Below are positions 1 to 64,000 of a stretch of DNA of 64,000 nt, piece after piece. Below the pieces are notes generated by a model. The model did not search any database. It had not been told where the DNA came from and saw nothing but the letters and a program-made list of their open reading frames with translations. Numbering within the stretch: the stretch's first letter is position 1; each line of letters begins with the position of its first letter. This stretch comes from an uncultured Ruminococcus sp. (GTDB taxonomy: Bacteria > Bacillota > Clostridia > Oscillospirales > CAG-382): NCBI GenBank assembly GCA_964549435.1, contig CAZJVB010000001.1, forward strand, positions 69,260-133,259, written 5' to 3'. The position numbers were made by a program, and so were the translations under genes.

Positions 1-1038
1 TCAGCTTATCAGGTGACGCGCAACCCCCGCAATCCCGATTATGTACCCGGTGGCTCATCCGGCGGTTCCGCAGCTGCCGTTGCGGCAAAAGAAACGCCGT
101 TTGCACTCGGTTCGGATACCGGCGGCTCGATCCGTCAGCCCGCCTCATTTTGTGGCGTGGTAGGGATGAAGCCTACTTACGGGCGCGTTTCTCGTTATGG
201 ATTGGTTGCGTTTGCCTCCTCTTTGGATCAGATCGGCCCGCTGACAGGCAACGTTCGGGATAACGCTATGATTTTGAATGCGATTGCCGGACATGATGCG
301 CATGATGCAACCAGTGTCGATTTTCCGGTGCAGGATTTTATGTCTGATTTGGAGCGGGGCGTCAAGGGGCTGCGCATCGGTCTGCCGAAGGAATTCTTCG
401 GCAAGGGAATTTCCGAAGAGGTCAAGCAGGCAGTGCTGAAGGCTGCCAAAACGTTTGAAGCGCTTGGTGCGTCGATTATTGAGCTCTCTCTTTCCGCTGT
501 GGAGTACGCTTTGCCCGCCTATTATGTCCTTTCGTCAGCGGAGGCTTCCTCCAATCTCTCTCGTTTTGACGGTGTGCGTTACGGCTATCGTGCTCCCTCT
601 TACGATGACATCACCGAATTGTATCAGAATACCCGCAGCGAGGGATTCGGCAGTGAGGTTAAGCGCCGGATCATGCTCGGTTGTTTTGCCCTCAGCTCCG
701 GTTACTATGATGCGTACTACAAAAAAGCATTGCAGGTGCGCACCTTAATCCGGCGGGAGTTTGATGCTGCGTTGGAAAAGTGCCATGTGATCCTGTCTCC
801 GGTTTCTCCCACGACGGCATATCGTTTGGGTGAAAAGACCTCGGATCCTCTGCAGATGTATCTCGGTGATATCTATACCGTTCCTGCCAATATTGCGGGA
901 CTTCCGGCGCTTTCGCTTCCGTGCGGTGTCGGAAAGGAGCATTTGCCGATCGGCATGCAGCTGCTCGGTGCTGCATTTGATGAAAAAACGCTTTACAGGG
1001 CAGGATATGCTTTTGAACAGGAGGTGGCGTCCAGATGA
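1..1038 (+). CDS. gatA: Glutamyl-tRNA(Gln) amidotransferase subunit A, C-terminal part (5' end outside window)
   Basis: Frame 1 is open from base 1. Amidase signature [12 protein letters not shown] lies near the window edge. The stop overlaps the gatB start (ATGA at 1035-1038). Confidence 0.93.
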
Positions 1039-2477
1039 AAGATTACAAAGGCTATGAAATGGTCATTGGTTTAGAGGTGCATTGCGAGCTTAAGACCAAG
1101 ACCAAAATTTTCTGCTCCTGTCCGACAGATTTTGGTGCGGAACCGAATACTCAATGCTGTCCGGTTTGCATGGGAATGCCGGGGACGCTGCCGGTGCTGA
1201 ACCGGAAAGTGGTGGAGTACGCTGTCAAGGCGGGACTTGCCACCAATTGCACCATTGCCCGGTACAGCAAAGAGGATCGGAAAAACTATTTTTATCCGGA
1301 CCTGCCAAAGGCATATCAGATTTCACAGTATGACCTGCCGCTATGTGAGCACGGCTGGCTGGATATTGAAACTGATGAAGGAAGCAAGCGTATCGGGATC
1401 ACGCGCATTCATATCGAGGAGGATGCGGGCAAGTTGGTGCACGATGCAGAGAAAGGCACCATGATTGACTGCAATCGTTGTGGAGTGCCTTTGATTGAAA
1501 TCGTTTCTGAGCCGGATATCCGTTCTGCTGCAGAAGCGGTTGCCTATGTGCGGAAGTTGCGTTCTATTATGTTGTATACCGGTGTTTCTGACTGCCGCAT
1601 GCAGGAAGGGTCTTTGCGCTGTGATGTCAATTTGTCTGTGCGTAAGGTTGGGACGGAAGCTTTCGGTACTCGCACGGAGATGAAAAATATCAACTCGTTT
1701 ACCTTTATTCAAAAAGCGATTGAATACGAATATAAACGGCAGGTGGACGCGTTGGAGAACGGAGAGGTCATTACACAGGAAACACGTCGCTTCGATCCGT
1801 ATACCGGCAAAACCTCCTGTATGCGCAAAAAGGAGGATGCCAATGACTATCGGTATTTTCCGGATCCTGATCTGCCGCCGATTCGTCTTTCCGAGGACGT
1901 CATCGAACATTTGCAGGGACAGATTCCTTCCCTTCCGGATGCGCGTAAAAAGCAGTATGTGGAACGGTATGGTCTGACCGCCTATGACAGTGAGCAGCTG
2001 ACCGGCTCGCGGGAATTGGCAGACTATTTTGAGGCGTGCGCAGCATTGACCTCGTATCCTAAATTACTTGCAAATTTGCTGATCGGCGAAATCTTCCGGA
2101 TTCTTCCGTCAGAGATGAGTGTACAGGATTTGAAAGCCGCGCCTGCGCATTTTGCAGCGGTTTCCCAGATGATGGGTGACGGGAAGATCAATTCCGGTAC
2201 CGCCAAAAAGCTGGCAATAGAGGTTTGGACGGCCGATATAGATCCGGAGGCTGCAGTAGAAGCACGCGGGCTTGCTCAAATCAACGATGCTGCCGTGATT
2301 TCGGAATGGATCAGGCAGGCACTTGCGGAGTCTCCGTCACTGCTGACAGATTACCGCGCGGGAAAGACGAAAGCGGCAACTGCGTTGATCGGCTGCGTGA
2401 TGGCAAAGTCGCAGGGGAAAGCCAATCCTGCTTTGCTCAGTCAGTTGGTTATGGAGTATCTGAAAGCCGAATCATGA
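1035..2477 (+). CDS. gatB: Aspartyl/glutamyl-tRNA amidotransferase subunit B
   Basis: 480 aa with a GatB-typical N-terminus ([22 protein letters not shown]). It is translationally coupled to gatA. Confidence 0.95.
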
Positions 2478-2527
2478 AAAAGGGCGGGAGGTCTTATATT
2501 GACCTTTCCGCTCTTTCTTGTGTTTGT

Positions 2528-3244
2528 TCAGATTTCTTTTCGGATCTCCTTTTCTGTTGCATCCGGGTATAGCTTATGCATGTGCTCTGTTATTTTTGCC
2601 AGTGCTTCCTCCTTGGAGAGGTCATATTTTGACCGCACACATTCCGCTCCGAATTTCATTTCTGCGGTACAGTAATCTGCGACCGGCCAGCCGTATTTTT
2701 TTCCGGTGCGGTTCAGTTTGTGTTCAAATCCGCAAATGACTACATAGGTCTGCATCATCAGCTGCGTGATTGCACTGTCAAAGCCGCTTTCTCCATTTCT
2801 GGAGAAGCCGGCTGTCTCCTTGAGACGGTAGGAAGCAACGGAGGACTGATTCTCCAATGCGTCCATCAGCAATTTGCTTTTTCGGGATGTCATTCCCAAT
2901 TCATATTGCGTGTCAAAATCAAAACCGTTGCGGCGGTAGGATACGAAATAAGGGAACCAATCTTTGGAAAGGAATCCTGCTTTTTTGCCGAAAAATTTAC
3001 CGTAAACAACCTTTCCTTCTGAGGCTGCGAGTGCACGCCAACGCCAAGGGTTTTCCTCTGTCGCTGATGACCAAGCATGGCTTGAGGTCAATTCTTCTAA
3101 AGAGAAACCGGTTATATGACTGCGAAACAGGGGCAGAAATCCGACGGTATCGATATACTCGTATAATTCGTTGATCGTTTTGATCCGTTTAGGATCATGG
3201 GGATCCAGCCCTTCCATGATGCATATGCCGTCCCGTTCGTACAT
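2528..3244 (-). CDS. Conserved hypothetical protein, possibly of the short AlkZ/YcaQ-related winged-helix family
   Basis: 238-aa ORF with coding-like composition. Its start shares one base with the metA stop (TGATG at 3242-3246). The family assignment is from memory of similar ~240-aa proteins and is not verified. Confidence 0.5.
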   Translation of the reverse strand: MYERDGICIMEGLDPHDPKRIKTINELYEYIDTVGFLPLFRSHITGFSLEELTSSHAWSSATEENPWRWRALAASEGKVVYGKFFGKKAGFLSKDWFPYFVSYRRNGFDFDTQYELGMTSRKSKLLMDALENQSSVASYRLKETAGFSRNGESGFDSAITQLMMQTYVVICGFEHKLNRTGKKYGWPVADYCTAEMKFGAECVRSKYDLSKEEALAKITEHMHKLYPDATEKEIRKEI

Positions 3245-4161
3245 CAGTGCAGCTCCTTAAGATCGTAAGGGGTGTTCTGATAAACGAAATAGTTTAACCA
3301 GTTGGAGTAAAGCAGGTGCGCGTGTGCACGCCATGTATTGATCGGCGTTTGGGAGGGATCATCGTCTGGGAAATAGTGTTTCGGTATCTCGATTGCAATT
3401 CCCTTGGTGAGATCGCGTTCATATTCCTTGAGCAAGGTATCATAATCATATTCCGGATGTCCGGTGACATAACATTCTCTCCCGTCGTCGGAGACCAGCA
3501 AAAAGATGCCGGCTTCCTCCGATTCTGCAAGAACTGTTAACTTTTTACAGGCATCGACATCCTGCCTGCGGAGATAGGAGTATCGGGAATGCGGTGCGTT
3601 AAAGCGCGTATTGAATCCTCTCACCAACGGATTTTCCGGGACCAGTGTTGTATGGCGGAAGATGCCGGAGAGCTTTCTTTCCAAAGGATATTTTTTGATG
3701 CCATAATGGTAATATAAACCGGCATATGCTCCCCAACAGACATACATGGTTGAATATACGCTGCTCTTAGCCCATTCCATGATGCCGCAAAGCTCGTTCC
3801 AATAATCGACCTCTTCAAAGGGAAGATACTCGACCGGCGCGCCGGTGATAATCATACCGTCGAATTTTTGCTTCTTGATGGCGGAAAAATTTGTATAGAA
3901 GGAGCTGAGATGTTCCTCCGAGGTGTTGCGCGAATAATGGGTTTCCGGTGTCAGTAAGCAGACATCTACCTGTAAAGGCGTGTTGGAAAGCAATCGCAGC
4001 AATTGGGTTTCCGTGACAATTTTTGTGGGCATCAGATTCAGAATGGCGATTCGCAGCGGACGGATATCCTGACTGGAAGCGCGGCGTTCGTCCATAACGA
4101 AAATGTTCTCCTGCTTCAGAGTTTCGGCGGCAGGCAGAGAATAGGGGATACGAATGGGCAT
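3244..4161 (-). CDS. metA: Homoserine O-acyltransferase (MetA family)
   Basis: 305 aa with the classic MetA N-terminus (PLRIAILNLMPTKIVTETQLLRLL). RBS AAAGGAG lies upstream of the ATG. Confidence 0.93.
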   Translation of the reverse strand: MPIRIPYSLPAAETLKQENIFVMDERRASSQDIRPLRIAILNLMPTKIVTETQLLRLLSNTPLQVDVCLLTPETHYSRNTSEEHLSSFYTNFSAIKKQKFDGMIITGAPVEYLPFEEVDYWNELCGIMEWAKSSVYSTMYVCWGAYAGLYYHYGIKKYPLERKLSGIFRHTTLVPENPLVRGFNTRFNAPHSRYSYLRRQDVDACKKLTVLAESEEAGIFLLVSDDGRECYVTGHPEYDYDTLLKEYERDLTKGIAIEIPKHYFPDDDPSQTPINTWRAHAHLLYSNWLNYFVYQNTPYDLKELH

Positions 4162-4207
4162 AACGGCGCTCCTTTGGCAAATCGGTTTTTCTTTTTGTGT
4201 ATGTTAA

Positions 4208-4236
4208 ATTATAGCATGCTTCCTTCCGCTTTTCAA
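4208..4236 (-). promoter_or_regulatory. Sigma-A-type promoter for metA (TTGAAA-17-TATAAT)
   Basis: Read on the minus strand: TTGAAA, 17-nt spacer, TATAAT, about 45 nt upstream of the metA ATG. The leader is too short for an S-box or T-box. Confidence 0.6.
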
Positions 4237-4342
4237 TACTTTTTTTCAAAACACTATGGAAAAAGCGATCGGGCTGTGCTATAATGAGGGCGTTTTCTAT
4301 TGGTTTGTTGCCACGAAAAGAAAGAGGGCAGGTGGTGTAAAT

Positions 4343-4981
4343 ATGGGTGCAAAAATCTTTCGTTTGAAAGAAGGCGCTGACCGTTCTTTAGCGATCAATA
4401 CTGCTGCAGAACTGCTGCAGAGCGGAAAATTGGTTGTCTTCCCGACCGAAACCGTTTACGGGATCGGCTGTAATGCGCTGGACAGACAAGCGATTCTTGC
4501 GCTATATGCAGCAAAGAAGCGCCCGCCGGAAAAACCGCTGCTGCTTCACCTTTACAGCATGCAGCAGGCGGAGCAAGCGGCTGTACTGGATGATCGCGCG
4601 CGCATACTGCTCAGCGCTTTTACCCCCGGTCCTCTGTCTGTGATCTTGCCGAAACGTTCCTGCGTTCCTTCTGAGTTGACCGCCGGCGGTGAAACGGTCG
4701 GGCTGCGGTTTCCGGGAAATGCACTTTTTTTAGAGCTTGCGCGCGCGGCAGGCGCGCCGATCGCTGCGACGAGTGCCAACCTTTCCGGTTTTACGTCTGC
4801 CAAGGATGGCGAGGCAGCCGCTTCACTTGCCGGAGTTGCAGATTTGATTTTGGATGACGGTCCCTGTGAATATGCGATGGAATCAACGATAGTGTCCCTG
4901 CTTGCTGCGCGTCCGAAAATTCTTCGGCAGGGCGCGTTGTCCAGAAAACAGCTGGAGGGAGTGATCGGCGTATGCGATTGA
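4343..4981 (+). CDS. tsaC: L-threonylcarbamoyladenylate synthase (TsaC/YwlC/Sua5 short form)
   Basis: VVFPTETVYGIGCNA motif. I chose the internal ATG at 4343 (the ORF track starts at 4256) because it sits behind a purine-rich RBS and a TGcTATAAT box at about 4277-4285. Confidence 0.88.
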   Translation: MGAKIFRLKEGADRSLAINTAAELLQSGKLVVFPTETVYGIGCNALDRQAILALYAAKKRPPEKPLLLHLYSMQQAEQAAVLDDRARILLSAFTPGPLSVILPKRSCVPSELTAGGETVGLRFPGNALFLELARAAGAPIAATSANLSGFTSAKDGEAAASLAGVADLILDDGPCEYAMESTIVSLLAARPKILRQGALSRKQLEGVIGVCD

Positions 4982-5562
4982 TTGGAATGACCGGGCGCAG
5001 CGGAGCCGGAAAGACTACGGTCGGGGTTTGTGCAAAAGAGATGGGAATTCCGGTGCTGGATTGTGATGCAATCTATCGGGAACTGACCTCCGGTCCTTCT
5101 GATTGCCTGCGGGCTATTCAGAAAACGTTTGGTGAAGAAACGGTTCGCTTCGGTGCGCTGTACCGTCCTGCTTTGCGGGAAAAGGTGTTTGCCGACCGGG
5201 AGGCGATGAAGCAGCTTCATTCGATCACGGCACTTTTTATGGCGCGAGAGCTGCGGAGTCGATTGGAGCATATTGATGCGTCGATGGTAATTCTGGATGC
5301 GCCGACACTGTTTGAAAGCGGGTTGGATGCAATATGTCACCGTCTGCTTTGCGTGATTTCTACGGATGAATTTTGCCTTCGGCGCATTATACGCCGGGAT
5401 AGGATCGGAGAAGCGGATGCGCGGGCTCGCTTGGCGCAGCAGCATTCGAATGCGTTTCTAATAGAACATTGTGACATTGTACTGTTTAATGAGGGCACGG
5501 AAGAGAGCTTTCGGACGGAAGCATTTACTGTCTTGTCGGCTCTGCAAAAAGGGGGAATCTGA
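4972..5562 (+). CDS. coaE: Dephospho-CoA kinase
   Basis: 196 aa with an N-terminal P-loop (IGMTGRSGAGKTT). 10-nt overlap with tsaC. Confidence 0.9.
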   Translation: MRLIGMTGRSGAGKTTVGVCAKEMGIPVLDCDAIYRELTSGPSDCLRAIQKTFGEETVRFGALYRPALREKVFADREAMKQLHSITALFMARELRSRLEHIDASMVILDAPTLFESGLDAICHRLLCVISTDEFCLRRIIRRDRIGEADARARLAQQHSNAFLIEHCDIVLFNEGTEESFRTEAFTVLSALQKGGI

Positions 5563-6123
5563 TTGAAGCGGAAAACCCGTATACGTCTGCTTGCACTTGC
5601 GTTTATTTTACTGTTGCTTGCGGTTTCAGCGGTTTTATTTCGGAAACCCTTGGCAAGACTGTATTATGTGCGGGAATATGAGGATTTCATCTCCGCAGCT
5701 GCTACCGAATATCAGGTGCCGGAGGAGCTCGTCTGCGCTGTAATTTGGTGCGAGAGCCGGTTCCATCCGGAGGCGAAATCGGTTGCCGGTGCATGCGGAC
5801 TGATGCAGCTGGCTCCCGCTACCTTTCAGGAGGTTCTTTGGAGGTTGGGACTTCCGGAAGACGGGGATATTTTCTCACCGGAACAGAATATTCGTTGCGG
5901 GACTTTCTATTTGCAGTATCTTTACGATCTGTATGGAGATTGGGAAACGGTGCTGGCGGCGTATAACGCGGGGATGGGAAACGTCAATACCTGGCTGGCT
6001 GACGCAAGGTACAGTGATGACGGCGTATCGCTTCGGGAAATACCTTTTTCCGAGACGGCTTCCTATGTCCGTAAGGTATTAGATACACAGGAAATCTATC
6101 GGTCGCTCTATGCAGGGCGCTGA
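5563..6123 (+). CDS. Membrane-anchored lytic transglycosylase (SLT domain)
   Basis: N-terminal hydrophobic anchor. SLT motifs are present (AVIWCESRFHPEAKS, GLMQL, AYNAG). TTG start directly follows the coaE stop. Confidence 0.85.
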   Translation: MKRKTRIRLLALAFILLLLAVSAVLFRKPLARLYYVREYEDFISAAATEYQVPEELVCAVIWCESRFHPEAKSVAGACGLMQLAPATFQEVLWRLGLPEDGDIFSPEQNIRCGTFYLQYLYDLYGDWETVLAAYNAGMGNVNTWLADARYSDDGVSLREIPFSETASYVRKVLDTQEIYRSLYAGR

Positions 6124-6143
6124 AATGGAACGAGAGGTATAGG

Positions 6144-7514
6144 ATGATGGAGAAAGAATTTGCGAAAACATTGTTGAATGAACCGACCAAAGCGTGCAGA
6201 ACACAAGACACTTTGGCGGTAGATGCATTTTGCGAGGAATACCGTATGTTTATGGATGCATCTAAAACGGAAAGAGATGCTGTCCGGAATGCTGTTGCGA
6301 TGGCTGAGAGAGCCGGATTTTCAGCATATACACCGGGTGAACCTGTACAGCCGGGGCAAAAATTTTATTATGTAAACCGAAATAAGAGTTTGATGCTGGC
6401 TGTGGTTGGGACAGAATCGATGTCAGAAGGATTTCGCATAGTAGCGTCACATATCGATTCCCCCCGTTTAGATCTCAAGCCTGCGCCACTGTACGAATCC
6501 GCTGGGCTTGGCTATTTTAAAACGCATTATTATGGTGGGATTAAAAAATATCAATGGACGGCAATCCCCCTTGCATTGCATGGCGTAGTGTACCATCAGG
6601 ACGGAAGCTGTACAGATATTTGTGTTGGGGAGGAGGAGCAGGATCCTGTATTGTATGTCAGCGATCTGATGCCGCATATAGCTAAAGATCAGGTTTCTAA
6701 AAAGGGCGCTGAGATGATTTCCGGCGAAACGCTGAATTTGATTAACGGCTCTTTGCCGTTTGATGAGGAGGATGGTGTAAAACTGCGTATCCTCTCCATC
6801 CTTTACGAAAAGTACGGTATCAAGGAGCGGGATTTCGCAACTGCAGAACTGTCTGCTGTTCCTGCGCAGAAATCCCGTATCGTTGGTTTTGACCGCAGCA
6901 TGGTTGCTGCGTATGGGCAGGATGATAAGGTATGTGCCTATCCTGCTTTGCGTGCTTTGACAGAATTGGAGGCGCCGCTTCATACTTGTGTCGTATTTTT
7001 GGCGGATAAGGAGGAAATCGGCTCTGAAGGGGTTACCGGTCTGCGCAGTGAAGCGTATGCGTCGTTTCTCCGTGACCTTTGTGTAGGTACAGGTGTTTGC
7101 GATCGTACGGCGTTCCGAAATTCGGTTTGTATTTCGGCCGATGTCGGAGGAGCCTATGATCCCAGCTATGCGGATGCCTATGAAGCGGGAAATTCCTGTT
7201 ATCTTGGCAATGGCATCGTGATTTCCAAGTATACAGGAGCCCGTGGTAAGAGCGGCTGTTCGGATGCGACGGCAGAATTGATGTCACGTGTAACGCGGAT
7301 ACTGGACAAGGCCGACATTGCATGGCAAACCGGCGAGTATGGAAAGGTTGATCAGGGCGGCGCAGGAACCGTCGCGGTGGACATCGCGAAACTTGGAATC
7401 GATGTAGTAGATATCGGTGTTCCGTTGCTTTCCATGCATGCGCCTGTGGAGCTCGCTGCCAAGGCGGATATTTACGCGATGTATCAATGTGACGAGGCGT
7501 TTTTCCGGAATTAG
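6144..7514 (+). CDS. M18-family aminopeptidase
   Basis: 456 aa. The VASHIDSPRLDLKP motif and overall layout are typical of M18 aminopeptidases. Confidence 0.85.
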   Translation: MMEKEFAKTLLNEPTKACRTQDTLAVDAFCEEYRMFMDASKTERDAVRNAVAMAERAGFSAYTPGEPVQPGQKFYYVNRNKSLMLAVVGTESMSEGFRIVASHIDSPRLDLKPAPLYESAGLGYFKTHYYGGIKKYQWTAIPLALHGVVYHQDGSCTDICVGEEEQDPVLYVSDLMPHIAKDQVSKKGAEMISGETLNLINGSLPFDEEDGVKLRILSILYEKYGIKERDFATAELSAVPAQKSRIVGFDRSMVAAYGQDDKVCAYPALRALTELEAPLHTCVVFLADKEEIGSEGVTGLRSEAYASFLRDLCVGTGVCDRTAFRNSVCISADVGGAYDPSYADAYEAGNSCYLGNGIVISKYTGARGKSGCSDATAELMSRVTRILDKADIAWQTGEYGKVDQGGAGTVAVDIAKLGIDVVDIGVPLLSMHAPVELAAKADIYAMYQCDEAFFRN

Positions 7515-7542
7515 AGAGAAAAATAAAGAGCATCATAAATCA

Positions 7543-7591
7543 CGACCTGCCAGAACGCTGTATCGGCGTTTAGCAGGTCGAACATTTTTTT
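7543..7591 (+). terminator. Rho-independent terminator after the aminopeptidase gene
   Basis: CGACCTGC...GCAGGTCG stem with an inner AACGC/GCGTT stem, followed by AACATTTTTTT. Confidence 0.7.
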
Positions 7592-7716
7592 CGTATCATC
7601 GAAGGGATGTATGGTTCCTAATTGGTTATTTTGTGTCTCTTGAATTTACAGCCATTCAGTATCTCGGCATATATTATAGGCGAAGCGCCTTTGATTCTTT
7701 CTTACCGATCGCTTTT

Positions 7717-7881
7717 TCAGCTTCTATCCGATCGCAATTTTTCCACATAAATCAATTTCTTCCGGCGTTCATATCCTGACAGAGGCTTTTTAAGCTCCGG
7801 ATCGACTTCTCCTTCTGCTTGATATACCTTTCCCTCATTTCTGATTTGTCTGCCGTTGCAACCGGCATACTTTCTTCGCAT
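7717..7881 (-). CDS. Small hypothetical protein (54 aa)
   Basis: ATG at 7881 preceded by GGGGAGGT at ideal spacing. Basic and charged sequence (MRRKYAGCNGRQIRNEGKVYQAEGEV...). No family recognised. Confidence 0.4.
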   Translation of the reverse strand: MRRKYAGCNGRQIRNEGKVYQAEGEVDPELKKPLSGYERRKKLIYVEKLRSDRS

Positions 7882-7899
7882 ATTACTACCTCCCCTAAT

Positions 7900-7939
7900 A
7901 AATATAAAAATAATGGTAGACACAAGGGTGTCTACCATT
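7900..7939 (-). terminator. Rho-independent terminator after the 901-aa lipoprotein gene
   Basis: 12-bp perfect stem AATGGTAGACAC/GTGTCTACCATT with a 4-nt loop, followed on the minus strand by a U-rich tract. Confidence 0.7.
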
Positions 7940-7996
7940 ATTTTATCACTTCACGAAGGGGGAATGCGGGTGGTTTTATATCATTGATTTATGCGT

Positions 7997-10702
7997 TTAT
8001 GAGGGAGTACCGAACTGCGCATAATAAGGTGTTTGGAACTTAACGGTAAATACAAATTCATAGTACGTTTCAAATTCACCTGCAACGGGGGTATCATCAT
8101 CCGGATCTTCCGGTTCAGTAGTGTCGGAAGTATCCTCTGACGTTTCCGTTTCTGTAGAAGTGCCGAACACCTTTAAAATATCCTTGGATGCAAATCCGAT
8201 TTCGTAGAGTGCGAGGTTTGCTCCGTTATATGCATCGGAATACAGCGGTAGGTAGACCTCCTCAAAGATCGTGGTTGCATCAGAAAGCTTTTCTTTAAGA
8301 TCATCCTCGCTCAGCCCCGGAAAATCTTGATTGATTTGCGTCTTCAGAGCTGAATCCAATTGAATGTCCGTATCATTTGCGTGATTGGCGATGAATTCTA
8401 ACATCTGCTGTGTGCGGGCGGTAAGCTGTTCCTCTGTTTCCGTCGGGAACAACTGCTTCAGCTGATCGTAGACGCCTTGTTCAAAGAGTTTCTGCATTGC
8501 AGCACTGTATTCTTCCGCAAACGCTTCAATAGCTTCCTTCAGCGCTTCTTCACATTCCTCGATGATTGCATTGCAGTATTCGGTGATCAAAGCGGAAAGT
8601 GCATTGTCAAGATTGGTACTGACAGTATCGGCAACTTCTACTTCTAATGAATAGTTGTACTCTTCAATAAATTGTGCTGAATCCGGAATCGCTTTCAGCG
8701 CAGAGAGGTAAGCAGAACTGTTGAGCACTTCCTGTGTTCTTTCTGTAACCTTATCGTCGATGAGAGAGACGTAAGTTGCTTCGATAGCGTCCTGCCACTG
8801 GCTGTCTTTTCTTACCAGTGTTCTGTAATTTTCCCAAAGCGTATCCGGATCGTTTAAAACTTGTTCCAAAAGCGCTTCAATTTCTTCCTCGGAGGCATCT
8901 GCATTTTCCGACTGCAGCTGTTCTTTGAGCTTCTTTTTGCGGGAACTGGTGCCGAAATCATCTACCAAATCCTGCTTGACGGTTTCTAAAGCCGCAGCGC
9001 GGAACTGTTCTTCATAGGCTTCGGTTACTTCTGCTTCCAAACCTGAGGTATAGGTGCGTTCAAGGCGCAGCACATACGTGGCAAGCAAATCATTATAAAT
9101 GCTTTCTTCTGCGGCTCTTTGCGCTTCTTCACTCGCTGTCTGATAATCGAAGTCAATTGCAGTACCGGTAATCAACTTCTGATAATGAGGCTGGATAATG
9201 TTCCAAAGGATGGATTCATAATCCGGCTCGGACAGCATCCATTCAACCTCCTGTCCGTCTTCATCCAGCGTGGTGCCGAAGACGAATTCCTGAGGCTCAA
9301 AGGTAAAGCCGATGGTTTTGGATTCGACTGCATCGATATTTTGATTTCTTGCGTCCGTCCATTTGTCTATAGAATCTCCGGCGTCTGCATCAGTGTATGC
9401 AATGAAGCAGTTTCCGGTATATGCATAATTCATGATATAATCGGAATTGATATGAACGACCTGATTGCTTTCCAAACGGTAATGCTCATTTTCCACGCCG
9501 TAAAGGAATGTATTTTGCAGATCCGCGTCCGTATATAATTCTGTCAGGATTTCCATGACGTCCGTCTGCCAGCTGGAGGGGCAAAGGGTGGAAACGCAGT
9601 AAATACTGTCAATACTATTTTCGCTGGTTGCAATCGGGACGGAATATTGGTTGTAAACGTAGTTATTTTCCGCAGCAAGCAACTCCATCTGCTCTTTAGT
9701 GCCGGAAAGAAATTTTACGGCAAACGCGACCCCTTCATCTGCGCCGGTTTGACCGGCATCGTTTACGAAATAGCCAAGTGCACTGTAGCGTGCCAGCATC
9801 GTGAGGTATTTATTGACCGTTTCGTCAGTATATGTGTTGCGGACGTAACCGCTTGCGTTGACATAAGCGGCAAAGCCATCCTCAAACATATAAGAGAAAG
9901 TAGAGGGGGTAACTGTGTTCGCAAGAGGCACGACACCGGGATTCTTCTCTTTTACAAGCGCGAGATATTCCGAGAGGTCTTCCAAGCTGTAGAGAGTTTC
10001 CTGTGCCACACCGCTGACTTCCAAAACATCTTTGTTGAACACAATATATGTATATTCTCCGATGATGGTGTTACAGGGGACGCCGTATGTCTTGTTGCCG
10101 ACTTTTGCCGCGTTGAAAAATGAGGAATGAACGTAGCTTTTAATCGCCTTGGCTTCATTGCTCAGGACGGTATCCAGTGCAGCAAGATCGCCGTTTTCTG
10201 CCAATTTCAGATAGGAGGCATAATCGGTGACAAGAAACAGATCCAAACGGGGGCATTCCAATTCGATTTCAATGCCGTTTTCCAAGTCATTCAGAATCGC
10301 CTCGCCAGACATCGCAGTATATCCTGCGGCAATGGCGCTATCCGTGAGCTTTGCAGTGTTGACAAGGGATTTTTTTTCTTCGGATTCGTTGTTTCCGCCT
10401 ATGTTGGTGCCGTTGATGTAATCGCTGACCTCTACCGTTTTGGCTTCGATCAATTCATGATATTCATCGGCTGAAACCATGACCAGTTTGACTATCGAAC
10501 CAATACGATAAAACAGCGTGCGGTTCAGCTCGTATTCTACCTCTGTGATCGCACGATCTGTTGTAGTGTCTCCGGTAATGCAATACAATGTATAAACCGG
10601 TGCCGCTGTGTCTACCAGTTCTGTCGCTCCCGAACAGGATGCCAGTACGAGCGGCAACGCCAGTACTAAAGCCAAAAACAAACAGACAACTTGCTTGCGC
10701 AT
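7997..10702 (-). CDS. Large lipoprotein: solute-binding-protein-like N-terminal half plus acidic alpha-helical C-terminal half
   Basis: Signal peptide with lipobox (LVLASC). Residues ~30-520 resemble large family-1 extracellular solute-binding proteins. The last ~380 aa are Glu/Asp/Ala/Leu-rich and end in a TSTETETSEDTSDTTEPEDPDDD tract. Confidence 0.7.
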   Translation of the reverse strand: MRKQVVCLFLALVLALPLVLASCSGATELVDTAAPVYTLYCITGDTTTDRAITEVEYELNRTLFYRIGSIVKLVMVSADEYHELIEAKTVEVSDYINGTNIGGNNESEEKKSLVNTAKLTDSAIAAGYTAMSGEAILNDLENGIEIELECPRLDLFLVTDYASYLKLAENGDLAALDTVLSNEAKAIKSYVHSSFFNAAKVGNKTYGVPCNTIIGEYTYIVFNKDVLEVSGVAQETLYSLEDLSEYLALVKEKNPGVVPLANTVTPSTFSYMFEDGFAAYVNASGYVRNTYTDETVNKYLTMLARYSALGYFVNDAGQTGADEGVAFAVKFLSGTKEQMELLAAENNYVYNQYSVPIATSENSIDSIYCVSTLCPSSWQTDVMEILTELYTDADLQNTFLYGVENEHYRLESNQVVHINSDYIMNYAYTGNCFIAYTDADAGDSIDKWTDARNQNIDAVESKTIGFTFEPQEFVFGTTLDEDGQEVEWMLSEPDYESILWNIIQPHYQKLITGTAIDFDYQTASEEAQRAAEESIYNDLLATYVLRLERTYTSGLEAEVTEAYEEQFRAAALETVKQDLVDDFGTSSRKKKLKEQLQSENADASEEEIEALLEQVLNDPDTLWENYRTLVRKDSQWQDAIEATYVSLIDDKVTERTQEVLNSSAYLSALKAIPDSAQFIEEYNYSLEVEVADTVSTNLDNALSALITEYCNAIIEECEEALKEAIEAFAEEYSAAMQKLFEQGVYDQLKQLFPTETEEQLTARTQQMLEFIANHANDTDIQLDSALKTQINQDFPGLSEDDLKEKLSDATTIFEEVYLPLYSDAYNGANLALYEIGFASKDILKVFGTSTETETSEDTSDTTEPEDPDDDTPVAGEFETYYEFVFTVKFQTPYYAQFGTPS

Positions 10703-10821
10703 AATCGAACCTCCTAAAGGACCAAATTCACATCATACTATGACTACAAGCATTATACAATAGTTTTTATTCTTTGTCAAGGTTTGAATCTATCAATATC
10801 TTGTTAAAAAACTTATGGATG

Positions 10822-10850
10822 TTGCATAACTTCCCTTTTTGTGGTATGAT
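10822..10850 (+). promoter_or_regulatory. Sigma-A-type promoter (TTGCAT-17-TGgTATGAT) upstream of the GNAT gene
   Basis: -35 TTGCAT, 17-nt spacer, extended -10. It lies about 147 nt upstream of the GNAT ATG. Confidence 0.5.
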
Positions 10851-10996
10851 AAAGTCGGTTGATGGCCGAAGCAAAAGGTTGCGATTGCATTCCGTCCGAA
10901 AGAAAACAATTGTTCCACATGGTCTGCAAAAGAAGCTGTGTATATGACAGAAACAGGGAACAGAAAGTAATAAAATAAAAACAGGGGAGTCCTTCT

Positions 10997-11593
10997 ATGG
11001 ATGATTTACTTTACCGACGTCTTTTTTCCGATCTGCCGGATTTATATACCGATCGGCTGCTATTACGCAGGCTTCGGCACGGGGACGTTTATGATGTCAA
11101 TGAGTATGCCTGCCTTGAAGAGGTGCCTCGCTATCTTCTCTGGACGCCGCATTTGAATTTGCGCGAGACACAGGGGTATTTGGAGTTTATGCTAAAACGT
11201 TACCGGAAGGGCCTGCATTCCGATTGGGGTGTTACGCTGTCCGATAGCGGAAAGGTGATCGGAACCTGCGGGTTTACCGCTGTAGATTTGCAGAATGAAA
11301 GCTGCGAACTCGGATATGTCCTTTCCCCTGCATATTGGGGGAAGGGATATATGGATGAGGCGTTTGCCGCTGTCCTGCGGGTTGCTTTCGGTACGTTGAA
11401 AGCGCATCGTGTTACGCTGCGGATTTTGGAGCATAACGTGCCCTCCGTCCGTTTTGCGCTGCGCCACGGTTTTCGCTTGGAAGGAAAGGCGATAGACGCC
11501 TTACTAGTCAAAGGGAAATACCGTACAGTCTGTTATTATGCACTTCTGCGAGAGGAATATTTCGGTGAAAGGGAAGAGACGCTTCTTAAGTGA
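10997..11593 (+). CDS. GNAT-family N-acetyltransferase (RimJ/RimL-like)
   Basis: 198 aa. N-terminal LLLRRL segment and a GNAT core (GYVLSPAYWGKGYMDEA, HRVTLRILEHNVPS). Confidence 0.85.
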   Translation: MDDLLYRRLFSDLPDLYTDRLLLRRLRHGDVYDVNEYACLEEVPRYLLWTPHLNLRETQGYLEFMLKRYRKGLHSDWGVTLSDSGKVIGTCGFTAVDLQNESCELGYVLSPAYWGKGYMDEAFAAVLRVAFGTLKAHRVTLRILEHNVPSVRFALRHGFRLEGKAIDALLVKGKYRTVCYYALLREEYFGEREETLLK

Positions 11594-11640
11594 ATAAATG
11601 GCTGCGTGGGATCAAAAAATGCGATGCCGTAACGAAGGTG

Positions 11641-11687
11641 AAAAATGGGGACGGCTATGAACAGCTGTCCCCATTTTTGTTGTTTTT
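11641..11687 (+). terminator. Rho-independent terminator after the GNAT gene
   Basis: ATGGGGACGGCT/AGCTGTCCCCAT stem followed by TTTTTGTTGTTTTT. Confidence 0.7.
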
Positions 11688-11894
11688 ACCTTCTGAATGT
11701 GACTTATATAATCTCCGTTTTCGAGGGCAATGTCTACGGCAGGGTCATTTTCTTTCCATGTGGCAAAACCGCCGTCTTTAAAATCCGACTGTATTCTTCC
11801 TTTTAACGAAAAAATACACAAGTGACCGGAACACGCACTTATTCTGGTGCACAGCTTTCTTTGTTTTTATAGGGCCGGTACCTTCCTCAATTAT

Positions 11895-11924
11895 ATAAGA
11901 AAAACAACGCAAGGCGTTGTTTTT
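11895..11924 (-). terminator. Rho-independent (bidirectional) terminator after rpmB
   Basis: AAACAACGC-AAG-GCGTTGTTT hairpin flanked by A and T runs. Confidence 0.65.
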
Positions 11925-11979
11925 GATAATTGGCGGTAACTTTTTGCCGGTTTTGCTGACGAAAAATCCGTCTTAAGTT

Positions 11980-12168
11980 TTATACGGCTCTGGTAACCTT
12001 GCCGCTTCTCAAACAGCGGGAGCAAACGGCAATCTTTTTGTTAGAACCATTTACGACAGCGTTGACCTTTCTGATGTTTGCTTTCCAGGTTCTTGCCGTC
12101 TTTCTGTTAGAATGGGAGACATTGTGACCGAAAGACAAACCCTTTCCGCAAATGCTGCATTTTGCCAT
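11980..12168 (-). CDS. rpmB: 50S ribosomal protein L28
   Basis: 62 aa (MAKCSICGKGLSFGHNVSHSNRKTARTWKANI...). GGAGGT RBS. I used the internal ATG at 12168 rather than the ORF-track start. Confidence 0.93.
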   Translation of the reverse strand: MAKCSICGKGLSFGHNVSHSNRKTARTWKANIRKVNAVVNGSNKKIAVCSRCLRSGKVTRAV

Positions 12169-12211
12169 ATCTATACACCTCCAAATAGCTTCATAAATTC
12201 GCGAACAATTT

Positions 12212-12240
12212 AATATACTATATTTTTTGCCCTTTGTCAA
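12212..12240 (-). promoter_or_regulatory. Sigma-A-type promoter for rpmB (TTGACA-17-TATATT)
   Basis: Consensus -35 and a near-consensus -10 on the minus strand, overlapping the murC stop region. Confidence 0.55.
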
Positions 12241-13625
12241 GAGATTTTGCCGGATTTTTTGAATTTTTCCGCTACAATTCCGATATCACCTGCTCCCATG
12301 ATAAGAACCGTATCGCCGGGAGAGGCGATTTGCTCCAAATAATCCGGAATGCTGTCCTTTTCTTCTATGTAGACTGCGCCGGTTTTTTCTGCGAGCAATG
12401 CCGAAGATACTTCGTTTCCGGCTGCTTCGCGTGCCGCATATAATTTGGTCAGGATAAGCAGATCGGCATCGGAAAATGCATTGCAAAAGTCACTGAACAG
12501 ATCGTGAAGTCTGGAGTAATTGTGCGGTTGGAAGACGCAGATGACTCTCCCTTGGGTAATGGCTCTGGCTGCCGAGAGAGTGGCACGGATTTCATCCGGA
12601 TGGTGCGCATAATCGTCAAATAACCGCGCACCGTTTAGTTCACAAAGAAATTCAAACCGGCGATGAACCCCGTGGTAGGAATGTAATCCCTCTGCGATTT
12701 CATCCGGCGACAGACCGCCGGAAATAGCAGCGGCAACGGCGGCAAGCGCGTTGGCTATATTGTGCTCGCCCGGTACGCTTAGCTCCGCATGAAGCAGAAA
12801 TTCCCCGTGACAATAGACGTCAAACTTTCCGAAGCCGCTTTCGAGATCCACATTCTGCGCGGAATAAGTTGCTTCAGGGGCGCCGGATGCGCTGAAGGAG
12901 AGCAAGGTTCCTCCACAGGAGGTTGCCGCGGCGCGGCAGTTTTCGCAATCATAATTGATTACGCGGATTCCCTGTTCTCCGGCGTTTTTCAGGAACTTGG
13001 AGAAAGAACCGATCATCTGACCGATAGAATGGAAATAATCCGTATGATCTAACTGGATATTGAGGATGACCGCGATCTTTGGAAAAAAGGAGAGGAAGCT
13101 GTCTTTATATTCGCAGGCTTCGAAAATGAAATTTTCATCTCTGCCGATACGGTAGGCAGCGTTTAGTTCCGGGAGGACGGCGCCGACAACGACGGTAGGA
13201 TCAAATCGGGAACTGCTCATAAAGAGGTGCGCCAGCATGCCGGAGGTCGTCGATTTGCCGTGCGTTCCCGCTACTGCAATCGAACGGGGATAGGAAGCTG
13301 CGATACACCCGAGCAGTTCTGCGCGGGAGAGGATCTGCGCGCCGGATTCCTTTGCGAGCAGCATTTGCGGATGCTCCGATGTGACCGCAGCCGTGTAGCA
13401 AACAAGATCTACACCGCGGAATGCTGCCCTGTCGTCAGTCAGCCAGATCTGTATCCCCGCTTCGCGAAGGCGATCCAGCACTTCGGAGTCGGTTCTGTCA
13501 TAGCCGCGTACCTCAAAGCCCTTTTCCGTTAAAATCATCGCCAGGGCGGACATGCTAATTCCGCCGATACCGATTAGATATACGCAACGATGCCGCTTCA
13601 ATTCAACAATATTCATAAGTAACAA
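12237..13625 (-). CDS. murC: UDP-N-acetylmuramate--L-alanine ligase
   Basis: 462 aa. IGIGGISMSALA nucleotide-binding N-terminus and the GTHGKSTT Mur ligase P-loop. Confidence 0.95.
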   Translation of the reverse strand: MLLMNIVELKRHRCVYLIGIGGISMSALAMILTEKGFEVRGYDRTDSEVLDRLREAGIQIWLTDDRAAFRGVDLVCYTAAVTSEHPQMLLAKESGAQILSRAELLGCIAASYPRSIAVAGTHGKSTTSGMLAHLFMSSSRFDPTVVVGAVLPELNAAYRIGRDENFIFEACEYKDSFLSFFPKIAVILNIQLDHTDYFHSIGQMIGSFSKFLKNAGEQGIRVINYDCENCRAAATSCGGTLLSFSASGAPEATYSAQNVDLESGFGKFDVYCHGEFLLHAELSVPGEHNIANALAAVAAAISGGLSPDEIAEGLHSYHGVHRRFEFLCELNGARLFDDYAHHPDEIRATLSAARAITQGRVICVFQPHNYSRLHDLFSDFCNAFSDADLLILTKLYAAREAAGNEVSSALLAEKTGAVYIEEKDSIPDYLEQIASPGDTVLIMGAGDIGIVAEKFKKSGKIS

Positions 13626-13750
13626 AACGACCTTCCGGAAGAATTCTTTTCCAACAAAAGGATACTTTACATTATATCATTCTTTCCGTAAAAAGGGAAG
13701 TGGTTTCGGAAAATTTTTCTATGGAAAAGATTGGAAGCGCGGTGCCACTA

Positions 13751-13789
13751 CAAAAAACCGGGATGTTTTTACAACGAAAAACGTCCCGG
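13751..13789 (-). terminator. Rho-independent terminator after the 498-aa SBP gene
   Basis: CCGGGACGTTTTT/AAAAACATCCCGG hairpin followed on the minus strand by TTTTTT. Confidence 0.65.
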
Positions 13790-13809
13790 CGAAGAGTATT
13801 TCTGTTTCC

Positions 13810-15306
13810 TCAGTTGATGCTGCTTTTGTAGGCGTCAATGGTTTCCTGCATAGCGGTTTCTACTGCAATACGAATTCCATCCCATTTGGAAACCAAGTCA
13901 TTACTGTTTTGATACAAAAGATAACTATATACACCGATAAGCTGTCCCCCCCAGTCGAAAATGCCGCCGAGGTCGTAAATACGGCTGTTGCTGACGAGGT
14001 CCAGCATATAGGAATCGTCATCATCCGTGACAGATTGCAGCTTCAGCGTCGTCTCATAGAAAGCGGTCGTGACGCTGTTGGTTCCGAAGAGGGAATCACT
14101 GCTGCTGTAATAGCCGAGCAGCTCCATCAGATAGCAGGTCGCATTCAGGTTCTCTGTATTGGTAACCGGAATGCCCATGACGTCAGATTGGTAAGCATTA
14201 ACGCCGCAATAGTAGCTATCCTGGGCTTCGTTGTATTTCGGAATCGGCACGACACCGGGATTGACTTTATCGGTCAAGTCACTTTCCTTGATGTTGAGAA
14301 GCGTATCGATATAAGCGATACGGAACAGGGCATGGTTGGATACAAACATGTTCAACACATCGTCCCATTTGGATTCTGCAGTGAGCTGTTCGACATAAAG
14401 AGAGGTGGTACTGTCCTTAAGCATTTCGTAGACATAGCCAAATGCATTGAGTGAACGTTCCGTAGCGACATTGAGCACGATGTTGCCCTGTTCGTCTTTG
14501 GATGCCGTCACTGTTCCGGAGCCGTTGGTCAGCATAGTGGCACCGGTGTATCCGTCCGTGGTGATTCCGTAATAGGCGCCGGAAGTCATCCAGTTTCCGT
14601 CGTCATCGGGACGTGCGAATTCCTTTGCCATTGAGTACATCAATTCATAGGTCCATTCTCCATCCTTTACGATATCGTAAAGAGAACCGTAGCGTGACTC
14701 GAAATATGTGGCGTAAAGATCCTTGTTAAAGAAGACGGCGGATGTCATCAGATCATCCGTAAAGATCGCATCGCCGGCAACAAAGAAAATTTTATCGGAC
14801 AGTGTCAGGTAGGCATTTGCGTTCTGGTCCCACCAAGGCTGATTGAGCTCCAGCATATCGTTCAGCGAGTAGAACCAGTTTTCCACGACTGTCGGAACCA
14901 TGTAGTAAACCGCATCGCAGACGATGTCGTAATCGTCAATGTTTGTGGCGATGTAGTTCCCGATCTCGGTACCGGGTCGGGTGGTTTCCTCTACATTGAT
15001 TTTGATGCCGTATTTTTCTTCGATATAATCGTTGCGATTCTGAACGGCGGTGTTGATGACCGAACCCTCATATTCCTCGTTTGGGACAAACTGTTGGGAG
15101 TAGCGTTTGGAACGGGTGAGGATAGTGATTTCCGTATCACCAAAGTTTTTTTCTTCCAAAGGAAATTGATTATCTGCAACAGATGTGGTGTTTGACGTGC
15201 CTCCGGATGAGGAGGGCTGTTTTTCCGCGCTTTCTTGCCCGCATGCAGTTGCGAACGGAATCAATAGCAACAAAAGCGTCAGAAACAGAATCAGGCTCTT
15301 TTTCAT
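13810..15306 (-). CDS. Extracellular solute-binding lipoprotein (large family-1 ABC substrate-binding protein), orphan
   Basis: Start taken at the internal ATG (MKKSLILFLTLLLLLIPFATAC, lipobox). At ~498 aa its size and composition fit the large sugar-type SBPs. No permease gene is adjacent. Confidence 0.8.
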   Translation of the reverse strand: MKKSLILFLTLLLLLIPFATACGQESAEKQPSSSGGTSNTTSVADNQFPLEEKNFGDTEITILTRSKRYSQQFVPNEEYEGSVINTAVQNRNDYIEEKYGIKINVEETTRPGTEIGNYIATNIDDYDIVCDAVYYMVPTVVENWFYSLNDMLELNQPWWDQNANAYLTLSDKIFFVAGDAIFTDDLMTSAVFFNKDLYATYFESRYGSLYDIVKDGEWTYELMYSMAKEFARPDDDGNWMTSGAYYGITTDGYTGATMLTNGSGTVTASKDEQGNIVLNVATERSLNAFGYVYEMLKDSTTSLYVEQLTAESKWDDVLNMFVSNHALFRIAYIDTLLNIKESDLTDKVNPGVVPIPKYNEAQDSYYCGVNAYQSDVMGIPVTNTENLNATCYLMELLGYYSSSDSLFGTNSVTTAFYETTLKLQSVTDDDDSYMLDLVSNSRIYDLGGIFDWGGQLIGVYSYLLYQNSNDLVSKWDGIRIAVETAMQETIDAYKSSIN

Positions 15307-15352
15307 GGAGTCGCTTCCTTTCTTCAATAATATTATTAAATAATTATCTTTA

Positions 15353-15381
15353 ATTATATTCCGTTTTTGTTGTTTTGTCAA
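15353..15381 (-). promoter_or_regulatory. Consensus sigma-A promoter (TTGACA-17-TATAAT) for the SBP gene
   Basis: Perfect -35 and -10 hexamers with a 17-nt spacer, about 47 nt upstream of the ATG. Confidence 0.65.
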
Positions 15382-15399
15382 GGTACATTGCAAAAATAT

Positions 15400-15440
15400 G
15401 GAAAGAAGAAAAGAGACGCCGCATGATTGTGCGGCGCCTC
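15400..15440 (-). terminator. Rho-independent terminator after gap
   Basis: GAGGCGCCGCA/TGCGGCGTCTC hairpin (one mismatch) followed by a U-rich tract on the minus strand. Confidence 0.65.
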
Positions 15441-15455
15441 TGCAAGACTTAGGTC

Positions 15456-16517
15456 TTATTTGCTTAACTCAGCAAAATATTTGATTGTGCGAACCATCTG
15501 AGAAACATAGGAATTTTCATTGTCGTACCAAGAAACGACCTGCACCTGGTAAGAATCCTCGTCAACCTTGCAAACCATGGTCTGAGTAGCATCGAACAGA
15601 GAACCGTAGGTCATGCCGATAACATCGGAGGATACGATCTGGTCGGTGTTGTAGCCGAAGGATTCGGTTGCAGCGGCTTTCATTGCCTCATTGACGGAAG
15701 CCTCGGTGACGTCCTTCCCCTTAACGACAGCAACCAGAATCGTGGTGGAACCGGTAGCGGTCGGAATACGCTGTGCAGAGCCGATGAGCTTTCCTTTCAG
15801 TTCGGGAATAACGAGACCGATCGCCTTTGCAGCGCCGGTGGAGTTCGGAACGATGTTCATCGCACCCGCTCTGGATCTTCTCAGGTCGCCCTTTCTCTGA
15901 GGACCGTCAAGAATCATCTGGTCGCCGGTATAAGCATGAACCGTGGTCATGATACCGGAGAGAATCGGATAAGCATTGTTCAGTGCCTGTGCCATCGGAG
16001 CGAGGCAGTTGGTAGTACAGGAAGCAGCAGAAATGATCTTGTCGTCAGCGGTCAGAATGTTGTTGTTGACATTGAAGACAATGGTCTTGGGCTGCTCGAA
16101 ATGGTCGGGATCCTTCTTGTTGGAAGCCGGAGCAGAGATAACAACCTTCTTCGCACCTGCAATGATATGCTTGTTCGCATCAGCAATATCGGTATAGAAA
16201 CCGGTGCACTCCAAAACGACATCGACCTGCAAAGCCGCCCAAGGGCAGTTGGCAGCATCCTTCTCTGCATAGATCTTGATTGCCTTTCCGTCGACAACGA
16301 TAGAATCCTCCGTAGCCTCGACGGTGTGAAGCGGCTCTTTGCCGAACTTACCGCAGAAAGCACCCTGCGCAGTATCATACTTGAGCAAATGTGCGAGCAT
16401 TTTAGGGCTGGTCAGATCGTTGATGGCAACAACCTCATAGCCTTCAGCGTCAAACATCTGACGGAACGCCAGACGACCGATGCGACCGAAGCCGTTAATT
16501 GCAACTTTAACAGACAT
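15456..16517 (-). CDS. gap: Type I glyceraldehyde-3-phosphate dehydrogenase
   Basis: 353 aa with INGFGRIGR and the SCTTNCLAP active-site motif. Confidence 0.96.
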
Positions 16518-16622
16518 GAGACAATACCTCCAAAAATAAAATTCTTTTGTTTGGTTTCCTTTTTTTACCGTCTGTTATTGTATAACAAAACTTTGAAAAA
16601 AACAAGGGCTTATCATGAAATT

Positions 16623-17318
16623 TTATCCTTTAAAAGAACTATTTTCTTGTCCATTTTTTCCAATATAGTTGCGGATACGCAGTTTGGCGTGGCAGCGGTC
16701 CGCAATTGCCCGGCACATAGCAAGCTGGTATTTGTCCAGTGTTTCTCCTACGACGGACATCTGCACGTCCGGCACATGTCGGGTGCACGCTTCTGTAAAG
16801 GAGAGCATTGCTTCATATGCCTTTTTGCCGTAAACAGGATGGCAGAGTGAGACATAGTCCTGTGCGTCCGGCGTATTCAGGCTGATGGAAACGCAGTCGA
16901 TCAGCCCTTCAAATCGGGGTGTAACATCCTCGCCGTATAGAAGCGGAGCCTGTCCGTTGGTGTTGAGACGGATCGGCGTGCGATAGGAAGCCTTCAGTTT
17001 TGCCGCAGTTTCCAACAGGGTATCCAACCGCATTGTCGGCTCTCCGTACCCGCAAAAGACGAATTCCTTACAAGCCGGAAAGTAAAGAGCCTGCACTGCG
17101 GAAAATGCTTCTTCTGCCGATGGCTCGATTTCCAGCCAAAGGCTGCCGCTTCCGTAGGCGCCGTCTCCGTTATGCCGGATGCAGAAGGAACAATCGTTTG
17201 TACAGCGGTTGGTCAGATTGATGTAAATGCCGTTTTCTACACGGTATGCGAAATTCTTAGCCTTCAATGCGAAAGAGCCTCCTTGCGTTTTCTTCTGCGA
17301 GGCGTTCCACCGTTTCAT
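16623..17318 (-). CDS. TatD-associated radical SAM protein
   Basis: CTNDCSFC (CxxxCxxC) cluster motif. The gene overlaps the tatD 3' end. A TTG at 17267 behind AAGGAGG is a plausible alternative start (215 aa). Confidence 0.8.
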   Translation of the reverse strand: MKRWNASQKKTQGGSFALKAKNFAYRVENGIYINLTNRCTNDCSFCIRHNGDGAYGSGSLWLEIEPSAEEAFSAVQALYFPACKEFVFCGYGEPTMRLDTLLETAAKLKASYRTPIRLNTNGQAPLLYGEDVTPRFEGLIDCVSISLNTPDAQDYVSLCHPVYGKKAYEAMLSFTEACTRHVPDVQMSVVGETLDKYQLAMCRAIADRCHAKLRIRNYIGKNGQENSSFKG

Positions 17319-18012
17319 ACGGGACCTGCCGGATTTCCGAGAGCTTTTGTATGGTATATGACATTTTGCCGCTGTCGTTGCGCGTGCCGCGGAAAGGAAC
17401 GGGCGTCAGGTATGGGCAGTCCGTTTCGGTGAGAAACCGGTTATCCGGTACCATCGATGCAACTTCGACAGACTGCCTTGCATTGCGGAAGGTTACGACG
17501 CCGGAAAAGGAAAGGTACCAGCCGGCAGCCAGCAGCTGTTTTGCCATTTCCACGCTGCCTGAATAGGAGTGAAAGACGCCCTTTACAGTAGGAAATTCGT
17601 GCAGGATGGAGAGGATATCCCCGTGCGCTTCCCGATCGTGGATCACAACCGGATAGCCGGTCCTTTCGGCGAGCGAAAGCTGCGCTCTGAAGGTCTCCTG
17701 CTGAACGCTGCGGGGCGGTGTTTCGTAATGATAATCCAGACCGATTTCTCCGATGGCGACTGCCTTCGGGTGCTGCAGCATCTGTTCGATAGCTGTAAGC
17801 TCCCGATGCCCCGCATGCTCGGGATGAATGCCGACTGCGGCGTACATGTGTTCATGTGCTTCGGCAAGCTGAAGCGCGGCAGTTGAGCTTTTCACCGAGC
17901 AACCGATATTCACAATGCCGCTGACGCCTTGCTCGCCGAACATTCGAGCAAACAACGCTTCCCGGTCTTCATCGTACATTCGGTCATCATAGTGTGCATG
18001 TGAGTCAAACAT
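17257..18012 (-). CDS. tatD: TatD-family metal-dependent hydrolase/DNase
   Basis: 251 aa with MFDSHAHYDD and other His/Asp metal-ligand motifs. Its start shares a base with the metG stop. Confidence 0.9.
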   Translation of the reverse strand: MFDSHAHYDDRMYDEDREALFARMFGEQGVSGIVNIGCSVKSSTAALQLAEAHEHMYAAVGIHPEHAGHRELTAIEQMLQHPKAVAIGEIGLDYHYETPPRSVQQETFRAQLSLAERTGYPVVIHDREAHGDILSILHEFPTVKGVFHSYSGSVEMAKQLLAAGWYLSFSGVVTFRNARQSVEVASMVPDNRFLTETDCPYLTPVPFRGTRNDSGKMSYTIQKLSEIRQVPYETVERLAEENARRLFRIEG

Positions 18013-19964
18013 CAGCGTATATGGCTCCCTGTGGGAATGGTATTGTCTAAAAACAGAACTTTGACTTCGTCTCCTTGATCTGCCGCCAGAATCATGCCGC
18101 AGCTTTCCACGCCGCGCAGTTTGGCGGGCTTGAGGTTGGATACCAAAATCAACTTTTTACCGACAAGATCTTCCGGTCTGTACCATTTCGCGATGCCGGA
18201 AACAACTTGGCGCGTCTCTTTGCCGATATCCACCGTCAGCTTCAGCAGCTTATCGGATTTTTCAACCGGCTCGCAGGCGACGACCTGCCCGACGGTCAAC
18301 TCCACTTTGGAGAAATCGTCGATAGTAATCAGCCCCTGGGGGGGAATCGGTGTCTTGGTCTTTTTCACTTCCTGTTTGGCGCGTTTGGCTTTTTCCTCCT
18401 GTTCTTTTGCTATCTCAGCAAGTAGCTTTTTCTCATCGATGCGGGAGAACAGAATCGGCGTTTCTCCTAAGCGACCGCCGGTACAGGCATAGGTGTAGGC
18501 GAAGGAACCGTTGCAGATTTCCGTTGTCTGTGCGGTGATATAGGTGTTGATGCGGGCGGCGGCGTCGGGGATAAACGGCGTCAGCATGATATTGCAGAGC
18601 CGGATGCTTTCGATCAGGTTTGCCATAACATCGGCAAGTTCTGTTTTCCGGCTTTCCTCTTTTGCTAAAACCCAAGGCGTTGTTTCATCAATATACTTGT
18701 TGCAGGCACGCAGCGCAATAAAAACCTGTTCAATCGCTTCTGCTGCTCCGTACGCTTCCATCAGGCGATAGGCGTTTTGCAGTCGTTCCGACACTGTTGT
18801 CTTGAGCGTGACAGCGGGCGCAGGATCTTTTCCGCTGTATGCGGGGATGACGCCGTCAAAATACTGCTTGATCATGGCACAGGTGCGTGAGATCAGGTTT
18901 CCGAGCGTGTTTGCAAGATCGGCGTTGATGCGCTTGATCAGCGCTTCATAAGTGATGCTGCCGTCGTTGTAGTAGCCCATTTCGGACAGCAGATAGTATC
19001 GGACCGCATCTAAACCGAACCTTTCGATCAGCTCGTCGCCGTAAATAACGTTGCCCTTGGATTTGGACATCTTTTCCTCGCCGAACAGCAGCCACGGATG
19101 CCCTAAGACCTTCTTTGGAAGCGGTAACCCCAGCGCCATCAGGAAGATCGGCCAGTAAATCGTATGGAAACGGACGATATCCTTACCGATCACATGGAGA
19201 TCTGCCGGCCAGAGGCGTTCAAATTGCGCAGAGGGCGTTTCCGTATCATAGCCGATCGCGGAAATATAGTTATTCAGGGCGTCCAGCCAAACGTAGACGA
19301 CATGCTGTTCGTCAAACGGAACCGGGATGCCCCAGCGGAAGCTGGATCGTGAAACGCAGAGATCCTGCAGACCGGGTCGAAGAAAATTGTTCAGCATTTC
19401 ATTCCGGCGGGAAACGGGGGTGATAAAATCTTCATGTGCTTCAATATATTCGATCAGCCGGTTGGTATAATGAGACATCCGGAAGAAATAAGCTTCCTCC
19501 TGTTTGCGTTCTACAGGTCTTCCGCAGTCCGGACAACAGCCGTCCTTTAACTGGGAATCCGTCCAGAAGGACTCGCATGGCGTGCAGTAGTTACCTTCAT
19601 AGGTTCCCTTATAGATATCGCCCTGCTCATAGAATTTTTTAAAAATGCGCTGCACGATACGAACGTGCTCTTCATCTGTGGTGCGGATGAATTTGTCGTA
19701 GCTGATGTGAAAAGAATCCCAAATCTCTCGGATCTGCCCTGCAACGCCGTCTACATAGGCCTGCGGCGTGATTCCCTGCTTTTTTGCTTCCTCCTCAATT
19801 TTTTCTCCGTGTTCATCCGTTCCGGTTAAAAAGAAAACGTCGTAGCCCTGCAATCTTTTGAACCGTGCGATAGCGTCGGAAAGGATTGCTTCGTAGACAT
19901 TGCCAATGTGGGGCTTACGCGAGGTATAGGCGATGGCGGTGGTCATATAAAATTTTTCTTTCAT
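18012..19964 (-). CDS. metG: Methionine--tRNA ligase with C-terminal tRNA-binding (Trbp111/EMAP-like) domain
   Basis: Start taken at ATG 19964 behind AAGGAGGG. HIGN class-I motif (KPHIGNVYE) and KMSKS are present. The ORF-track N-terminal extension to 20207 overlaps tadA and is rejected. Confidence 0.95.
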   Translation of the reverse strand: MKEKFYMTTAIAYTSRKPHIGNVYEAILSDAIARFKRLQGYDVFFLTGTDEHGEKIEEEAKKQGITPQAYVDGVAGQIREIWDSFHISYDKFIRTTDEEHVRIVQRIFKKFYEQGDIYKGTYEGNYCTPCESFWTDSQLKDGCCPDCGRPVERKQEEAYFFRMSHYTNRLIEYIEAHEDFITPVSRRNEMLNNFLRPGLQDLCVSRSSFRWGIPVPFDEQHVVYVWLDALNNYISAIGYDTETPSAQFERLWPADLHVIGKDIVRFHTIYWPIFLMALGLPLPKKVLGHPWLLFGEEKMSKSKGNVIYGDELIERFGLDAVRYYLLSEMGYYNDGSITYEALIKRINADLANTLGNLISRTCAMIKQYFDGVIPAYSGKDPAPAVTLKTTVSERLQNAYRLMEAYGAAEAIEQVFIALRACNKYIDETTPWVLAKEESRKTELADVMANLIESIRLCNIMLTPFIPDAAARINTYITAQTTEICNGSFAYTYACTGGRLGETPILFSRIDEKKLLAEIAKEQEEKAKRAKQEVKKTKTPIPPQGLITIDDFSKVELTVGQVVACEPVEKSDKLLKLTVDIGKETRQVVSGIAKWYRPEDLVGKKLILVSNLKPAKLRGVESCGMILAADQGDEVKVLFLDNTIPTGSHIR

Positions 19965-19980
19965 AAATGTGACCCTCCTT

Positions 19981-20460
19981 TCAAAATGTATCGTTTCCGG
20001 TCGGTGTCCGCTTTTGCAGACGTAGTTCCGCAAAGAAATCGGACAGCAGCTTGGCGCACTCCGCCTCGAGTACGCCGCCGGTGACTTCGTAATAGTGATT
20101 AAAATGATATTTGCGCAGATCCAGTACGCTGCCGTAAACGCCGGCTTTCCGATCGTAACAGCCGAATACGACGCGTTGGATGCGGGAATTGATGATCGCG
20201 CCGGCACACATCGGGCATGGCTCCATCGTAACGTACAACGTGCAGCCCTCCAGACGCCAAGCGCCCATTGCCTTGCAGCCTCGATCGATTGCTACCAACT
20301 CCGCATGAAGCAGCGCATTGCGCTTCTTTTCCCGCATATTACGACCGGTAGCGATGATCTTTCCGTTCTGAACCAGTACGGCACCGATAGGAACTTCACC
20401 AGCGCGCGCGGCGGCTTTTGCGCGCGCGATTGCCTTTTTCATAAAATCAAGATCTGTCAT
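19981..20460 (-). CDS. tadA: tRNA adenosine(34) deaminase
   Basis: HAELVAI and PCPMCAGAI zinc-ligand motifs. The start at the internal ATG lies 4 nt after the upstream CPBP gene. Confidence 0.92.
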   Translation of the reverse strand: MTDLDFMKKAIARAKAAARAGEVPIGAVLVQNGKIIATGRNMREKKRNALLHAELVAIDRGCKAMGAWRLEGCTLYVTMEPCPMCAGAIINSRIQRVVFGCYDRKAGVYGSVLDLRKYHFNHYYEVTGGVLEAECAKLLSDFFAELRLQKRTPTGNDTF

Positions 20461-20464
20461 CGTG

Positions 20465-21445
20465 TCAAACAGGCGCGGCAAAATAGTACAGCCAAAGCAG
20501 GAACGCATATCCGGCAATGACTAAGTATAAAATGGGATTTCCGACTGTCAGGCGGAAAGTTGTGCGCCCGGTTGGAAGCCGGCGCTCCTCCGGCGTTTTC
20601 CGCATGAGTTTCCGTTTGCGGAGAACACGGAAGATATAGATCAGCGCGGAAAGAATGCCGAGCAGAATCATGAGGAGGGTATATATACCGGAAAGCCAGG
20701 AAATCTCGTCTATCTCGAAAACGAAGTACCAATAGGTGATTCCGCCGGAAATGGCATTGTTGAGCATGTGCAGCAAAGAACCGAACCAGATCGAACCGGT
20801 GCAGACGTAGGCATACCCGGCAAATATGCCAAAGCCGAACGCGAAAATAGATTGTGCGGGATCCAGATGCATCAGCCCGAAAATCAAAGAACTGATGAGG
20901 ATCGCCGGCCATTTTCCGACTGTGGGTAACAAGTTTCTGAGCATGATGCCTCGGAAAAGCCATTCTTCAAAGATTGCCGGCAGGATGCTGAGATAAAGGA
21001 AGTAAAGAAGGATACCGGGAGCGGACAAAGGCATGCTTGCCGGATCCACTGGCGTGTCGAAAGGGGCGAGCAAGTCGCCGAGCACTAGATTGACAATCAG
21101 ATTCAGCAGGTACAACAGACCGATTGTCATCATAAGATAGAGAAAAGGAAGGCGCGGTGTTGAGAGTGGACCGGCAAACGGGGATAACGGATTTTTACGG
21201 AAAACAATCAGCAGGAAGCAGCCGGGAATGAGCATCATCAGTAGATAAAGAAGTATTTCCGCAAGTACTACGTGCCATTCCACGGTAAAAAATTCCCGCC
21301 CGAACAGATCGATAAGCACATCCGTGGCAAAAAATGACCAGATCAGATTCAAAACCAGCATCAACAGACCGGCGAACATTACCGCCGAAATGCAGAAAAA
21401 AGCGCGTCCGGTTGTATGCTGCTTTCGCATGGATTTTTCTGTCAT
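20465..21445 (-). CDS. CPBP-family intramembrane glutamic endopeptidase (CAAX protease-like)
   Basis: 326 aa, polytopic. EEWLFRG, FGLMH and HMLNN motifs are present. Confidence 0.88.
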   Translation of the reverse strand: MTEKSMRKQHTTGRAFFCISAVMFAGLLMLVLNLIWSFFATDVLIDLFGREFFTVEWHVVLAEILLYLLMMLIPGCFLLIVFRKNPLSPFAGPLSTPRLPFLYLMMTIGLLYLLNLIVNLVLGDLLAPFDTPVDPASMPLSAPGILLYFLYLSILPAIFEEWLFRGIMLRNLLPTVGKWPAILISSLIFGLMHLDPAQSIFAFGFGIFAGYAYVCTGSIWFGSLLHMLNNAISGGITYWYFVFEIDEISWLSGIYTLLMILLGILSALIYIFRVLRKRKLMRKTPEERRLPTGRTTFRLTVGNPILYLVIAGYAFLLWLYYFAAPV

Positions 21446-21498
21446 AAGTTCCCCTCCTTCATGTCAAAGGGCGCCCATGTATTTCTTAGTAAAACAGA

Positions 21499-21527
21499 AT
21501 TATAGCATATTTTTCCCGCAGTGTCAA
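21499..21527 (-). promoter_or_regulatory. Consensus sigma-A promoter (TTGACA-17-TATAAT) for the CPBP-tadA-metG-tatD-rSAM chain
   Basis: Perfect hexamers and a 17-nt spacer on the minus strand, about 55 nt upstream of the CPBP ATG. Confidence 0.65.
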
Positions 21528-21616
21528 TAAAAGATTCCCTTGTGTTCCAAGTGTATGCCGCTCCTCTTGACCGCTGCTTCATCTTCAAACCGATATCTTG
21601 ACGATCTGCTTTGTTC

Positions 21617-22351
21617 TTACGGGTTTCCTTGATTCTGCCCGTAGCCTTTTGCCGTTGTCATGGTATTTTTTGCCAGTACGGAAGCTTCTGCAGTCGGCGT
21701 ACAGATGAGTTCCCAAAGCGGTACGCGCCGCAGCAGTCTGTCGAGCAGGGAAAGCGTGCGGTCTGTGATCTCCGCATCCCTCGGAAGGAGCATCTGCGGC
21801 AACGCCATTGGCAGCGCCTCTTGAGCTGTCAGGCATCGAATACGATTCTGCCCGCCGCGTTTGAGAAAGCAAAGCCCCCTCAGCGGAACACAGACAGGAC
21901 GTTGCCAGTTTTCCTTGCCTGCCCAAGGCGTCCCGCAGGCATAAAGCTCGCCGTCCCAGAAGCGAAAGATCGGCTTATCTCCGTTGACGGGCCGCACGGC
22001 GTCGCCGTATACCTCATGCCATAGGGCGATATGTGTAGACTTTCCGGTACCGCTCGGTGCGGCAAATGCGTAGGCAGCCCCTTCCAGTTCGATGACTGCC
22101 GCGTGAAACAGAAAGCCGTTCCAAAGCGGCAGATGCGTTCCGATATTCCGATACAGACAGATGGTTTCCAAGTATCCGCAGCTGTGCGGTTCGGCTGATG
22201 CTTGCCGTTCGGCCTCCAGTGCCGTTTCATCCGCACGGACAAAAAAGGCTTCGTCCCCCGGTTCCGTCCGATAGGCAAGACAAAGGTTCTCTGCATCGGG
22301 AAACCGGTTTTCTATACCGATACGCAGATTTGCCATCTTTACGGTAAACAT
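21617..22351 (-). CDS. HPr-kinase-C-terminal-like P-loop protein (function unknown)
   Basis: 244 aa. Walker A APSGTGKST is embedded in a fold-typical context (AAVIELEGAAYAFAAPSGTGKSTHIALW), as in HprK-related proteins found in peptide-maturation cassettes. The gene is monocistronic. Confidence 0.5.
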   Translation of the reverse strand: MFTVKMANLRIGIENRFPDAENLCLAYRTEPGDEAFFVRADETALEAERQASAEPHSCGYLETICLYRNIGTHLPLWNGFLFHAAVIELEGAAYAFAAPSGTGKSTHIALWHEVYGDAVRPVNGDKPIFRFWDGELYACGTPWAGKENWQRPVCVPLRGLCFLKRGGQNRIRCLTAQEALPMALPQMLLPRDAEITDRTLSLLDRLLRRVPLWELICTPTAEASVLAKNTMTTAKGYGQNQGNP

Positions 22352-22461
22352 ACGGTCTTTCCTTTCACGAATATACTATTTTCGGAATGCAGTATAGCAC
22401 AGTTTGTAGCTGTTGTCCAGCAAAATTTCCATTTTAATGGAAGCAGACGTCAAATTCTCTC

Positions 22462-22490
22462 TTGACAAAACCGGGAAGAACGGGTAAACT
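22462..22490 (+). promoter_or_regulatory. Sigma-A-type promoter (TTGACA-17-TAAACT) for pth-mfd
   Basis: Perfect -35, 17-nt spacer and an acceptable -10. Confidence 0.55.
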
Positions 22491-22568
22491 GTAGCAAGGC
22501 AAGGTGGTTACAGGACCGCGTTGCCTCCTACCTATATTTGATTGATCTTTTTGAGAAGGGAGACCGTT

Positions 22569-23180
22569 ATGCGTTTCGGCTCTTCTGCTGTGGAATATCT
22601 GATCGTCGGGCTCGGCAATCCTGGCGAGGAATATGAATTGACACGTCATAATATCGGGTTCCGCGCGCTTGACTATGTTGCCGGCGTCTGCGGCGCGGAG
22701 GTGCACCGTTTGAAACATATGGCTTTGACAGGGAAGGGAACTGTCGGCGGTCACAATGTGCTTCTTATGAAGCCGCAGACCTATATGAACCGTTCCGGGG
22801 AAGCTGTCGGAGATGCTGCCCGATTTTATAAAATCCCGCCGCAGCACGTTATCATTCTGCATGATGACGTTTCGCTGCCTGTCGGTGCCATGCGGATCCG
22901 GCTGAATGGAAGTGCCGGCGGTCATAACGGTTTGAAATCTGTGCAGGAGCAGCTTTCCTCCGACCAATATATCCGGATCAAACTTGGCGTCGGTGAGAAG
23001 GCACATGAAGAGATGGATCTCGCCGATCATGTGTTGGGAAGATTCTCCTCTTCGGATTACAGTGCGGTCAGCGCTAATTTTCCTGCGCTCTTTTCGGCGC
23101 TGGAATTGATCGTTTCCGGTGAAGGGGTGCAGGCGATGAGCCGCTACAACCGCAATGTGCAGAAAACGAAACCGGAATGA
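22569..23180 (+). CDS. pth: Peptidyl-tRNA hydrolase
   Basis: LIVGLGNPGEEYELTRHNIGF motif. Start taken at the internal ATG 22569 behind GGGAG. Confidence 0.92.
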   Translation: MRFGSSAVEYLIVGLGNPGEEYELTRHNIGFRALDYVAGVCGAEVHRLKHMALTGKGTVGGHNVLLMKPQTYMNRSGEAVGDAARFYKIPPQHVIILHDDVSLPVGAMRIRLNGSAGGHNGLKSVQEQLSSDQYIRIKLGVGEKAHEEMDLADHVLGRFSSSDYSAVSANFPALFSALELIVSGEGVQAMSRYNRNVQKTKPE

Positions 23181-26100
23181 TGAATGAAATTTGCCGGCAG
23201 TTTGCCAAAGACCGTGAATACCGATCCCTATTGGAGGGAATTCGGGAAAATCGCACCCCCTGTGCGGTCAGCGGGATGTGCGATTCGTCGCGCCCTTTTT
23301 TCGCCGCCTCGCTTTTGCGGGAGCTGGGCGGGAAAGGGCTTGTCGTGGTCCCGGAGGAAAAGGACGCGTACGCCATGCAGCGTCTTCTTTCCCGTTTCTT
23401 TGAACGGGTACTGGTATATCCCGTACGGGATTTTGTATTTGAAACGATCAGCGCGTATTCCCATGAGTGGGAGCACGAGAGACTGAGTACCCTGAAAAGT
23501 GTCTGCGACGGCGACTATGATGTCATCATTGCCGTGCCTGACGCGTTGATGCAGTATACCGTTCCGGCTGATGTGCTGGAGAAACAGACGATCCGGCTGA
23601 AATTGGGGGATGAGCTGCCGATAGACGGTTTTTGCCGGAGATTGGAGCAGATGGGCTATACCTGTGCCGAGGTGGTGGAAGGCGTCGGGCAGTTTTCTCG
23701 GCGCGGCGGGATTGTCGATGTTTTTTCCCCGCAGTATCGCGAGCCCTTACGGATTGATTTTTTCGGAGACGAGGTAGATCTGATCGGGTATTTTGATATG
23801 GTGGGACAGCGAACCATCGATAATGCTGTCTCCGCTGAGATCATTCCCTGTGCGGAGCTGCTGCCGGATGAAGGCTCTTATCTTCGTTTGGAGCAGGAAT
23901 TGACCGCATTGCTGAAGGGGTTTCGAGGAGAGGAGAAATACCGCGATCAGCTGAAACAGGAACTGGAGGCGGTTTTCCGTCGGGAGCGGCTGCGTTTTGC
24001 AGATCGGTATTATCCGGTATTGTACGGCAGAGAATTCTCCTTGTTGGATGCGCTGGGGAAGGCGTGCCCCACTTTGGTTTTGGATTCTCAGCGTGTGCTG
24101 GAGCGTGCTAAAGGTTTTTTTACCGAAACCTCCGGCGTACTGACCAGACTTGCAGAGAGTCGACTTTGCCGGTTGAAAGGCGGGATGCCGCTGATGGATG
24201 CGGAGTTATTTGCAGTGTCGCTGCCCGTCCGAACCGTTCTGGTGGATTTGTTTGCCCACGAAGGTACTGCGTTTGGCATTAAGACTTCATACTCCCTTTT
24301 GACCAAAAGTACCTCCGGCTTCGGCAGCAATGTAGATCTTCTTATTGAGGAAGTTACGGCTTTGACAGAGGCGAAGCTGCAGGTGCTGTTTTTATCCTCC
24401 GGAGAACATGCCGCCTCCAATCTGTTATCGGTTTTGGAGCAGAAAGGCGTCCGTGCTGTACCTTACAGCGGGGAGCTGCATCCCGGCGTTGTCAGTGTGT
24501 ATGTCGGCGGCTGGGACTTCCTGCCACGCGGATTTGAGCTGCCTTCTGCCGGTTTTGTGCTGCTGACGGATCTCTCGCCCGGTTCTGAAAATGCGCCCCG
24601 CAAGCGCAGCCGTACCGCTTCCCGTAAGGCGGAACGTATCGCTTCATATGCGGATCTTTCCGTCGGCGATTTGGTTGTTCACGTCAATCATGGCATCGGG
24701 CGGTATATGGGAATTCAAAATCTAACGACGGACGGCGTTTCCAGAGATTTTATTAAAATCGTATATGCTGATGGCGGCGTCCTTTATGTTCCCTGTAATC
24801 AGCTGGATTTGGTAAGTAAGTATGTCGGCGGCGATGAGCATACCCGTTTGTCTAAGCTCGGCGGCGTTGAGTGGAAAAAAGCCAAGGCGCGTGCCAAAGC
24901 GGCGGCTTCCGATATAGCTAAAGATTTGATTCGACTCTACGCAGAGCGCCGTGCGCGTGCCGGGTATGCTTTTCCGCCGGATGATGATCTGCAGGAGGAG
25001 TTTGACGGCAGCTTCGAATTTGAGGATACTGAGGGGCAGGTTATCGCTGCACGGGAGATCAAGGAGGATATGCAAAAGTCTTATCCGATGGATCGGCTTC
25101 TTTGTGGAGATGTCGGTTTCGGAAAAACAGAGGTTGCCCTGCGCGCTGTTTTCAAATGTGTATTCGCAGGGAAGCAGGCGGCGATCCTTGTGCCGACGAC
25201 CATACTTGCCTCTCAGCATTATCAGACGATCCTGTCCAGATTCCGGGGATATCCTGTGGAGATCGGCGTGCTTTCCCGGTTTGTCCCGAAAAAAGCGCAG
25301 ACGGAAGCACTGGAACAGCTGAAAAGTGGGAAGCTGAATATTATCGTCGGTACGCATCGTTTGCTGCAGAAGGATGTCATTTTCAAGGACTTAGGCCTGC
25401 TGATTGTAGACGAGGAGCAGCGCTTCGGTGTTACGCATAAGGAAAAGCTGAAGCAGCTTGCTAAGGATGTGGATGTTTTGACGTTGACGGCAACGCCGAT
25501 TCCGCGCACATTGAATATGGCGCTGTCCGGCATAAGGGATATGTCGGTGCTGGAGGAAGCACCGGTAGATCGCGTGCCGGTGCAGACCTTTGTGCTGGAA
25601 CACGACGAGGAGGTCCTATGTGAAGCGATTCGCCGGGAATTGCGCCGCGGCGGGCAGGTGTTTTATCTGCATAATTTCATCGATTCTATCTATTCCAAGG
25701 CGGCGGAACTGGCAAAACAGTTTCCGGAAAGCCATATTGCGGTTGCGCACGGGAAAATGGAACGCGAGGAGCTTTCTGAGGTCTGGCAGGAGATGGTGGA
25801 GGGGGAAATTGACATCTTGGTTTGTACGACCATTATTGAGACCGGCGTCAATATTCTCAACGCCAATACGCTGATCATTGAGGAAGCCAACCGGATGGGG
25901 CTTTCCCAGCTGCATCAGATTCGGGGGCGTGTCGGGCGTTCTGCGCGTAAGGCATACGCGTACCTGACCTATCGCAGAGGCGGGGAATTGAGTGAGATTG
26001 CGGAGAAACGGCTGGAAGCCATTCGCGAGTACACGGAATTCGGTTCCGGTTTTAAGATTGCTATGCGGGATTTGGAGCTGCGCGGCGCGGGAAATCTTCT

Positions 26101-26671
26101 CGGTTCGGAGCAGAGCGGTCACATGGAGGCAATCGGCTATGATCTGTATGTTAAAATTCTGGAAGATGCCGTTAATGCCGAAAAAGGAATCGAGCCAAAA
26201 GCGGAACGCAACTGTACATTGGATTTACAGGTGGATGCGTATATTCCGGAGCGTTATGTTGGCGCTGCCCGATTGCGGATGGATGTTTACCGTAAAATCG
26301 CAACGGTTTCCGATGAGGAGGAGCGTCGGGATTTGGAGGATGAACTGGAGGACCGTTTCGGCGAATTGCCTCCTCCGGTCCGGAATCTGATCGATGTGTC
26401 GCTGATCCGTCATGCGGCGATGGATGCCGGCTTCACTTCTATTGAGGAGAGGGGCGGAATTGTCTGCCTTTACCATCCTGCGATGGATGCGCAGGCAGCG
26501 TTGCGACTGCCGCATGCTCCCGGTTTTCACGGGCGCGTGATGCTGACGCTTTCCGGCAAAATGCATATCGCGGTGCGAATGCCTCCGGAAGCGGATCTAC
26601 TTGGCGATGTGCGGAAAATATTAAAATTGTACATAAAATTCTCACAATTATCCATGGACAAGAGGGAATGA
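23177..26671 (+). CDS. mfd: Transcription-repair coupling factor
   Basis: 1164 aa. Superfamily-2 helicase motifs (GDVGFGKTEV, DEEQRFG) plus a CarD-like region. ATGA overlap with pth. Confidence 0.96.
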   Translation: MMNEICRQFAKDREYRSLLEGIRENRTPCAVSGMCDSSRPFFAASLLRELGGKGLVVVPEEKDAYAMQRLLSRFFERVLVYPVRDFVFETISAYSHEWEHERLSTLKSVCDGDYDVIIAVPDALMQYTVPADVLEKQTIRLKLGDELPIDGFCRRLEQMGYTCAEVVEGVGQFSRRGGIVDVFSPQYREPLRIDFFGDEVDLIGYFDMVGQRTIDNAVSAEIIPCAELLPDEGSYLRLEQELTALLKGFRGEEKYRDQLKQELEAVFRRERLRFADRYYPVLYGREFSLLDALGKACPTLVLDSQRVLERAKGFFTETSGVLTRLAESRLCRLKGGMPLMDAELFAVSLPVRTVLVDLFAHEGTAFGIKTSYSLLTKSTSGFGSNVDLLIEEVTALTEAKLQVLFLSSGEHAASNLLSVLEQKGVRAVPYSGELHPGVVSVYVGGWDFLPRGFELPSAGFVLLTDLSPGSENAPRKRSRTASRKAERIASYADLSVGDLVVHVNHGIGRYMGIQNLTTDGVSRDFIKIVYADGGVLYVPCNQLDLVSKYVGGDEHTRLSKLGGVEWKKAKARAKAAASDIAKDLIRLYAERRARAGYAFPPDDDLQEEFDGSFEFEDTEGQVIAAREIKEDMQKSYPMDRLLCGDVGFGKTEVALRAVFKCVFAGKQAAILVPTTILASQHYQTILSRFRGYPVEIGVLSRFVPKKAQTEALEQLKSGKLNIIVGTHRLLQKDVIFKDLGLLIVDEEQRFGVTHKEKLKQLAKDVDVLTLTATPIPRTLNMALSGIRDMSVLEEAPVDRVPVQTFVLEHDEEVLCEAIRRELRRGGQVFYLHNFIDSIYSKAAELAKQFPESHIAVAHGKMEREELSEVWQEMVEGEIDILVCTTIIETGVNILNANTLIIEEANRMGLSQLHQIRGRVGRSARKAYAYLTYRRGGELSEIAEKRLEAIREYTEFGSGFKIAMRDLELRGAGNLLGSEQSGHMEAIGYDLYVKILEDAVNAEKGIEPKAERNCTLDLQVDAYIPERYVGAARLRMDVYRKIATVSDEEERRDLEDELEDRFGELPPPVRNLIDVSLIRHAAMDAGFTSIEERGGIVCLYHPAMDAQAALRLPHAPGFHGRVMLTLSGKMHIAVRMPPEADLLGDVRKILKLYIKFSQLSMDKRE

Positions 26672-26729
26672 ACACGGTATAATAACATCAATGTCACGGA
26701 TTTTCATTAAAAAATCGGAGGAATCACGG

Positions 26730-28466
26730 ATGAGATCGTTAAAAAAGAGCATCATGCTGCTGTTGGTCCTTGCTCTGACGCTCTGTTTGCTGGCGTCATG
26801 TTCCGGCGAGTCAGCGGCGATGCGGTATGGGGATCGGGTGTTGAGCGAGTCGGATTATGCCTATATGATGGCGTTTATCAAGGGATATTACGAGTATTAC
26901 TATTCCTACATGGCAAGTTATTATAGCTATACCATCAGTATGGATCAGTTATATGATCAGGAGGTCGGAGACGGCATTACGTTTGCGGAGGCATTGTCCA
27001 CATCGATTCTGGAGGATGCCAAGAGACTGCTGATCGTAGAGCAGCTTTGTGCAGAAGCCGGATTGACTGTCAGTGATTCGGAAAGTCTGGCGGATATCAG
27101 CGAGGCTTTGCAGGAATTGGAGGACGATTACGGCGGAGCGGATGCGCTTGATATCGAAATGGCGAAGCTCGGTCTGAAGCGTTCTTCCTGGGAAAGATAC
27201 GAGCAGTACAATCTTTTGAAATCTCTCCTGAAAGAGTATCGTTACGGGGAAAACGGTGTCGCACGTATTTCCGAAGCGGAGGTTCGTCAGGCGTTCACGG
27301 AAGGATATGTCAAGGCGGAAGGGTACCTATATAGCTATCTGGTCACGGATAGCAGTGGGAACCGGGCAATGTATGCGTATGATTTTGCCTCGGATTATGC
27401 AGAAGAGGATGTAGAAGCCTATTTTTTGCGCACCTTCCTGAAAATCAGTGCGCTTCGCTTTGAAAAAGAAGAGGCGGCAGAAAGCGCTTATGCAGCGCTT
27501 TCCGACGGAAGCGCCACCTTTGATGAGTATAAAGACAATGAGGACTGCGAGGTCACGTTTGAGGATGCTTTTGTCGGTCAGAGCGATATGTCGGAAACGT
27601 TGTATGAAGGGCTCAGAGAGGCGGGCGAGGATTCGTGGTACCTTTCCGGTGAAGAGGACGGCTATTATTATGTTGTGTTCTGCTCTCCGTTTACCGTATC
27701 GGATCTGACGGAAGAGGTGGAGAACGATGTTCGTGACGCGATGCTTGCGGAGGAAGCGTATTCGTACTTCCTTGACAACTATGTCACGGTTCGCCATATT
27801 CTTTACAGCGATGAAGAAACGGCAAAGCAGGTCTATGCGGATCTCTTGGCGGGGACGACTACCTTTGCTGAGCATGAATCTGAAACGCAGGACAGCGGAG
27901 TTCAGTATACCTTCACAAAGGGTACTATGGTAGACGAATTTGAGGAAGCGGCTTATCAGACCGAGGTGGGCGCTTATGCATTGGTAGAATCCGAATTTGG
28001 TTGGCATGTTTTGACGCGGCTTGAATTGGATTTGACCGGATATGAGTACAGCGATGTGGTTGCGGCGATGTCCCGTCTTCTGCTGCAAACGGCTGCGCAG
28101 GAACAGTATGAGGCAATTTGTGCCGGCTCAGCCTCCTTTGAGGAACCGGCGGAGGGTGCGTTGTATTCCTATTCCGAGCCTGCGCTGTTGGAGCTCTCTG
28201 AACAGAATGAACAATTGCAGGAGGCACTGAAAAATGCGCAGGAGGGCGAGGTGATCATGGTTGATCTGGATGCCTACGGCGTGTTTATCTTGCGGAAGCA
28301 TGCAACAACGGATGAAGATTTGAGCAGTGTTTATGATGAGGTCGAGTCACCGCTCATTGAAAATGCATTCGCGGCTTATCTGCAAACCTTTTTTGATGCC
28401 GTAGTCGTGAATACCTCTATCACAGATCAATTCGATGTTCGCACTGCGCAGACATTTTACTATTGA
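26730..28466 (+). CDS. Lipoprotein peptidyl-prolyl isomerase (parvulin/PrsA-like foldase)
   Basis: Start at ATG 26730 behind GGAGG. Lipobox LLASC. Parvulin core (VRHILY...FGWHVL). There is an unusual Tyr-rich run, YYEYYYSYMASYYSY. Confidence 0.8.
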   Translation: MRSLKKSIMLLLVLALTLCLLASCSGESAAMRYGDRVLSESDYAYMMAFIKGYYEYYYSYMASYYSYTISMDQLYDQEVGDGITFAEALSTSILEDAKRLLIVEQLCAEAGLTVSDSESLADISEALQELEDDYGGADALDIEMAKLGLKRSSWERYEQYNLLKSLLKEYRYGENGVARISEAEVRQAFTEGYVKAEGYLYSYLVTDSSGNRAMYAYDFASDYAEEDVEAYFLRTFLKISALRFEKEEAAESAYAALSDGSATFDEYKDNEDCEVTFEDAFVGQSDMSETLYEGLREAGEDSWYLSGEEDGYYYVVFCSPFTVSDLTEEVENDVRDAMLAEEAYSYFLDNYVTVRHILYSDEETAKQVYADLLAGTTTFAEHESETQDSGVQYTFTKGTMVDEFEEAAYQTEVGAYALVESEFGWHVLTRLELDLTGYEYSDVVAAMSRLLLQTAAQEQYEAICAGSASFEEPAEGALYSYSEPALLELSEQNEQLQEALKNAQEGEVIMVDLDAYGVFILRKHATTDEDLSSVYDEVESPLIENAFAAYLQTFFDAVVVNTSITDQFDVRTAQTFYY

Positions 28467-28485
28467 TTATTGATAAGCTCTTAAA

Positions 28486-28514
28486 GGAACGGCTTTCCGC
28501 CGTTCTTTTTTTTG
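28486..28514 (+). terminator. Rho-independent terminator after the foldase gene
   Basis: GGAACGGC/GCCGTTC hairpin followed by TTTTTTTT. Confidence 0.7.
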
Positions 28515-28521
28515 CCTGATA

Positions 28522-28548
28522 TCAGCACTCTCGTAAAAAGAGTGCTAA
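28522..28548. promoter_or_regulatory. CIRCE element (HrcA operator) upstream of clpB
   Basis: TCAGCACTC-N9-GAGTGCTAA matches the consensus TTAGCACTC-N9-GAGTGCTAA at 17 of 18 positions. It overlaps a TGcTAAAAT extended -10 box at 28543-28551. Confidence 0.8.
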
Positions 28549-28666
28549 AATTCATATTAAAATAAAGAAAGACGGTAAAAAAATTCATATTTTAAGGCTA
28601 TACTGTGTCTGTAAACGGAGTGATATCCGATTTTTAAAAGCATTTCATAGAAAGGAGTGCTACTTT

Positions 28667-31246
28667 ATGAATGAACAAAAACTGACTGCAAAATCTGCGG
28701 ATGCGCTGCGCACTGCGCAGCAGATTGCCGGGGAATACGGAAACCAGACGTTGGAGCAGATTCACCTGCTGGATGCGCTGCTGACGCAGGACGAGGGGTT
28801 GATTCCGCATTTATTGGAAAAATGCGGAAAGCAGCCGCGTGCCCTTGCTGAAGCCTGTTTGCGCGAGATTGAAAAATTGCCGAAGGTTTCCGGAGCCGGT
28901 ATGTATCTTTCCAAAACGCTGTCTCAAACCTTGGATGATGCGGAAAAGCTTTCTGCCCGGATGGGGGACTCGTTTGTCTCCGTGGAGCACTTGCTTTTGG
29001 CATTGCTGGATGCGCCGGATTCGGTGCTGAAAGCTCTGTTTCGGGAGTATGGAGTGGAGCGTGGTGCTGTCGAGAATGCGCTCAAGGAGATCCGCGGCAA
29101 TACTCGTGTAACCGGCGACCATCCGGAGGAAACCTATGAAGCGCTGACAAAATACGGCACAGATCTTGTAGAACAGGCGCGCCGTAATCAGCTGGATCCC
29201 GTGATCGGGCGGGATGAGGAAATCCGAAACGTCATTCGGATCCTTTCTAGAAAGACAAAAAATAATCCAGTACTGATCGGGGAGCCGGGGGTCGGTAAGA
29301 CGGCGATTGCAGAAGGTCTGGCGCAGAGAATCGTTGCAGGGGACGTACCTTCCACATTGAAGGATAAAACCATTTTTTCGCTGGACATGGGTGCGCTGAT
29401 TGCGGGCGCAAAATACCGCGGTGAATTCGAGGAGCGCTTAAAGTCGGTTCTGAATGAGGTCAGGAAAAGCGAGGGCAGAATCATCATGTTCATTGATGAG
29501 CTCCATACCATTGTGGGTGCCGGCAAGACCGACGGTGCGATGGATGCGGGAAATCTGCTGAAACCGATGCTTGCGCGCGGTGAGCTTCACTGTATCGGTG
29601 CAACCACGTTGGATGAATATCGTCAGTATATTGAAAAAGACGCTGCACTGGAACGACGTTTTCAGACGGTTTTGGTCTCGGAGCCAACCGTGGAGGATAC
29701 GGTTGCGATTCTGCGCGGTTTGAAGGAGCGCTTTGAAAATTTCCATGGCGTGCGGATTCTGGATTCCGCGATCATTGCCGCCGTCACGCTTTCCAACCGT
29801 TATATTACAGATCGTTTCCTGCCGGATAAGGCGATCGACCTGATCGATGAGGCCTGTGCGATGGTGCATACAGAGATCGAATCGATGCCGACCGAATTGG
29901 ATGTGATTCGTCGTAAGAGCATCCAGCTGGAAATTGAAGAGGAGGCCTTGAAAAAGGAGGATGACGAAATCTCTCGTGAGCATCTTGCAGAGGTGCAGAA
30001 GGAACTTGCCGGCGTCCGAGAACAGTATAATGCTTTGAAGGTCAAATGGGAAAATGAAAAATCCGGTCTGGATAAAGTGCACGATCTGAAAACAAGGATC
30101 GAGCAGGTGACTGCGGAAATTGCGGCTGCGGAACGGGAATATCGGCTGGAAAAAGCGGCGGAATTGAAATACGGGGAGCTGCCGAAGCTGAAAGAGCAGC
30201 TTTCGCGTGCCGAAGAACAAATGACTGGCTCGGAAAAGAAAACCATCCTGCGGGATAAAGTGACCGATGCGGAAATTGCGGGGATAGTAGAACGCTGGAC
30301 CGGCATTCCGGTTTCCCGTTTGATGGAGGGGGATCGCGAAAAGCTGCTTCATTTGGGTGAGACTCTGCATCAGCGAATCATTGGGCAGGACGAAGCGGTG
30401 GAGAAGGTAGTCGGATCCATTTTGCGTTCCCGCGCGGGAATCAAAAATCCTAACCGTCCGATTGGCTCGTTTCTGTTTCTCGGACCGACCGGTGTCGGTA
30501 AAACCGAGCTGGCAAAAGCTTTAACAGAAGCATTGTTTGACGATGAACGCAACATGATCCGGATCGATATGTCGGAATATATGGAGAAATATGCTGTTTC
30601 TCGACTGATCGGCGCCCCTCCGGGATATGTCGGATATGAAGAGGGTGGGCAACTTACGGAAGCAGTTCGCCGTAAACCGTACTCTGTCGTTCTCTTTGAT
30701 GAGATTGAAAAAGCACATCCGGATGTGTTTCATATTTTACTGCAGGTGTTGGATGACGGACGGATCACGGATTCTCACGGTCGTATCGTAGATTTCAAGA
30801 ATACGGTGATTATCCTGACCTCTAACCTCGGTTCGCAATATATTCTGGAAGGGATTCGCGAAAACGGTGAACTTGCGCAAGAAGCGCGGGAAGCGGTTAC
30901 AGCGTTGCTACGACAGTCTTTCCGACCGGAGTTTCTGAATCGTTTGGATGAAACAGTATTTTACCGCCCACTGACGAAAGAAAACGTCGGTCATATTGTA
31001 GAACTGATCCTTGCCGACGTCAATCGCCGTCTTGCCGATCAGTATCTGACGGTTCGTCTTACGCCTGCGGCAAAAGAGTATGTTTTGGAAGGCGGTTATG
31101 ATCCGCAATATGGTGCCCGTCCGTTAAAACGATTTGTCCAGCAAGAGGTTGAAACCCTTCTTGCCAAGCATATCATTGAAGGAAATGCGGTGCCACATAC
31201 AGTGTTAACCGTTGACCTTGTTGACGGTGCTCTGCAAATTCAATAG
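28667..31246 (+). CDS. clpB: ATP-dependent chaperone/disaggregase ClpB
   Basis: 859 aa. Two AAA+ modules ([18 protein letters not shown]) separated by a long coiled-coil middle domain. Confidence 0.96.
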
Positions 31247-31250
31247 ATTT

Positions 31251-31295
31251 TTGCCCCGCATTCGTGTATAGGATGCGGGGCAATGCTGATTTTTG
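31251..31295 (+). terminator. Rho-independent terminator after clpB
   Basis: TTGCCCCGCAT/ATGCGGGGCAA 11-bp stem with a downstream T run. Confidence 0.65.
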
Positions 31296-31360
31296 GGAAG
31301 ACTACTTAACAGCAGAGCTTACTGCCGGACAAAATTTTTGGTTGTTTGTTTTAATTCCTA

Positions 31361-31389
31361 TTGACAAAGTATGTTTTATGTGCTATCAT
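31361..31389 (+). promoter_or_regulatory. Sigma-A-type promoter (TTGACA-17-TATCAT) for nifS-nifU
   Basis: Perfect -35 and a 17-nt spacer. Confidence 0.6.
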
Positions 31390-31422
31390 CCTATTGTCTG
31401 AAAAGGACATGATTTCACGGAG

Positions 31423-32634
31423 GTGATCTTGTTGAAGGAAGAGGAAAAGAGAATTTATGTTGACCACGCTGCAACAACAGCTATGAGTCGGCAGGCATTG
31501 GAGGCGATGTTGCCCTATTTGACGGAGGAATACGGAAATCCTTCCAGTCTGCATACAGTAGGACAGCGGGCGGCCGAAGCATTGGAACGTGCACGTGGGG
31601 AGCTTGCAGAAATGCTGGGGGCAACCTCACGGGAACTTTATTTTACTTCCGGCGGCAGCGAATCGGATAATCAAGCACTGATGACTGCCGCAAGATGGGG
31701 AGAAAAGAAAGGGAAGAAGCATATCGTTTCAACGGCATTTGAGCATCATGCTGTTCTGCATCCGCTGCAGCGATTGGCGAAGGAAGGCTTTGATGTGACC
31801 TTTCTGGATGTACACGAGAACGGTTTGGTCTCCGCAGAAGAGGTACGTCAGGCGATCCGCCCGGATACTTGTCTCGTAAGTGTGATGTATGCAAATAATG
31901 AGATCGGTACAGTGCAGCCGATCGCGGAGATCGGAGAAGTCTGCCGCGAAAGGGGCGTTCTTTTCCATACAGATGCGGTGCAGGCAGCGGGGCATTTGCC
32001 GATTGATGTACAGAAACAGAAGATTGATCTGCTCTCGTTATCTGCCCATAAGTTTCATGGACCGAAGGGCGTCGGGCTGCTGTATTGTCGTAAGGGAATT
32101 CCGCTGCAGCCACTGCTGGAGGGCGGTGCGCAGGAACGCGGTAAGCGCGCCGGAACCGAAAATGTTGCCGGAATCGTCGCGATGGCAGTGGCATTACGCG
32201 AGGCGGTAGAGCGGATGGAAGCAAACGAAAAGTATGTACGTGCTCTGCGGGATCGTTTGATTGCGGGATTGGAAAAGATTCCGCATGCTGCGCTCAATGG
32301 TGACCGGAATGCGAGACTGCCCGGAAATGTCAACTTTTGCTTCGAAGGGATTGAAGGCGAATCCTTGCTGCTTTTATTAGATTTGAAAGGCATCTGCGCT
32401 TCTTCCGGCTCTGCATGCACATCCGGTTCTCTGGAGCCGAGTCACGTGCTGCTGGCGATCGGGCGTCCGCATGAAGTGGCGCATGGGTCTCTGCGTCTGA
32501 CGTTGGATGTGGAGAATACAGAGGAGGATATCGATACTCTGTTGCATTGGATTCCTTGGGCGGTTACCCGTTTGCGTGAGATGTCACCGGTTTGGAAGAA
32601 ATTGGCCGCGGGGGAAAGCACGTTTTTGCTTTGA
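31423..32634 (+). CDS. nifS: Cysteine desulfurase (NifS type)
   Basis: PLP-lysine context SLSAHKFHGPKG and active-site loop SSGSACTSG. The true start is probably the TTG at 31429 or 31432, downstream of GGAGG at 31418-31422. Confidence 0.9.
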   Translation: MILLKEEEKRIYVDHAATTAMSRQALEAMLPYLTEEYGNPSSLHTVGQRAAEALERARGELAEMLGATSRELYFTSGGSESDNQALMTAARWGEKKGKKHIVSTAFEHHAVLHPLQRLAKEGFDVTFLDVHENGLVSAEEVRQAIRPDTCLVSVMYANNEIGTVQPIAEIGEVCRERGVLFHTDAVQAAGHLPIDVQKQKIDLLSLSAHKFHGPKGVGLLYCRKGIPLQPLLEGGAQERGKRAGTENVAGIVAMAVALREAVERMEANEKYVRALRDRLIAGLEKIPHAALNGDRNARLPGNVNFCFEGIEGESLLLLLDLKGICASSGSACTSGSLEPSHVLLAIGRPHEVAHGSLRLTLDVENTEEDIDTLLHWIPWAVTRLREMSPVWKKLAAGESTFLL

Positions 32635-32670
32635 ACGCTTGAAATAGAATCAGAAAGGAATGAGAGAAAA

Positions 32671-33084
32671 ATGGCTTTATACAGCGAAAAGGTAATGGAT
32701 CATTTTACAAATCCGCGTAATGTCGGGACGCTTGATGACGCTGATGGCGTCGGAGAAGTCGGGAATGCCCGCTGCGGAGATATCATGAAAATATACTTGA
32801 AAATTGATAACGAAATCATCACGGATGTTAAGTTCGAAACCTTCGGCTGCGGTTCTGCAATTGCATCCAGTTCGATGGCGACGGAAATGATTAAAGGAAA
32901 ATCGGTTGACGAGGCGCTTTCTCTGACCAATCAGGCGATTGCCGAAGCGTTGGACGGGTTACCGCCTCATAAGATGCACTGCTCCGTTTTGGCGGAGGAA
33001 GCCATCCGGGCGGCGCTGGAAGACTATTATACTCGTTCCGGTAAGCCGGTGCCCGTTGAAATATTGGCAAAGAAAGAGGAATAA
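32671..33084 (+). CDS. nifU: Fe-S cluster assembly scaffold (NifU/IscU N-terminal type)
   Basis: 137 aa with the three scaffold cysteines (GNARCGD, FGCGSAIASSS, KMHCS). Confidence 0.92.
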   Translation: MALYSEKVMDHFTNPRNVGTLDDADGVGEVGNARCGDIMKIYLKIDNEIITDVKFETFGCGSAIASSSMATEMIKGKSVDEALSLTNQAIAEALDGLPPHKMHCSVLAEEAIRAALEDYYTRSGKPVPVEILAKKEE

Positions 33085-33090
33085 TGTGCA

Positions 33091-33121
33091 GTCGGGAGGC
33101 AGTTCGCCTCCCGACTTTTTC
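33091..33121 (+). terminator. Rho-independent terminator after nifU
   Basis: GTCGGGAGGC/GCCTCCCGAC 10-bp stem followed by TTTTTC. Confidence 0.75.
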
Positions 33122-33127
33122 TTGCTC

Positions 33128-34864
33128 TCATTCCGGCTGTACGCATGGAGATGCTGAAAATTGCAGCCCGTGCATTCGGTTGACGCAGCAGAGCGTGTCA
33201 AGCGGACGAAGTTCTTCGTACCAATTCCACGCGGCGTCCGGAAGCAGAGAATGGTGTTTGAACGGTTCGATGGAAAATAGCTTTTCGTGGATTTTCTGAA
33301 CTTTTTCCGTGAGCTCTTCTGTGCCAGCGTCCTTATCAGTGAGAAGCTGTTCCATGATGAGGGCAAGCGACTGCATCTGCTCCTTGGAAACGATTGCAGT
33401 CAAATGCGTGATATCCGCGCTATAGTTGTCAAGAAAGATATTCTTTTGATTTTCTATTTCGACTGTACGGAAGTATAAAAAGGGCTGTGAGGATTTTTTG
33501 AGTGCGAGGAAGCGGTGCTCCGTCCATTGTGCCGGCGGTATTTCACTCTGGGGCGGGAGTTTCAACGCTTTAACGGAGGCCGTCATGTCCTTTGCTCGGT
33601 AATCGTCCATCAGGAGCACGCGGTCTGCATAACCAAGATATTCACTACTGCCGCCGATGACAAGCACGGTTGAGACGCCTTTGCTGAGGACAAGCTCCCT
33701 CACGCGGTCTGTAAACGGTATAATCGGATCGTTTGGCACGATTTTTCGCATCCTGTCATCGCGTATCATAAAGTTGGTTGCGCTTTTGTCCTCGTCAATC
33801 AGAAGCAGCTTAGAGCCGTTGCAAATGCTTTCTACGATATTTGCAGCTTGTGAAACACTTCCGCTGGCATGAAGTGTGGAAAATATTCCTTCGTTTTGCG
33901 TGGGGAGAAATCGAAAGAATGGAGTCAAATTCAGTTGGTGGACCGGTCTGCCGTCCTCGGCATCGATTTTCAAAGCGCTTCTGTCTGTGATGACGTATTC
34001 CCGTCCGTCGCCGGGGATGTGGTCATAGATACCTTGCTCGATGGCGTCCAGAAGTGTCGATTTGCCGGAATAGCCTCCGCCGGTGATCACGGTTACGCCC
34101 TGACGAATTGCCATTCCGGTCAGTTCCGTTCCATCTGGGAGGCAGATGGTTTCCCGAAGTTCCTCCGGTGATCGAAAGGGAATTGCATTTTTCATGGGCT
34201 GCTCTGTGCCGTTTTCTCGCGGCAGGATACTGCCTTCAGCAATGAAAGCGCACAGCTTTTGCTGCTTTATATACGCGCGAAGGAATTGCTGGTTCCGGTA
34301 CACTTGTTTGTAAGCAGTCGCTTTCTCTTGATCAAGTGAGTGGATCGCATCCTCAATCCTGTCTAAAAGTTCTTTGAGCGCCCGGAATGTTGCTTTTGCG
34401 TTTATGGATAGAGCGTTGACAAGCGGAACCTGAAAATGAATTTCTAAAACAAAAGCATGAGCTTGTCTGTCATGATATATTCCGTTTCTCCGGAGTATCT
34501 TATGATTGATGGGCTGCGCTGCAAAGCTTGCTTTTTCGCGGCGATTTTTATCTGTGTTGGCGTAATCGTCACTTAGCTGTTTGCATAGCGGGGAGAAAAC
34601 ATGCAACAGGTAGGTTTCCAATGGCAATATGTCAGTACCGTCCGTATCCGTCAAGACGGTTGTCGGGATCTCTACATACAGTAGAAGTCTTTCGGCATTT
34701 CTGTGACCGGTTCCTGCAAACCGAAAACGCAGGGAGCGATAGGAATAGGTCTTTTCTTTTTCCGCGTCCTCTGCTCTTTCGGCGAAGCGGTCATTATACA
34801 GCCAGTGAAGTTCGGTTTTGCTTTTTCCCTGCATCTTTAAAATAGTGGATTTGAATCTTTGCAT
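33128..34864 (-). CDS. ABC-class ATPase domain protein (PF09818-like, uncharacterised)
   Basis: 578 aa. Walker A ITGGGYSGKSTLL, Walker B-like LLLIDEDKSATNFM, and a characteristic long N-terminal domain. Confidence 0.75.
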   Translation of the reverse strand: MQRFKSTILKMQGKSKTELHWLYNDRFAERAEDAEKEKTYSYRSLRFRFAGTGHRNAERLLLYVEIPTTVLTDTDGTDILPLETYLLHVFSPLCKQLSDDYANTDKNRREKASFAAQPINHKILRRNGIYHDRQAHAFVLEIHFQVPLVNALSINAKATFRALKELLDRIEDAIHSLDQEKATAYKQVYRNQQFLRAYIKQQKLCAFIAEGSILPRENGTEQPMKNAIPFRSPEELRETICLPDGTELTGMAIRQGVTVITGGGYSGKSTLLDAIEQGIYDHIPGDGREYVITDRSALKIDAEDGRPVHQLNLTPFFRFLPTQNEGIFSTLHASGSVSQAANIVESICNGSKLLLIDEDKSATNFMIRDDRMRKIVPNDPIIPFTDRVRELVLSKGVSTVLVIGGSSEYLGYADRVLLMDDYRAKDMTASVKALKLPPQSEIPPAQWTEHRFLALKKSSQPFLYFRTVEIENQKNIFLDNYSADITHLTAIVSKEQMQSLALIMEQLLTDKDAGTEELTEKVQKIHEKLFSIEPFKHHSLLPDAAWNWYEELRPLDTLCCVNRMHGLQFSASPCVQPE

Positions 34865-34934
34865 GGATGAATCGTCCTTCTTTCAAAATAGTTTGCATAA
34901 AATGACTTCTACGCGAAAGACGATTCTTTTTGGG

Positions 34935-34967
34935 CATTATAAAAGCGCGTCCGTATCCGAACACGCT
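34935..34967 (-). terminator. Intrinsic terminator/attenuator inside the leader of the ABC-class ATPase gene
   Basis: On the minus-strand RNA: AGCGUGUUCG-GAUA-CGGACGCGCU (10 bp including two G-U pairs) followed by UUUUAUAAU. Confidence 0.55.
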
Positions 34968-34988
34968 TTCACATATTTCTACCCGTAT

Positions 34989-35051
34989 CTATAAAATGCG
35001 GTAAGCGGCAGTCAATATGGCGTCGGATATCAGAAGCTTAAGAATCGTCAT
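34989..35051 (-). CDS. Tentative 20-aa hydrophobic micro-ORF (MTILKLLISDAILTAAYRIL)
   Basis: ATG lies 6 nt after GGTAGGTGG. It is bracketed by a consensus promoter and a terminator. An in-frame ATG at 35072 would give 27 aa but has no RBS. Confidence 0.3.
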   Translation of the reverse strand: MTILKLLISDAILTAAYRIL

Positions 35052-35098
35052 ATAGAACCACCTACCTTTCATGCGTATAATCATTTGATGATAGTCGT

Positions 35099-35127
35099 AT
35101 TATAACACATAGGCAGCAAATAGTCAA
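35099..35127 (-). promoter_or_regulatory. Near-consensus sigma-A promoter (TTGACT-17-TGtTATAAT)
   Basis: -35 TTGACT, 17-nt spacer, extended -10. It points towards the micro-ORF and the ABC-class ATPase gene. Confidence 0.6.
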
Positions 35128-35145
35128 GAGAGAAATATCGTTTTC

Positions 35146-35176
35146 ATAAATAAAAATCCCGGCGAAACGCCGGGAT
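35146..35176 (-). terminator. Rho-independent terminator after the MsmX-like ATPase gene
   Basis: ATCCCGGCG-AAA-CGCCGGGAT hairpin followed on the minus strand by UUUUUAUUU. Confidence 0.75.
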
Positions 35177-35189
35177 CTCAAAAATTGAT

Positions 35190-36338
35190 TTAATGAATGA
35201 TGATCTTTTCGGTTTCCTTGTCAAAGAAATGGATCAGAGAAGTATCAATTGCAATTTCTACATTGTCGCCGGATTTAGCTTCAGAGCGGGAGGACACGCG
35301 AGAAATCATATTGATCGGTTCACCTTCCTCATCATCTCCGAAGTTCAGATACAGGTAAATTTCTGCACCCATCAATTCAGTGAATTCTACATCTGCCTTA
35401 AGGATCGAATCCTTGAATTTTTCCATGTAAACCGGCTCGTCATGCAGCAACTCCGGACGAAGTGCGGCGATGACCTGCTTTGCAGGCTTTCCGGGTTTTC
35501 CGATGTATTCCTGCAATTCTTCCGCTTCCGCTTTTTCTCGGGGGAGAAGAAGACTGTTGCGACCGAACTCCATATAAACGCCGTCTTCTTTTCTGATCAG
35601 ATTGCAGTTGACAAAGTTCATCTGCGGCGTACCGATAAAGCCGGCGACAAAAATATTACAGGGCTTGTCGTAGAGATTCTGAGGCGTATCAACCTGTTGG
35701 ATCAGACCATCCTTCATAACAACAATGCGGGTAGCCATGGTCATAGCTTCTACCTGATCGTGGGTAACGTAAATAAAGGTGGTTTTGAGCTTGATATGCA
35801 GCTTGGTCAATTCGGTTCTCATGGCAGCACGGAGCTTTGCATCCAAGTTGGACAGAGGCTCGTCAAGAAGGAAGACCTTCGGCTCACGGACAATGGCACG
35901 CCCCAAAGCGACACGCTGTTTCTGACCGCCTGACAGCGCCTTCGGCTTTCTGTCAAGAAGATGCGAGATGTCAAGAATTTTTGCGGCTTCTTCCACACGC
36001 TTTTTGATTTCTTCTTTTCTGACTTTACGCAGTTTCAGACCGAATGCCATGTTATCGAATACGGTCATATGGGGATACAACGCGTAGTTCTGGAACACCA
36101 TGGCGATGTCTCTGTCTTTCGGCGCAACATCATTCACGCGCTTATCGCCGATAAAGAGTTCGCCCTCCGTGATTTCTTCCAGACCTGCGATCATGCGCAG
36201 TGTTGTGGTTTTACCGCAGCCGGAAGGACCGACGAGGATAATAAACTCTTTGTCTTTGATTTCCAGATTGAAATCCGATACCGCAGTTACACCGCCCGGA
36301 TATCTTTTGTACATATGCTTGAAAAGAACACTTGCCAT
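35190..36338 (-). CDS. Carbohydrate-type ABC transporter ATP-binding protein (MalK/MsmX/UgpC family), orphan
   Basis: Start at ATG 36338 behind GGAGG. GPSGCGKTT, LSGGQKQRV and LLDEPLSNLD motifs, plus a C-terminal MalK-like regulatory domain. Confidence 0.88.
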   Translation of the reverse strand: MASVLFKHMYKRYPGGVTAVSDFNLEIKDKEFIILVGPSGCGKTTTLRMIAGLEEITEGELFIGDKRVNDVAPKDRDIAMVFQNYALYPHMTVFDNMAFGLKLRKVRKEEIKKRVEEAAKILDISHLLDRKPKALSGGQKQRVALGRAIVREPKVFLLDEPLSNLDAKLRAAMRTELTKLHIKLKTTFIYVTHDQVEAMTMATRIVVMKDGLIQQVDTPQNLYDKPCNIFVAGFIGTPQMNFVNCNLIRKEDGVYMEFGRNSLLLPREKAEAEELQEYIGKPGKPAKQVIAALRPELLHDEPVYMEKFKDSILKADVEFTELMGAEIYLYLNFGDDEEGEPINMISRVSSRSEAKSGDNVEIAIDTSLIHFFDKETEKIIIH

Positions 36339-36497
36339 TGCATGAACCTCCTGATGAGGACAAAAATGCACCTCAACCGTTTCGCATAAAATTTCTGCTA
36401 ATATAATAGCAAAAAAACAAAAGGAATGTAAGTACCTAACTACCCAAAATTTAGTTTTTCCTTTTAGTAATCATGCACAAGTGCCGAGAGAATTCTG

Positions 36498-36965
36498 TCA
36501 TTCTCGTTCCAGCCCTTCTACGCGACCGTTTTCTCCCGATGTGGTGATGTCGCCGCCGATAATACGGTTTTTATAGATCAAAAGCGTGGCATATTGCTGT
36601 TCCCCATCTTCCGATTCCAGAGCATAGGTATAGCGCATCACGGTTTTGCCGCGGTATTTCTCCAGATTCAACCCCTGCGACTTTTGCAATGCATTATATT
36701 CTTCATAGACGCTGTCGAATACTTCCGGAATGACCACTTCATCCGAAAAGACCGGTTTGGGATTGACCTTGTATCCGAGTTCGCTTAAAAATGCAAGCTG
36801 TTCCTCGACGGTGGTGATTCCTTTGTAATCCAGCGCCGTGACCGCCACCTCGCCGGAAGAATCAATGACGGGGATAAGCGCGACGATTCCAACCAGTACG
36901 GCCGCCGAGAACAGGATGGCGGTAAAAAATTTGATGCTGGAAGCCTTTACTGTGCATACAAACAT
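36498..36965 (-). CDS. DUF4830-like membrane-anchored protein
   Basis: 155 aa with an N-terminal TM helix. Layout and the C-terminal IIGGDI segment resemble DUF4830 proteins (from memory). Confidence 0.6.
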   Translation of the reverse strand: MFVCTVKASSIKFFTAILFSAAVLVGIVALIPVIDSSGEVAVTALDYKGITTVEEQLAFLSELGYKVNPKPVFSDEVVIPEVFDSVYEEYNALQKSQGLNLEKYRGKTVMRYTYALESEDGEQQYATLLIYKNRIIGGDITTSGENGRVEGLERE

Positions 36966-37072
36966 AACAACTAACCCTTTCCGAACAATCTCGTTTCAAG
37001 TATATTGGGAAAGGATCGGAAGTATGAAGCCGTAAAGGCAAAAAAGGGAAATAATTTTTCTGCGGCGTGTCG

Positions 37073-38986
37073 TCAGGAATGCAGTTCCTTGTCCAACTCT
37101 TCATATTCACTATAAAGCGAGTTCAGCTGTTGCTCCAGTTGTCCGGTTTCCTCATATAAACGGTTCAAAAGAGCATAATCGGTTGCGATTTCAATGTTTT
37201 CCTGCCGTTTTTTGTTTTCTGAGAGCTTCTGTTCGGCTTCTTCGATCGCTGCTTCCACGGTTTTATAACGAGTTTCTGCTGCCTTTCTCCGGTTTTTCCG
37301 GCGTTTGGCTTCCTCAAAAGAGCGCTTTCCGTCGCTGTCTTCCCGGCTTTCCTTCTCTGTTTCCGCATCCTTTTCCCGCTTTTCCAGAAAATGATCATAA
37401 TCTCCGTGGAATAGCAGGTATCCTTCCGGGTATCCCTTACAATTCAGCTCTAGAATGTCGGTTGCCAGCGAGCGGATAAAATAACGATCATGCGAAACAG
37501 CAAGAATCGTGCCGTTATAGGCTCGCAGAGCCTCCTCCAGCGTTTCCTTGGAGGCGATATCCAAATGATTGGTGGGTTCGTCGAGGATCAGAAGACTCAC
37601 GCCGCAGGAGATCATCTTGGCGATGGATAACCGTGCTCGTTCTCCGCCGCTGAGAACGGCGACTTCCTTGAAAACCTCTTCTCCGCGGAATCCGAAAGCG
37701 GCGAGCAGCCCGCGCACCTCTGTCATTCCCATGTCTGCGTAGACGCCCCAGAGCTCATCCAGCACGGTATTGCCGGGATCCAGAAGCTGCTGTTCCTGAT
37801 CGTAATAGCTGCTGCTCTGATTGTAGCCGAACGCAAAGCTGCCGCCGTCTGCCGCTTCCCGCCCTGTGAGGATTTTCATCAGCGTGGATTTCCCGCTGCC
37901 GTTGGCGCCGGTTACGAAGAGCCGGTCGCCGCGCTTCAGATGGAAGGAAAGATCCTGAAACAGGAGATTTTCCGAATATCTTTTGGTAAGCCCGCGAACG
38001 GACAGAACCTCTTCCGACTTGGAAAGGCTGTCTGCGATCTGAAAGGATACACCGCGCGGCGCATTCTGCGGTCGGTCGATTTTTACCATGCGTGCCAGCG
38101 CTTTTTCTCTGCTCTCTGCGGCTATAATGTTCCGCTCTCGGTTCCAACGCTTCTGGTTTTCGATAAACGCCTCAATACGCTTGATTTCCTTTTGCTGCTG
38201 CTCATAATGATGCAGCTGCGCTTCCAACTGCCGGTGTTTCTTTTCTTTGAAAGCGCTGTAATTGCCGCTGTACATTTGACACTTTCCGTTTTCTATTTCC
38301 ATCGTATCTGTGGTGACGCGGTCCAGAAAATACCGGTCGTGTGAAATGATCAGAAAGGTTTTTTTAGAGTTTCGGATAAAAGATTCCAGCCATTCGATGG
38401 CTACGATATCTAAGTGGTTGGTCGGCTCGTCCAGCAGAATGATATCTGGTTCGCGCAGAAGCAGACGTGCCAACAACAGCTTGGTCTTCTGACCGCCGGA
38501 AAGGTTACATGCGGGTTCCGGCAGATTTTTTTCGGTGAAACCGAATTTTTTCAGAATGGCGGAGGTTTTGACACGGTATTCGTTTCCGCCGCACAGCCGG
38601 AAGCGCTCTTGCAGTTCGGTAAACGGTTCAATGGCACTCCGGTCATCTTGTTCGATTCGCTTTTGCAGGTCCTCCAGTTTTTGCTCCATGGAGATCACTT
38701 CGGCGAACGCCTCCAAAGCGGTGTCGTAGACCGTACCGTTGAGCTGCTTGCTGTCGGTGATCTGCTCAAGGCAGCCGATTTCAGCGTCTTTTTGAAGATA
38801 AACGCTGCCGCCGGTTGCTTCCAGTGCGCCGCGCAGGATGGAAAACAATGTGGTTTTGCCGGCTCCGTTGACACCGATAATGCCTACCTTGGCTCCTTGG
38901 TTGATGGTAAAGGTTATGCCCTGCAGAATCTCTTTGACACCGATGGAATAGGTGATCCTGTCACAGGTCAAAATATTCATGCTCAT
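37073..38986 (-). CDS. ABC-F family ATPase (two tandem ABC domains, coiled-coil C-terminal tail)
   Basis: 637 aa. Two Walker A sites (GVNGAGKTT, GANGSGKST), two LSGG signatures, no TM domain, and a Lys/Glu-rich C-terminus. Confidence 0.9.
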   Translation of the reverse strand: MSMNILTCDRITYSIGVKEILQGITFTINQGAKVGIIGVNGAGKTTLFSILRGALEATGGSVYLQKDAEIGCLEQITDSKQLNGTVYDTALEAFAEVISMEQKLEDLQKRIEQDDRSAIEPFTELQERFRLCGGNEYRVKTSAILKKFGFTEKNLPEPACNLSGGQKTKLLLARLLLREPDIILLDEPTNHLDIVAIEWLESFIRNSKKTFLIISHDRYFLDRVTTDTMEIENGKCQMYSGNYSAFKEKKHRQLEAQLHHYEQQQKEIKRIEAFIENQKRWNRERNIIAAESREKALARMVKIDRPQNAPRGVSFQIADSLSKSEEVLSVRGLTKRYSENLLFQDLSFHLKRGDRLFVTGANGSGKSTLMKILTGREAADGGSFAFGYNQSSSYYDQEQQLLDPGNTVLDELWGVYADMGMTEVRGLLAAFGFRGEEVFKEVAVLSGGERARLSIAKMISCGVSLLILDEPTNHLDIASKETLEEALRAYNGTILAVSHDRYFIRSLATDILELNCKGYPEGYLLFHGDYDHFLEKREKDAETEKESREDSDGKRSFEEAKRRKNRRKAAETRYKTVEAAIEEAEQKLSENKKRQENIEIATDYALLNRLYEETGQLEQQLNSLYSEYEELDKELHS

Positions 38987-39044
38987 GAAAGCTGTGCTCC
39001 GGTTTTCTGAAAACTGTTATTATCATTATTATATCATAAAATTC

Positions 39045-39073
39045 ATTATATCATAAAAGAACCCGCTTGTCAA
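39045..39073 (-). promoter_or_regulatory. Consensus sigma-A promoter (TTGACA-17-TGaTATAAT) for the ABC-F gene
   Basis: Perfect hexamers with an extended -10. A second TGATATAAT copy sits 17 nt downstream at 39028-39036. Confidence 0.6.
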
Positions 39074-39123
39074 TTTAGACAGAAAGAATTCACAGATTGA
39101 TTCGTGTTTCCGATCTGATGCTC

Positions 39124-39152
39124 TTGACAAACCACGCGAAAAGGAGTAAACT
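39124..39152 (+). promoter_or_regulatory. Sigma-A-type promoter (TTGACA-17-TAAACT) for the ATP-grasp pair
   Basis: Perfect -35 and a 17-nt spacer. GAGGAGG RBS precedes the ATG at 39180. Confidence 0.55.
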
Positions 39153-39179
39153 ACTAAGAAAAGTCGAGGAGGTGCATTC

Positions 39180-40040
39180 ATGCGGGGGACTTTGGTTGTC
39201 AATCACTATTTGACCGGAGATAAGTATGCTTCCCAAACTTCGCTTTACCTTGCGGCTGCCGAACGGCAGGAACTGGAGTTGACGGTTCGCACGAATGCTG
39301 AACCGGTTGTTTCTGGCTCTGATTTTGTTCTGTTTCTGGATAAGGACGCGCGTCTTGCGCGCCTTCTGGAGCTGGGGGGGTACCGGGTATTTAATTCTGC
39401 GTCGGCAATCACTCTTTGCGATGATAAATCCCTGACGTATCTGCATCTTCGTAACAGTGGGCTGCCTTTACCGGAGACCTTACTTGTACCGATGACCTTC
39501 TTTGCTTCCGATTGGTCTGAAAATCCGTTTATTGCGTATGCAGCCGACGTGCTTGGCTTTCCCATGATAGTCAAAGAAGCCTGCGGTTCGTTTGGAAAAC
39601 AGGTTTGGCTGGTGGAAAACTGTGCGCAGCTGGTGGAACGTCTGAACTTTTCCTCTCCGAAAACGATGATTCTGCAAAGGTTTGTCGCTTCCTCCTGCGG
39701 ACGGGATATTCGGATCCATGTGGTCGGCGGGGAGCCGGTTGCCTGCATGTATCGCTGGTCGGATACGGATTTCCGCGCCAACGTTTCCGCAGGCGGCAGC
39801 ATGAAGCCGTTTTGCCCGGATGCGGCCCAGAGGGAGGTTGCAGTAAAGGCTTGTCAGCTGCTCGGACTGGATTTCGGCGGCGTGGATCTGCTGTTTGGGG
39901 AAGGAGAGGAACCTCTGTTATGCGAAGTCAATTCCAATGCGCATATTTTGAATATTTTGCATTGCACCGGGATCAATGTTGCGGAACGAATTCTTGCATA
40001 TATCCGAAAGACGATTTCGGAACAGGTTGAAAAAACGTGA
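39180..40040 (+). CDS. RimK-type ATP-grasp ligase (alpha-L-glutamate-ligase-like)
   Basis: 286 aa. By eye it aligns with the RimK core: IVKEACGSFGKQV, DIRIHVVGGEPVA, DFRANVSAGG, GVDLL...CEVNSNAH. Confidence 0.8.
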   Translation: MRGTLVVNHYLTGDKYASQTSLYLAAAERQELELTVRTNAEPVVSGSDFVLFLDKDARLARLLELGGYRVFNSASAITLCDDKSLTYLHLRNSGLPLPETLLVPMTFFASDWSENPFIAYAADVLGFPMIVKEACGSFGKQVWLVENCAQLVERLNFSSPKTMILQRFVASSCGRDIRIHVVGGEPVACMYRWSDTDFRANVSAGGSMKPFCPDAAQREVAVKACQLLGLDFGGVDLLFGEGEEPLLCEVNSNAHILNILHCTGINVAERILAYIRKTISEQVEKT

Positions 40041-40852
40041 CCGGTTGGCTGTTCTATACGGTGGAGGGGGCAGTCCGTAACCGGGCGTTTATCCATTTTT
40101 GGATGGCGGCCGCCGCTTCGCGCGGCGTCCGCATGGAACTGCATCTGACGGGGGAGAGTTGGCATCCGCCCCTGCCGGATTTTGCGGTGGTGCGGGCGAT
40201 GGATCCGGCATTAAGCTTTCGCTTGGAGCATGCGGGTATTCCGGTGTTCAATCCCGCTTCGGTAAGTGCATGTTGCAACGATAAGTGGAAAACGTATGCG
40301 CTTGCAGCAAAACTTGGCGTGCCTTACCCGAAAACAACGTATCTGCCGGATCCCGCCGGGATGTCTCCGCATCCATTCCCGTATGTTCTGAAAGCATGCG
40401 GTGGTCATGGGGGCACGCAGGTTTTTCTCGTAAGGAATACTGCCGAAGCTTTTGCGGCTTCGGAAAGCTTAAGGGGAGTTCCTTCCGTTTTGCAGGAACC
40501 GGTTTCGGAGCTTGGCAGAGATGTTCGTGTTTATGTGTTGGGCGACCGTGTTTTAGCGGCAATGCTTCGCATCTCAGAGGCGGATTTCCGGAGTAACTTC
40601 TGTCTTGGCGGGAAAGTGGTTCCCTATACTCTGTCGACTCCGGAGCTGGAAATGGTGCATGCAATTATGAAGGCGTTGCCTTTCGGTCTTGCAGGCATTG
40701 ATTTCCTTTTTCATGAGGGGAGAGCGGTGTTCAACGAGATTGAGGATGTGGTTGGGTGCCGAATGCTTTACAGTTGCACAAAGCTCCAACCGGTGGAGGA
40801 GTATCTGGATTGGATTCTTCAGCGTCTCGGTACTTTTTCTACCTTGAAATAG
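40037..40852 (+). CDS. Second, divergent RimK-type ATP-grasp protein
   Basis: GTG start overlaps the upstream stop (GTGA). Motifs VLKACGGHGGTQV, DVRVYVLGDRVLA, DFRSNFCLGG and GIDFLF...NEIEDVVG, with E-I-E where RimK has E-V-N. Confidence 0.7.
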   Translation: MTGWLFYTVEGAVRNRAFIHFWMAAAASRGVRMELHLTGESWHPPLPDFAVVRAMDPALSFRLEHAGIPVFNPASVSACCNDKWKTYALAAKLGVPYPKTTYLPDPAGMSPHPFPYVLKACGGHGGTQVFLVRNTAEAFAASESLRGVPSVLQEPVSELGRDVRVYVLGDRVLAAMLRISEADFRSNFCLGGKVVPYTLSTPELEMVHAIMKALPFGLAGIDFLFHEGRAVFNEIEDVVGCRMLYSCTKLQPVEEYLDWILQRLGTFSTLK

Positions 40853-40863
40853 CGGATCTTCTA

Positions 40864-40891
40864 TTGCATTTTTCGAAAAATGTGCTAATAT
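40864..40891 (+). promoter_or_regulatory. Sigma-A-type promoter (TTGCAT-16-TGcTAATAT) for the V-ATPase operon
   Basis: -35 TTGCAT, 16-nt spacer, extended -10. Confidence 0.5.
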
Positions 40892-40943
40892 ATCTTCATA
40901 GAAATAACAGTGACGGGATATGTCGGGAGTGTGACGTCAGGGA

Positions 40944-41282
40944 ATGAATGAGAAGGACTCAATACAAAAAGCGGATCTGCTGCTGAACAGAATTCTGCGC
41001 GCGGATGCGGAGGCACGTCAGATGACTGCTGCCGCTTCTTCCGAACGGGATGCTGCCGCTTTGAAACTTTCAGAGGAAAAAACTGCGCTGCGCAAGGAAT
41101 ATGAAGCGGAAACCGAGAGATTGCTGCAGCGGGTTCGGGAATCTGTCCGGAAATCGGCTGGCAGCAGATTGCAAGCCATTGAGACGGAGAAAAACGGGAA
41201 GCTGCAGCAATTGGATGCACTTTCTGCATCCCGTACCGCTGCTTGGGTGGAGCAGATTTTCGCAGCCATTTTGCGAGGTTGA
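40944..41282 (+). CDS. Small coiled-coil protein, probable V-ATPase peripheral-stalk (G/H-like) subunit
   Basis: 112 aa, Ala/Glu/Arg/Leu-rich predicted helix. It is the first gene of the V-ATPase operon. The assignment is by position and composition only. Confidence 0.45.
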   Translation: MNEKDSIQKADLLLNRILRADAEARQMTAAASSERDAAALKLSEEKTALRKEYEAETERLLQRVRESVRKSAGSRLQAIETEKNGKLQQLDALSASRTAAWVEQIFAAILRG

Positions 41283-41306
41283 CGGGGGTTTTGGAAGAGG
41301 GATACA

Positions 41307-42356
41307 ATGTCTGTAAATGCTTCATATGCGGTTTTAACGCGCGTGCGTTCACAATATGGAAAACGTTTGCGGGAAGTGGATTATCTGGAAATGGCTTCCT
41401 GTAAAAGCGTGCCGGAAGCGGCGGTATTTTTGCGGGAACGGACGGCATACGGTTCCTACCTTGCGCTGGGAGAAGCGCCGCCGACCCGAGGTCTGCTGGA
41501 ATTTCAGCTTCGAAAAGCTTTGATGGAGCGGAGTTTTGTACTTTGCCGATTTGGCAGGTCGTCGGGTTCGGATTTTTTGGAGTTTGTTCTGCTTCGCAAC
41601 AGCGTGAACGAATTGCTCGGGTTTCTTCGCTGCCTTGCGGCGGGCAGACCGGAACGGTATCTGCTTTCCTCAATGGAGATTCCGGAAGTCTCCTCCAAAT
41701 TTTCTCTGCGCGGGCTTGGTCATGTCCGCAGCCGGGAGGAACTGATTGAATTTCTGCGGGGTACATTCTTTGCGAATATTCTGACGCCGGTTCTCCGTAC
41801 AGGCGAAAAGGTAGATTTGGCGCTTGCGGAAGCGGTTCTGGATCGCAGTATTTATGAATATATGGAAAAACAATTCACGTCCTGTGCTTCCCGGACAGAG
41901 AGGGCGGCACTTTCTGAGATTCTGCTTCTGAAGGCGGAGTTAGGCGACATAGAGCTGCTTTATCGCGCCAAAAAATATTATGAAATGAGTCCGGCGCTTC
42001 TCCGCGCCATGCTGAGCGGATTCCGCTCAAGGCTCTCGCAGGCAGAATGGGAATCTATGATAGCGGCATCGGACGGAGAAGAGGTTATGCGGATTTTTCT
42101 TGCCGGACGTTACCGCAAGCTGGTGAAGGAAAGGGCTTTGGACGCTGCCGGAAGCTGGTCTGATTTTTTCCTGCCGGAGCTTCTGCGCAGGCGGATTCAT
42201 TTTTCCGTCGAGCCGTCTGTTGTGCTGTTTGCTTACCTGAATTGGCTGGAACTGGAGGTAAAAAATCTGATTTATGTAATTGAGGGTGTGCGGTATCGTC
42301 TCCCTCCGGAGGAAATTTGCAGTCTGCTGCTCCTGCCTGGTAAGGAAAGGGTTTAA
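41307..42356 (+). CDS. ntpC: V-type ATPase subunit C (eukaryotic d homologue)
   Basis: 349 aa. Size, position in the operon and helical repeat character fit the family. Confidence 0.8.
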   Translation: MSVNASYAVLTRVRSQYGKRLREVDYLEMASCKSVPEAAVFLRERTAYGSYLALGEAPPTRGLLEFQLRKALMERSFVLCRFGRSSGSDFLEFVLLRNSVNELLGFLRCLAAGRPERYLLSSMEIPEVSSKFSLRGLGHVRSREELIEFLRGTFFANILTPVLRTGEKVDLALAEAVLDRSIYEYMEKQFTSCASRTERAALSEILLLKAELGDIELLYRAKKYYEMSPALLRAMLSGFRSRLSQAEWESMIAASDGEEVMRIFLAGRYRKLVKERALDAAGSWSDFFLPELLRRRIHFSVEPSVVLFAYLNWLELEVKNLIYVIEGVRYRLPPEEICSLLLLPGKERV

Positions 42357-42359
42357 GAA

Positions 42360-44336
42360 ATGTCTGTCGAAAAAATGAAAATGAAAATGCTGTTCGGCAA
42401 AGCAGAACAGCTGAATGAGGCAATCGGTGCAGTTACTTCACTCGGGTTCGTCCATTTGGAAAATGCCTCCTCTGTGATGGCGGATGCCAAGGACTTTTCA
42501 CCCCTGAATGAGGAAAATCGTGTGTCTGCGGTTTGTTCCCGCGTTGAAGAGGTCATCCGTTCCTGCGGTGTGGATCCTGAGACAGTGGAACCTACTCCCG
42601 GCGAGGGGGATGCAGAGGCAGATACCGTGCTGTCAGGATTGGATGAGGAGCTGCATGCGCTGCAGAAGGAGTGCTCTGATTTGGAAGCGTGTATCCGGCA
42701 ACTGGAGGAAGAGCGCGTTTTGCTGGCGCATTTCGCTTCGCTGGAAATTCGTTTGGAGGAATTGCGAAGTACGGAATTTGTTTCTGTCCGTTTTGGCTGT
42801 ATTCCGTTGGACAGCTACGAAAAACTTAAGCAGTATGGGGATACCGACAATCTTCAGTATGTCGTTTGTTCATCCGATAAGGAATCCTGCTGGCTGCTGT
42901 ATCTTTCTCCGTGCGATGACGATGAAGCGGATCGGATTTTCGCTTCGCTGTTCTTCCATCAGGCGGATCTGCCGGAAAAGGATGGAACGCCGATTGAAAT
43001 ATCGGCTTCGGATGCGGAGCGCATCTATGACCTTCATGTTGAGTTGTGTGCTGCACAGGAGCGCTTGCTTGCCTTTTCGCAGTCTCACCAAGGGGAGCTG
43101 CTTTCGCTTTATGCCCACTTGAAATACCAAAGTGCCGTATTTTCCTGGAGACGGTATGCATGCCGGTATCGTGATACTTATGCGGCGTTAGTTTGCTGGG
43201 TACCGGGGGATCGATGCGGAGAGTTAGAGGAAGCGCTCGGAAAAGTGGAGAGTTTTACGGTTTCGGATATGGTTGCCGGACATGGTGCCGTTCATATGAC
43301 TCCTCCTACGAAACTGCGTAACTGGCGGATTTTCCGACCGTTCCAATACTTCGTGGAAATGTACGGCTCGCCTTCCTACCATGAGGTGGATCCAACAGTT
43401 TTTGTGGCGCTGACCTACACGCTGCTTTACGGTATCATGTTTGCGGATGTTGGACAGGGACTGCTTCTCTCTTTGGCAGGATTCTTGATGTACCGATCTA
43501 TGCGTAATCCGGTCGGAAAGATCCTGATTCCCTGCGGTTTATGCGGAGCCATATTCGGATTTCTGTTTGGAAGTCTGTTCGGAAATGAGGAAGTGCTGAA
43601 TCCCGTATATCATGCGATTGGGTTGCCGGGAAAGCCGTTTTCCGTCATGGAGAACGCCAATACGCTGCTTGCGCTGTCCATTGGGATCGGCGTCGCGCTG
43701 CTGCTTGCTGCAATGGTTGTCGGAATCTGTTCCTCCATTAAGAAGGGAAATATCGGAAATGCTCTGTTCGGCGCGAACGGAGTGGCAGGAATTCTTCTTT
43801 ATGCTTCACTGCTTTGCCTGATTGTGCAGGTGTTTAATATCACGGTGCCGATTCCTGCTGTTTTACTGGTGCCCGTCGGGATTCTTCTTCCGGTTTGTCT
43901 GGTGTTCTTCTGCAAGCCGCTCAATTCTTTGCTTCGGGGAGAAGGATTTCAACTTGGGGAGTCTGTCGGGGATTATGTCATTGAAAATTTGTTTGAACTG
44001 ATCGAAGTGTTCCTTAGCTACTTTACTAATACACTGAGTTTTCTGCGCGTCGGTGCCTTTGTCCTGATTCATGCGGGTATGATGATGGCGTTTTCCGCGT
44101 TGGCTGAAATTGTCGGCGGCGGTGCGGCAGGCGTTGTTATGATGGTGATCGGAAATATATTTGTTACCGTGCTGGAGGGATTGCTGGTTGCCATACAGGT
44201 GCTTCGTTTGGAGTTTTACGAGATGTTCAGCCGTTTTTACGATGGGGACGGCAAGCATTTTGCACCTGCCGTGATGCTGCGTGCAAAAACCGCTTTGAAA
44301 CTGCGCCGCGGTCAAAAAGCTTCCGGCACCGGATGA
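42360..44336 (+). CDS. ntpI: V-type ATPase subunit I (a subunit)
   Basis: 658 aa. Soluble coiled N-terminal half and a polytopic C-terminal half with the conserved Arg context (LSFLRVGAFVLIH). Confidence 0.88.
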   Translation: MSVEKMKMKMLFGKAEQLNEAIGAVTSLGFVHLENASSVMADAKDFSPLNEENRVSAVCSRVEEVIRSCGVDPETVEPTPGEGDAEADTVLSGLDEELHALQKECSDLEACIRQLEEERVLLAHFASLEIRLEELRSTEFVSVRFGCIPLDSYEKLKQYGDTDNLQYVVCSSDKESCWLLYLSPCDDDEADRIFASLFFHQADLPEKDGTPIEISASDAERIYDLHVELCAAQERLLAFSQSHQGELLSLYAHLKYQSAVFSWRRYACRYRDTYAALVCWVPGDRCGELEEALGKVESFTVSDMVAGHGAVHMTPPTKLRNWRIFRPFQYFVEMYGSPSYHEVDPTVFVALTYTLLYGIMFADVGQGLLLSLAGFLMYRSMRNPVGKILIPCGLCGAIFGFLFGSLFGNEEVLNPVYHAIGLPGKPFSVMENANTLLALSIGIGVALLLAAMVVGICSSIKKGNIGNALFGANGVAGILLYASLLCLIVQVFNITVPIPAVLLVPVGILLPVCLVFFCKPLNSLLRGEGFQLGESVGDYVIENLFELIEVFLSYFTNTLSFLRVGAFVLIHAGMMMAFSALAEIVGGGAAGVVMMVIGNIFVTVLEGLLVAIQVLRLEFYEMFSRFYDGDGKHFAPAVMLRAKTALKLRRGQKASGTG

Positions 44337-44373
44337 CGCGGCATACGAATAAAACGATAAAAACCGAAAGGAA

Positions 44374-44877
44374 ATGTTACTAATTATGCTTACCACAATT
44401 CTTGCTGTTCTGCTTCCGCTGCTGGCGCTTGCCGGCTCGATAGCTTTCGCTTTTTCTACGATGAGGCGAACCGGAAACGGAAAGACCGCATTTCGCCGCC
44501 AGTTTGTTTCTCTTGCGATCGCTCTGCTGGTCTGTTTTTCGTTGGTGTTTGCCGTTTCTGCGGCAGAGGATGATTCCGCTGCTGCCGTGGCAGATACAGC
44601 GCAGGAGACTGCCGCTGCTTCTTCCGGAGCTGGTCTTGCCGCCGGTCTTGGTTTCATCGGTGCGGCTTTGAGTATTGGTTTGGCTGCGCTTGGCGCCGGC
44701 ATTGCCCTTTCCGCCGGTGCTCCTGCTGCGATCGGTGCGGTTGCGGAGGATCCGAAATCTTTTGGTAAATCTATGATTTTCGTTGCGCTCGGTGAAGCAG
44801 TTGCCATTTACGGATTCATTATCGCTTTCCTGATTATTCTGCAAATGCCGGATCTTTCCGCGCTTACGGCTCTGTAA
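44374..44877 (+). CDS. ntpK: V-type ATPase proteolipid subunit K (c subunit)
   Basis: C-terminal Gly/Ala-rich hairpin with the carboxylate in FVALGEAVAIYG. The start is ambiguous (ATG at 44374, 44386 or 44461). Confidence 0.85.
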   Translation: MLLIMLTTILAVLLPLLALAGSIAFAFSTMRRTGNGKTAFRRQFVSLAIALLVCFSLVFAVSAAEDDSAAAVADTAQETAAASSGAGLAAGLGFIGAALSIGLAALGAGIALSAGAPAAIGAVAEDPKSFGKSMIFVALGEAVAIYGFIIAFLIILQMPDLSALTAL

Positions 44878-44879
44878 TT

Positions 44880-45191
44880 ATGCGCTTCGTATTGATTGCG
44901 GATACGCACGATACCTTGATGGGAATGCGTCTGGCAGGCGTAGAAGGGGCAGAAGTGCATACACCGGAGGAGGTGCGCGCAGCGCTGGAGCAGGCGGCAG
45001 ACGATCCGGATGTAGGGATCGTCATGATCTCCCCGCGGCTCGCCGTGATGCAGAAGAAGCTGGTGGACAACATACGTCTGAAAAGGAATCGTCCGTTGAT
45101 TGTAGAGGTGCCGGACCGGCATATCGGTGAAACAGCGTATGTGGATCGGATTACCGGATATATTCAGGAAGCTATCGGCGTTAAGATCTGA
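44880..45191 (+). CDS. ntpG: V-type ATPase subunit F
   Basis: 103 aa with MRFVLIADTHDTLMGMRLAGVEG, typical of the F subunit. Confidence 0.85.
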   Translation: MRFVLIADTHDTLMGMRLAGVEGAEVHTPEEVRAALEQAADDPDVGIVMISPRLAVMQKKLVDNIRLKRNRPLIVEVPDRHIGETAYVDRITGYIQEAIGVKI

Positions 45192-45220
45192 ACCGGTAGG
45201 ACAGCATTGCCAAGGAGGGC

Positions 45221-45820
45221 ATGAGTATGATGACGGATCAAAATCATCTGACATCGTTTGTCGCTTCCATTCGTGAACGCGCGGAGCAGGAGCGGAGCGA
45301 GATTCTTGCCGAATCGGAGAAGGTAAGGCAGGAGCAGCTGGACGCGGAGCGTAGGCTTCTCGCTCAGGAGAGGGAGCAGGCATTGCGCGATGCGCGTGCG
45401 GAAGCGCAGCGTGAGACCGGTCGTATGCTTTCGGAGGCGGTGCGCAGCTCTGCGGCTGCTGTTTCCGAAAAGCAGCAGGCGATCAGGGAGTTTGTCTTTG
45501 ACAAGGTGGAGAGCCGCTTGCTGGCATTTGTTTCTTCGGAGGAGTATATGCTGTTCCTGCAGCGCTCTGCTGAACGGATTGTCGCGGCACTTTCGTCCGG
45601 GGATTTGTGTGTCTACCTCAGCACGCGCGATTTTGCATCGGCGGATACCTTTATGCCGATGTTTCCCGCGGGAACCGAGTTTTATGAGGATGCAACCATT
45701 CGTTTGGGCGGTTTTCGCGCACATACAGCGGATGGGAAAAGGATCGCTGACGACACGTTGGATGCTTTGCTGAAAGAACAAAAGCGCCGCTTTGCGGAAA
45801 CAGCCGGGCTGGATGTGTGA
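45221..45820 (+). CDS. ntpE: V-type ATPase subunit E
   Basis: ~197 aa with a long charged N-terminal helix and a globular C-terminus. The start may be ATG 45227 or 45230, which are better spaced from AGGAGGG. Confidence 0.75.
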   Translation: MSMMTDQNHLTSFVASIRERAEQERSEILAESEKVRQEQLDAERRLLAQEREQALRDARAEAQRETGRMLSEAVRSSAAAVSEKQQAIREFVFDKVESRLLAFVSSEEYMLFLQRSAERIVAALSSGDLCVYLSTRDFASADTFMPMFPAGTEFYEDATIRLGGFRAHTADGKRIADDTLDALLKEQKRRFAETAGLDV

Positions 45821-45892
45821 CAGCAGGCACATGGCGTGGAAAACCATTGATTTTTCACGCTCTGTTTTTGCCAAGGAAGGCATGGTGATTGT

Positions 45893-47650
45893 ATGAAGGA
45901 TACTGTAATTTATGGTGTGAACGGACCGGTTGTAACCGTTCGCGATACCAAATGTTTTTTTATGCAGGAAATGGTGCTGGTTGGTCATGAGCATCTGGTA
46001 GGCGAGGTTATCCGTGTTTCCGAACAGGAAACGTTGATTCAGGTGTATGAAAGCACGTCCGGCGTTCGTCCCGGAGAGCCTGTGATTTCAACCGGAGCGC
46101 CGCTTTCCGTTACGCTTGGACCGGGTATTGTCGGAGAGATTTTTGACGGTATTGAACGCCCTTTGCGCGCCATTGCAAAGAGCGACGGCGCTTTTATCGG
46201 CAGGGGTGCCGCCGCCGGTATTCTGGATGAAACTAAAAAGTGGAAAACACATGTATTGGTTTCACCGGGAGAGGAACTTGTCGGCGGTGATGTCATTGCA
46301 GAGGTGCAGGAAACGGAAAGCTTTGTGCACCGTTCCATGGTGCCTCCATCGCTTGCAGGTACGGTTGTTTGGGCGGCACAGGATGGAACCTATACGATTG
46401 CAGAACCGATTCTTCGTCTGCGCGATGCGGAAGGGCAGGAACATGAGATTGCGCTTGCCCAAAAATGGCCGATTCGTTTGCCCCGACCGTTTCGTGAACG
46501 GTTGCCATTCACGACGCCGTTGATTACCGGGCAGCGTGTGATTGATTCCGTTTTTCCGATTGCAAAGGGCGGAACAGCTGCGATCCCTGGAGGATTCGGC
46601 ACCGGGAAAACTATGACGCAGCACCAGTTGGCGAAGTGGAGTGATGCGGATCTGATCGTTTACGTTGGCTGCGGAGAACGCGGGAACGAAATGACGCAGG
46701 TGCTGGATGAGTTTGGCGCCTTGATTGATCCGCGTACCGGTAAGAAACTGACAGAACGGACTATTTTGATCGCCAATACGTCTAATATGCCGGTCGCGGC
46801 TCGCGAAGCATCTATTTATACGGGTATCACATTGGCAGAATATTTCCGGGATATGGGCTACGATGTTGCTATGATGGCGGACTCTACTTCACGATGGGCG
46901 GAAGCGTTGCGTGAAATTTCCGGTCGTTTGGAAGAGATGCCGGCTGAAGAAGGGTTTCCGGCGTATCTGCCGTCGCGTCTGTCTGCTTTTTATGAACGCG
47001 CCGGAAATGTAACGGCCCTCTGCGGTCAGCGCGGCTCCGTCACGGTGATCGGTGCGGTTTCACCGCAGGGGAATGATTTTTCCGAACCGGTTACGCAGAA
47101 TACCAAGCGGTTTACACGTGTCTTTTGGGCGCTTGACAAATCTCTTGCCTACGCGCGTCATTATCCTTCAATCAATTGGATTGACAGCTATAGTGAGTAT
47201 GAGCCGGAGCTTGCTTCCTATTTCAATACCATGGTGGATCCGCATTTTACGGAGTATCGTCGCAGAATCGTTTCCCTGTTGTTGGAGGAAAATTCGCTGA
47301 TGGAGATTGTCAAGCTGATCGGCGCGGATGTCCTGCCGGACGATCAGCGGCTGATTATTGATATTGCTCGTGTCATTCGCGTCGGTTTTCTGCAGCAGAA
47401 TGCATACCATCCGGACGATACCTACGTGCCGCTGCAGAAACAGTTTTTGATGATGAAAATTATTCTGCATCTGTATGATGCTGCGAAGGCACTGATTGAA
47501 TCCGGGAAGCCTGCTGCACGGATTGCCGAATGCGGTCTTTATGAACGGTTGATTCGGATGAAATTTGATATTCCAAACGGGGATTTGTCCGGATTCGATG
47601 TTTGCCTGTCTGAAATCGACGCAACCATTTCGGAACTTTCCGAGAAGTGA
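45893..47650 (+). CDS. ntpA: V-type ATPase catalytic subunit A
   Basis: 585 aa. P-loop GGFGTGKT and the non-homologous insert typical of A subunits. Confidence 0.96.
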
Positions 47651-47663
47651 GGGAAAACGCATA

Positions 47664-49043
47664 ATGATCATTTCCTATCAGGGCTTGCATGAAATATCCG
47701 GCTCGCTGATTGCTTTAGAGGGTGTTTCCGGAGTCGGCTATGAAGAGCAGGCGGAAATATTGCTGCGGGACGGCAGCGTTCGCACCGGCAAGATTGCCCG
47801 TATCGACGGGGATCGCGTGGTGGTACAGGTGTTTGAAGGTACGGGCGGCTTTTCTTTGGAGAATACTGAAATCGTATTTCGCGGACGACCGATGTCGCTG
47901 CCGTTATCTGCCGGTATTCTGGGACGCATGTTTGACGGAACCGGTAAGCCACGCGACGGTCTCGGTCCGGTTTTTGCCGACTGTACGCGGGATATCAACG
48001 GATCTGCAATCAATCCGGTGGAACGTGTCTATCCCCGTAATTATATCTGTACAGGAATTTCTGCAATCGACGCGCTTGCTACTTTGATCCGCGGGCAAAA
48101 GTTGCCGATTTTTTCCGGTTATGGAATGAAGCATAACGAGCTTGCCGTACAGATTGTCAGTCAGGCAAAGATTGCCGGGGAGGAAAATGCGCAGTTTGCG
48201 GTCGTTTTTGCTGCCATGGGTGTCAAAAATGACGTTGCGGATTATTTCCGGCGCTGCTTCGAAGATGCCGGTGTTCTGGATCATGTCGCGATGTTCCTGA
48301 ATACCTCCAATGATCCGATTATCGAACGGACCGTAACACCGCGCTGTGCACTGACTGCTGCGGAATATCTTGCTTTTGATCTGGGAATGCATGTATTGGT
48401 AGTCATGACGGATATGACTTCCTATTGTGAGGCATTGCGGGAGTTTTCCTCCTCTAAGGGAGAGATTCCCGGAAGAAAAGGGTATCCCGGATACCTTTAT
48501 TCCGATCTCGCCTCTCTCTATGAGCGTGCCGGTATGGTTAAGGGCAAGAAGGGTTCTGTTACACAGATTCCGATTCTGACGATGCCTAACGATGACATTA
48601 CTCATCCGATCCCCGATCTGACTGGGTATATTACGGAGGGGCAGATTGTTTTGGATCGTGCGCTGGACGGCAAGGGAATCTATCCGCCGATCAATGTGCT
48701 TCTGAGCTTGTCCCGTTTGATGAAGGATGGCATCGGGGAAGGATATACCCGTGCTGATCACGCATCCTTAATGAACCAGTTGTTTTCTTCCTATTCCAAG
48801 GTGCAGGATGCCCGCGCACTTTCTGCAGTCATTGGTGAGGATGAGCTTGCCGAAACGGATCGGCAGTATCTTCGCTTCGGACAGGCATTTGAAACGAAAT
48901 TTATCGCTCAGGGGGCACGCGAAAACCGTTCTATAGAGGAAACATTGGATTTGGGCTGGAAGCTGCTTCGGCTGCTTCCTGCGTCGGAAATGGATCGATT
49001 GGATCCGAAGCTGATTGCGCAGTATTTTTCTGCGGAGGGTTGA
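47664..49043 (+). CDS. ntpB: V-type ATPase subunit B
   Basis: Start at the internal ATG 47664, 14 nt after the ntpA stop. 459 aa with B-subunit motifs ([15 protein letters not shown]). Confidence 0.95.
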
Positions 49044-49669
49044 TCATGGCAGGTCAGGTGATTGCTACCAAGAGCAATTTGCTGCGGCTGAAAAAGACGC
49101 TTGCTCTTGCGCAGAATGGATATGAGCTGCTGGACCGCAAGCGCAATATTCTGATTCGCGAAACGATGGGAATGATCGAGCGGGCGCAGGATATTCAGAT
49201 GCGGATCCGGAATGCCTATCAGGAAGCATATGATGCACTCCGTCGCGCAAATATTCTTTTGGGAATCGTGGATGAAATTGCAGACGCCGTACCGATAGAC
49301 GATCAGCTTCATCTTTCCGGTCGCAGTGTCATGGGAGTGGAAATCCCTTCGGCATGGGATGATTATGCGCCACCTGCCGCGCCGGGCGGTTTTCACCGCA
49401 CCAATGTCGATCTGGATGAGGCATACCTTAAATTTAATGAAGCGCGGAAGCTGACTGTGGAGCTTGCTGAATTGGAATCCGGTGTCTACCGTCTCGCAGA
49501 GGGAATCCGGAAGACGCAAAAACGCGCCAATGCGCTGAAAAATATTATGATTCCGCGTTATACGGAGGAGATTGCCGTGATCTCCGAGGCACTTTCGGAG
49601 AAAGAACGGGAAGAGTTTGCACGCCAGAAGGTAATCAAGAACCAACTGGAAGCCCGTTCCGTGAAATAA
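49040..49669 (+). CDS. ntpD: V-type ATPase subunit D
   Basis: 209 aa. The [11 protein letters not shown]-terminus is typical of D subunits. ATGA overlap with ntpB. Confidence 0.9.
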
Positions 49670-49794
49670 GGAAGCGCAGCTCTCTTTTTCGTACAAAAGA
49701 AGCGGTCGGCGCCTTTCAAAAATTTGTAGAAAAGCGTATTGCGTTTCTTGTGAAAATGTGATAAAATACACTGAATATTTTTGGGCATCATTTT

Positions 49795-51663
49795 ATGAAA
49801 GAAATAGGAGAGCAAGTTTTGACACGCAACTTAGCACGCAAGGATTTAAGAAATATCGCAATTATCGCACATGTCGATCACGGAAAAACCACGTTGGTGG
49901 ATGAAATGCTCAAACAGGGCGGTATATTTCGGGAGAATCAGGTGACAGAAGAACGCGTCATGGACTCCAACGCTTTAGAACGCGAACGAGGAATCACCAT
50001 TCTTGCCAAGAATACCGCAATTCACTACAAGGATGTTAAGATCAATGTTGTCGATACACCCGGACATGCGGATTTTGGCGGAGAAGTAGAGCGAATCCTG
50101 AAAATGGTCAATGGCGTTATCCTGTTGGTGGATGCCGCAGAGGGACCGATGCCGCAGACGCGCTTTGTTTTGCAAAAAGCGTTGGAGCTGAACCATCGCG
50201 TCATCGTTGTGGTCAATAAGATTGATAAGCCGGACGCCCGTTTGGATGAGGTGCCGGATGAAGTATTGGAGCTTCTGATCGATTTGGACGCGAATAACGA
50301 ACAGCTGGAAAGCCCGGTTTTGTTCTGCTCCGGACGGGACGGCACTGCTTCTCTGTCTCCTTACGAACGAGGCACCGACTTGAAGCCGCTGTTTGATACG
50401 ATTTTGGAGTATATTCCCGCTCCTGAGGGAGATCCGGAAGGGGAGCTGCAGTTGCTGGTCTCCTCAATCGACTATAATGAATATGTCGGACGCATCGGAA
50501 TCGGACGCATCGAGCGTGGTACAGTAAAAGTGAATCAGGAGGTTTGTATTGCAAACTTTCATACCGGCGAGTCTCCCAAGAAGACCCGGATTGTCAGCTT
50601 GTATCAAATTGACGGGTTGAACCGCGTGCCGGTGGAAAGTGCTTCCGTCGGTGATATCGTCTGTTTTTCCGGTGCGGAATCGATCACGATTGGTGATACC
50701 GTCACCTCTGTGAATTGTCCGGAGCCTTTGGAATTTGTTAAAGTCAGTGAGCCGACGATGGAAATGACCTTCTCCGTAAACGATTCACCGTTTGCCGGTC
50801 GCGAGGGGAAATTTGTCACCTCGCGTCAGCTGCGTGATCGCCTGTATAAGGAGCTGCAAAAGGACGTCTCCCTTCGTGTAGAGGATGGGGATACGACCGA
50901 CAGCTTTAAGGTCTGTGGGCGGGGCGAAATGCATCTGTCTATTTTAATTGAGACGATGCGCCGAGAAGGCTATGAGATGTCCTGCTCAACACCGAAGGTG
51001 TTATTTAAAGAGATTAACGGCGGAACCTGTGAACCGATTGAGCAGGTGTATCTCGATGTCCCGAATGACTATTCCGGCGCAGTTATCGAGGAGCTCAGTC
51101 GACGTAAGGGCGAGTTGATTGCGATGAATCCGAATGCTGCCGGGACGCGCATGAAGATAGAATATAAGATTCCGACTCGTTGTCTGCTCGGTTATCGCAG
51201 CTTGTTTATGACAGCAACGCGCGGTGAGGGCATTATGAATACCGTATTCGATTCCTATGAACCGTACCGCGGGGATATTCAGCTGCGCTTCACCGGTTCT
51301 TTGGTTGCTTCCGAGGATGGAGAAACCACTTCCTACGGTTTGTACAACACACAGGAGCGCGGCAACATGTTCTTGGGACCGGCAGTTAAGGTTTATGCGG
51401 GACAGATCGTTGGTATGAATCCAAAACAGGGAGATATCACGGTGAATCCCTGTAAGCAGAAGCATTTGACCGCCGTTCGCTCTTCTGGCGCGGATGAAAA
51501 GCTGATTCTTGTTCCGCCGATCATTTTTTCGCTGGAGGAAGCAATCGAATTCATCAGTGATGATGAACTGATTGAGGTCACGCCGAAGAGCATCCGGCTG
51601 AGAAAGCGGATTTTGGATAAGGATCTCAGGCTTAAGGCGGAAGCACGGGCGAAAAGATCCTAA
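49795..51663 (+). CDS. typA: Translational GTPase TypA/BipA
   Basis: AHVDHGKTT, DTPGHADF and NKID G-motifs. A TTG at 49819 behind GGAGAG is a plausible alternative start. Confidence 0.95.
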   Translation: MKEIGEQVLTRNLARKDLRNIAIIAHVDHGKTTLVDEMLKQGGIFRENQVTEERVMDSNALERERGITILAKNTAIHYKDVKINVVDTPGHADFGGEVERILKMVNGVILLVDAAEGPMPQTRFVLQKALELNHRVIVVVNKIDKPDARLDEVPDEVLELLIDLDANNEQLESPVLFCSGRDGTASLSPYERGTDLKPLFDTILEYIPAPEGDPEGELQLLVSSIDYNEYVGRIGIGRIERGTVKVNQEVCIANFHTGESPKKTRIVSLYQIDGLNRVPVESASVGDIVCFSGAESITIGDTVTSVNCPEPLEFVKVSEPTMEMTFSVNDSPFAGREGKFVTSRQLRDRLYKELQKDVSLRVEDGDTTDSFKVCGRGEMHLSILIETMRREGYEMSCSTPKVLFKEINGGTCEPIEQVYLDVPNDYSGAVIEELSRRKGELIAMNPNAAGTRMKIEYKIPTRCLLGYRSLFMTATRGEGIMNTVFDSYEPYRGDIQLRFTGSLVASEDGETTSYGLYNTQERGNMFLGPAVKVYAGQIVGMNPKQGDITVNPCKQKHLTAVRSSGADEKLILVPPIIFSLEEAIEFISDDELIEVTPKSIRLRKRILDKDLRLKAEARAKRS

Positions 51664-51688
51664 AAAAGCAGGAGGGAAAGTTCATATT

Positions 51689-52315
51689 ATGCGTATATTA
51701 TTTCAGGGTGACAGTGTAACAGATGCCGGTCGCTCATATGAGGATCCAACAGATCTCGGTCCCGGTTATCCGGCGGTGACGGCGCGTCTTCTTCGGGAGG
51801 CATTTCCCGATCGTTCACTGGAGTTTCTCAATCGTGGGATCGGTGGCAACCGAACCTCCCAGCTTGTTGAGCGCCTGCAGCGTGATTTTTTGGATTTGCA
51901 TCCGGATTTGGTGACACTCCTGATTGGTGTTAACGACAGTTGGCATCGCTGCCCGCCGACGTGTATTGAAACCACTGATGTGCAATTTGAGGAAAATTAC
52001 CGTATTGTCTTGAATGCACTGCGAGAGAAGCATATTCCGGTTGTAATGTTGGAGCCGTTTTCATTACCTTCAACGGTTGTTCCGGATTTTCGAGCAGATT
52101 TGACTTCAAAAATTGAAATTGTGCGCAAGCTTGCAAGGGAATATGCGTTGGCATATCTGCCGTTGGACGGACTGGCCGCTGCGGATGCCGTACGGTATGG
52201 CGTTACGCATCTGACAGATGACGGGGTGCATCCGAATGAAGAAGGACGCATTTGGCTCGGTACGCTGTTAGCGAACACATTGCAGCCGTTGCTTCGTGAA
52301 AAGTTTGCCTTATAA
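51689..52315 (+). CDS. SGNH/GDSL-family hydrolase
   Basis: 208 aa. FQGDSVTD block I and a C-terminal DGVHPN block V. Confidence 0.85.
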   Translation: MRILFQGDSVTDAGRSYEDPTDLGPGYPAVTARLLREAFPDRSLEFLNRGIGGNRTSQLVERLQRDFLDLHPDLVTLLIGVNDSWHRCPPTCIETTDVQFEENYRIVLNALREKHIPVVMLEPFSLPSTVVPDFRADLTSKIEIVRKLAREYALAYLPLDGLAAADAVRYGVTHLTDDGVHPNEEGRIWLGTLLANTLQPLLREKFAL

Positions 52316-52341
52316 AATTTATAATAGGTTGATAGGGAGAA

Positions 52342-52370
52342 CCTCCTGCGAAAGCTGCAGGAGGCTTTTT
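52342..52370 (+). terminator. Rho-independent terminator after the SGNH hydrolase gene (shared convergent hairpin)
   Basis: CCTCCTGC-GAAAGCT-GCAGGAGG followed by CTTTTTC. Confidence 0.7.
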
Positions 52371-53251
52371 CATGTCAGAAGAAAGGTGAGAATATATCCG
52401 CCCATATTATCTTCGGAAACCAATACGCTTTGATAGGAGGTGGGGACGATAAATGTATCGCCCTGCTGTCTGGAGATCAGATAGTTGCCGGACTGGTAAA
52501 AAATATTCGTCTCCAGCATTTGCATGTAGCTTTCCAATGTCAGATAGTTGTTCATAATGATTTCTGCGTGCGGACATCCTACATACCGCAAATGCCATGG
52601 CTCGTAGCCAAGTCCTGTTTCTGACTGACCGTAGGAAGGGTAACGGATGATGAAGCCGTATTCCTGACAATGATCATTGACGTACCTTCCTGCCTCGGTT
52701 TTCAGTAGCGCCATTCCTGCATAGGAGGGGAGATAAACATCTAATGCCAACCCCGCTTGATGCTCGCTTGCGCCAACCTCAGTGGCTGTATTTTCACTCT
52801 CTGCCAGTTCCAAGAGTTGATCTTCTGCCGTCCGATAGGCGGAATTGATGTATAGCTTTTGTCCGAATGTATTTTCTACGTTAGATGCAAGAGCCGCATA
52901 GGCATCTTGTATGCAGACATTCATCAGAACATCTGTGTCGCGGTAGGGAGCGATATCCGGTGAAAAGTTATCCGGAATGCGGTACTCTTTGTTAATCAGC
53001 AGCAGGGACTGGTTGCTTTGACACCGGGGATCGGAAAATAGCTCTTCTGCGGAAAGCTCCTGTGTTTCGATGGTTACGGCATCCAGTGAAAAGCTCGACA
53101 TGGCCGCTTTGATGTCCTGTTCGAGTCGGTAAACGATGTCGCTTCTGCCGTAGATAAATAACGCTGCAGCGAGAAACAGAACGACCATAACGGTTGCGAG
53201 AATGTAAATCCAAAAGTGCTTCTTTGTTCCTGTCGTTGTTTTATGTGCCAA
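52370..53251 (-). CDS. Membrane-anchored D-alanyl-D-alanine carboxypeptidase (VanY/M15B family)
   Basis: TTG start behind AGGAGAG, then an N-terminal TM helix. SAYRT, SEHQAGLALD and EPWHLRYVG zinc-peptidase motifs are present. Confidence 0.85.
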   Translation of the reverse strand: MAHKTTTGTKKHFWIYILATVMVVLFLAAALFIYGRSDIVYRLEQDIKAAMSSFSLDAVTIETQELSAEELFSDPRCQSNQSLLLINKEYRIPDNFSPDIAPYRDTDVLMNVCIQDAYAALASNVENTFGQKLYINSAYRTAEDQLLELAESENTATEVGASEHQAGLALDVYLPSYAGMALLKTEAGRYVNDHCQEYGFIIRYPSYGQSETGLGYEPWHLRYVGCPHAEIIMNNYLTLESYMQMLETNIFYQSGNYLISRQQGDTFIVPTSYQSVLVSEDNMGGYILTFLLT

Positions 53252-53318
53252 AGTAATCTCTCCTTTTTAAAGGGAAATGCTCCCTTCCTAACTGTTCTAA
53301 CACAAATAGTACGGTTAG

Positions 53319-53347
53319 AATATAGCACAGAGAAAAGAACTTGTCAA
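53319..53347 (-). promoter_or_regulatory. Sigma-A-type promoter (TTGACA-17-TGcTATATT) for the VanY-like gene
   Basis: Perfect -35, 17-nt spacer, extended -10. A 7-bp inverted repeat TTCTAAC-N12-GTTAGAA (53295-53320) abuts the -10. Confidence 0.55.
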
Positions 53348-53359
53348 GAGGATTTTGAA

Positions 53360-53399
53360 AAAAAGAAAAAGAAAAAAACACCCGAGCGTACGGGTGTTT
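53360..53399 (-). terminator. Rho-independent terminator ending the MBOAT/DHHW/FkbH/ACP operon
   Basis: ACACCCG-AGCGTA-CGGGTGT hairpin followed on the minus strand by a long U-rich tract (UUUUUUUCUUUUUCUUUUU). Confidence 0.7.
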
Positions 53400-53410
53400 T
53401 AGCAGGAGAC

Positions 53411-53653
53411 TTATTTACTTCGTGCGGCAATGATATCTGCCATCTCACCGACATTTTTCATCGAACTGACTTCCTTCATTGTGAACTTCACCTTGAACTC
53501 ACGCTCGACCGCGCCGATCAGCGTAATGTGTTCCAGACTGTCCCAGTCTTCGATATCCTTTGCGGTAGTTTTGCGTGAGACGGTGATGCTCTTGTCGTCA
53601 AATACCTTTCGAAAAATGCTGTTCAATCGGCTGAAAATTTCTGCTTCGCTCAT
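53411..53653 (-). CDS. Acyl/peptidyl carrier protein (DltC-like size)
   Basis: 80 aa from the internal ATG 53653 (RBS GAAGGAA). Phosphopantetheine-site context DIEDWDSLEHITLIGAVE. The ORF-track upstream extension overlaps the preceding gene and is rejected. Confidence 0.8.
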   Translation of the reverse strand: MSEAEIFSRLNSIFRKVFDDKSITVSRKTTAKDIEDWDSLEHITLIGAVEREFKVKFTMKEVSSMKNVGEMADIIAARSK

Positions 53654-53672
53654 AGTAATTTCCTTCTTTCCG

Positions 53673-55481
53673 TTATTGATCGATGAGGGTGTTTTCGTTT
53701 CCGTTGACACAAATGACATGATTTTGCGTTTGATAGGCGTCAATTTCCAATTCCCAAACCGTATTACCTTCGGAATCCTCATTCGTTTTACTAAATCCGA
53801 ATTTTGCGTATAGATCCTTGACCATGCCGTTCTTAGCGGTGGGGAAGTAATATCCGACGATGCGGCGGATACCGCACTTTTTTGCTTCTTTAACCAGCGT
53901 ATCAAGCATGGCAAATTCCATCTCTTTTTTCAGAACGCGGCAGCTCATTAGCCAAAGTTCCATGTGGAGAGCTTCGCCATCGATCCTGCCGATGACTACG
54001 GAAACTACGCCGTTGTCTCCAAACCGGTCCCATAGTTTTCCGTAAAGGCAAATATGATTACCGTCGGCTGCTGCGGCGCGAATTTCCTCCTCCGTGTAGC
54101 GGCGCGTGGTCAAATTAAACTGATTGGATTTATTGGTCAGCTGTGTGATACGGGCAAAATATACCTCCGGAAAAGGCAGAATATCTGCTTTCATCTCAAG
54201 GCTTTTCAGGTATTCTGTATAGTCAACGAAGGAAAGCTCTAATTCTTCCCGTTCTGCGTTGGCGCGGTACATTTCATTGCGTTTGCTGTCATCCTCAGAG
54301 ATGACCGTCGCCTCAAAATACCCGTTGCGGTCCAGCGTGCGGATATAGGTATCCGGAGAGATCATCTCCGGAACTGCCATTCCCGGAATACTTTCAGCGA
54401 CCAACGCGCGTTCTGTTGGATTATCGTCTACAAAAACGAAGGAATCCACACCGAGATGCATTTGCGTTGCTGTCAGCAGGAGGTTACGATCTTTGTTTTC
54501 CCAGTCGGCTTTGATAACGATAAAATCCTCCGGACGGAGAACGCCGTCCGGGTGGTTAAGCCCGTCTAAGGCATTCTGCAAATCGTTTTTGGATGCAACG
54601 GTCAGCATTACGCCGAGCTGTTGGTGTGCCTTCAGGTACTGCTGAAATGCCAGAAAGCATTCTGCAGTCGCTGTCTCGCTGCCGATTTCGATACCGTCTG
54701 CGCCGTCGTCCCCGACCACGCCTCCCCAAAGCGTGTTGTCCAGATCCAGCGCGAGTACTTTTTTGTTCTTTCCGAACAGTGATTTAATGATTCGAACTGT
54801 GTTGAACGCCCAATATGGAATGGCATCCAAAGCGCAGGCGTATTTATAGAGATACCAAACCGAATCATCCAGCCAACGATCCAGACCGTAGCAGGCGGAA
54901 ATATATTGGAGATCATTGAGGTAGAAGCTTTCTTCTTTAGCGGCATAAGCGGCAAATGCAAGGTTTAGCCGGTTCACAAAGAACACGCTTCCGTGCATTT
55001 CCCAGCAGTCACGGTTTCCGTATAGGCGATGGCCGGGAAATTCAAAGGTATTTTGGATAATCGGGCAGTGATACGCATCCTTCAGACGTTTCCACATGGC
55101 TTCGTATTGCCCGTAGGCGTCTGTAAATTTGTGTTCGGCTTCCGCTTCCGAATCTCCAGGCTGCGGCAAAAGATTTTGCAGATTGCGGAAGGAGGTGTGG
55201 ATATAGATAATGTCGGGACGAAATTCGTCCAATTCCGGATTTCCGAACATCGCATCCTGCCAGAACTGCGCATATTCGGATTGATAGAAGACCGGAGAGA
55301 TGCCGTCTTTCAGCAAAAACAGCTCCATCATTTTGCAGAAGTCGTCGGTAGTTGAGCCCCCTAAAACGGCGATACGTTTCGTAGTGCGGCTGCTTCCGTC
55401 TGCCAGCAGTTCACGGCGGATAGCTTTCTTGTTTTCTAAAAGTTCCTTGCCGTCAAAAGGATACGTGAGTGAAATCATCAA
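53673..55481 (-). CDS. FkbH-like HAD-IIIC phosphatase-family protein with C-terminal GNAT-like domain
   Basis: 602 aa. HAD motif I is VLALDLDNTLWGGVVGDDG. The C-terminal ~150 aa resemble an acetyltransferase fold (MELWLMSCRVLKKEMEFAMLD...). ATG 55478 is an alternative start. Confidence 0.8.
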   Translation of the reverse strand: MMISLTYPFDGKELLENKKAIRRELLADGSSRTTKRIAVLGGSTTDDFCKMMELFLLKDGISPVFYQSEYAQFWQDAMFGNPELDEFRPDIIYIHTSFRNLQNLLPQPGDSEAEAEHKFTDAYGQYEAMWKRLKDAYHCPIIQNTFEFPGHRLYGNRDCWEMHGSVFFVNRLNLAFAAYAAKEESFYLNDLQYISACYGLDRWLDDSVWYLYKYACALDAIPYWAFNTVRIIKSLFGKNKKVLALDLDNTLWGGVVGDDGADGIEIGSETATAECFLAFQQYLKAHQQLGVMLTVASKNDLQNALDGLNHPDGVLRPEDFIVIKADWENKDRNLLLTATQMHLGVDSFVFVDDNPTERALVAESIPGMAVPEMISPDTYIRTLDRNGYFEATVISEDDSKRNEMYRANAEREELELSFVDYTEYLKSLEMKADILPFPEVYFARITQLTNKSNQFNLTTRRYTEEEIRAAAADGNHICLYGKLWDRFGDNGVVSVVIGRIDGEALHMELWLMSCRVLKKEMEFAMLDTLVKEAKKCGIRRIVGYYFPTAKNGMVKDLYAKFGFSKTNEDSEGNTVWELEIDAYQTQNHVICVNGNENTLIDQ

Positions 55482-55522
55482 AATATCTTACCTCTCTCAT
55501 CGGTTTTCAGCGACTCTGCTTC

Positions 55523-56695
55523 TCATTGTGTCATCAGCGTTGTGATGTAGTTGCGTTTTGTTCCCGCTACGGAAAAGGCGGAAAGCGCAAAAGTAACGTC
55601 TGTAATCTGGTTTTCCTCGATAAAGTCCAGAATGTTGCAGGAGAACTCGCGGAGATCTACGACATAGACTTCCTCGAATCCCGCAATTAGGAACGGCGCC
55701 AGTGCGTTGCCGAAGCTGTCTTTGATGATCAACATCTTTCTTCCGTTCTGCACACCGGTCTCCACCCGGACTGCATAGCTGTCGCCGTATATGAATTTGA
55801 TGTAGGACTGAGAGGAAGAAAACATTGAGCCGGAAAAGGAAAAGCGGTAGCTTTGCGAATAATAGTGCGCTGTGTAGGTTTGCTTCGGTTCATACCAGAC
55901 AAAGGTTTCCGGATAACTGCCTAACTCCGAAACATCATAGGTTTTATAGACGGAACCTAAAAAACCGTCAAAGCTGTATTGATCAAACTGGGAGAGCGGC
56001 GCGAAATCGGCGCCAGCCTGCCTGCAAAGCGCTTCCGCCGCATAATATGCTCCTAAAGCAAACCAATGATGATCGGTTCGGGCGTAAATTTCTTCTTGGG
56101 TGTGCGGGGATAGCGCTGAAAGCAGATCGACAAACTGTACATCGACCAATGCGTCCCGCAATCCGGTAAAGCAATCCGCCGTTTTGACAATAGAGGACTC
56201 ATAGCCCTCAGGCGCATAAAAGGCGCAGGCGAGCGGGATTGGCATGGCATATACATTAACGGCATTACCGACTTTTTCTTTAAAGCTGTTCATCAGCTTG
56301 GCGGTTTCTGCGCCGCTGCTTGCCGTGCCGCCGAACAACTCCATGCCGCGATTGCCGCAGACCAAAAATCCGTTGACCATATGCGGCGTTGGGTTTAGAA
56401 CCTCGGGCTGACTTTGCGTAGTCGATACCTGCTCAGAGTTATCGGGCGGGAGGGAAGGCACTGCGGAATTCGAGGAGATTTCCTCCGGGGAGGTCGCTTC
56501 CGATGCTTCTGAAACCGGCTCGGACAAAGATTCCTCCAAAAGTGAGATATCGGAGATGGTAGGGAGCGCGGATGGTTCTGTCGGGACAGAGTGTGATATT
56601 GTACTGCTTTCTTGTTTTGCAATTTCCTGCTCAGCACAGGCAAAGAGCAATGCCGCAGTGAACAAACACAGAAAAATAATCAGTATTCTTTTCAT
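55523..56695 (-). CDS. DHHW-family lipoprotein (AlgJ/AlgX/PatB-like extracytoplasmic acyltransferase fold)
   Basis: Lipobox LLFAC, a Ser/Pro/Glu-rich linker, and the DHHW motif (ARTDHHWFALGAYYAAEAL). ATGA overlap with the upstream paralogue. Confidence 0.8.
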   Translation of the reverse strand: MKRILIIFLCLFTAALLFACAEQEIAKQESSTISHSVPTEPSALPTISDISLLEESLSEPVSEASEATSPEEISSNSAVPSLPPDNSEQVSTTQSQPEVLNPTPHMVNGFLVCGNRGMELFGGTASSGAETAKLMNSFKEKVGNAVNVYAMPIPLACAFYAPEGYESSIVKTADCFTGLRDALVDVQFVDLLSALSPHTQEEIYARTDHHWFALGAYYAAEALCRQAGADFAPLSQFDQYSFDGFLGSVYKTYDVSELGSYPETFVWYEPKQTYTAHYYSQSYRFSFSGSMFSSSQSYIKFIYGDSYAVRVETGVQNGRKMLIIKDSFGNALAPFLIAGFEEVYVVDLREFSCNILDFIEENQITDVTFALSAFSVAGTKRNYITTLMTQ

Positions 56696-58083
56696 CAGTC
56701 AAAAAGTCCTTGGAGGTATCCTATATAATTACTGCCTACGGCAGATAGTGCGCATTCTGCAAAGAGAACGTCTGTAATTCCCTGTTCCGGAATAAAGGTT
56801 TTCAGATTACATTCAAAATACCGCGCGTCAACGATATAGATTTCCTGAAAAGAGTAAAGCAGATAGGGAGCGAGTGCATTGCCGTAGCTGTCCTTGACGA
56901 TCAGTAACTTGCGTCCGTTGGTGCAGGCATTGGATTCCAGCTTGACTGCATAGGAATCACCGCCAATGAAGGTCAAATACCAACTGGATTTGGCGTCATC
57001 ACTGATATTCAAAAACAAACTGTCTTTTTCAGTAGGATTCTGAAAGCTGTGATTATAGAATGTTGCTCGATATGTGGCGGCTGGTATATAGGTGACAAAG
57101 TCTTCCGGGTTATTCAAGAGGGTGGTATTATAGCCGGTATACTTATACATTGTACCGAGATAACCACTTCTCACTTTCTTTTCATAGGTGGAAAGATCTT
57201 GGAATGGCAATCCGAGATCCGATGCTAATTTTTGTGCTGCATAATATGCGCCGAGTGCTGTCCAATGATGGTCGGTACGGAAATAGATATCTTCTTCGGC
57301 ATGCGCTTTGAGTGTATCATATACGTTAATGGACGTAACCTTGGAGGAAAGGCGCTCCTCGATGGCCTGCAAATCATTTAGCGTTCGATCAGCATAATCC
57401 CCGTAAGTGGCTGATGCTTGGATATAGTATGCGCAGGATTTTGGAATGACCATGGAGTAGACATTGACGTTGGGGAAAGCTTCCGCGAATTGATTCAGCG
57501 TCTGTGCAAAGGTAGGGATACGTTTTAGCGTTCGATCACCGGAATAGATCTCCATTGCGCGTGTTCCGAGAATCAAAATATCATTGCAAAGTTCTTCGTC
57601 AATCTGTCCACTCTGTTCTTCGCTGGAGGTTTCGCTGGAGCTCGTATTTGTGCTGTTGTCGGGTACACTGCTGTCGGTCCCGCTGTTGTCATTGGATAGA
57701 GTTCCCTGACTCTGTGTAGACGACGCGTCGGAGGTGTCGTTATGATTGGAAGTATTTCCGATCACTATTTCCGTTTGACCGTCTTCTGAGCGGATAATCG
57801 TTTCCTTTCCGAACCAATTGCTGATGCGTGCATATAGATCCTTGAAGCGGTCGCGGTTATGAACCGTATCGGTAAAGTAGTCCGCTAACTGTGAAGTATA
57901 GCTTCCGTCCAACAGGGAACTGAAGGAGAACTTCGGCTTTTCGGTCAGTGTATCATAGTCGGAGACTGTCTGCCTCGGCAGAAAAACACAGAATACGAAC
58001 ATAAACAAAAATGTTCCCATGATCAGGAATAGACTGATCAGCTTGGCAAGACGAAGCAGGAATGACGATGTCTTCTTATTCAT
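56695..58083 (-). CDS. DHHW-family protein, N-terminally membrane-anchored
   Basis: An uncleaved-looking TM anchor, a Ser/Thr/Asp/Asn-rich linker, and the DHHW motif (FRTDHHWTALGAYYAAQKL). Confidence 0.8.
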   Translation of the reverse strand: MNKKTSSFLLRLAKLISLFLIMGTFLFMFVFCVFLPRQTVSDYDTLTEKPKFSFSSLLDGSYTSQLADYFTDTVHNRDRFKDLYARISNWFGKETIIRSEDGQTEIVIGNTSNHNDTSDASSTQSQGTLSNDNSGTDSSVPDNSTNTSSSETSSEEQSGQIDEELCNDILILGTRAMEIYSGDRTLKRIPTFAQTLNQFAEAFPNVNVYSMVIPKSCAYYIQASATYGDYADRTLNDLQAIEERLSSKVTSINVYDTLKAHAEEDIYFRTDHHWTALGAYYAAQKLASDLGLPFQDLSTYEKKVRSGYLGTMYKYTGYNTTLLNNPEDFVTYIPAATYRATFYNHSFQNPTEKDSLFLNISDDAKSSWYLTFIGGDSYAVKLESNACTNGRKLLIVKDSYGNALAPYLLYSFQEIYIVDARYFECNLKTFIPEQGITDVLFAECALSAVGSNYIGYLQGLFD

Positions 58084-58107
58084 GGATGATTACCCCCTTT
58101 TTATCAT

Positions 58108-59571
58108 TCAAAAACGGAAATACAGAAACGGATTGTTTTTGGACGAAACCAGCATGATTGTGCAGATGATCAGCATGCCGATACAGCAGATGGAGGATAC
58201 CACCTGTACGCTTGCCTGTACCGGGGCGCTTCTGGTACGCAGGAATTCCTTGATCTTCGGAAGGAGTGGGAAGCAGATCAGCAGCGACAGAAGGAAAATC
58301 CATGCATATTTCATAAAGTAAACGTTGGTGCGCAGTGTTTGGCTGTACGGTCCGGACGTGAATTCGTCTGCACGGAAGAAACCGTTGCCGGAAAATCCGA
58401 ATAGATTTTTGAAAAAGGTGCCCATTTGAGAAAAGAAGCTGCCGAGATTTGAACAATCGTCATAATAGAAAATCCCGAATCCGATGATAATAACGATCTT
58501 ATTGTAGATGTGCATGATAACATCCGGCACTCTTTTCAGACGCTTTTTGCCCAGCTTTTGCTCAATAAAGATGAACAAGCCGAAGTATAGTCCCCACGCA
58601 ATAAAGTTCCAGCTGGCACCGTGCCAGAGACCGGTTGTAAACCAGACCAAAAACAGGGAGAGCCATTGTCTGCGTTTTCCGAAAATCGGAAGATACAGCA
58701 GGTAATCCCGGAAGAAACTCCCGAGAGAAATATGCCAGCGCTGCCAGAATTCCTGAATGGAGCGGCACATGAACGGATAACGGAAGTTTTCGTCAAAATG
58801 AAAGCCGAAAATACGTCCCATGCCGATCGCCATATCGGAATATCCGGAGAAGTCAAAATATACCTGCATGGAATAGGAAATCACGCCTATCCATGTTGCT
58901 GCAACAGAGCTTGTCCCGATCGTCGTAGTCAAATAGTTTTCCGCAATGATCGAAAGGGTATTCGCAAGAACAACTTTTTTGGTTAGACCGATGATCAGAC
59001 GCGAAAAGCCTTCGGTGAGATCAGTCAGGGTAGTTCTGCGATCTTCAATTTCCGATGCAATGGTTGCGTAACGGACGATTGGACCGGCGACCAACTGCGG
59101 AAAGAGAGAGACATATAGGAGAAGCTTGGCGTATTCCTTCTGCACCGGTACTTTTTCCCAATATACATCGATCACATAGGACATGATTTGGAACGTGTAG
59201 AAACTGATGCCCAGCGGCAGAACGACATGGGTGAGGGGAATACCGGTACCGAACCAAGAGTTGATATTTTCAATTACAAAATCCGTGTATTTGAAAATGG
59301 CAAGCATGCCGATATTGTAAATCAGGGAAATAACCAGAGAGAACTTGCAAAGATGGTTACCGCGATTGGCGTCGATGGAGCGTGCCAACAGGAAGTTGAT
59401 CGCTGCACTGAGCAGCAGAAGCACCAATTTGATCGGTTCTCCCCATGCATAAAAGAGCAGGGAAAAGACCAGCAGCACTGCGTTGCGATAGCGAATCTGC
59501 TTGGTAAACAGATAGCAGCCAACACAGAGCGGTAGAAAAACGAACAGAAACAGCAGAAGCGCAAAGTTCAT
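58108..59571 (-). CDS. MBOAT-family membrane O-acyltransferase (DltB/AlgI/PatA-like)
   Basis: 487 aa, polytopic. Catalytic-histidine context EFWQRWHISLGSFFRDYL and a TTGLWHGASWNF motif. Confidence 0.92.
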   Translation of the reverse strand: MNFALLLFLFVFLPLCVGCYLFTKQIRYRNAVLLVFSLLFYAWGEPIKLVLLLLSAAINFLLARSIDANRGNHLCKFSLVISLIYNIGMLAIFKYTDFVIENINSWFGTGIPLTHVVLPLGISFYTFQIMSYVIDVYWEKVPVQKEYAKLLLYVSLFPQLVAGPIVRYATIASEIEDRRTTLTDLTEGFSRLIIGLTKKVVLANTLSIIAENYLTTTIGTSSVAATWIGVISYSMQVYFDFSGYSDMAIGMGRIFGFHFDENFRYPFMCRSIQEFWQRWHISLGSFFRDYLLYLPIFGKRRQWLSLFLVWFTTGLWHGASWNFIAWGLYFGLFIFIEQKLGKKRLKRVPDVIMHIYNKIVIIIGFGIFYYDDCSNLGSFFSQMGTFFKNLFGFSGNGFFRADEFTSGPYSQTLRTNVYFMKYAWIFLLSLLICFPLLPKIKEFLRTRSAPVQASVQVVSSICCIGMLIICTIMLVSSKNNPFLYFRF

Positions 59572-59663
59572 GACAGGAGACCGTCCCTTTCTTGACGCGG
59601 CAGCAAACCGGCAAACATGTTCGGCAGATGAGCTCTCACCGCAACCCCAAAATATACATTCAA

Positions 59664-59692
59664 ATTATATACCAAATGTTGCCGGAAGTCAA
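59664..59692 (-). promoter_or_regulatory. Near-consensus sigma-A promoter (TTGACT-17-TATAAT) for the MBOAT operon
   Basis: Read on the minus strand, about 93 nt upstream of the MBOAT ATG. Confidence 0.6.
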
Positions 59693-59715
59693 TAGAAAAT
59701 AAAGAGGTTCATCAT

Positions 59716-59775
59716 AAAAACCCGGTCTGTTGCTGTGCTTCTCCCGCATTGGGATTTCGCACAGGACAAACCGGG
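59716..59775 (-). terminator. Rho-independent terminator after the P-type ATPase fusion gene
   Basis: Long imperfect hairpin CCCGGTTTGTCCTGTGC...GCACAGCAACAGACCGGG followed on the minus strand by UUUUUAUGAUG. Confidence 0.6.
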
Positions 59776-59799
59776 CTTGCATGGTCCAATCGGGCAGTC

Positions 59800-62700
59800 T
59801 CAGCTGTCTGCGGATTTTTCAATCAAAAGATTCAGCTCCGCTCCGAAGAATAGAATGAACATGCAGATATATAACCAGAGCATGAAAATAATGATGGCGG
59901 CGAGACTGCCGTATATATTCGCATAATTGGAAAAATTATTTACATAAAAGGAAAAGATGAAAGAGAACAGAACCCAGCCGACAGCAGCGATGACTGCTCC
60001 CGGAAATTGGGCTGCAAAGCTGGTTTTCCGATCCGGCAGCACCTTGAACAGCAACGCGAAGAAAAAGGTCAGAAGCAGCAGACCGATCACGAAGCGCAGC
60101 GAGGACAATGCATTCATCAGATTAAAAAGCTCCGGGAACCGTGTGACGAAAAGCCCCGCAATGGAGGTGCCGAACACCATCAGCAACAGTGTGGCAACCA
60201 GAATCAGAATAAATGCCAGCGTGTAGAATACGGAAAGCGCGCGTACCTTCAGCATGCTTCGGCTTTCTTTCACCTCAAAGACGGAATTTAATCCGTCAAT
60301 GATATAGTAGACGCCCTTGGAGGCGGACCATACGACGGCGATCGCAGAAAAGGAGGTCATGATGGAGGAGCCGCTTTCGAAGATATTGCGAACAATGTCA
60401 TCGAACAACCTGCCGACGAGAGAGGGGAACAGACGGGAAAAGTCTCCGATGAACTCTTCCGCTGAAATAGAGAGGAAGCTGGTCAGAGAAAAGACCAAGA
60501 TCAGCAGCGGGACGATCGCAAACAGCATAAAGAATGCTACCTGCGCGGAGCAGGCACCTACACGGTGTGCACTGATTTTACGCGAGAAGTAACGGATAAC
60601 GGTTATCAATCGAATCACATACTTTTCAAGATGCAGCCGCGCATATCCGCTCTGGATCAGCACGGTCAGAAGAAATACCGCGAGGGCTACTGCCAGAGAA
60701 GCGATGCCGATCATGCAGGAACTGAATCTGGTCAGATTCATTTCAAACAGATCTCGGAAGAAAGCAGCGCAGAGCAGATAGACCGCGCCAACCGTAAATA
60801 TCATTGCACTTTTGATACGGTCTAAAGGCTGTGAAACCCATAGCAGACCGCAGATTGCGCAGATCGCGGTACAGTAGGCGCAAACTGTTGAGATGTCTTC
60901 TTGAGGGATCGGGTAAAAGTTGCCGAGCAGAGTGGCGAATACTACGCCCGCTGTGATGGCATTTCCGGCAGGAAGCGCTTTTCCTAATGCGTTGGCAAGA
61001 AAATTTCCCTGAATTCGCTTCTGCGACGGCTGCAGGGAAAGCAGCAGGGAGGGAATGGCGACAGTCAGACTGCTGATCAACGTCAGTTGAATGGGAATAA
61101 ACGGATATGCGCACGGCAGAAAAATAAAAAGAAGGCCGAGCAGAATGGAGTAAACGGTTTTCGTCAGGAACAGCGAAGCGCTTTTTTCCAAATTGTTGAC
61201 TGCACTCCTTCCCTCCGACACCACAGATGGAAGTCCGGTGTAGTCCGAATCCAGCATAATCATATCCGCGACATTGCGCGCCGCGTCCGTACCGTCGTTG
61301 ATTGCGACGGAGCAATCCGCTTCCCGCAGAGCGAGCACGTCGTTTACACCGTCACCGGTCATGGCGACGGTATGTCCGTTTTCCTTCATGGCGCGGATCA
61401 GCAGCTGCTTTTGGACGGGAGTTGCGCGGCCGAATACGGTATAGGCTTCTGCTAATTCACGGTAATCCGCGTTTTCCGGAAACAGAGAGAGATCAAAATA
61501 TTTGTCATAGTCCGGAATGCCGGCTCCCCGTGCGATGCGCGCGACCGTGATCGGGTTGTCGCCGGAGATCAGTTTGATCTGCACGCCCTGACGCAGAAAA
61601 AAGGCGACGGTGTCGGCGGCTCCGGGGCGGATGGTATCGGTCAGCATGACCAGACCGATTGCCTGTCGGTTCTGCGGCAGCGAATCCGTCATTTCACATT
61701 GCTCGGCGAAAGAGACGCAAAGGACGCGGCATTCGGTAGCAAGCGTATTGGCAGCCTGCAAGCGCTCGCTTTCCTTCGATGTCAGCACAAATTCGGGGGC
61801 ACCTAATATATATGCGTCGCCGGTTTCGGAATAGACCGTGCAATACTTCTTTTTGCTGGAAAAGGGGACGGTTTTGACAGCTTTGCGTGTTTTCCGTCCG
61901 CGGCAGTAGCGTTCAATTGCCGCGATGGTTTCGTTACCGGAGGTATTTTCCGCGATCATGGCAAGCGCATCCAGCAGGGGTTCCTGCTCTGTCTGGAACG
62001 GGAGAATGCTGGCGACAGTCAGCTTGCCGTCGGTCAGTGTCCCGGTCTTGTCCAAGCAGAGCGTATCCACGCGCGCCAGCGTTTCCACACTGTAAAGCTC
62101 CTTGACCAGAATCCGTTTCTTGGAAAGACGGAAAACGGCAAGCGCCATAATACCGGATACCAAAAGAATTAACCCTTCCGGAATCATACCGACCATTGCC
62201 GCGACCGTATTGCGCACGGCGGCAGCGATGCTAAAAGAGCGTTGTCTTTGCAAAAAGAAAAACAGGACGGCATATGGAAAAATCAGCAGAGTTACCGTAT
62301 CGATAATACGCCGCAACGCCAAAATGATCTCAGAGGACTTTTTCCGGTATTGCTTTGCGCCTGCAGAGATCTCCTGCAAAAGGCTGTCCGAGCCTACCTG
62401 AATCACTGCGGCGACACATTCCCCGGTAACGAGAAAAGAGCCGGAAAGCAGTGTGTCTCCGTTTGTTTTGTACACTGGCTCACTTTCTCCGGTCAGAAGA
62501 GCCTCGCTCACTTCGCAGTCACCGTAAATCAACGTGCAGCCTGCAGGAATCTGTTCTCCCGGACGAAACAGAACAATATCACCGTATACGAGCTCTTCGG
62601 ATGGGATGCTGCTTTCCTTGCCCTCGCGGCGTACTGTGACCATGGAAGCGGTCATCACCGAGAGCTTGTCCGTTGCCAGTTTGGCACGGATTTCCTGAAA

Positions 62701-62979
62701 GATACCGATGACAACGTTGCAGAAAACAACGCCGAGAAAAAGAGCGTTCTTGAAGGATTGAACCAGAAACAGTGCTGCTGCCATCAGCAGATTGATTAGA
62801 TTGAACAGCGTCATCAGATGTTCACGGACGATACGCGGGATACTTTTGGTTTTCAGGATCGCGGAGCGGTTGTCAAGACCTGCCTCTGTGCGAAGACGGA
62901 CTTCTTCGGCATTCAGGCCGGTCAGAATATCCGGCATTCGGTACTCCGTTTTATTCGGTTGCTTCCTGCGTTTTAGCAT
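59800..62979 (-). CDS. In-frame fusion: cation-transporting P-type (HAD) ATPase (N-terminal ~786 aa) + YihY/BrkB-family membrane domain (C-terminal ~273 aa)
   Basis: A single 1059-codon ORF. P-type motifs TGESEPV, CLDKTGTLT and MTGDGVNDVLAL. From about nt 60621 downwards the sequence is YihY/BrkB-like (AHRVGACSAQVAFFMLFAIVPLLIL ... SLAAIIIFMLWLYICMFILFFGAELN). Confidence 0.85.
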   Translation of the reverse strand: MLKRRKQPNKTEYRMPDILTGLNAEEVRLRTEAGLDNRSAILKTKSIPRIVREHLMTLFNLINLLMAAALFLVQSFKNALFLGVVFCNVVIGIFQEIRAKLATDKLSVMTASMVTVRREGKESSIPSEELVYGDIVLFRPGEQIPAGCTLIYGDCEVSEALLTGESEPVYKTNGDTLLSGSFLVTGECVAAVIQVGSDSLLQEISAGAKQYRKKSSEIILALRRIIDTVTLLIFPYAVLFFFLQRQRSFSIAAAVRNTVAAMVGMIPEGLILLVSGIMALAVFRLSKKRILVKELYSVETLARVDTLCLDKTGTLTDGKLTVASILPFQTEQEPLLDALAMIAENTSGNETIAAIERYCRGRKTRKAVKTVPFSSKKKYCTVYSETGDAYILGAPEFVLTSKESERLQAANTLATECRVLCVSFAEQCEMTDSLPQNRQAIGLVMLTDTIRPGAADTVAFFLRQGVQIKLISGDNPITVARIARGAGIPDYDKYFDLSLFPENADYRELAEAYTVFGRATPVQKQLLIRAMKENGHTVAMTGDGVNDVLALREADCSVAINDGTDAARNVADMIMLDSDYTGLPSVVSEGRSAVNNLEKSASLFLTKTVYSILLGLLFIFLPCAYPFIPIQLTLISSLTVAIPSLLLSLQPSQKRIQGNFLANALGKALPAGNAITAGVVFATLLGNFYPIPQEDISTVCAYCTAICAICGLLWVSQPLDRIKSAMIFTVGAVYLLCAAFFRDLFEMNLTRFSSCMIGIASLAVALAVFLLTVLIQSGYARLHLEKYVIRLITVIRYFSRKISAHRVGACSAQVAFFMLFAIVPLLILVFSLTSFLSISAEEFIGDFSRLFPSLVGRLFDDIVRNIFESGSSIMTSFSAIAVVWSASKGVYYIIDGLNSVFEVKESRSMLKVRALSVFYTLAFILILVATLLLMVFGTSIAGLFVTRFPELFNLMNALSSLRFVIGLLLLTFFFALLFKVLPDRKTSFAAQFPGAVIAAVGWVLFSFIFSFYVNNFSNYANIYGSLAAIIIFMLWLYICMFILFFGAELNLLIEKSADS

Positions 62980-63032
62980 CAGAGTTCCTCTTTAAGTAAT
63001 TCCGCATCCGGAATTTGTAAAAATGTATAAAG

Positions 63033-63061
63033 ATTATAACACTAAAGACAGAAAAATGCAA
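63033..63061 (-). promoter_or_regulatory. Sigma-A-type promoter (TTGCAT-17-TGtTATAAT) for the P-type ATPase fusion gene
   Basis: Its -35 hexamer abuts the -35 of the divergent plus-strand promoter. The leader carries the inverted repeat AATTCCG-CATC-CGGAATT (62998-63015). Confidence 0.55.
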
Positions 63062-63090
63062 TTGACTTTCCGCAAAAAATATGCTACAAT
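63062..63090 (+). promoter_or_regulatory. Sigma-A-type promoter (TTGACT-17-TGcTACAAT) for the hypothetical gene and guaB
   Basis: -35 TTGACT, 17-nt spacer, extended -10. Confidence 0.55.
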
Positions 63091-63144
63091 ATGCAAAATT
63101 ATCAAGTATGGCTTTTGTGCAGGTGGAGAGAAAGGAGACGGACG

Positions 63145-63612
63145 ATGCTTTTCCTGAAAAGTCGATACAGCCCGGAACAGTTGGCGGCTCGCTGGGACGC
63201 ATGTACTTCTCCTGCGCGGTTCGCCGGAAATGACGAGCTTCTGGATACTATCTTTATTGCATCCCGGAAGAAGGATCGTGTCTTCCTGATCCGGAAAGCG
63301 AGTGGGGCGCTGGATCCCTTTGCGACGGTGTTTCGTGGCAGGATTGTTTCCTGCGGCGGAGGCAGCGGTATCAAAGGGCATTTCACCAAGCGCCTTTTCG
63401 ATTACCTTATTTTACTTCTGTTTGCTCTGGCAGATGTTTTTTTCTATTGGCGCGGGATGCGTGCGGGTCCCGTTTCCTCTTCGATGACAGCGGGTTGTAT
63501 AGTGTTTGCAATTATTTTGCTGCTGCTCGCCATACCGCTTCGTTCACCCCGGCGTCGCTACCGTGCATTTCTGGAAGAGATCACTTCTGCAGCTGCTCAT
63601 AACGAAACATAA
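63145..63612 (+). CDS. Hypothetical membrane protein
   Basis: Start at the internal ATG 63145 behind AAAGGAGA. 155 aa with two C-terminal hydrophobic helices. No family recognised. Confidence 0.5.
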   Translation: MLFLKSRYSPEQLAARWDACTSPARFAGNDELLDTIFIASRKKDRVFLIRKASGALDPFATVFRGRIVSCGGGSGIKGHFTKRLFDYLILLLFALADVFFYWRGMRAGPVSSSMTAGCIVFAIILLLLAIPLRSPRRRYRAFLEEITSAAAHNET

Positions 63613-63633
63613 ATTGTAAAGGAGATATTCATA

Positions 63634-64000
63634 ATGATGGATTACCAGGAAAAATTCGGAAAAGAGGGGCTCACTTACGACGATGTGCTGCTGGTTCCTG
63701 CGGAGAGTCACGTGCTTCCCGCAGATGTCGATACCTCTGCTCAGCTGACTCCCAAAATCCGGCTGAATATTCCGCTGATCACTGCGGCCATGGATACGGT
63801 GACGGAATCAAGGATGGCGATTGCCATGGCGCGTGAGGGCGGGATTGGTGTAATCCATAAAAATATGTCGATTGCGGATCAGGCGGATCAGGTGCAGCGG
63901 GTAAAGCGCAGTGAAAGCGGCGTTATTAACGATCCGATCTTTCTTTCCGGTGATCACTTGGTCAGTGATGCGCTTGTTCTAATGAATAAATACCGAATCT
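63634..64000 (+). CDS. guaB: IMP dehydrogenase, N-terminal part (3' end outside window)
   Basis: Not in the ORF track because it is truncated. ATG at 63634 behind GGAGA. The translation [29 protein letters not shown]...[28 protein letters not shown] is typical of IMPDH. Confidence 0.93.

Follow-up and report, generated by a model that had tools for sequence, protein, structure and literature searches.

A probable carrier-protein-dependent envelope acylation operon with an FkbH-type loader, an MBOAT and two DHHW proteins in a gut Clostridia bacterium

The window analysed here is a 64-kb stretch of DNA from a gut Clostridia bacterium. At 53411-59692 its minus strand carries a promoter and five tightly packed genes closed by a terminator, in the following order:

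59664..59692, minus strand: sigma-70-type promoter TTGACT-17-TATAAT (11/12 match), about 92 nt 5' of the MBOAT start codon
58108..59571, minus strand: MBOAT O-acyltransferase, 487 aa (Pfam MBOAT, E 2.8e-24)
56695..58083, minus strand: DHHW-1, SGNH-like transferase, 462 aa (Pfam DHHW, E 1.9e-55, and ALGX)
55523..56695, minus strand: DHHW-2, SGNH-like transferase, 390 aa (Pfam DHHW, E 2.9e-38, and ALGX)
53673..55481, minus strand: FkbH-family loader, 602 aa (Pfam FkbH_N, TIGR01686, HAD-IIIC)
53411..53653, minus strand: stand-alone acyl carrier protein (ACP), 80 aa (PP-binding, 21.0 bits, cutoff 20.8)
53360..53400, minus strand: intrinsic terminator, 10-bp stem (AAAACACCCG...CGGGTGTTTT) with a T-run behind it, together at 53400-53375

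Between MBOAT and DHHW-1 lie 24 nt, DHHW-1 and DHHW-2 overlap by 1 nt, and about 41 nt precede the FkbH-like gene and 19 nt the ACP gene. With a single promoter, a single terminator, no gap longer than about 41 nt and one pair of genes overlapping, the set reads as one operon. Coordinates and signals agree with the original prediction of five packed, co-directional genes between a promoter and a terminator; only the overlap of the DHHW-1 stop with the DHHW-2 start had been misread as ATGA, the sequence being TGATG. No Rfam element was found in the operon leader. The domain identity proposed for each of the five proteins is backed by profile HMMs and structure models, and every catalytic motif checked is intact across all five. 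The claim that the locus lacks DltA also holds, as no AMP-binding (DltA-like) domain was found among ORFs of at least 450 aa in the 64-kb window; likewise, no AMP-binding gene recurs beside the operon's counterparts in relatives. The downstream VanY gene, which had been taken as a sign of a cell-wall-themed neighborhood, is real (domain confirmed) and has its own promoter. The argument built on it is weak, however, because VanY is not kept beside these genes in relatives.

The MBOAT retains both conserved histidines (H280 in WHISL and H317 in LWHG). Its sequence matches DltB (6BUG, E 2e-21), with WHISL/WHG aligning to DltB WHMSL/WHG, and DltB is also the top fold match (TMt 0.66) of its AF2 model (pTM 0.81), yet the TIGR04091 DltB model reaches only 153 bits against a cutoff of 375. 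The protein ends with two extra helices followed by FLYFRF (residues 482-487, including Tyr484). This FxYxxF motif closes 67 of the 68 related MBOATs in our genome set and 42/44 linked MBOATs among metagenome homologues. The MBOATs of this group thus carry a DltX-type acyl-shuttle motif fused at the C-terminus. In DltX and PatA, FxYxxF has an established role as acyl-Tyr shuttle (PMC12148441), and by analogy the fused motif would serve the same function here. The fusion gives a sharper meaning to the idea of a hybrid of Dlt and O-acetylation systems.

The two DHHW proteins are 39% identical to each other and show the same motif series, namely DHHW at 271, KDS at 397 (Ser399) and DARY at 419 in DHHW-1, and DHHW at 208, KDS at 325 (Ser327) and DLRE at 347 in DHHW-2. 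Among solved structures, DHHW-1 matches EUBSIR_00411 of E. siraeum (4NZK, E 1.2e-65) and PatB1 of B. cereus (5V8D, E 1.8e-12). The membrane anchors and low-complexity linkers that had been predicted are all visible in hydropathy and composition: DHHW-1 has an N-terminal TM anchor (residues 15-33) followed by a Ser/Thr/Asp/Asn-rich linker, and DHHW-2 is a predicted lipoprotein whose signal peptide ends in LFAC (Cys20) and is followed by a Ser/Glu/Pro-rich linker. Both linkers consist of 64-71% S/T/D/P/E/N. Possibly each paralogue has its own site or its own polymer to act on.

For the FkbH-like protein a TTG start gives 602 aa; the public gene call begins one codon later (ATG at 55478, 601 aa). 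An N-terminal FkbH_N alpha/beta domain is followed by a HAD-IIIC phosphatase domain and a C-terminal GNAT-fold domain. Scores lie above the cutoffs for both the TIGR01686 FkbH domain (271.6 bits, cutoff 146.65) and HAD-IIIC (58.5 bits, cutoff 35.75). The motifs DLDNTLW (at 246), DDNP (at 352) and SCR (at 513) supply the HAD residues D246, D248, T250, K330, D352 and D353 and the cysteine Cys514; the HAD aspartates and this cysteine are kept in 80/80 FkbH-like homologues. The protein matches BF1531 (3SLR, E 8e-46), which Foldseek recovers for residues ~1-396 of the AF2 model (pLDDT 85). For the C-terminal domain Foldseek finds GNAT acetyltransferases, bearing out the suspected GNAT-like terminus; in the model this fold fits binding of a pantetheine arm. 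FkbH enzymes convert 1,3-bisphosphoglycerate (1,3-BPG) via phosphoglyceryl-S-enzyme and glyceryl-S-enzyme to glyceryl-ACP (PMC9057759, PMC7489565). The TIGR01686 score well over cutoff, together with the intact HAD residues and cysteine, points to a phosphorylated acyl compound, for example 1,3-BPG, as the donor.

That the 80-aa protein is a carrier protein is supported by the PP-binding score just above cutoff, by a phosphopantetheine site at Ser39 (WDSLEH) and by its best solved match, PDB 2LML (E 2.8e-19), deposited as a "putative acyl carrier protein". NCBIfam ACP models hit it at E 6.6e-10, yet under their cutoffs. Of the 73 ACP ORFs that neighbor FkbH-like genes, more carry WDSLxH than any other form of the motif.

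The original prediction would have failed if the gene order had been lost in related genomes, and here the data speak for it. Our genome set comprised 80 loci, all holding an FkbH-like homologue at 51-63% identity. In 64/78 testable loci an ACP gene adjoins the FkbH-like gene, and in 73/78 one lies within 4 kb. Among the 40 fully flanked loci, 35 have a same-strand MBOAT within 10 kb of the FkbH-like gene and 37 an MBOAT or DHHW gene; by a rough estimate, an MBOAT would fall into a 20-kb span of a ~3-Mb genome by chance in a few percent of cases. In the reciprocal look-up, four of four MBOAT homologues (58-61% identity) stand in the order MBOAT-DHHW-DHHW-FkbH-ACP. The linkage spans Oscillospiraceae, Lachnospiraceae, Ruminococcus, Christensenellaceae and others in several gene orders, and it is kept in 27/35 well-flanked loci of more distant metagenome homologues, including some from soil and peat. 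The FkbH-like/ACP pair is thus kept beside MBOAT and SGNH-type genes, and this linkage is not due to chance.

The same kind of cassette occurs in hundreds of related genomes. Three gene orders are seen, with differing SGNH-type partners and optional tailoring enzymes. Type A comprises the window operon and others like it. Type B reads FkbH-ACP-(MaoC dehydratase)-(SDR)-MBOAT-(TM-anchored protein with GSS and DxxH motifs), and in type C the genes lie among GT2, GtrA, DUF6020, DUF6044 and GDSL envelope-glycosylation genes. The window operon is the minimal form of this widespread, modular cassette. At 18 loci the ORFs of ACP and MBOAT overlap or are no more than ~80 nt apart. Departures from the pattern, which weigh against the route proposed below, include one group of loci with FkbH-SGNH-MBOAT and no adjacent ACP, an E. 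siraeum-like lineage with DHHW-DHHW-FkbH-ACP and no MBOAT within 10 kb, and ~10-20% of FkbH/ACP pairs, which sit in MBOAT-free contexts of cytoplasmic look.

Comparison with known systems shows where the cassette stands. With the Dlt system of teichoic-acid D-alanylation (DltA, DltB, DltC, DltD, DltX) it shares a small carrier protein for cytoplasmic loading, an MBOAT as transmembrane acyl conduit (best matched by DltB in sequence as well as in fold), an FxYxxF acyl-tyrosine shuttle motif, and a membrane-tethered SGNH-type transferase working outside the membrane. In contrast to Dlt, it has an FkbH-family HAD/GNAT loader and no adenylating DltA; its carrier fits generic ACP models and 2LML, with no DltC-named NCBIfam model at E <= 0.01; its MBOAT falls far under the DltB equivalog cutoff; the MBOAT itself bears the shuttle motif, which in Dlt resides on the DltX microprotein; the outer transferases are DHHW proteins and not DltD; and the predicted acyl group is a hydroxy-acid, not D-alanine. 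PatA/PatB, PatA1/PatB1, AlgI/AlgJ/AlgX, WssH/WssI and CcsH/CcsI likewise combine an MBOAT with two extra C-terminal helices and an FxYxxF end with a DHHW/AlgX-type, circularly permuted SGNH partner (B. cereus PatB1 is a homologue, E 1.8e-12), CcsH/CcsI being a clostridial MBOAT/DHHW pair already known from a cellulose locus. These O-acetylation systems, however, use acetyl-CoA without a carrier protein or loader, whereas the cassette has an ACP and an FkbH-type loader in conserved linkage within the operon. According to a paper from 2025, MBOAT/SGNH pathways other than Dlt have no carrier protein, and no published description of the cassette was found in the literature consulted. The system joins a Dlt-like carrier-protein donor, a fused shuttle like that of PatA/AlgI and an FkbH loader that does not adenylate.

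FkbH/OzmB-type glyceryl-ACP formation (methoxymalonyl-ACP, tetronate and aeruginosin-type pathways) resembles the cassette in the HAD-IIIC domain, the C-terminal domain with a conserved Cys, the dedicated stand-alone ACP gene adjoining and the TIGR01686 cutoff passed. It differs in that the cassette product is not fed to a PKS, NRPS or FabH-like enzyme; the downstream dehydrogenase, methyltransferase and tetronate genes of those pathways are missing, and the partners are envelope acyltransferases. The flagellin-glycan locus of Campylobacter jejuni also has an FkbH-domain gene (cj1302) in a surface-glycan modification locus, in a strain with glyceroyl-decorated sugars (2,3-di-O-methylglyceroyl pseudaminic acid). 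It sets a precedent for bacterial surfaces bearing glycerate-derived acyl groups, although cj1302's own role there is putative. Unlike in the cassette, this modification is N-acyl and is made on the CMP-sugar in the cytoplasm; no MBOAT or SGNH protein is known to us from that pathway.

Domains and conserved synteny support the predicted export of a non-D-alanyl acyl group, and we consider it probable that the five genes work as one operon, which acylates an extracytoplasmic polymer of the cell envelope in a carrier-protein-dependent manner. By analogy, the acyl group is most likely glyceryl. In the cytoplasm, the FkbH-like enzyme would take a phosphorylated C3 acyl donor (1,3-BPG being the likeliest), form an acyl-S-Cys514 intermediate from which the HAD domain strips the phosphate, and hand the glyceryl group over to the adjacent ACP, onto its phosphopantetheine arm at Ser39, as family membership and the OzmB/FkbH precedent suggest. 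Glyceryl-S-ACP would then dock on the MBOAT from the cytoplasmic side, in the way DltC docks on DltB, a step to which the conserved gene linkage alone points. Following the DltX and PatA work, the MBOAT histidine would shift the acyl group onto Tyr484 of its own C-terminal FLYFRF at the outer face. Finally, one membrane-tethered DHHW protein would accept it on a serine (Ser399 or Ser327) and esterify a hydroxyl of the putative acceptor, which may be a wall polysaccharide, a teichoic-acid-like polymer or peptidoglycan. To our knowledge, glyceroyl esters on wall polymers of Clostridia have not been reported chemically.

An unlikely alternative consists of two separate steps, in which MBOAT and DHHW perform acetyl-CoA-dependent O-acetylation (like PatA1/PatB1 or CcsH/CcsI), and a cytoplasmic transferase adds the FkbH-like/ACP-borne glyceroyl (or related) unit to the precursor of the same glycopolymer; the genes would travel together because both activities decorate one polymer. 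Of the fused-FxYxxF MBOATs, those characterised to date (PatA) use acetyl-CoA, a donor that may also serve the window MBOAT, and ACP-free MBOAT/DHHW pairs are known from B. cereus (PatA1/PatB1) and clostridia (CcsH/CcsI). The cytoplasmic route, raised as a refutation in the original prediction, does appear to apply to the FkbH/ACP module in a minority of other lineages: MBOAT-free modules with cytoplasmic-looking partners occur at L092, L111 and L149 (AsnB-like + GT2) and at L121, where the partner is a 288-aa protein, and the C. jejuni strain with the FkbH-domain gene makes N-glyceroyl-type nonulosonic acids in the cytoplasm. The window operon and other type A cassettes, in contrast, have no candidate cytoplasmic transferase, their sole acyltransferases being MBOAT and DHHW. 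Moreover, the MBOAT linkage outlasts three gene orders and changing SGNH partners, and the ACP gene often abuts the MBOAT gene.

It is improbable, though conceivable, that the same route (ACP to MBOAT to DHHW to polymer) exports a small acyl group other than glyceryl. The substrate assignment draws on homology to distant actinomycete FkbH/OzmB proteins without the N-terminal domain that marks the present clade (OzmB, 366 aa). Many relatives also insert tailoring genes between FkbH and MBOAT (MaoC dehydratase and SDR; split transketolase and aldo-keto reductase; VOC/glyoxalase; radical-SAM), whose products would remodel the ACP-bound unit prior to export, e.g. to lactyl by dehydration and reduction; as these genes differ among relatives, the exported unit presumably varies. 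The TIGR01686 score, HAD residues and Cys speak for a donor such as 1,3-BPG even so, and the window cassette has no tailoring enzyme, which argues that the FkbH-loaded unit is exported unchanged. Chance adjacency, or an FkbH/ACP pair from a secondary-metabolite pathway (tetronate or methoxymalonyl type) apart from the envelope genes, is extremely unlikely and effectively refuted by the synteny statistics: all characterised FkbH/ACP pairs do belong to polyketide, tetronate or NRPS pathways, but the KS, FabH-like, AT, dehydrogenase and methyltransferase genes of those pathways are neither in the window nor recurrent beside the cassette, and synteny with MBOAT/SGNH genes is kept across families in both look-up directions.

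The five genes, which encode an MBOAT protein, two DHHW proteins (DHHW-1 and DHHW-2), an FkbH-like enzyme and an acyl carrier protein (ACP), form a single transcription unit on the minus strand that runs from 59692 to 53360. It is framed by the following elements:

59692-59664, minus strand: promoter TTGACT-17-TATAAT, 11/12 consensus match
53400-53375, minus strand: terminator, 10-bp G+C-rich stem followed by a T-run

Consecutive open reading frames are spaced by 24 nt, a 1-nt overlap, ~41 nt and 19 nt, the last separating the FkbH-like gene from the ACP gene downstream of it. The DHHW-1/DHHW-2 junction reads GAC TGA TGA AAA, in which one base belongs to both the TGA stop and the ATG start; this is not the 4-nt ATGA overlap of the original prediction. 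The FkbH-like start codon is ambiguous, either TTG at 55481 (602 aa) or ATG at 55478 (601 aa), and ATG is used in public gene calls. The 92-nt leader holds no small ORF for a separate DltX microprotein. No Rfam family matched in the leader or elsewhere in the 52-61 kb region, and no regulatory RNA was thus found in the operon leader.

The MBOAT protein (487 aa) matches the Pfam MBOAT model (E 2.8e-24). Its closest solved relative by sequence is DltB (6BUG, E 2e-21), whose WHMSL and FWHG align with its WHISL and LWHG, and the AF2 model (pTM 0.81) also finds its best fold match in DltB (6BUG_C, TMt 0.66). The score against the DltB equivalog TIGR04091 is 153.3 bits at a cutoff of 375, which does not place the protein among the DltB-type MBOATs. 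Beyond the DltB-like core the model shows extra helices at residues 419-476, and the C-terminus (residues 482-487) is FLYFRF; conserved histidines (H280 and H317) and a C-terminal FxYxxF on extra helices are the marks of a PatA/PatB-type MBOAT. An exact terminal [F]-x-Y-x-x-[F/I] is found in 67/68 full-length MBOATs from the genome loci, with variants including FLYFRF, FIYQGF, FIYFQF and FIYARI, and the same terminal motif in 42/44 MBOATs from metagenome loci.

DHHW-1 (462 aa) and DHHW-2 (390 aa) are paralogues with 39% identity. Both score well above the Pfam DHHW cutoff of 25 (DHHW-1: E 1.9e-55, 189 bits; DHHW-2: E 2.9e-38, 132 bits), and each also matches ALGX. DHHW-1 is related to the uncharacterised Eubacterium siraeum structure 4NZK (E 1.2e-65) and to PatB1 of B. 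cereus (E 1.8e-12). Motifs of the family have been defined as a Block V DHHW, a nucleophilic serine and the arginine of a Block II DxRY (PMC9487903). The DHHW block, the KDS serine and the Block II arginine are retained in both proteins, Block II reading DARY in DHHW-1 and DLRE, with the arginine kept, in DHHW-2; together with the Pfam scores this motif set assigns both to the PatB1-type DHHW family. Export is predicted for DHHW-1 by a single N-terminal TM segment and for DHHW-2 by a signal peptide ending in LFAC, and each carries a linker of 65-85 residues composed to 64-71% of S/T/D/P/E/N. The MBOAT is thus accompanied by two predicted extracytoplasmic, SGNH-like partners with a Ser/His/Asp set, as in PatA/PatB-type systems.

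The FkbH-like enzyme matches FkbH_N, the FkbH domain TIGR01686 (271.6 bits, cutoff 146.65) and HAD-IIIC (58.5 bits, cutoff 35.75). BF1531, a protein solved by structural genomics (3SLR), is matched over residues 19-396 (E 8e-46), in agreement with the AF2 model (pLDDT 85), in which the C-terminal domain adopts a GNAT fold (RimI, CBU0801 and others, E ~5e-6, TMt 0.65-0.73). D246, D248, T250, K330, D352, D353 and C514 (WLMSCRVLKK) are invariant among 36 homologues, and both DxDxT and the SCR cysteine occur in 80/80. Cys514 sits at a strand-helix junction of the modelled GNAT-fold domain, and we infer that it is the acylated residue of an acyl-S-enzyme intermediate. A domain above the curated cutoff, HAD motifs I-IV, the conserved cysteine and a dedicated adjacent ACP identify the protein as a member of the FkbH family, which counts 14,231 50%-identity cluster representatives at E <= 1e-3 and 5,317 at E <= 1e-30, PKS-type FkbH proteins included. 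The ACP (80 aa) passes the PP-binding cutoff narrowly (21.0 vs 20.8), matches ACP models down to E 6.6e-10 with its attachment site at Ser39 in WDSLEH, and aligns with the NMR structure 2LML, deposited as a 'putative acyl carrier protein' (E 2.8e-19). Among its matches at E <= 0.01 there was no DltC-named model, in a library for which the inclusion of such a model is unconfirmed.

The protein assignments of the original prediction are borne out. Pfam, motifs and export signals agree on two paralogous DHHW proteins with a TM anchor, a lipobox and low-complexity linkers. HMMs, AF2 model and fold matches agree on a 602-aa protein with a HAD-IIIC motif and a GNAT-like C-terminus, and profile HMMs and the 2LML match, with the narrow PP-binding pass, on an 80-aa carrier protein. 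The predicted lack of DltA also holds: an AMP-binding (DltA-like) domain was found in no ORF of >=450 aa within the 64-kb window, and related loci show no recurrent AMP-binding gene next to the cassette.

In Dlt, the tyrosine of the hexapeptide resides on the microprotein DltX, takes D-Ala from DltC via DltB and passes it to DltD, and PatA carries the same hexapeptide as a fusion, on two extra helices of the MBOAT, where it becomes auto-acetylated with acetyl-CoA as donor (PMC12148441). MBOAT-SGNH systems have been divided along this line into Dlt, with a carrier protein, and all others, which use acyl-CoA without one (PMC12148441). With Dlt, the window operon shares the logic of carrier protein, MBOAT, tyrosine shuttle, SGNH transferase and polymer. 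In contrast to Dlt, however, FxYxxF is fused to the MBOAT instead of lying on a separate protein, and Pfam matches the outer proteins to DHHW and ALGX but not to DltD (PF04914), the outer transferase of Dlt. PatA/PatB-type systems draw on an acyl-CoA donor and no carrier, whereas here a linked ACP and loader are encoded. In its gene content, the cassette breaks the Dlt/non-Dlt dichotomy by joining a PatA-type fused shuttle and DHHW proteins to a dedicated carrier and loader. Since all components come from known families and follow the general logic of Dlt, the system is not categorically new. The novelty is the combination, in which a non-adenylating, glycolysis-tapping type of loader (FkbH) is joined by an ACP of generic type, an MBOAT with a built-in shuttle and DHHW transferases. 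The cassette is, in addition, widely distributed and modularly diversified. No FkbH/ACP/MBOAT envelope system is described in the published literature searched, which left most subscription papers outside, so that an earlier report is possible.

The linkage of the five genes was followed in related loci (L-numbers denote fetched genome or metagenome loci holding FkbH-like homologues). A scan of a genome collection with the FkbH-like profile returned at least 581 relatives, and the best 80 loci (51-63% identity) were analysed with 10-kb flanks, using HMM searches on six-frame ORFs for ACP, MBOAT and DHHW. An ACP lies adjacent to the FkbH-like gene in 64/78 loci with enough downstream sequence and within 4 kb in 73/78. 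Among 40 fully flanked genome loci, a same-strand MBOAT occurs within 10 kb in 35, an MBOAT or DHHW gene in 37 and an ACP in 38, and in 18 loci the ACP and MBOAT ORFs overlap or lie no more than ~80 nt apart. In a reciprocal test the MBOAT was searched alone, and four homologues (58-61% identity) were picked so as to avoid the FkbH match list; all four stand in the order BrkB - MBOAT - DHHW - DHHW - FkbH_N - 78/79-aa ORF, which is the window order. In a metagenome scan, FkbH-like representatives sharing only 33-37% identity with the window protein served as seeds. Matches came from human-gut, rumen, soil and peat contigs, and 27 of the 35 loci having >=4 kb on either side contain an MBOAT or DHHW gene. 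The genome, reciprocal and metagenome counts together effectively exclude a chance adjacency of the five genes, and the predicted conservation of the FkbH-like/ACP pair beside MBOAT/DHHW genes stands.

Clustering of the neighbour genes resolved three recurrent gene orders. Type A, the window form, is MBOAT-DHHW(-DHHW)-FkbH-ACP. Type B is FkbH-ACP-[MaoC-like dehydratase]-[SDR]-MBOAT-[TM-anchored protein, ~350 aa], and in some type-B loci FkbH and ACP are separated by genes for a split transketolase (N and C subunits) and an aldo-keto reductase. In the TM-anchored partner (cluster c5), GSS is conserved close to the N-terminus and DxxH close to the C-terminus, which is the canonical order of SGNH blocks, like that of DltD. 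Its Pfam matches are few and weak (GDSL_2 in 4/15 members, DltD once at E 0.033) and a profile search against the PDB gave no match; we tentatively regard it as SGNH-like, mainly on the conserved motifs. Type C is MBOAT-GT2-DUF6020-x-GDSL-FkbH-ACP-x-VOC-GtrA-DUF6044-radical SAM, with the FkbH/ACP pair embedded in a typical extracytoplasmic glycosylation gene set. The cultured Eisenbergiella tayi DSM 26961 (L048) carries a cassette of type B/C.

Inserts that separate the FkbH-like gene from the ACP or MBOAT gene thus comprise split transketolase, aldo-keto reductase, MaoC-like dehydratase and SDR genes, and other related cassettes contain a VOC/glyoxalase or radical-SAM/SPASM gene (tailoring-gene loci: L023, L030, L031, L052, L074 and L075, ~11.8-14 kb each; L005, L018, L044 and L079). 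By implication, the ACP-bound acyl unit that is exported differs between species. In type B, the MaoC dehydratase and the SDR could convert glyceryl-ACP via pyruvoyl-ACP to lactyl-ACP; the bryostatin loading module follows the same logic.

Some lineages depart from these orders. An E. siraeum-like lineage has Pth-DHHW-DHHW-FkbH-ACP (L017 7097-12011, L021 7126-12011, L158-L162, L165), with no MBOAT found within 10 kb of the cassette. Its first DHHW protein is ~60% identical to the solved but uncharacterised 4NZK (EUBSIR_00411), which is therefore probably part of this system. In a high-GC gut lineage (L096-L103, L113, L127, L134, L141-L147; e.g. L098 7902-12188), FkbH is followed by a 370-aa TM-anchored SGNH-like protein and an MBOAT ending in FLYARY, and no ACP was detected within this cluster. 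About 10-20% of loci are without any MBOAT. Three of them from soil and peat (L092, L111, L149; ~3.6-13 kb) combine the FkbH-like gene with GT2 genes, an AsnB-like amidotransferase, a VOC protein and a ~380-aa gene without family assignment; L149 has an upstream 83-aa ACP-like ORF with an NWDS motif, of which no equivalent was called in L111. These loci seem to employ the same donor module in the cytoplasm, for exopolysaccharide synthesis. In L121, also without MBOAT, the FkbH/ACP module is accompanied by MaoC, SDR and an unannotated 288-aa protein. From the MBOAT-free and ACP-free exceptions we read FkbH plus ACP as a general acyl-donor module, which most loci couple to MBOAT/SGNH export and a minority probably to cytoplasmic transferases.

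The operon structure, the intact catalytic sets, the DHHW export signals, the fused FxYxxF and the conserved linkage are established at the level of sequence, and the following route would connect them. FkbH domains load glycerate in aeruginosin-type NRPS pathways, and OzmB/FkbH converts 1,3-bisphosphoglycerate via phosphoglyceryl-S-enzyme and glyceryl-S-enzyme to glyceryl-ACP (PMC9057759, PMC7489565). [quoted passage not shown] By gene linkage and analogy to Dlt and PatA, glyceryl-ACP would then dock on the MBOAT, His317 (possibly also His280) would catalyse acyl transfer to Tyr484, and a DHHW serine (Ser399 or Ser327) would take over the acyl group and esterify a polymer hydroxyl; the two DHHW paralogues may be able to replace each other. 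In type-C genomes, the neighbouring GT2, GtrA and large polytopic DUF proteins suggest a glycopolymer acceptor and point to wall or lipoteichoic-type glycopolymers. We regard it as likely that the ACP feeds the MBOAT, while for glyceryl as the ACP-bound unit the chances appear evenly balanced. For the explanation as a whole, carrier-protein-dependent envelope acylation, the balance is moderately favourable.

The main competing scenario has the MBOAT/DHHW proteins acetylate from acetyl-CoA while FkbH and ACP contribute to acylating the same polymer by a separate route in the cytoplasm. Every characterised fused-motif MBOAT indeed uses acetyl-CoA, MBOAT/DHHW pairs without ACP are known (PatA1/PatB1, CcsH/CcsI), and the FkbH/ACP module occurs without MBOAT in some loci. 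Also, the flagellin-glycan locus of C. jejuni contains an FkbH-domain gene, cj1302, and the strain makes cytoplasmic N-(2,3-di-O-methylglyceroyl) pseudaminic acid. In type-A cassettes, however, there is no cytoplasmic transferase whatever for such a step, and the association with the MBOAT persists through repeated rearrangement; we consider this scenario unlikely. A secondary-metabolite role for FkbH/ACP is, like chance adjacency, effectively excluded.

Carrier-protein-dependent acylation may extend well beyond the window. One broader reading, to which we give slightly less than an even chance, is that gut and environmental Firmicutes and some other phyla possess a second, unrecognised carrier-protein-dependent envelope acylation parallel to D-alanylation. 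An FkbH-type enzyme would take a C3 unit directly from glycolysis to a dedicated ACP, where optional enzymes (dehydratase and reductase, transketolase and aldo-keto reductase, VOC, radical SAM) would rewrite it. A Tyr-shuttle MBOAT and SGNH/DHHW proteins would then place glyceroyl, lactyl and other hydroxy-acyl esters on wall polymers. If this holds true, it would represent a widespread third MBOAT-SGNH design, the MBOAT conduit would accept acyl-ACP donors well beyond D-alanine, and commensals would own a diversifiable surface 'acyl code'. Esters of the glyceroyl/lactyl type would then be expected on the walls of abundant gut Clostridia (Oscillospiraceae, Lachnospiraceae, Ruminococcus and Christensenellaceae), with possible effects on phage adsorption, recognition by host lectins and antibodies, the control of autolysins and antimicrobial-peptide resistance. 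Two orphan structures also gain a context: 4NZK, whose closest relatives among the fetched loci lie in DHHW-DHHW-FkbH-ACP operons, and 3SLR from B. fragilis, which spans the N-terminal and HAD part of an FkbH-like protein.

The nearest named relatives are uncultured Oscillospiraceae (81% identity), and the remainder of the 64 kb is ordinary chromosome (GatA/B, MurC-like ligase, GAPDH, MetRS, Mfd, ClpB, V-type ATPase, BipA). The genes around the operon are:

59800-62979, minus strand: P-type (E1-E2) ATPase-BrkB/YihY fusion, 1059 aa, directly upstream of the operon
52370-53251, minus strand: VanY-family D,D- or L,D-carboxypeptidase homologue (VanY E 1.6e-19)
51689-52315, plus strand: GDSL/SGNH hydrolase, 208 aa, starting MRILFQGDSVTD, convergent with the VanY gene

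The BrkB/YihY domain forms the C-terminal residues 804-1055 of the fusion (E 8.5e-60), and a stand-alone BrkB gene (~272 aa) lies directly upstream of MBOAT in the closest relatives (L001, L082-L086); this adjacency is missing from the wider locus set, and we therefore reject BrkB/YihY as a sixth core component. The VanY homologue has an N-terminal TM segment and scores under every named vanY/vanXY/LdcB cutoff. We reject its membership in the system for its own promoter (TTGACA-17-TATATT, 53347-53319) and the lack of conserved adjacency in relatives, VanY being near the cassette only in L077 and the window's own organism. The 208-aa hydrolase is presumably cytoplasmic, because no hydrophobic stretch is seen by eye at its N-terminus; it could be an esterase tied to envelope acyl turnover, or unrelated. 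Elsewhere in the window, two large lipoproteins are predicted, one of 901 aa with LASCSG (7997-10702, minus strand) and one in a 527-aa ORF whose internal signal peptide ends in ATACGQ (13810-15393, minus strand). Both lack Pfam matches at E <= 1e-5 and may be divergent solute-binding-type exoproteins.
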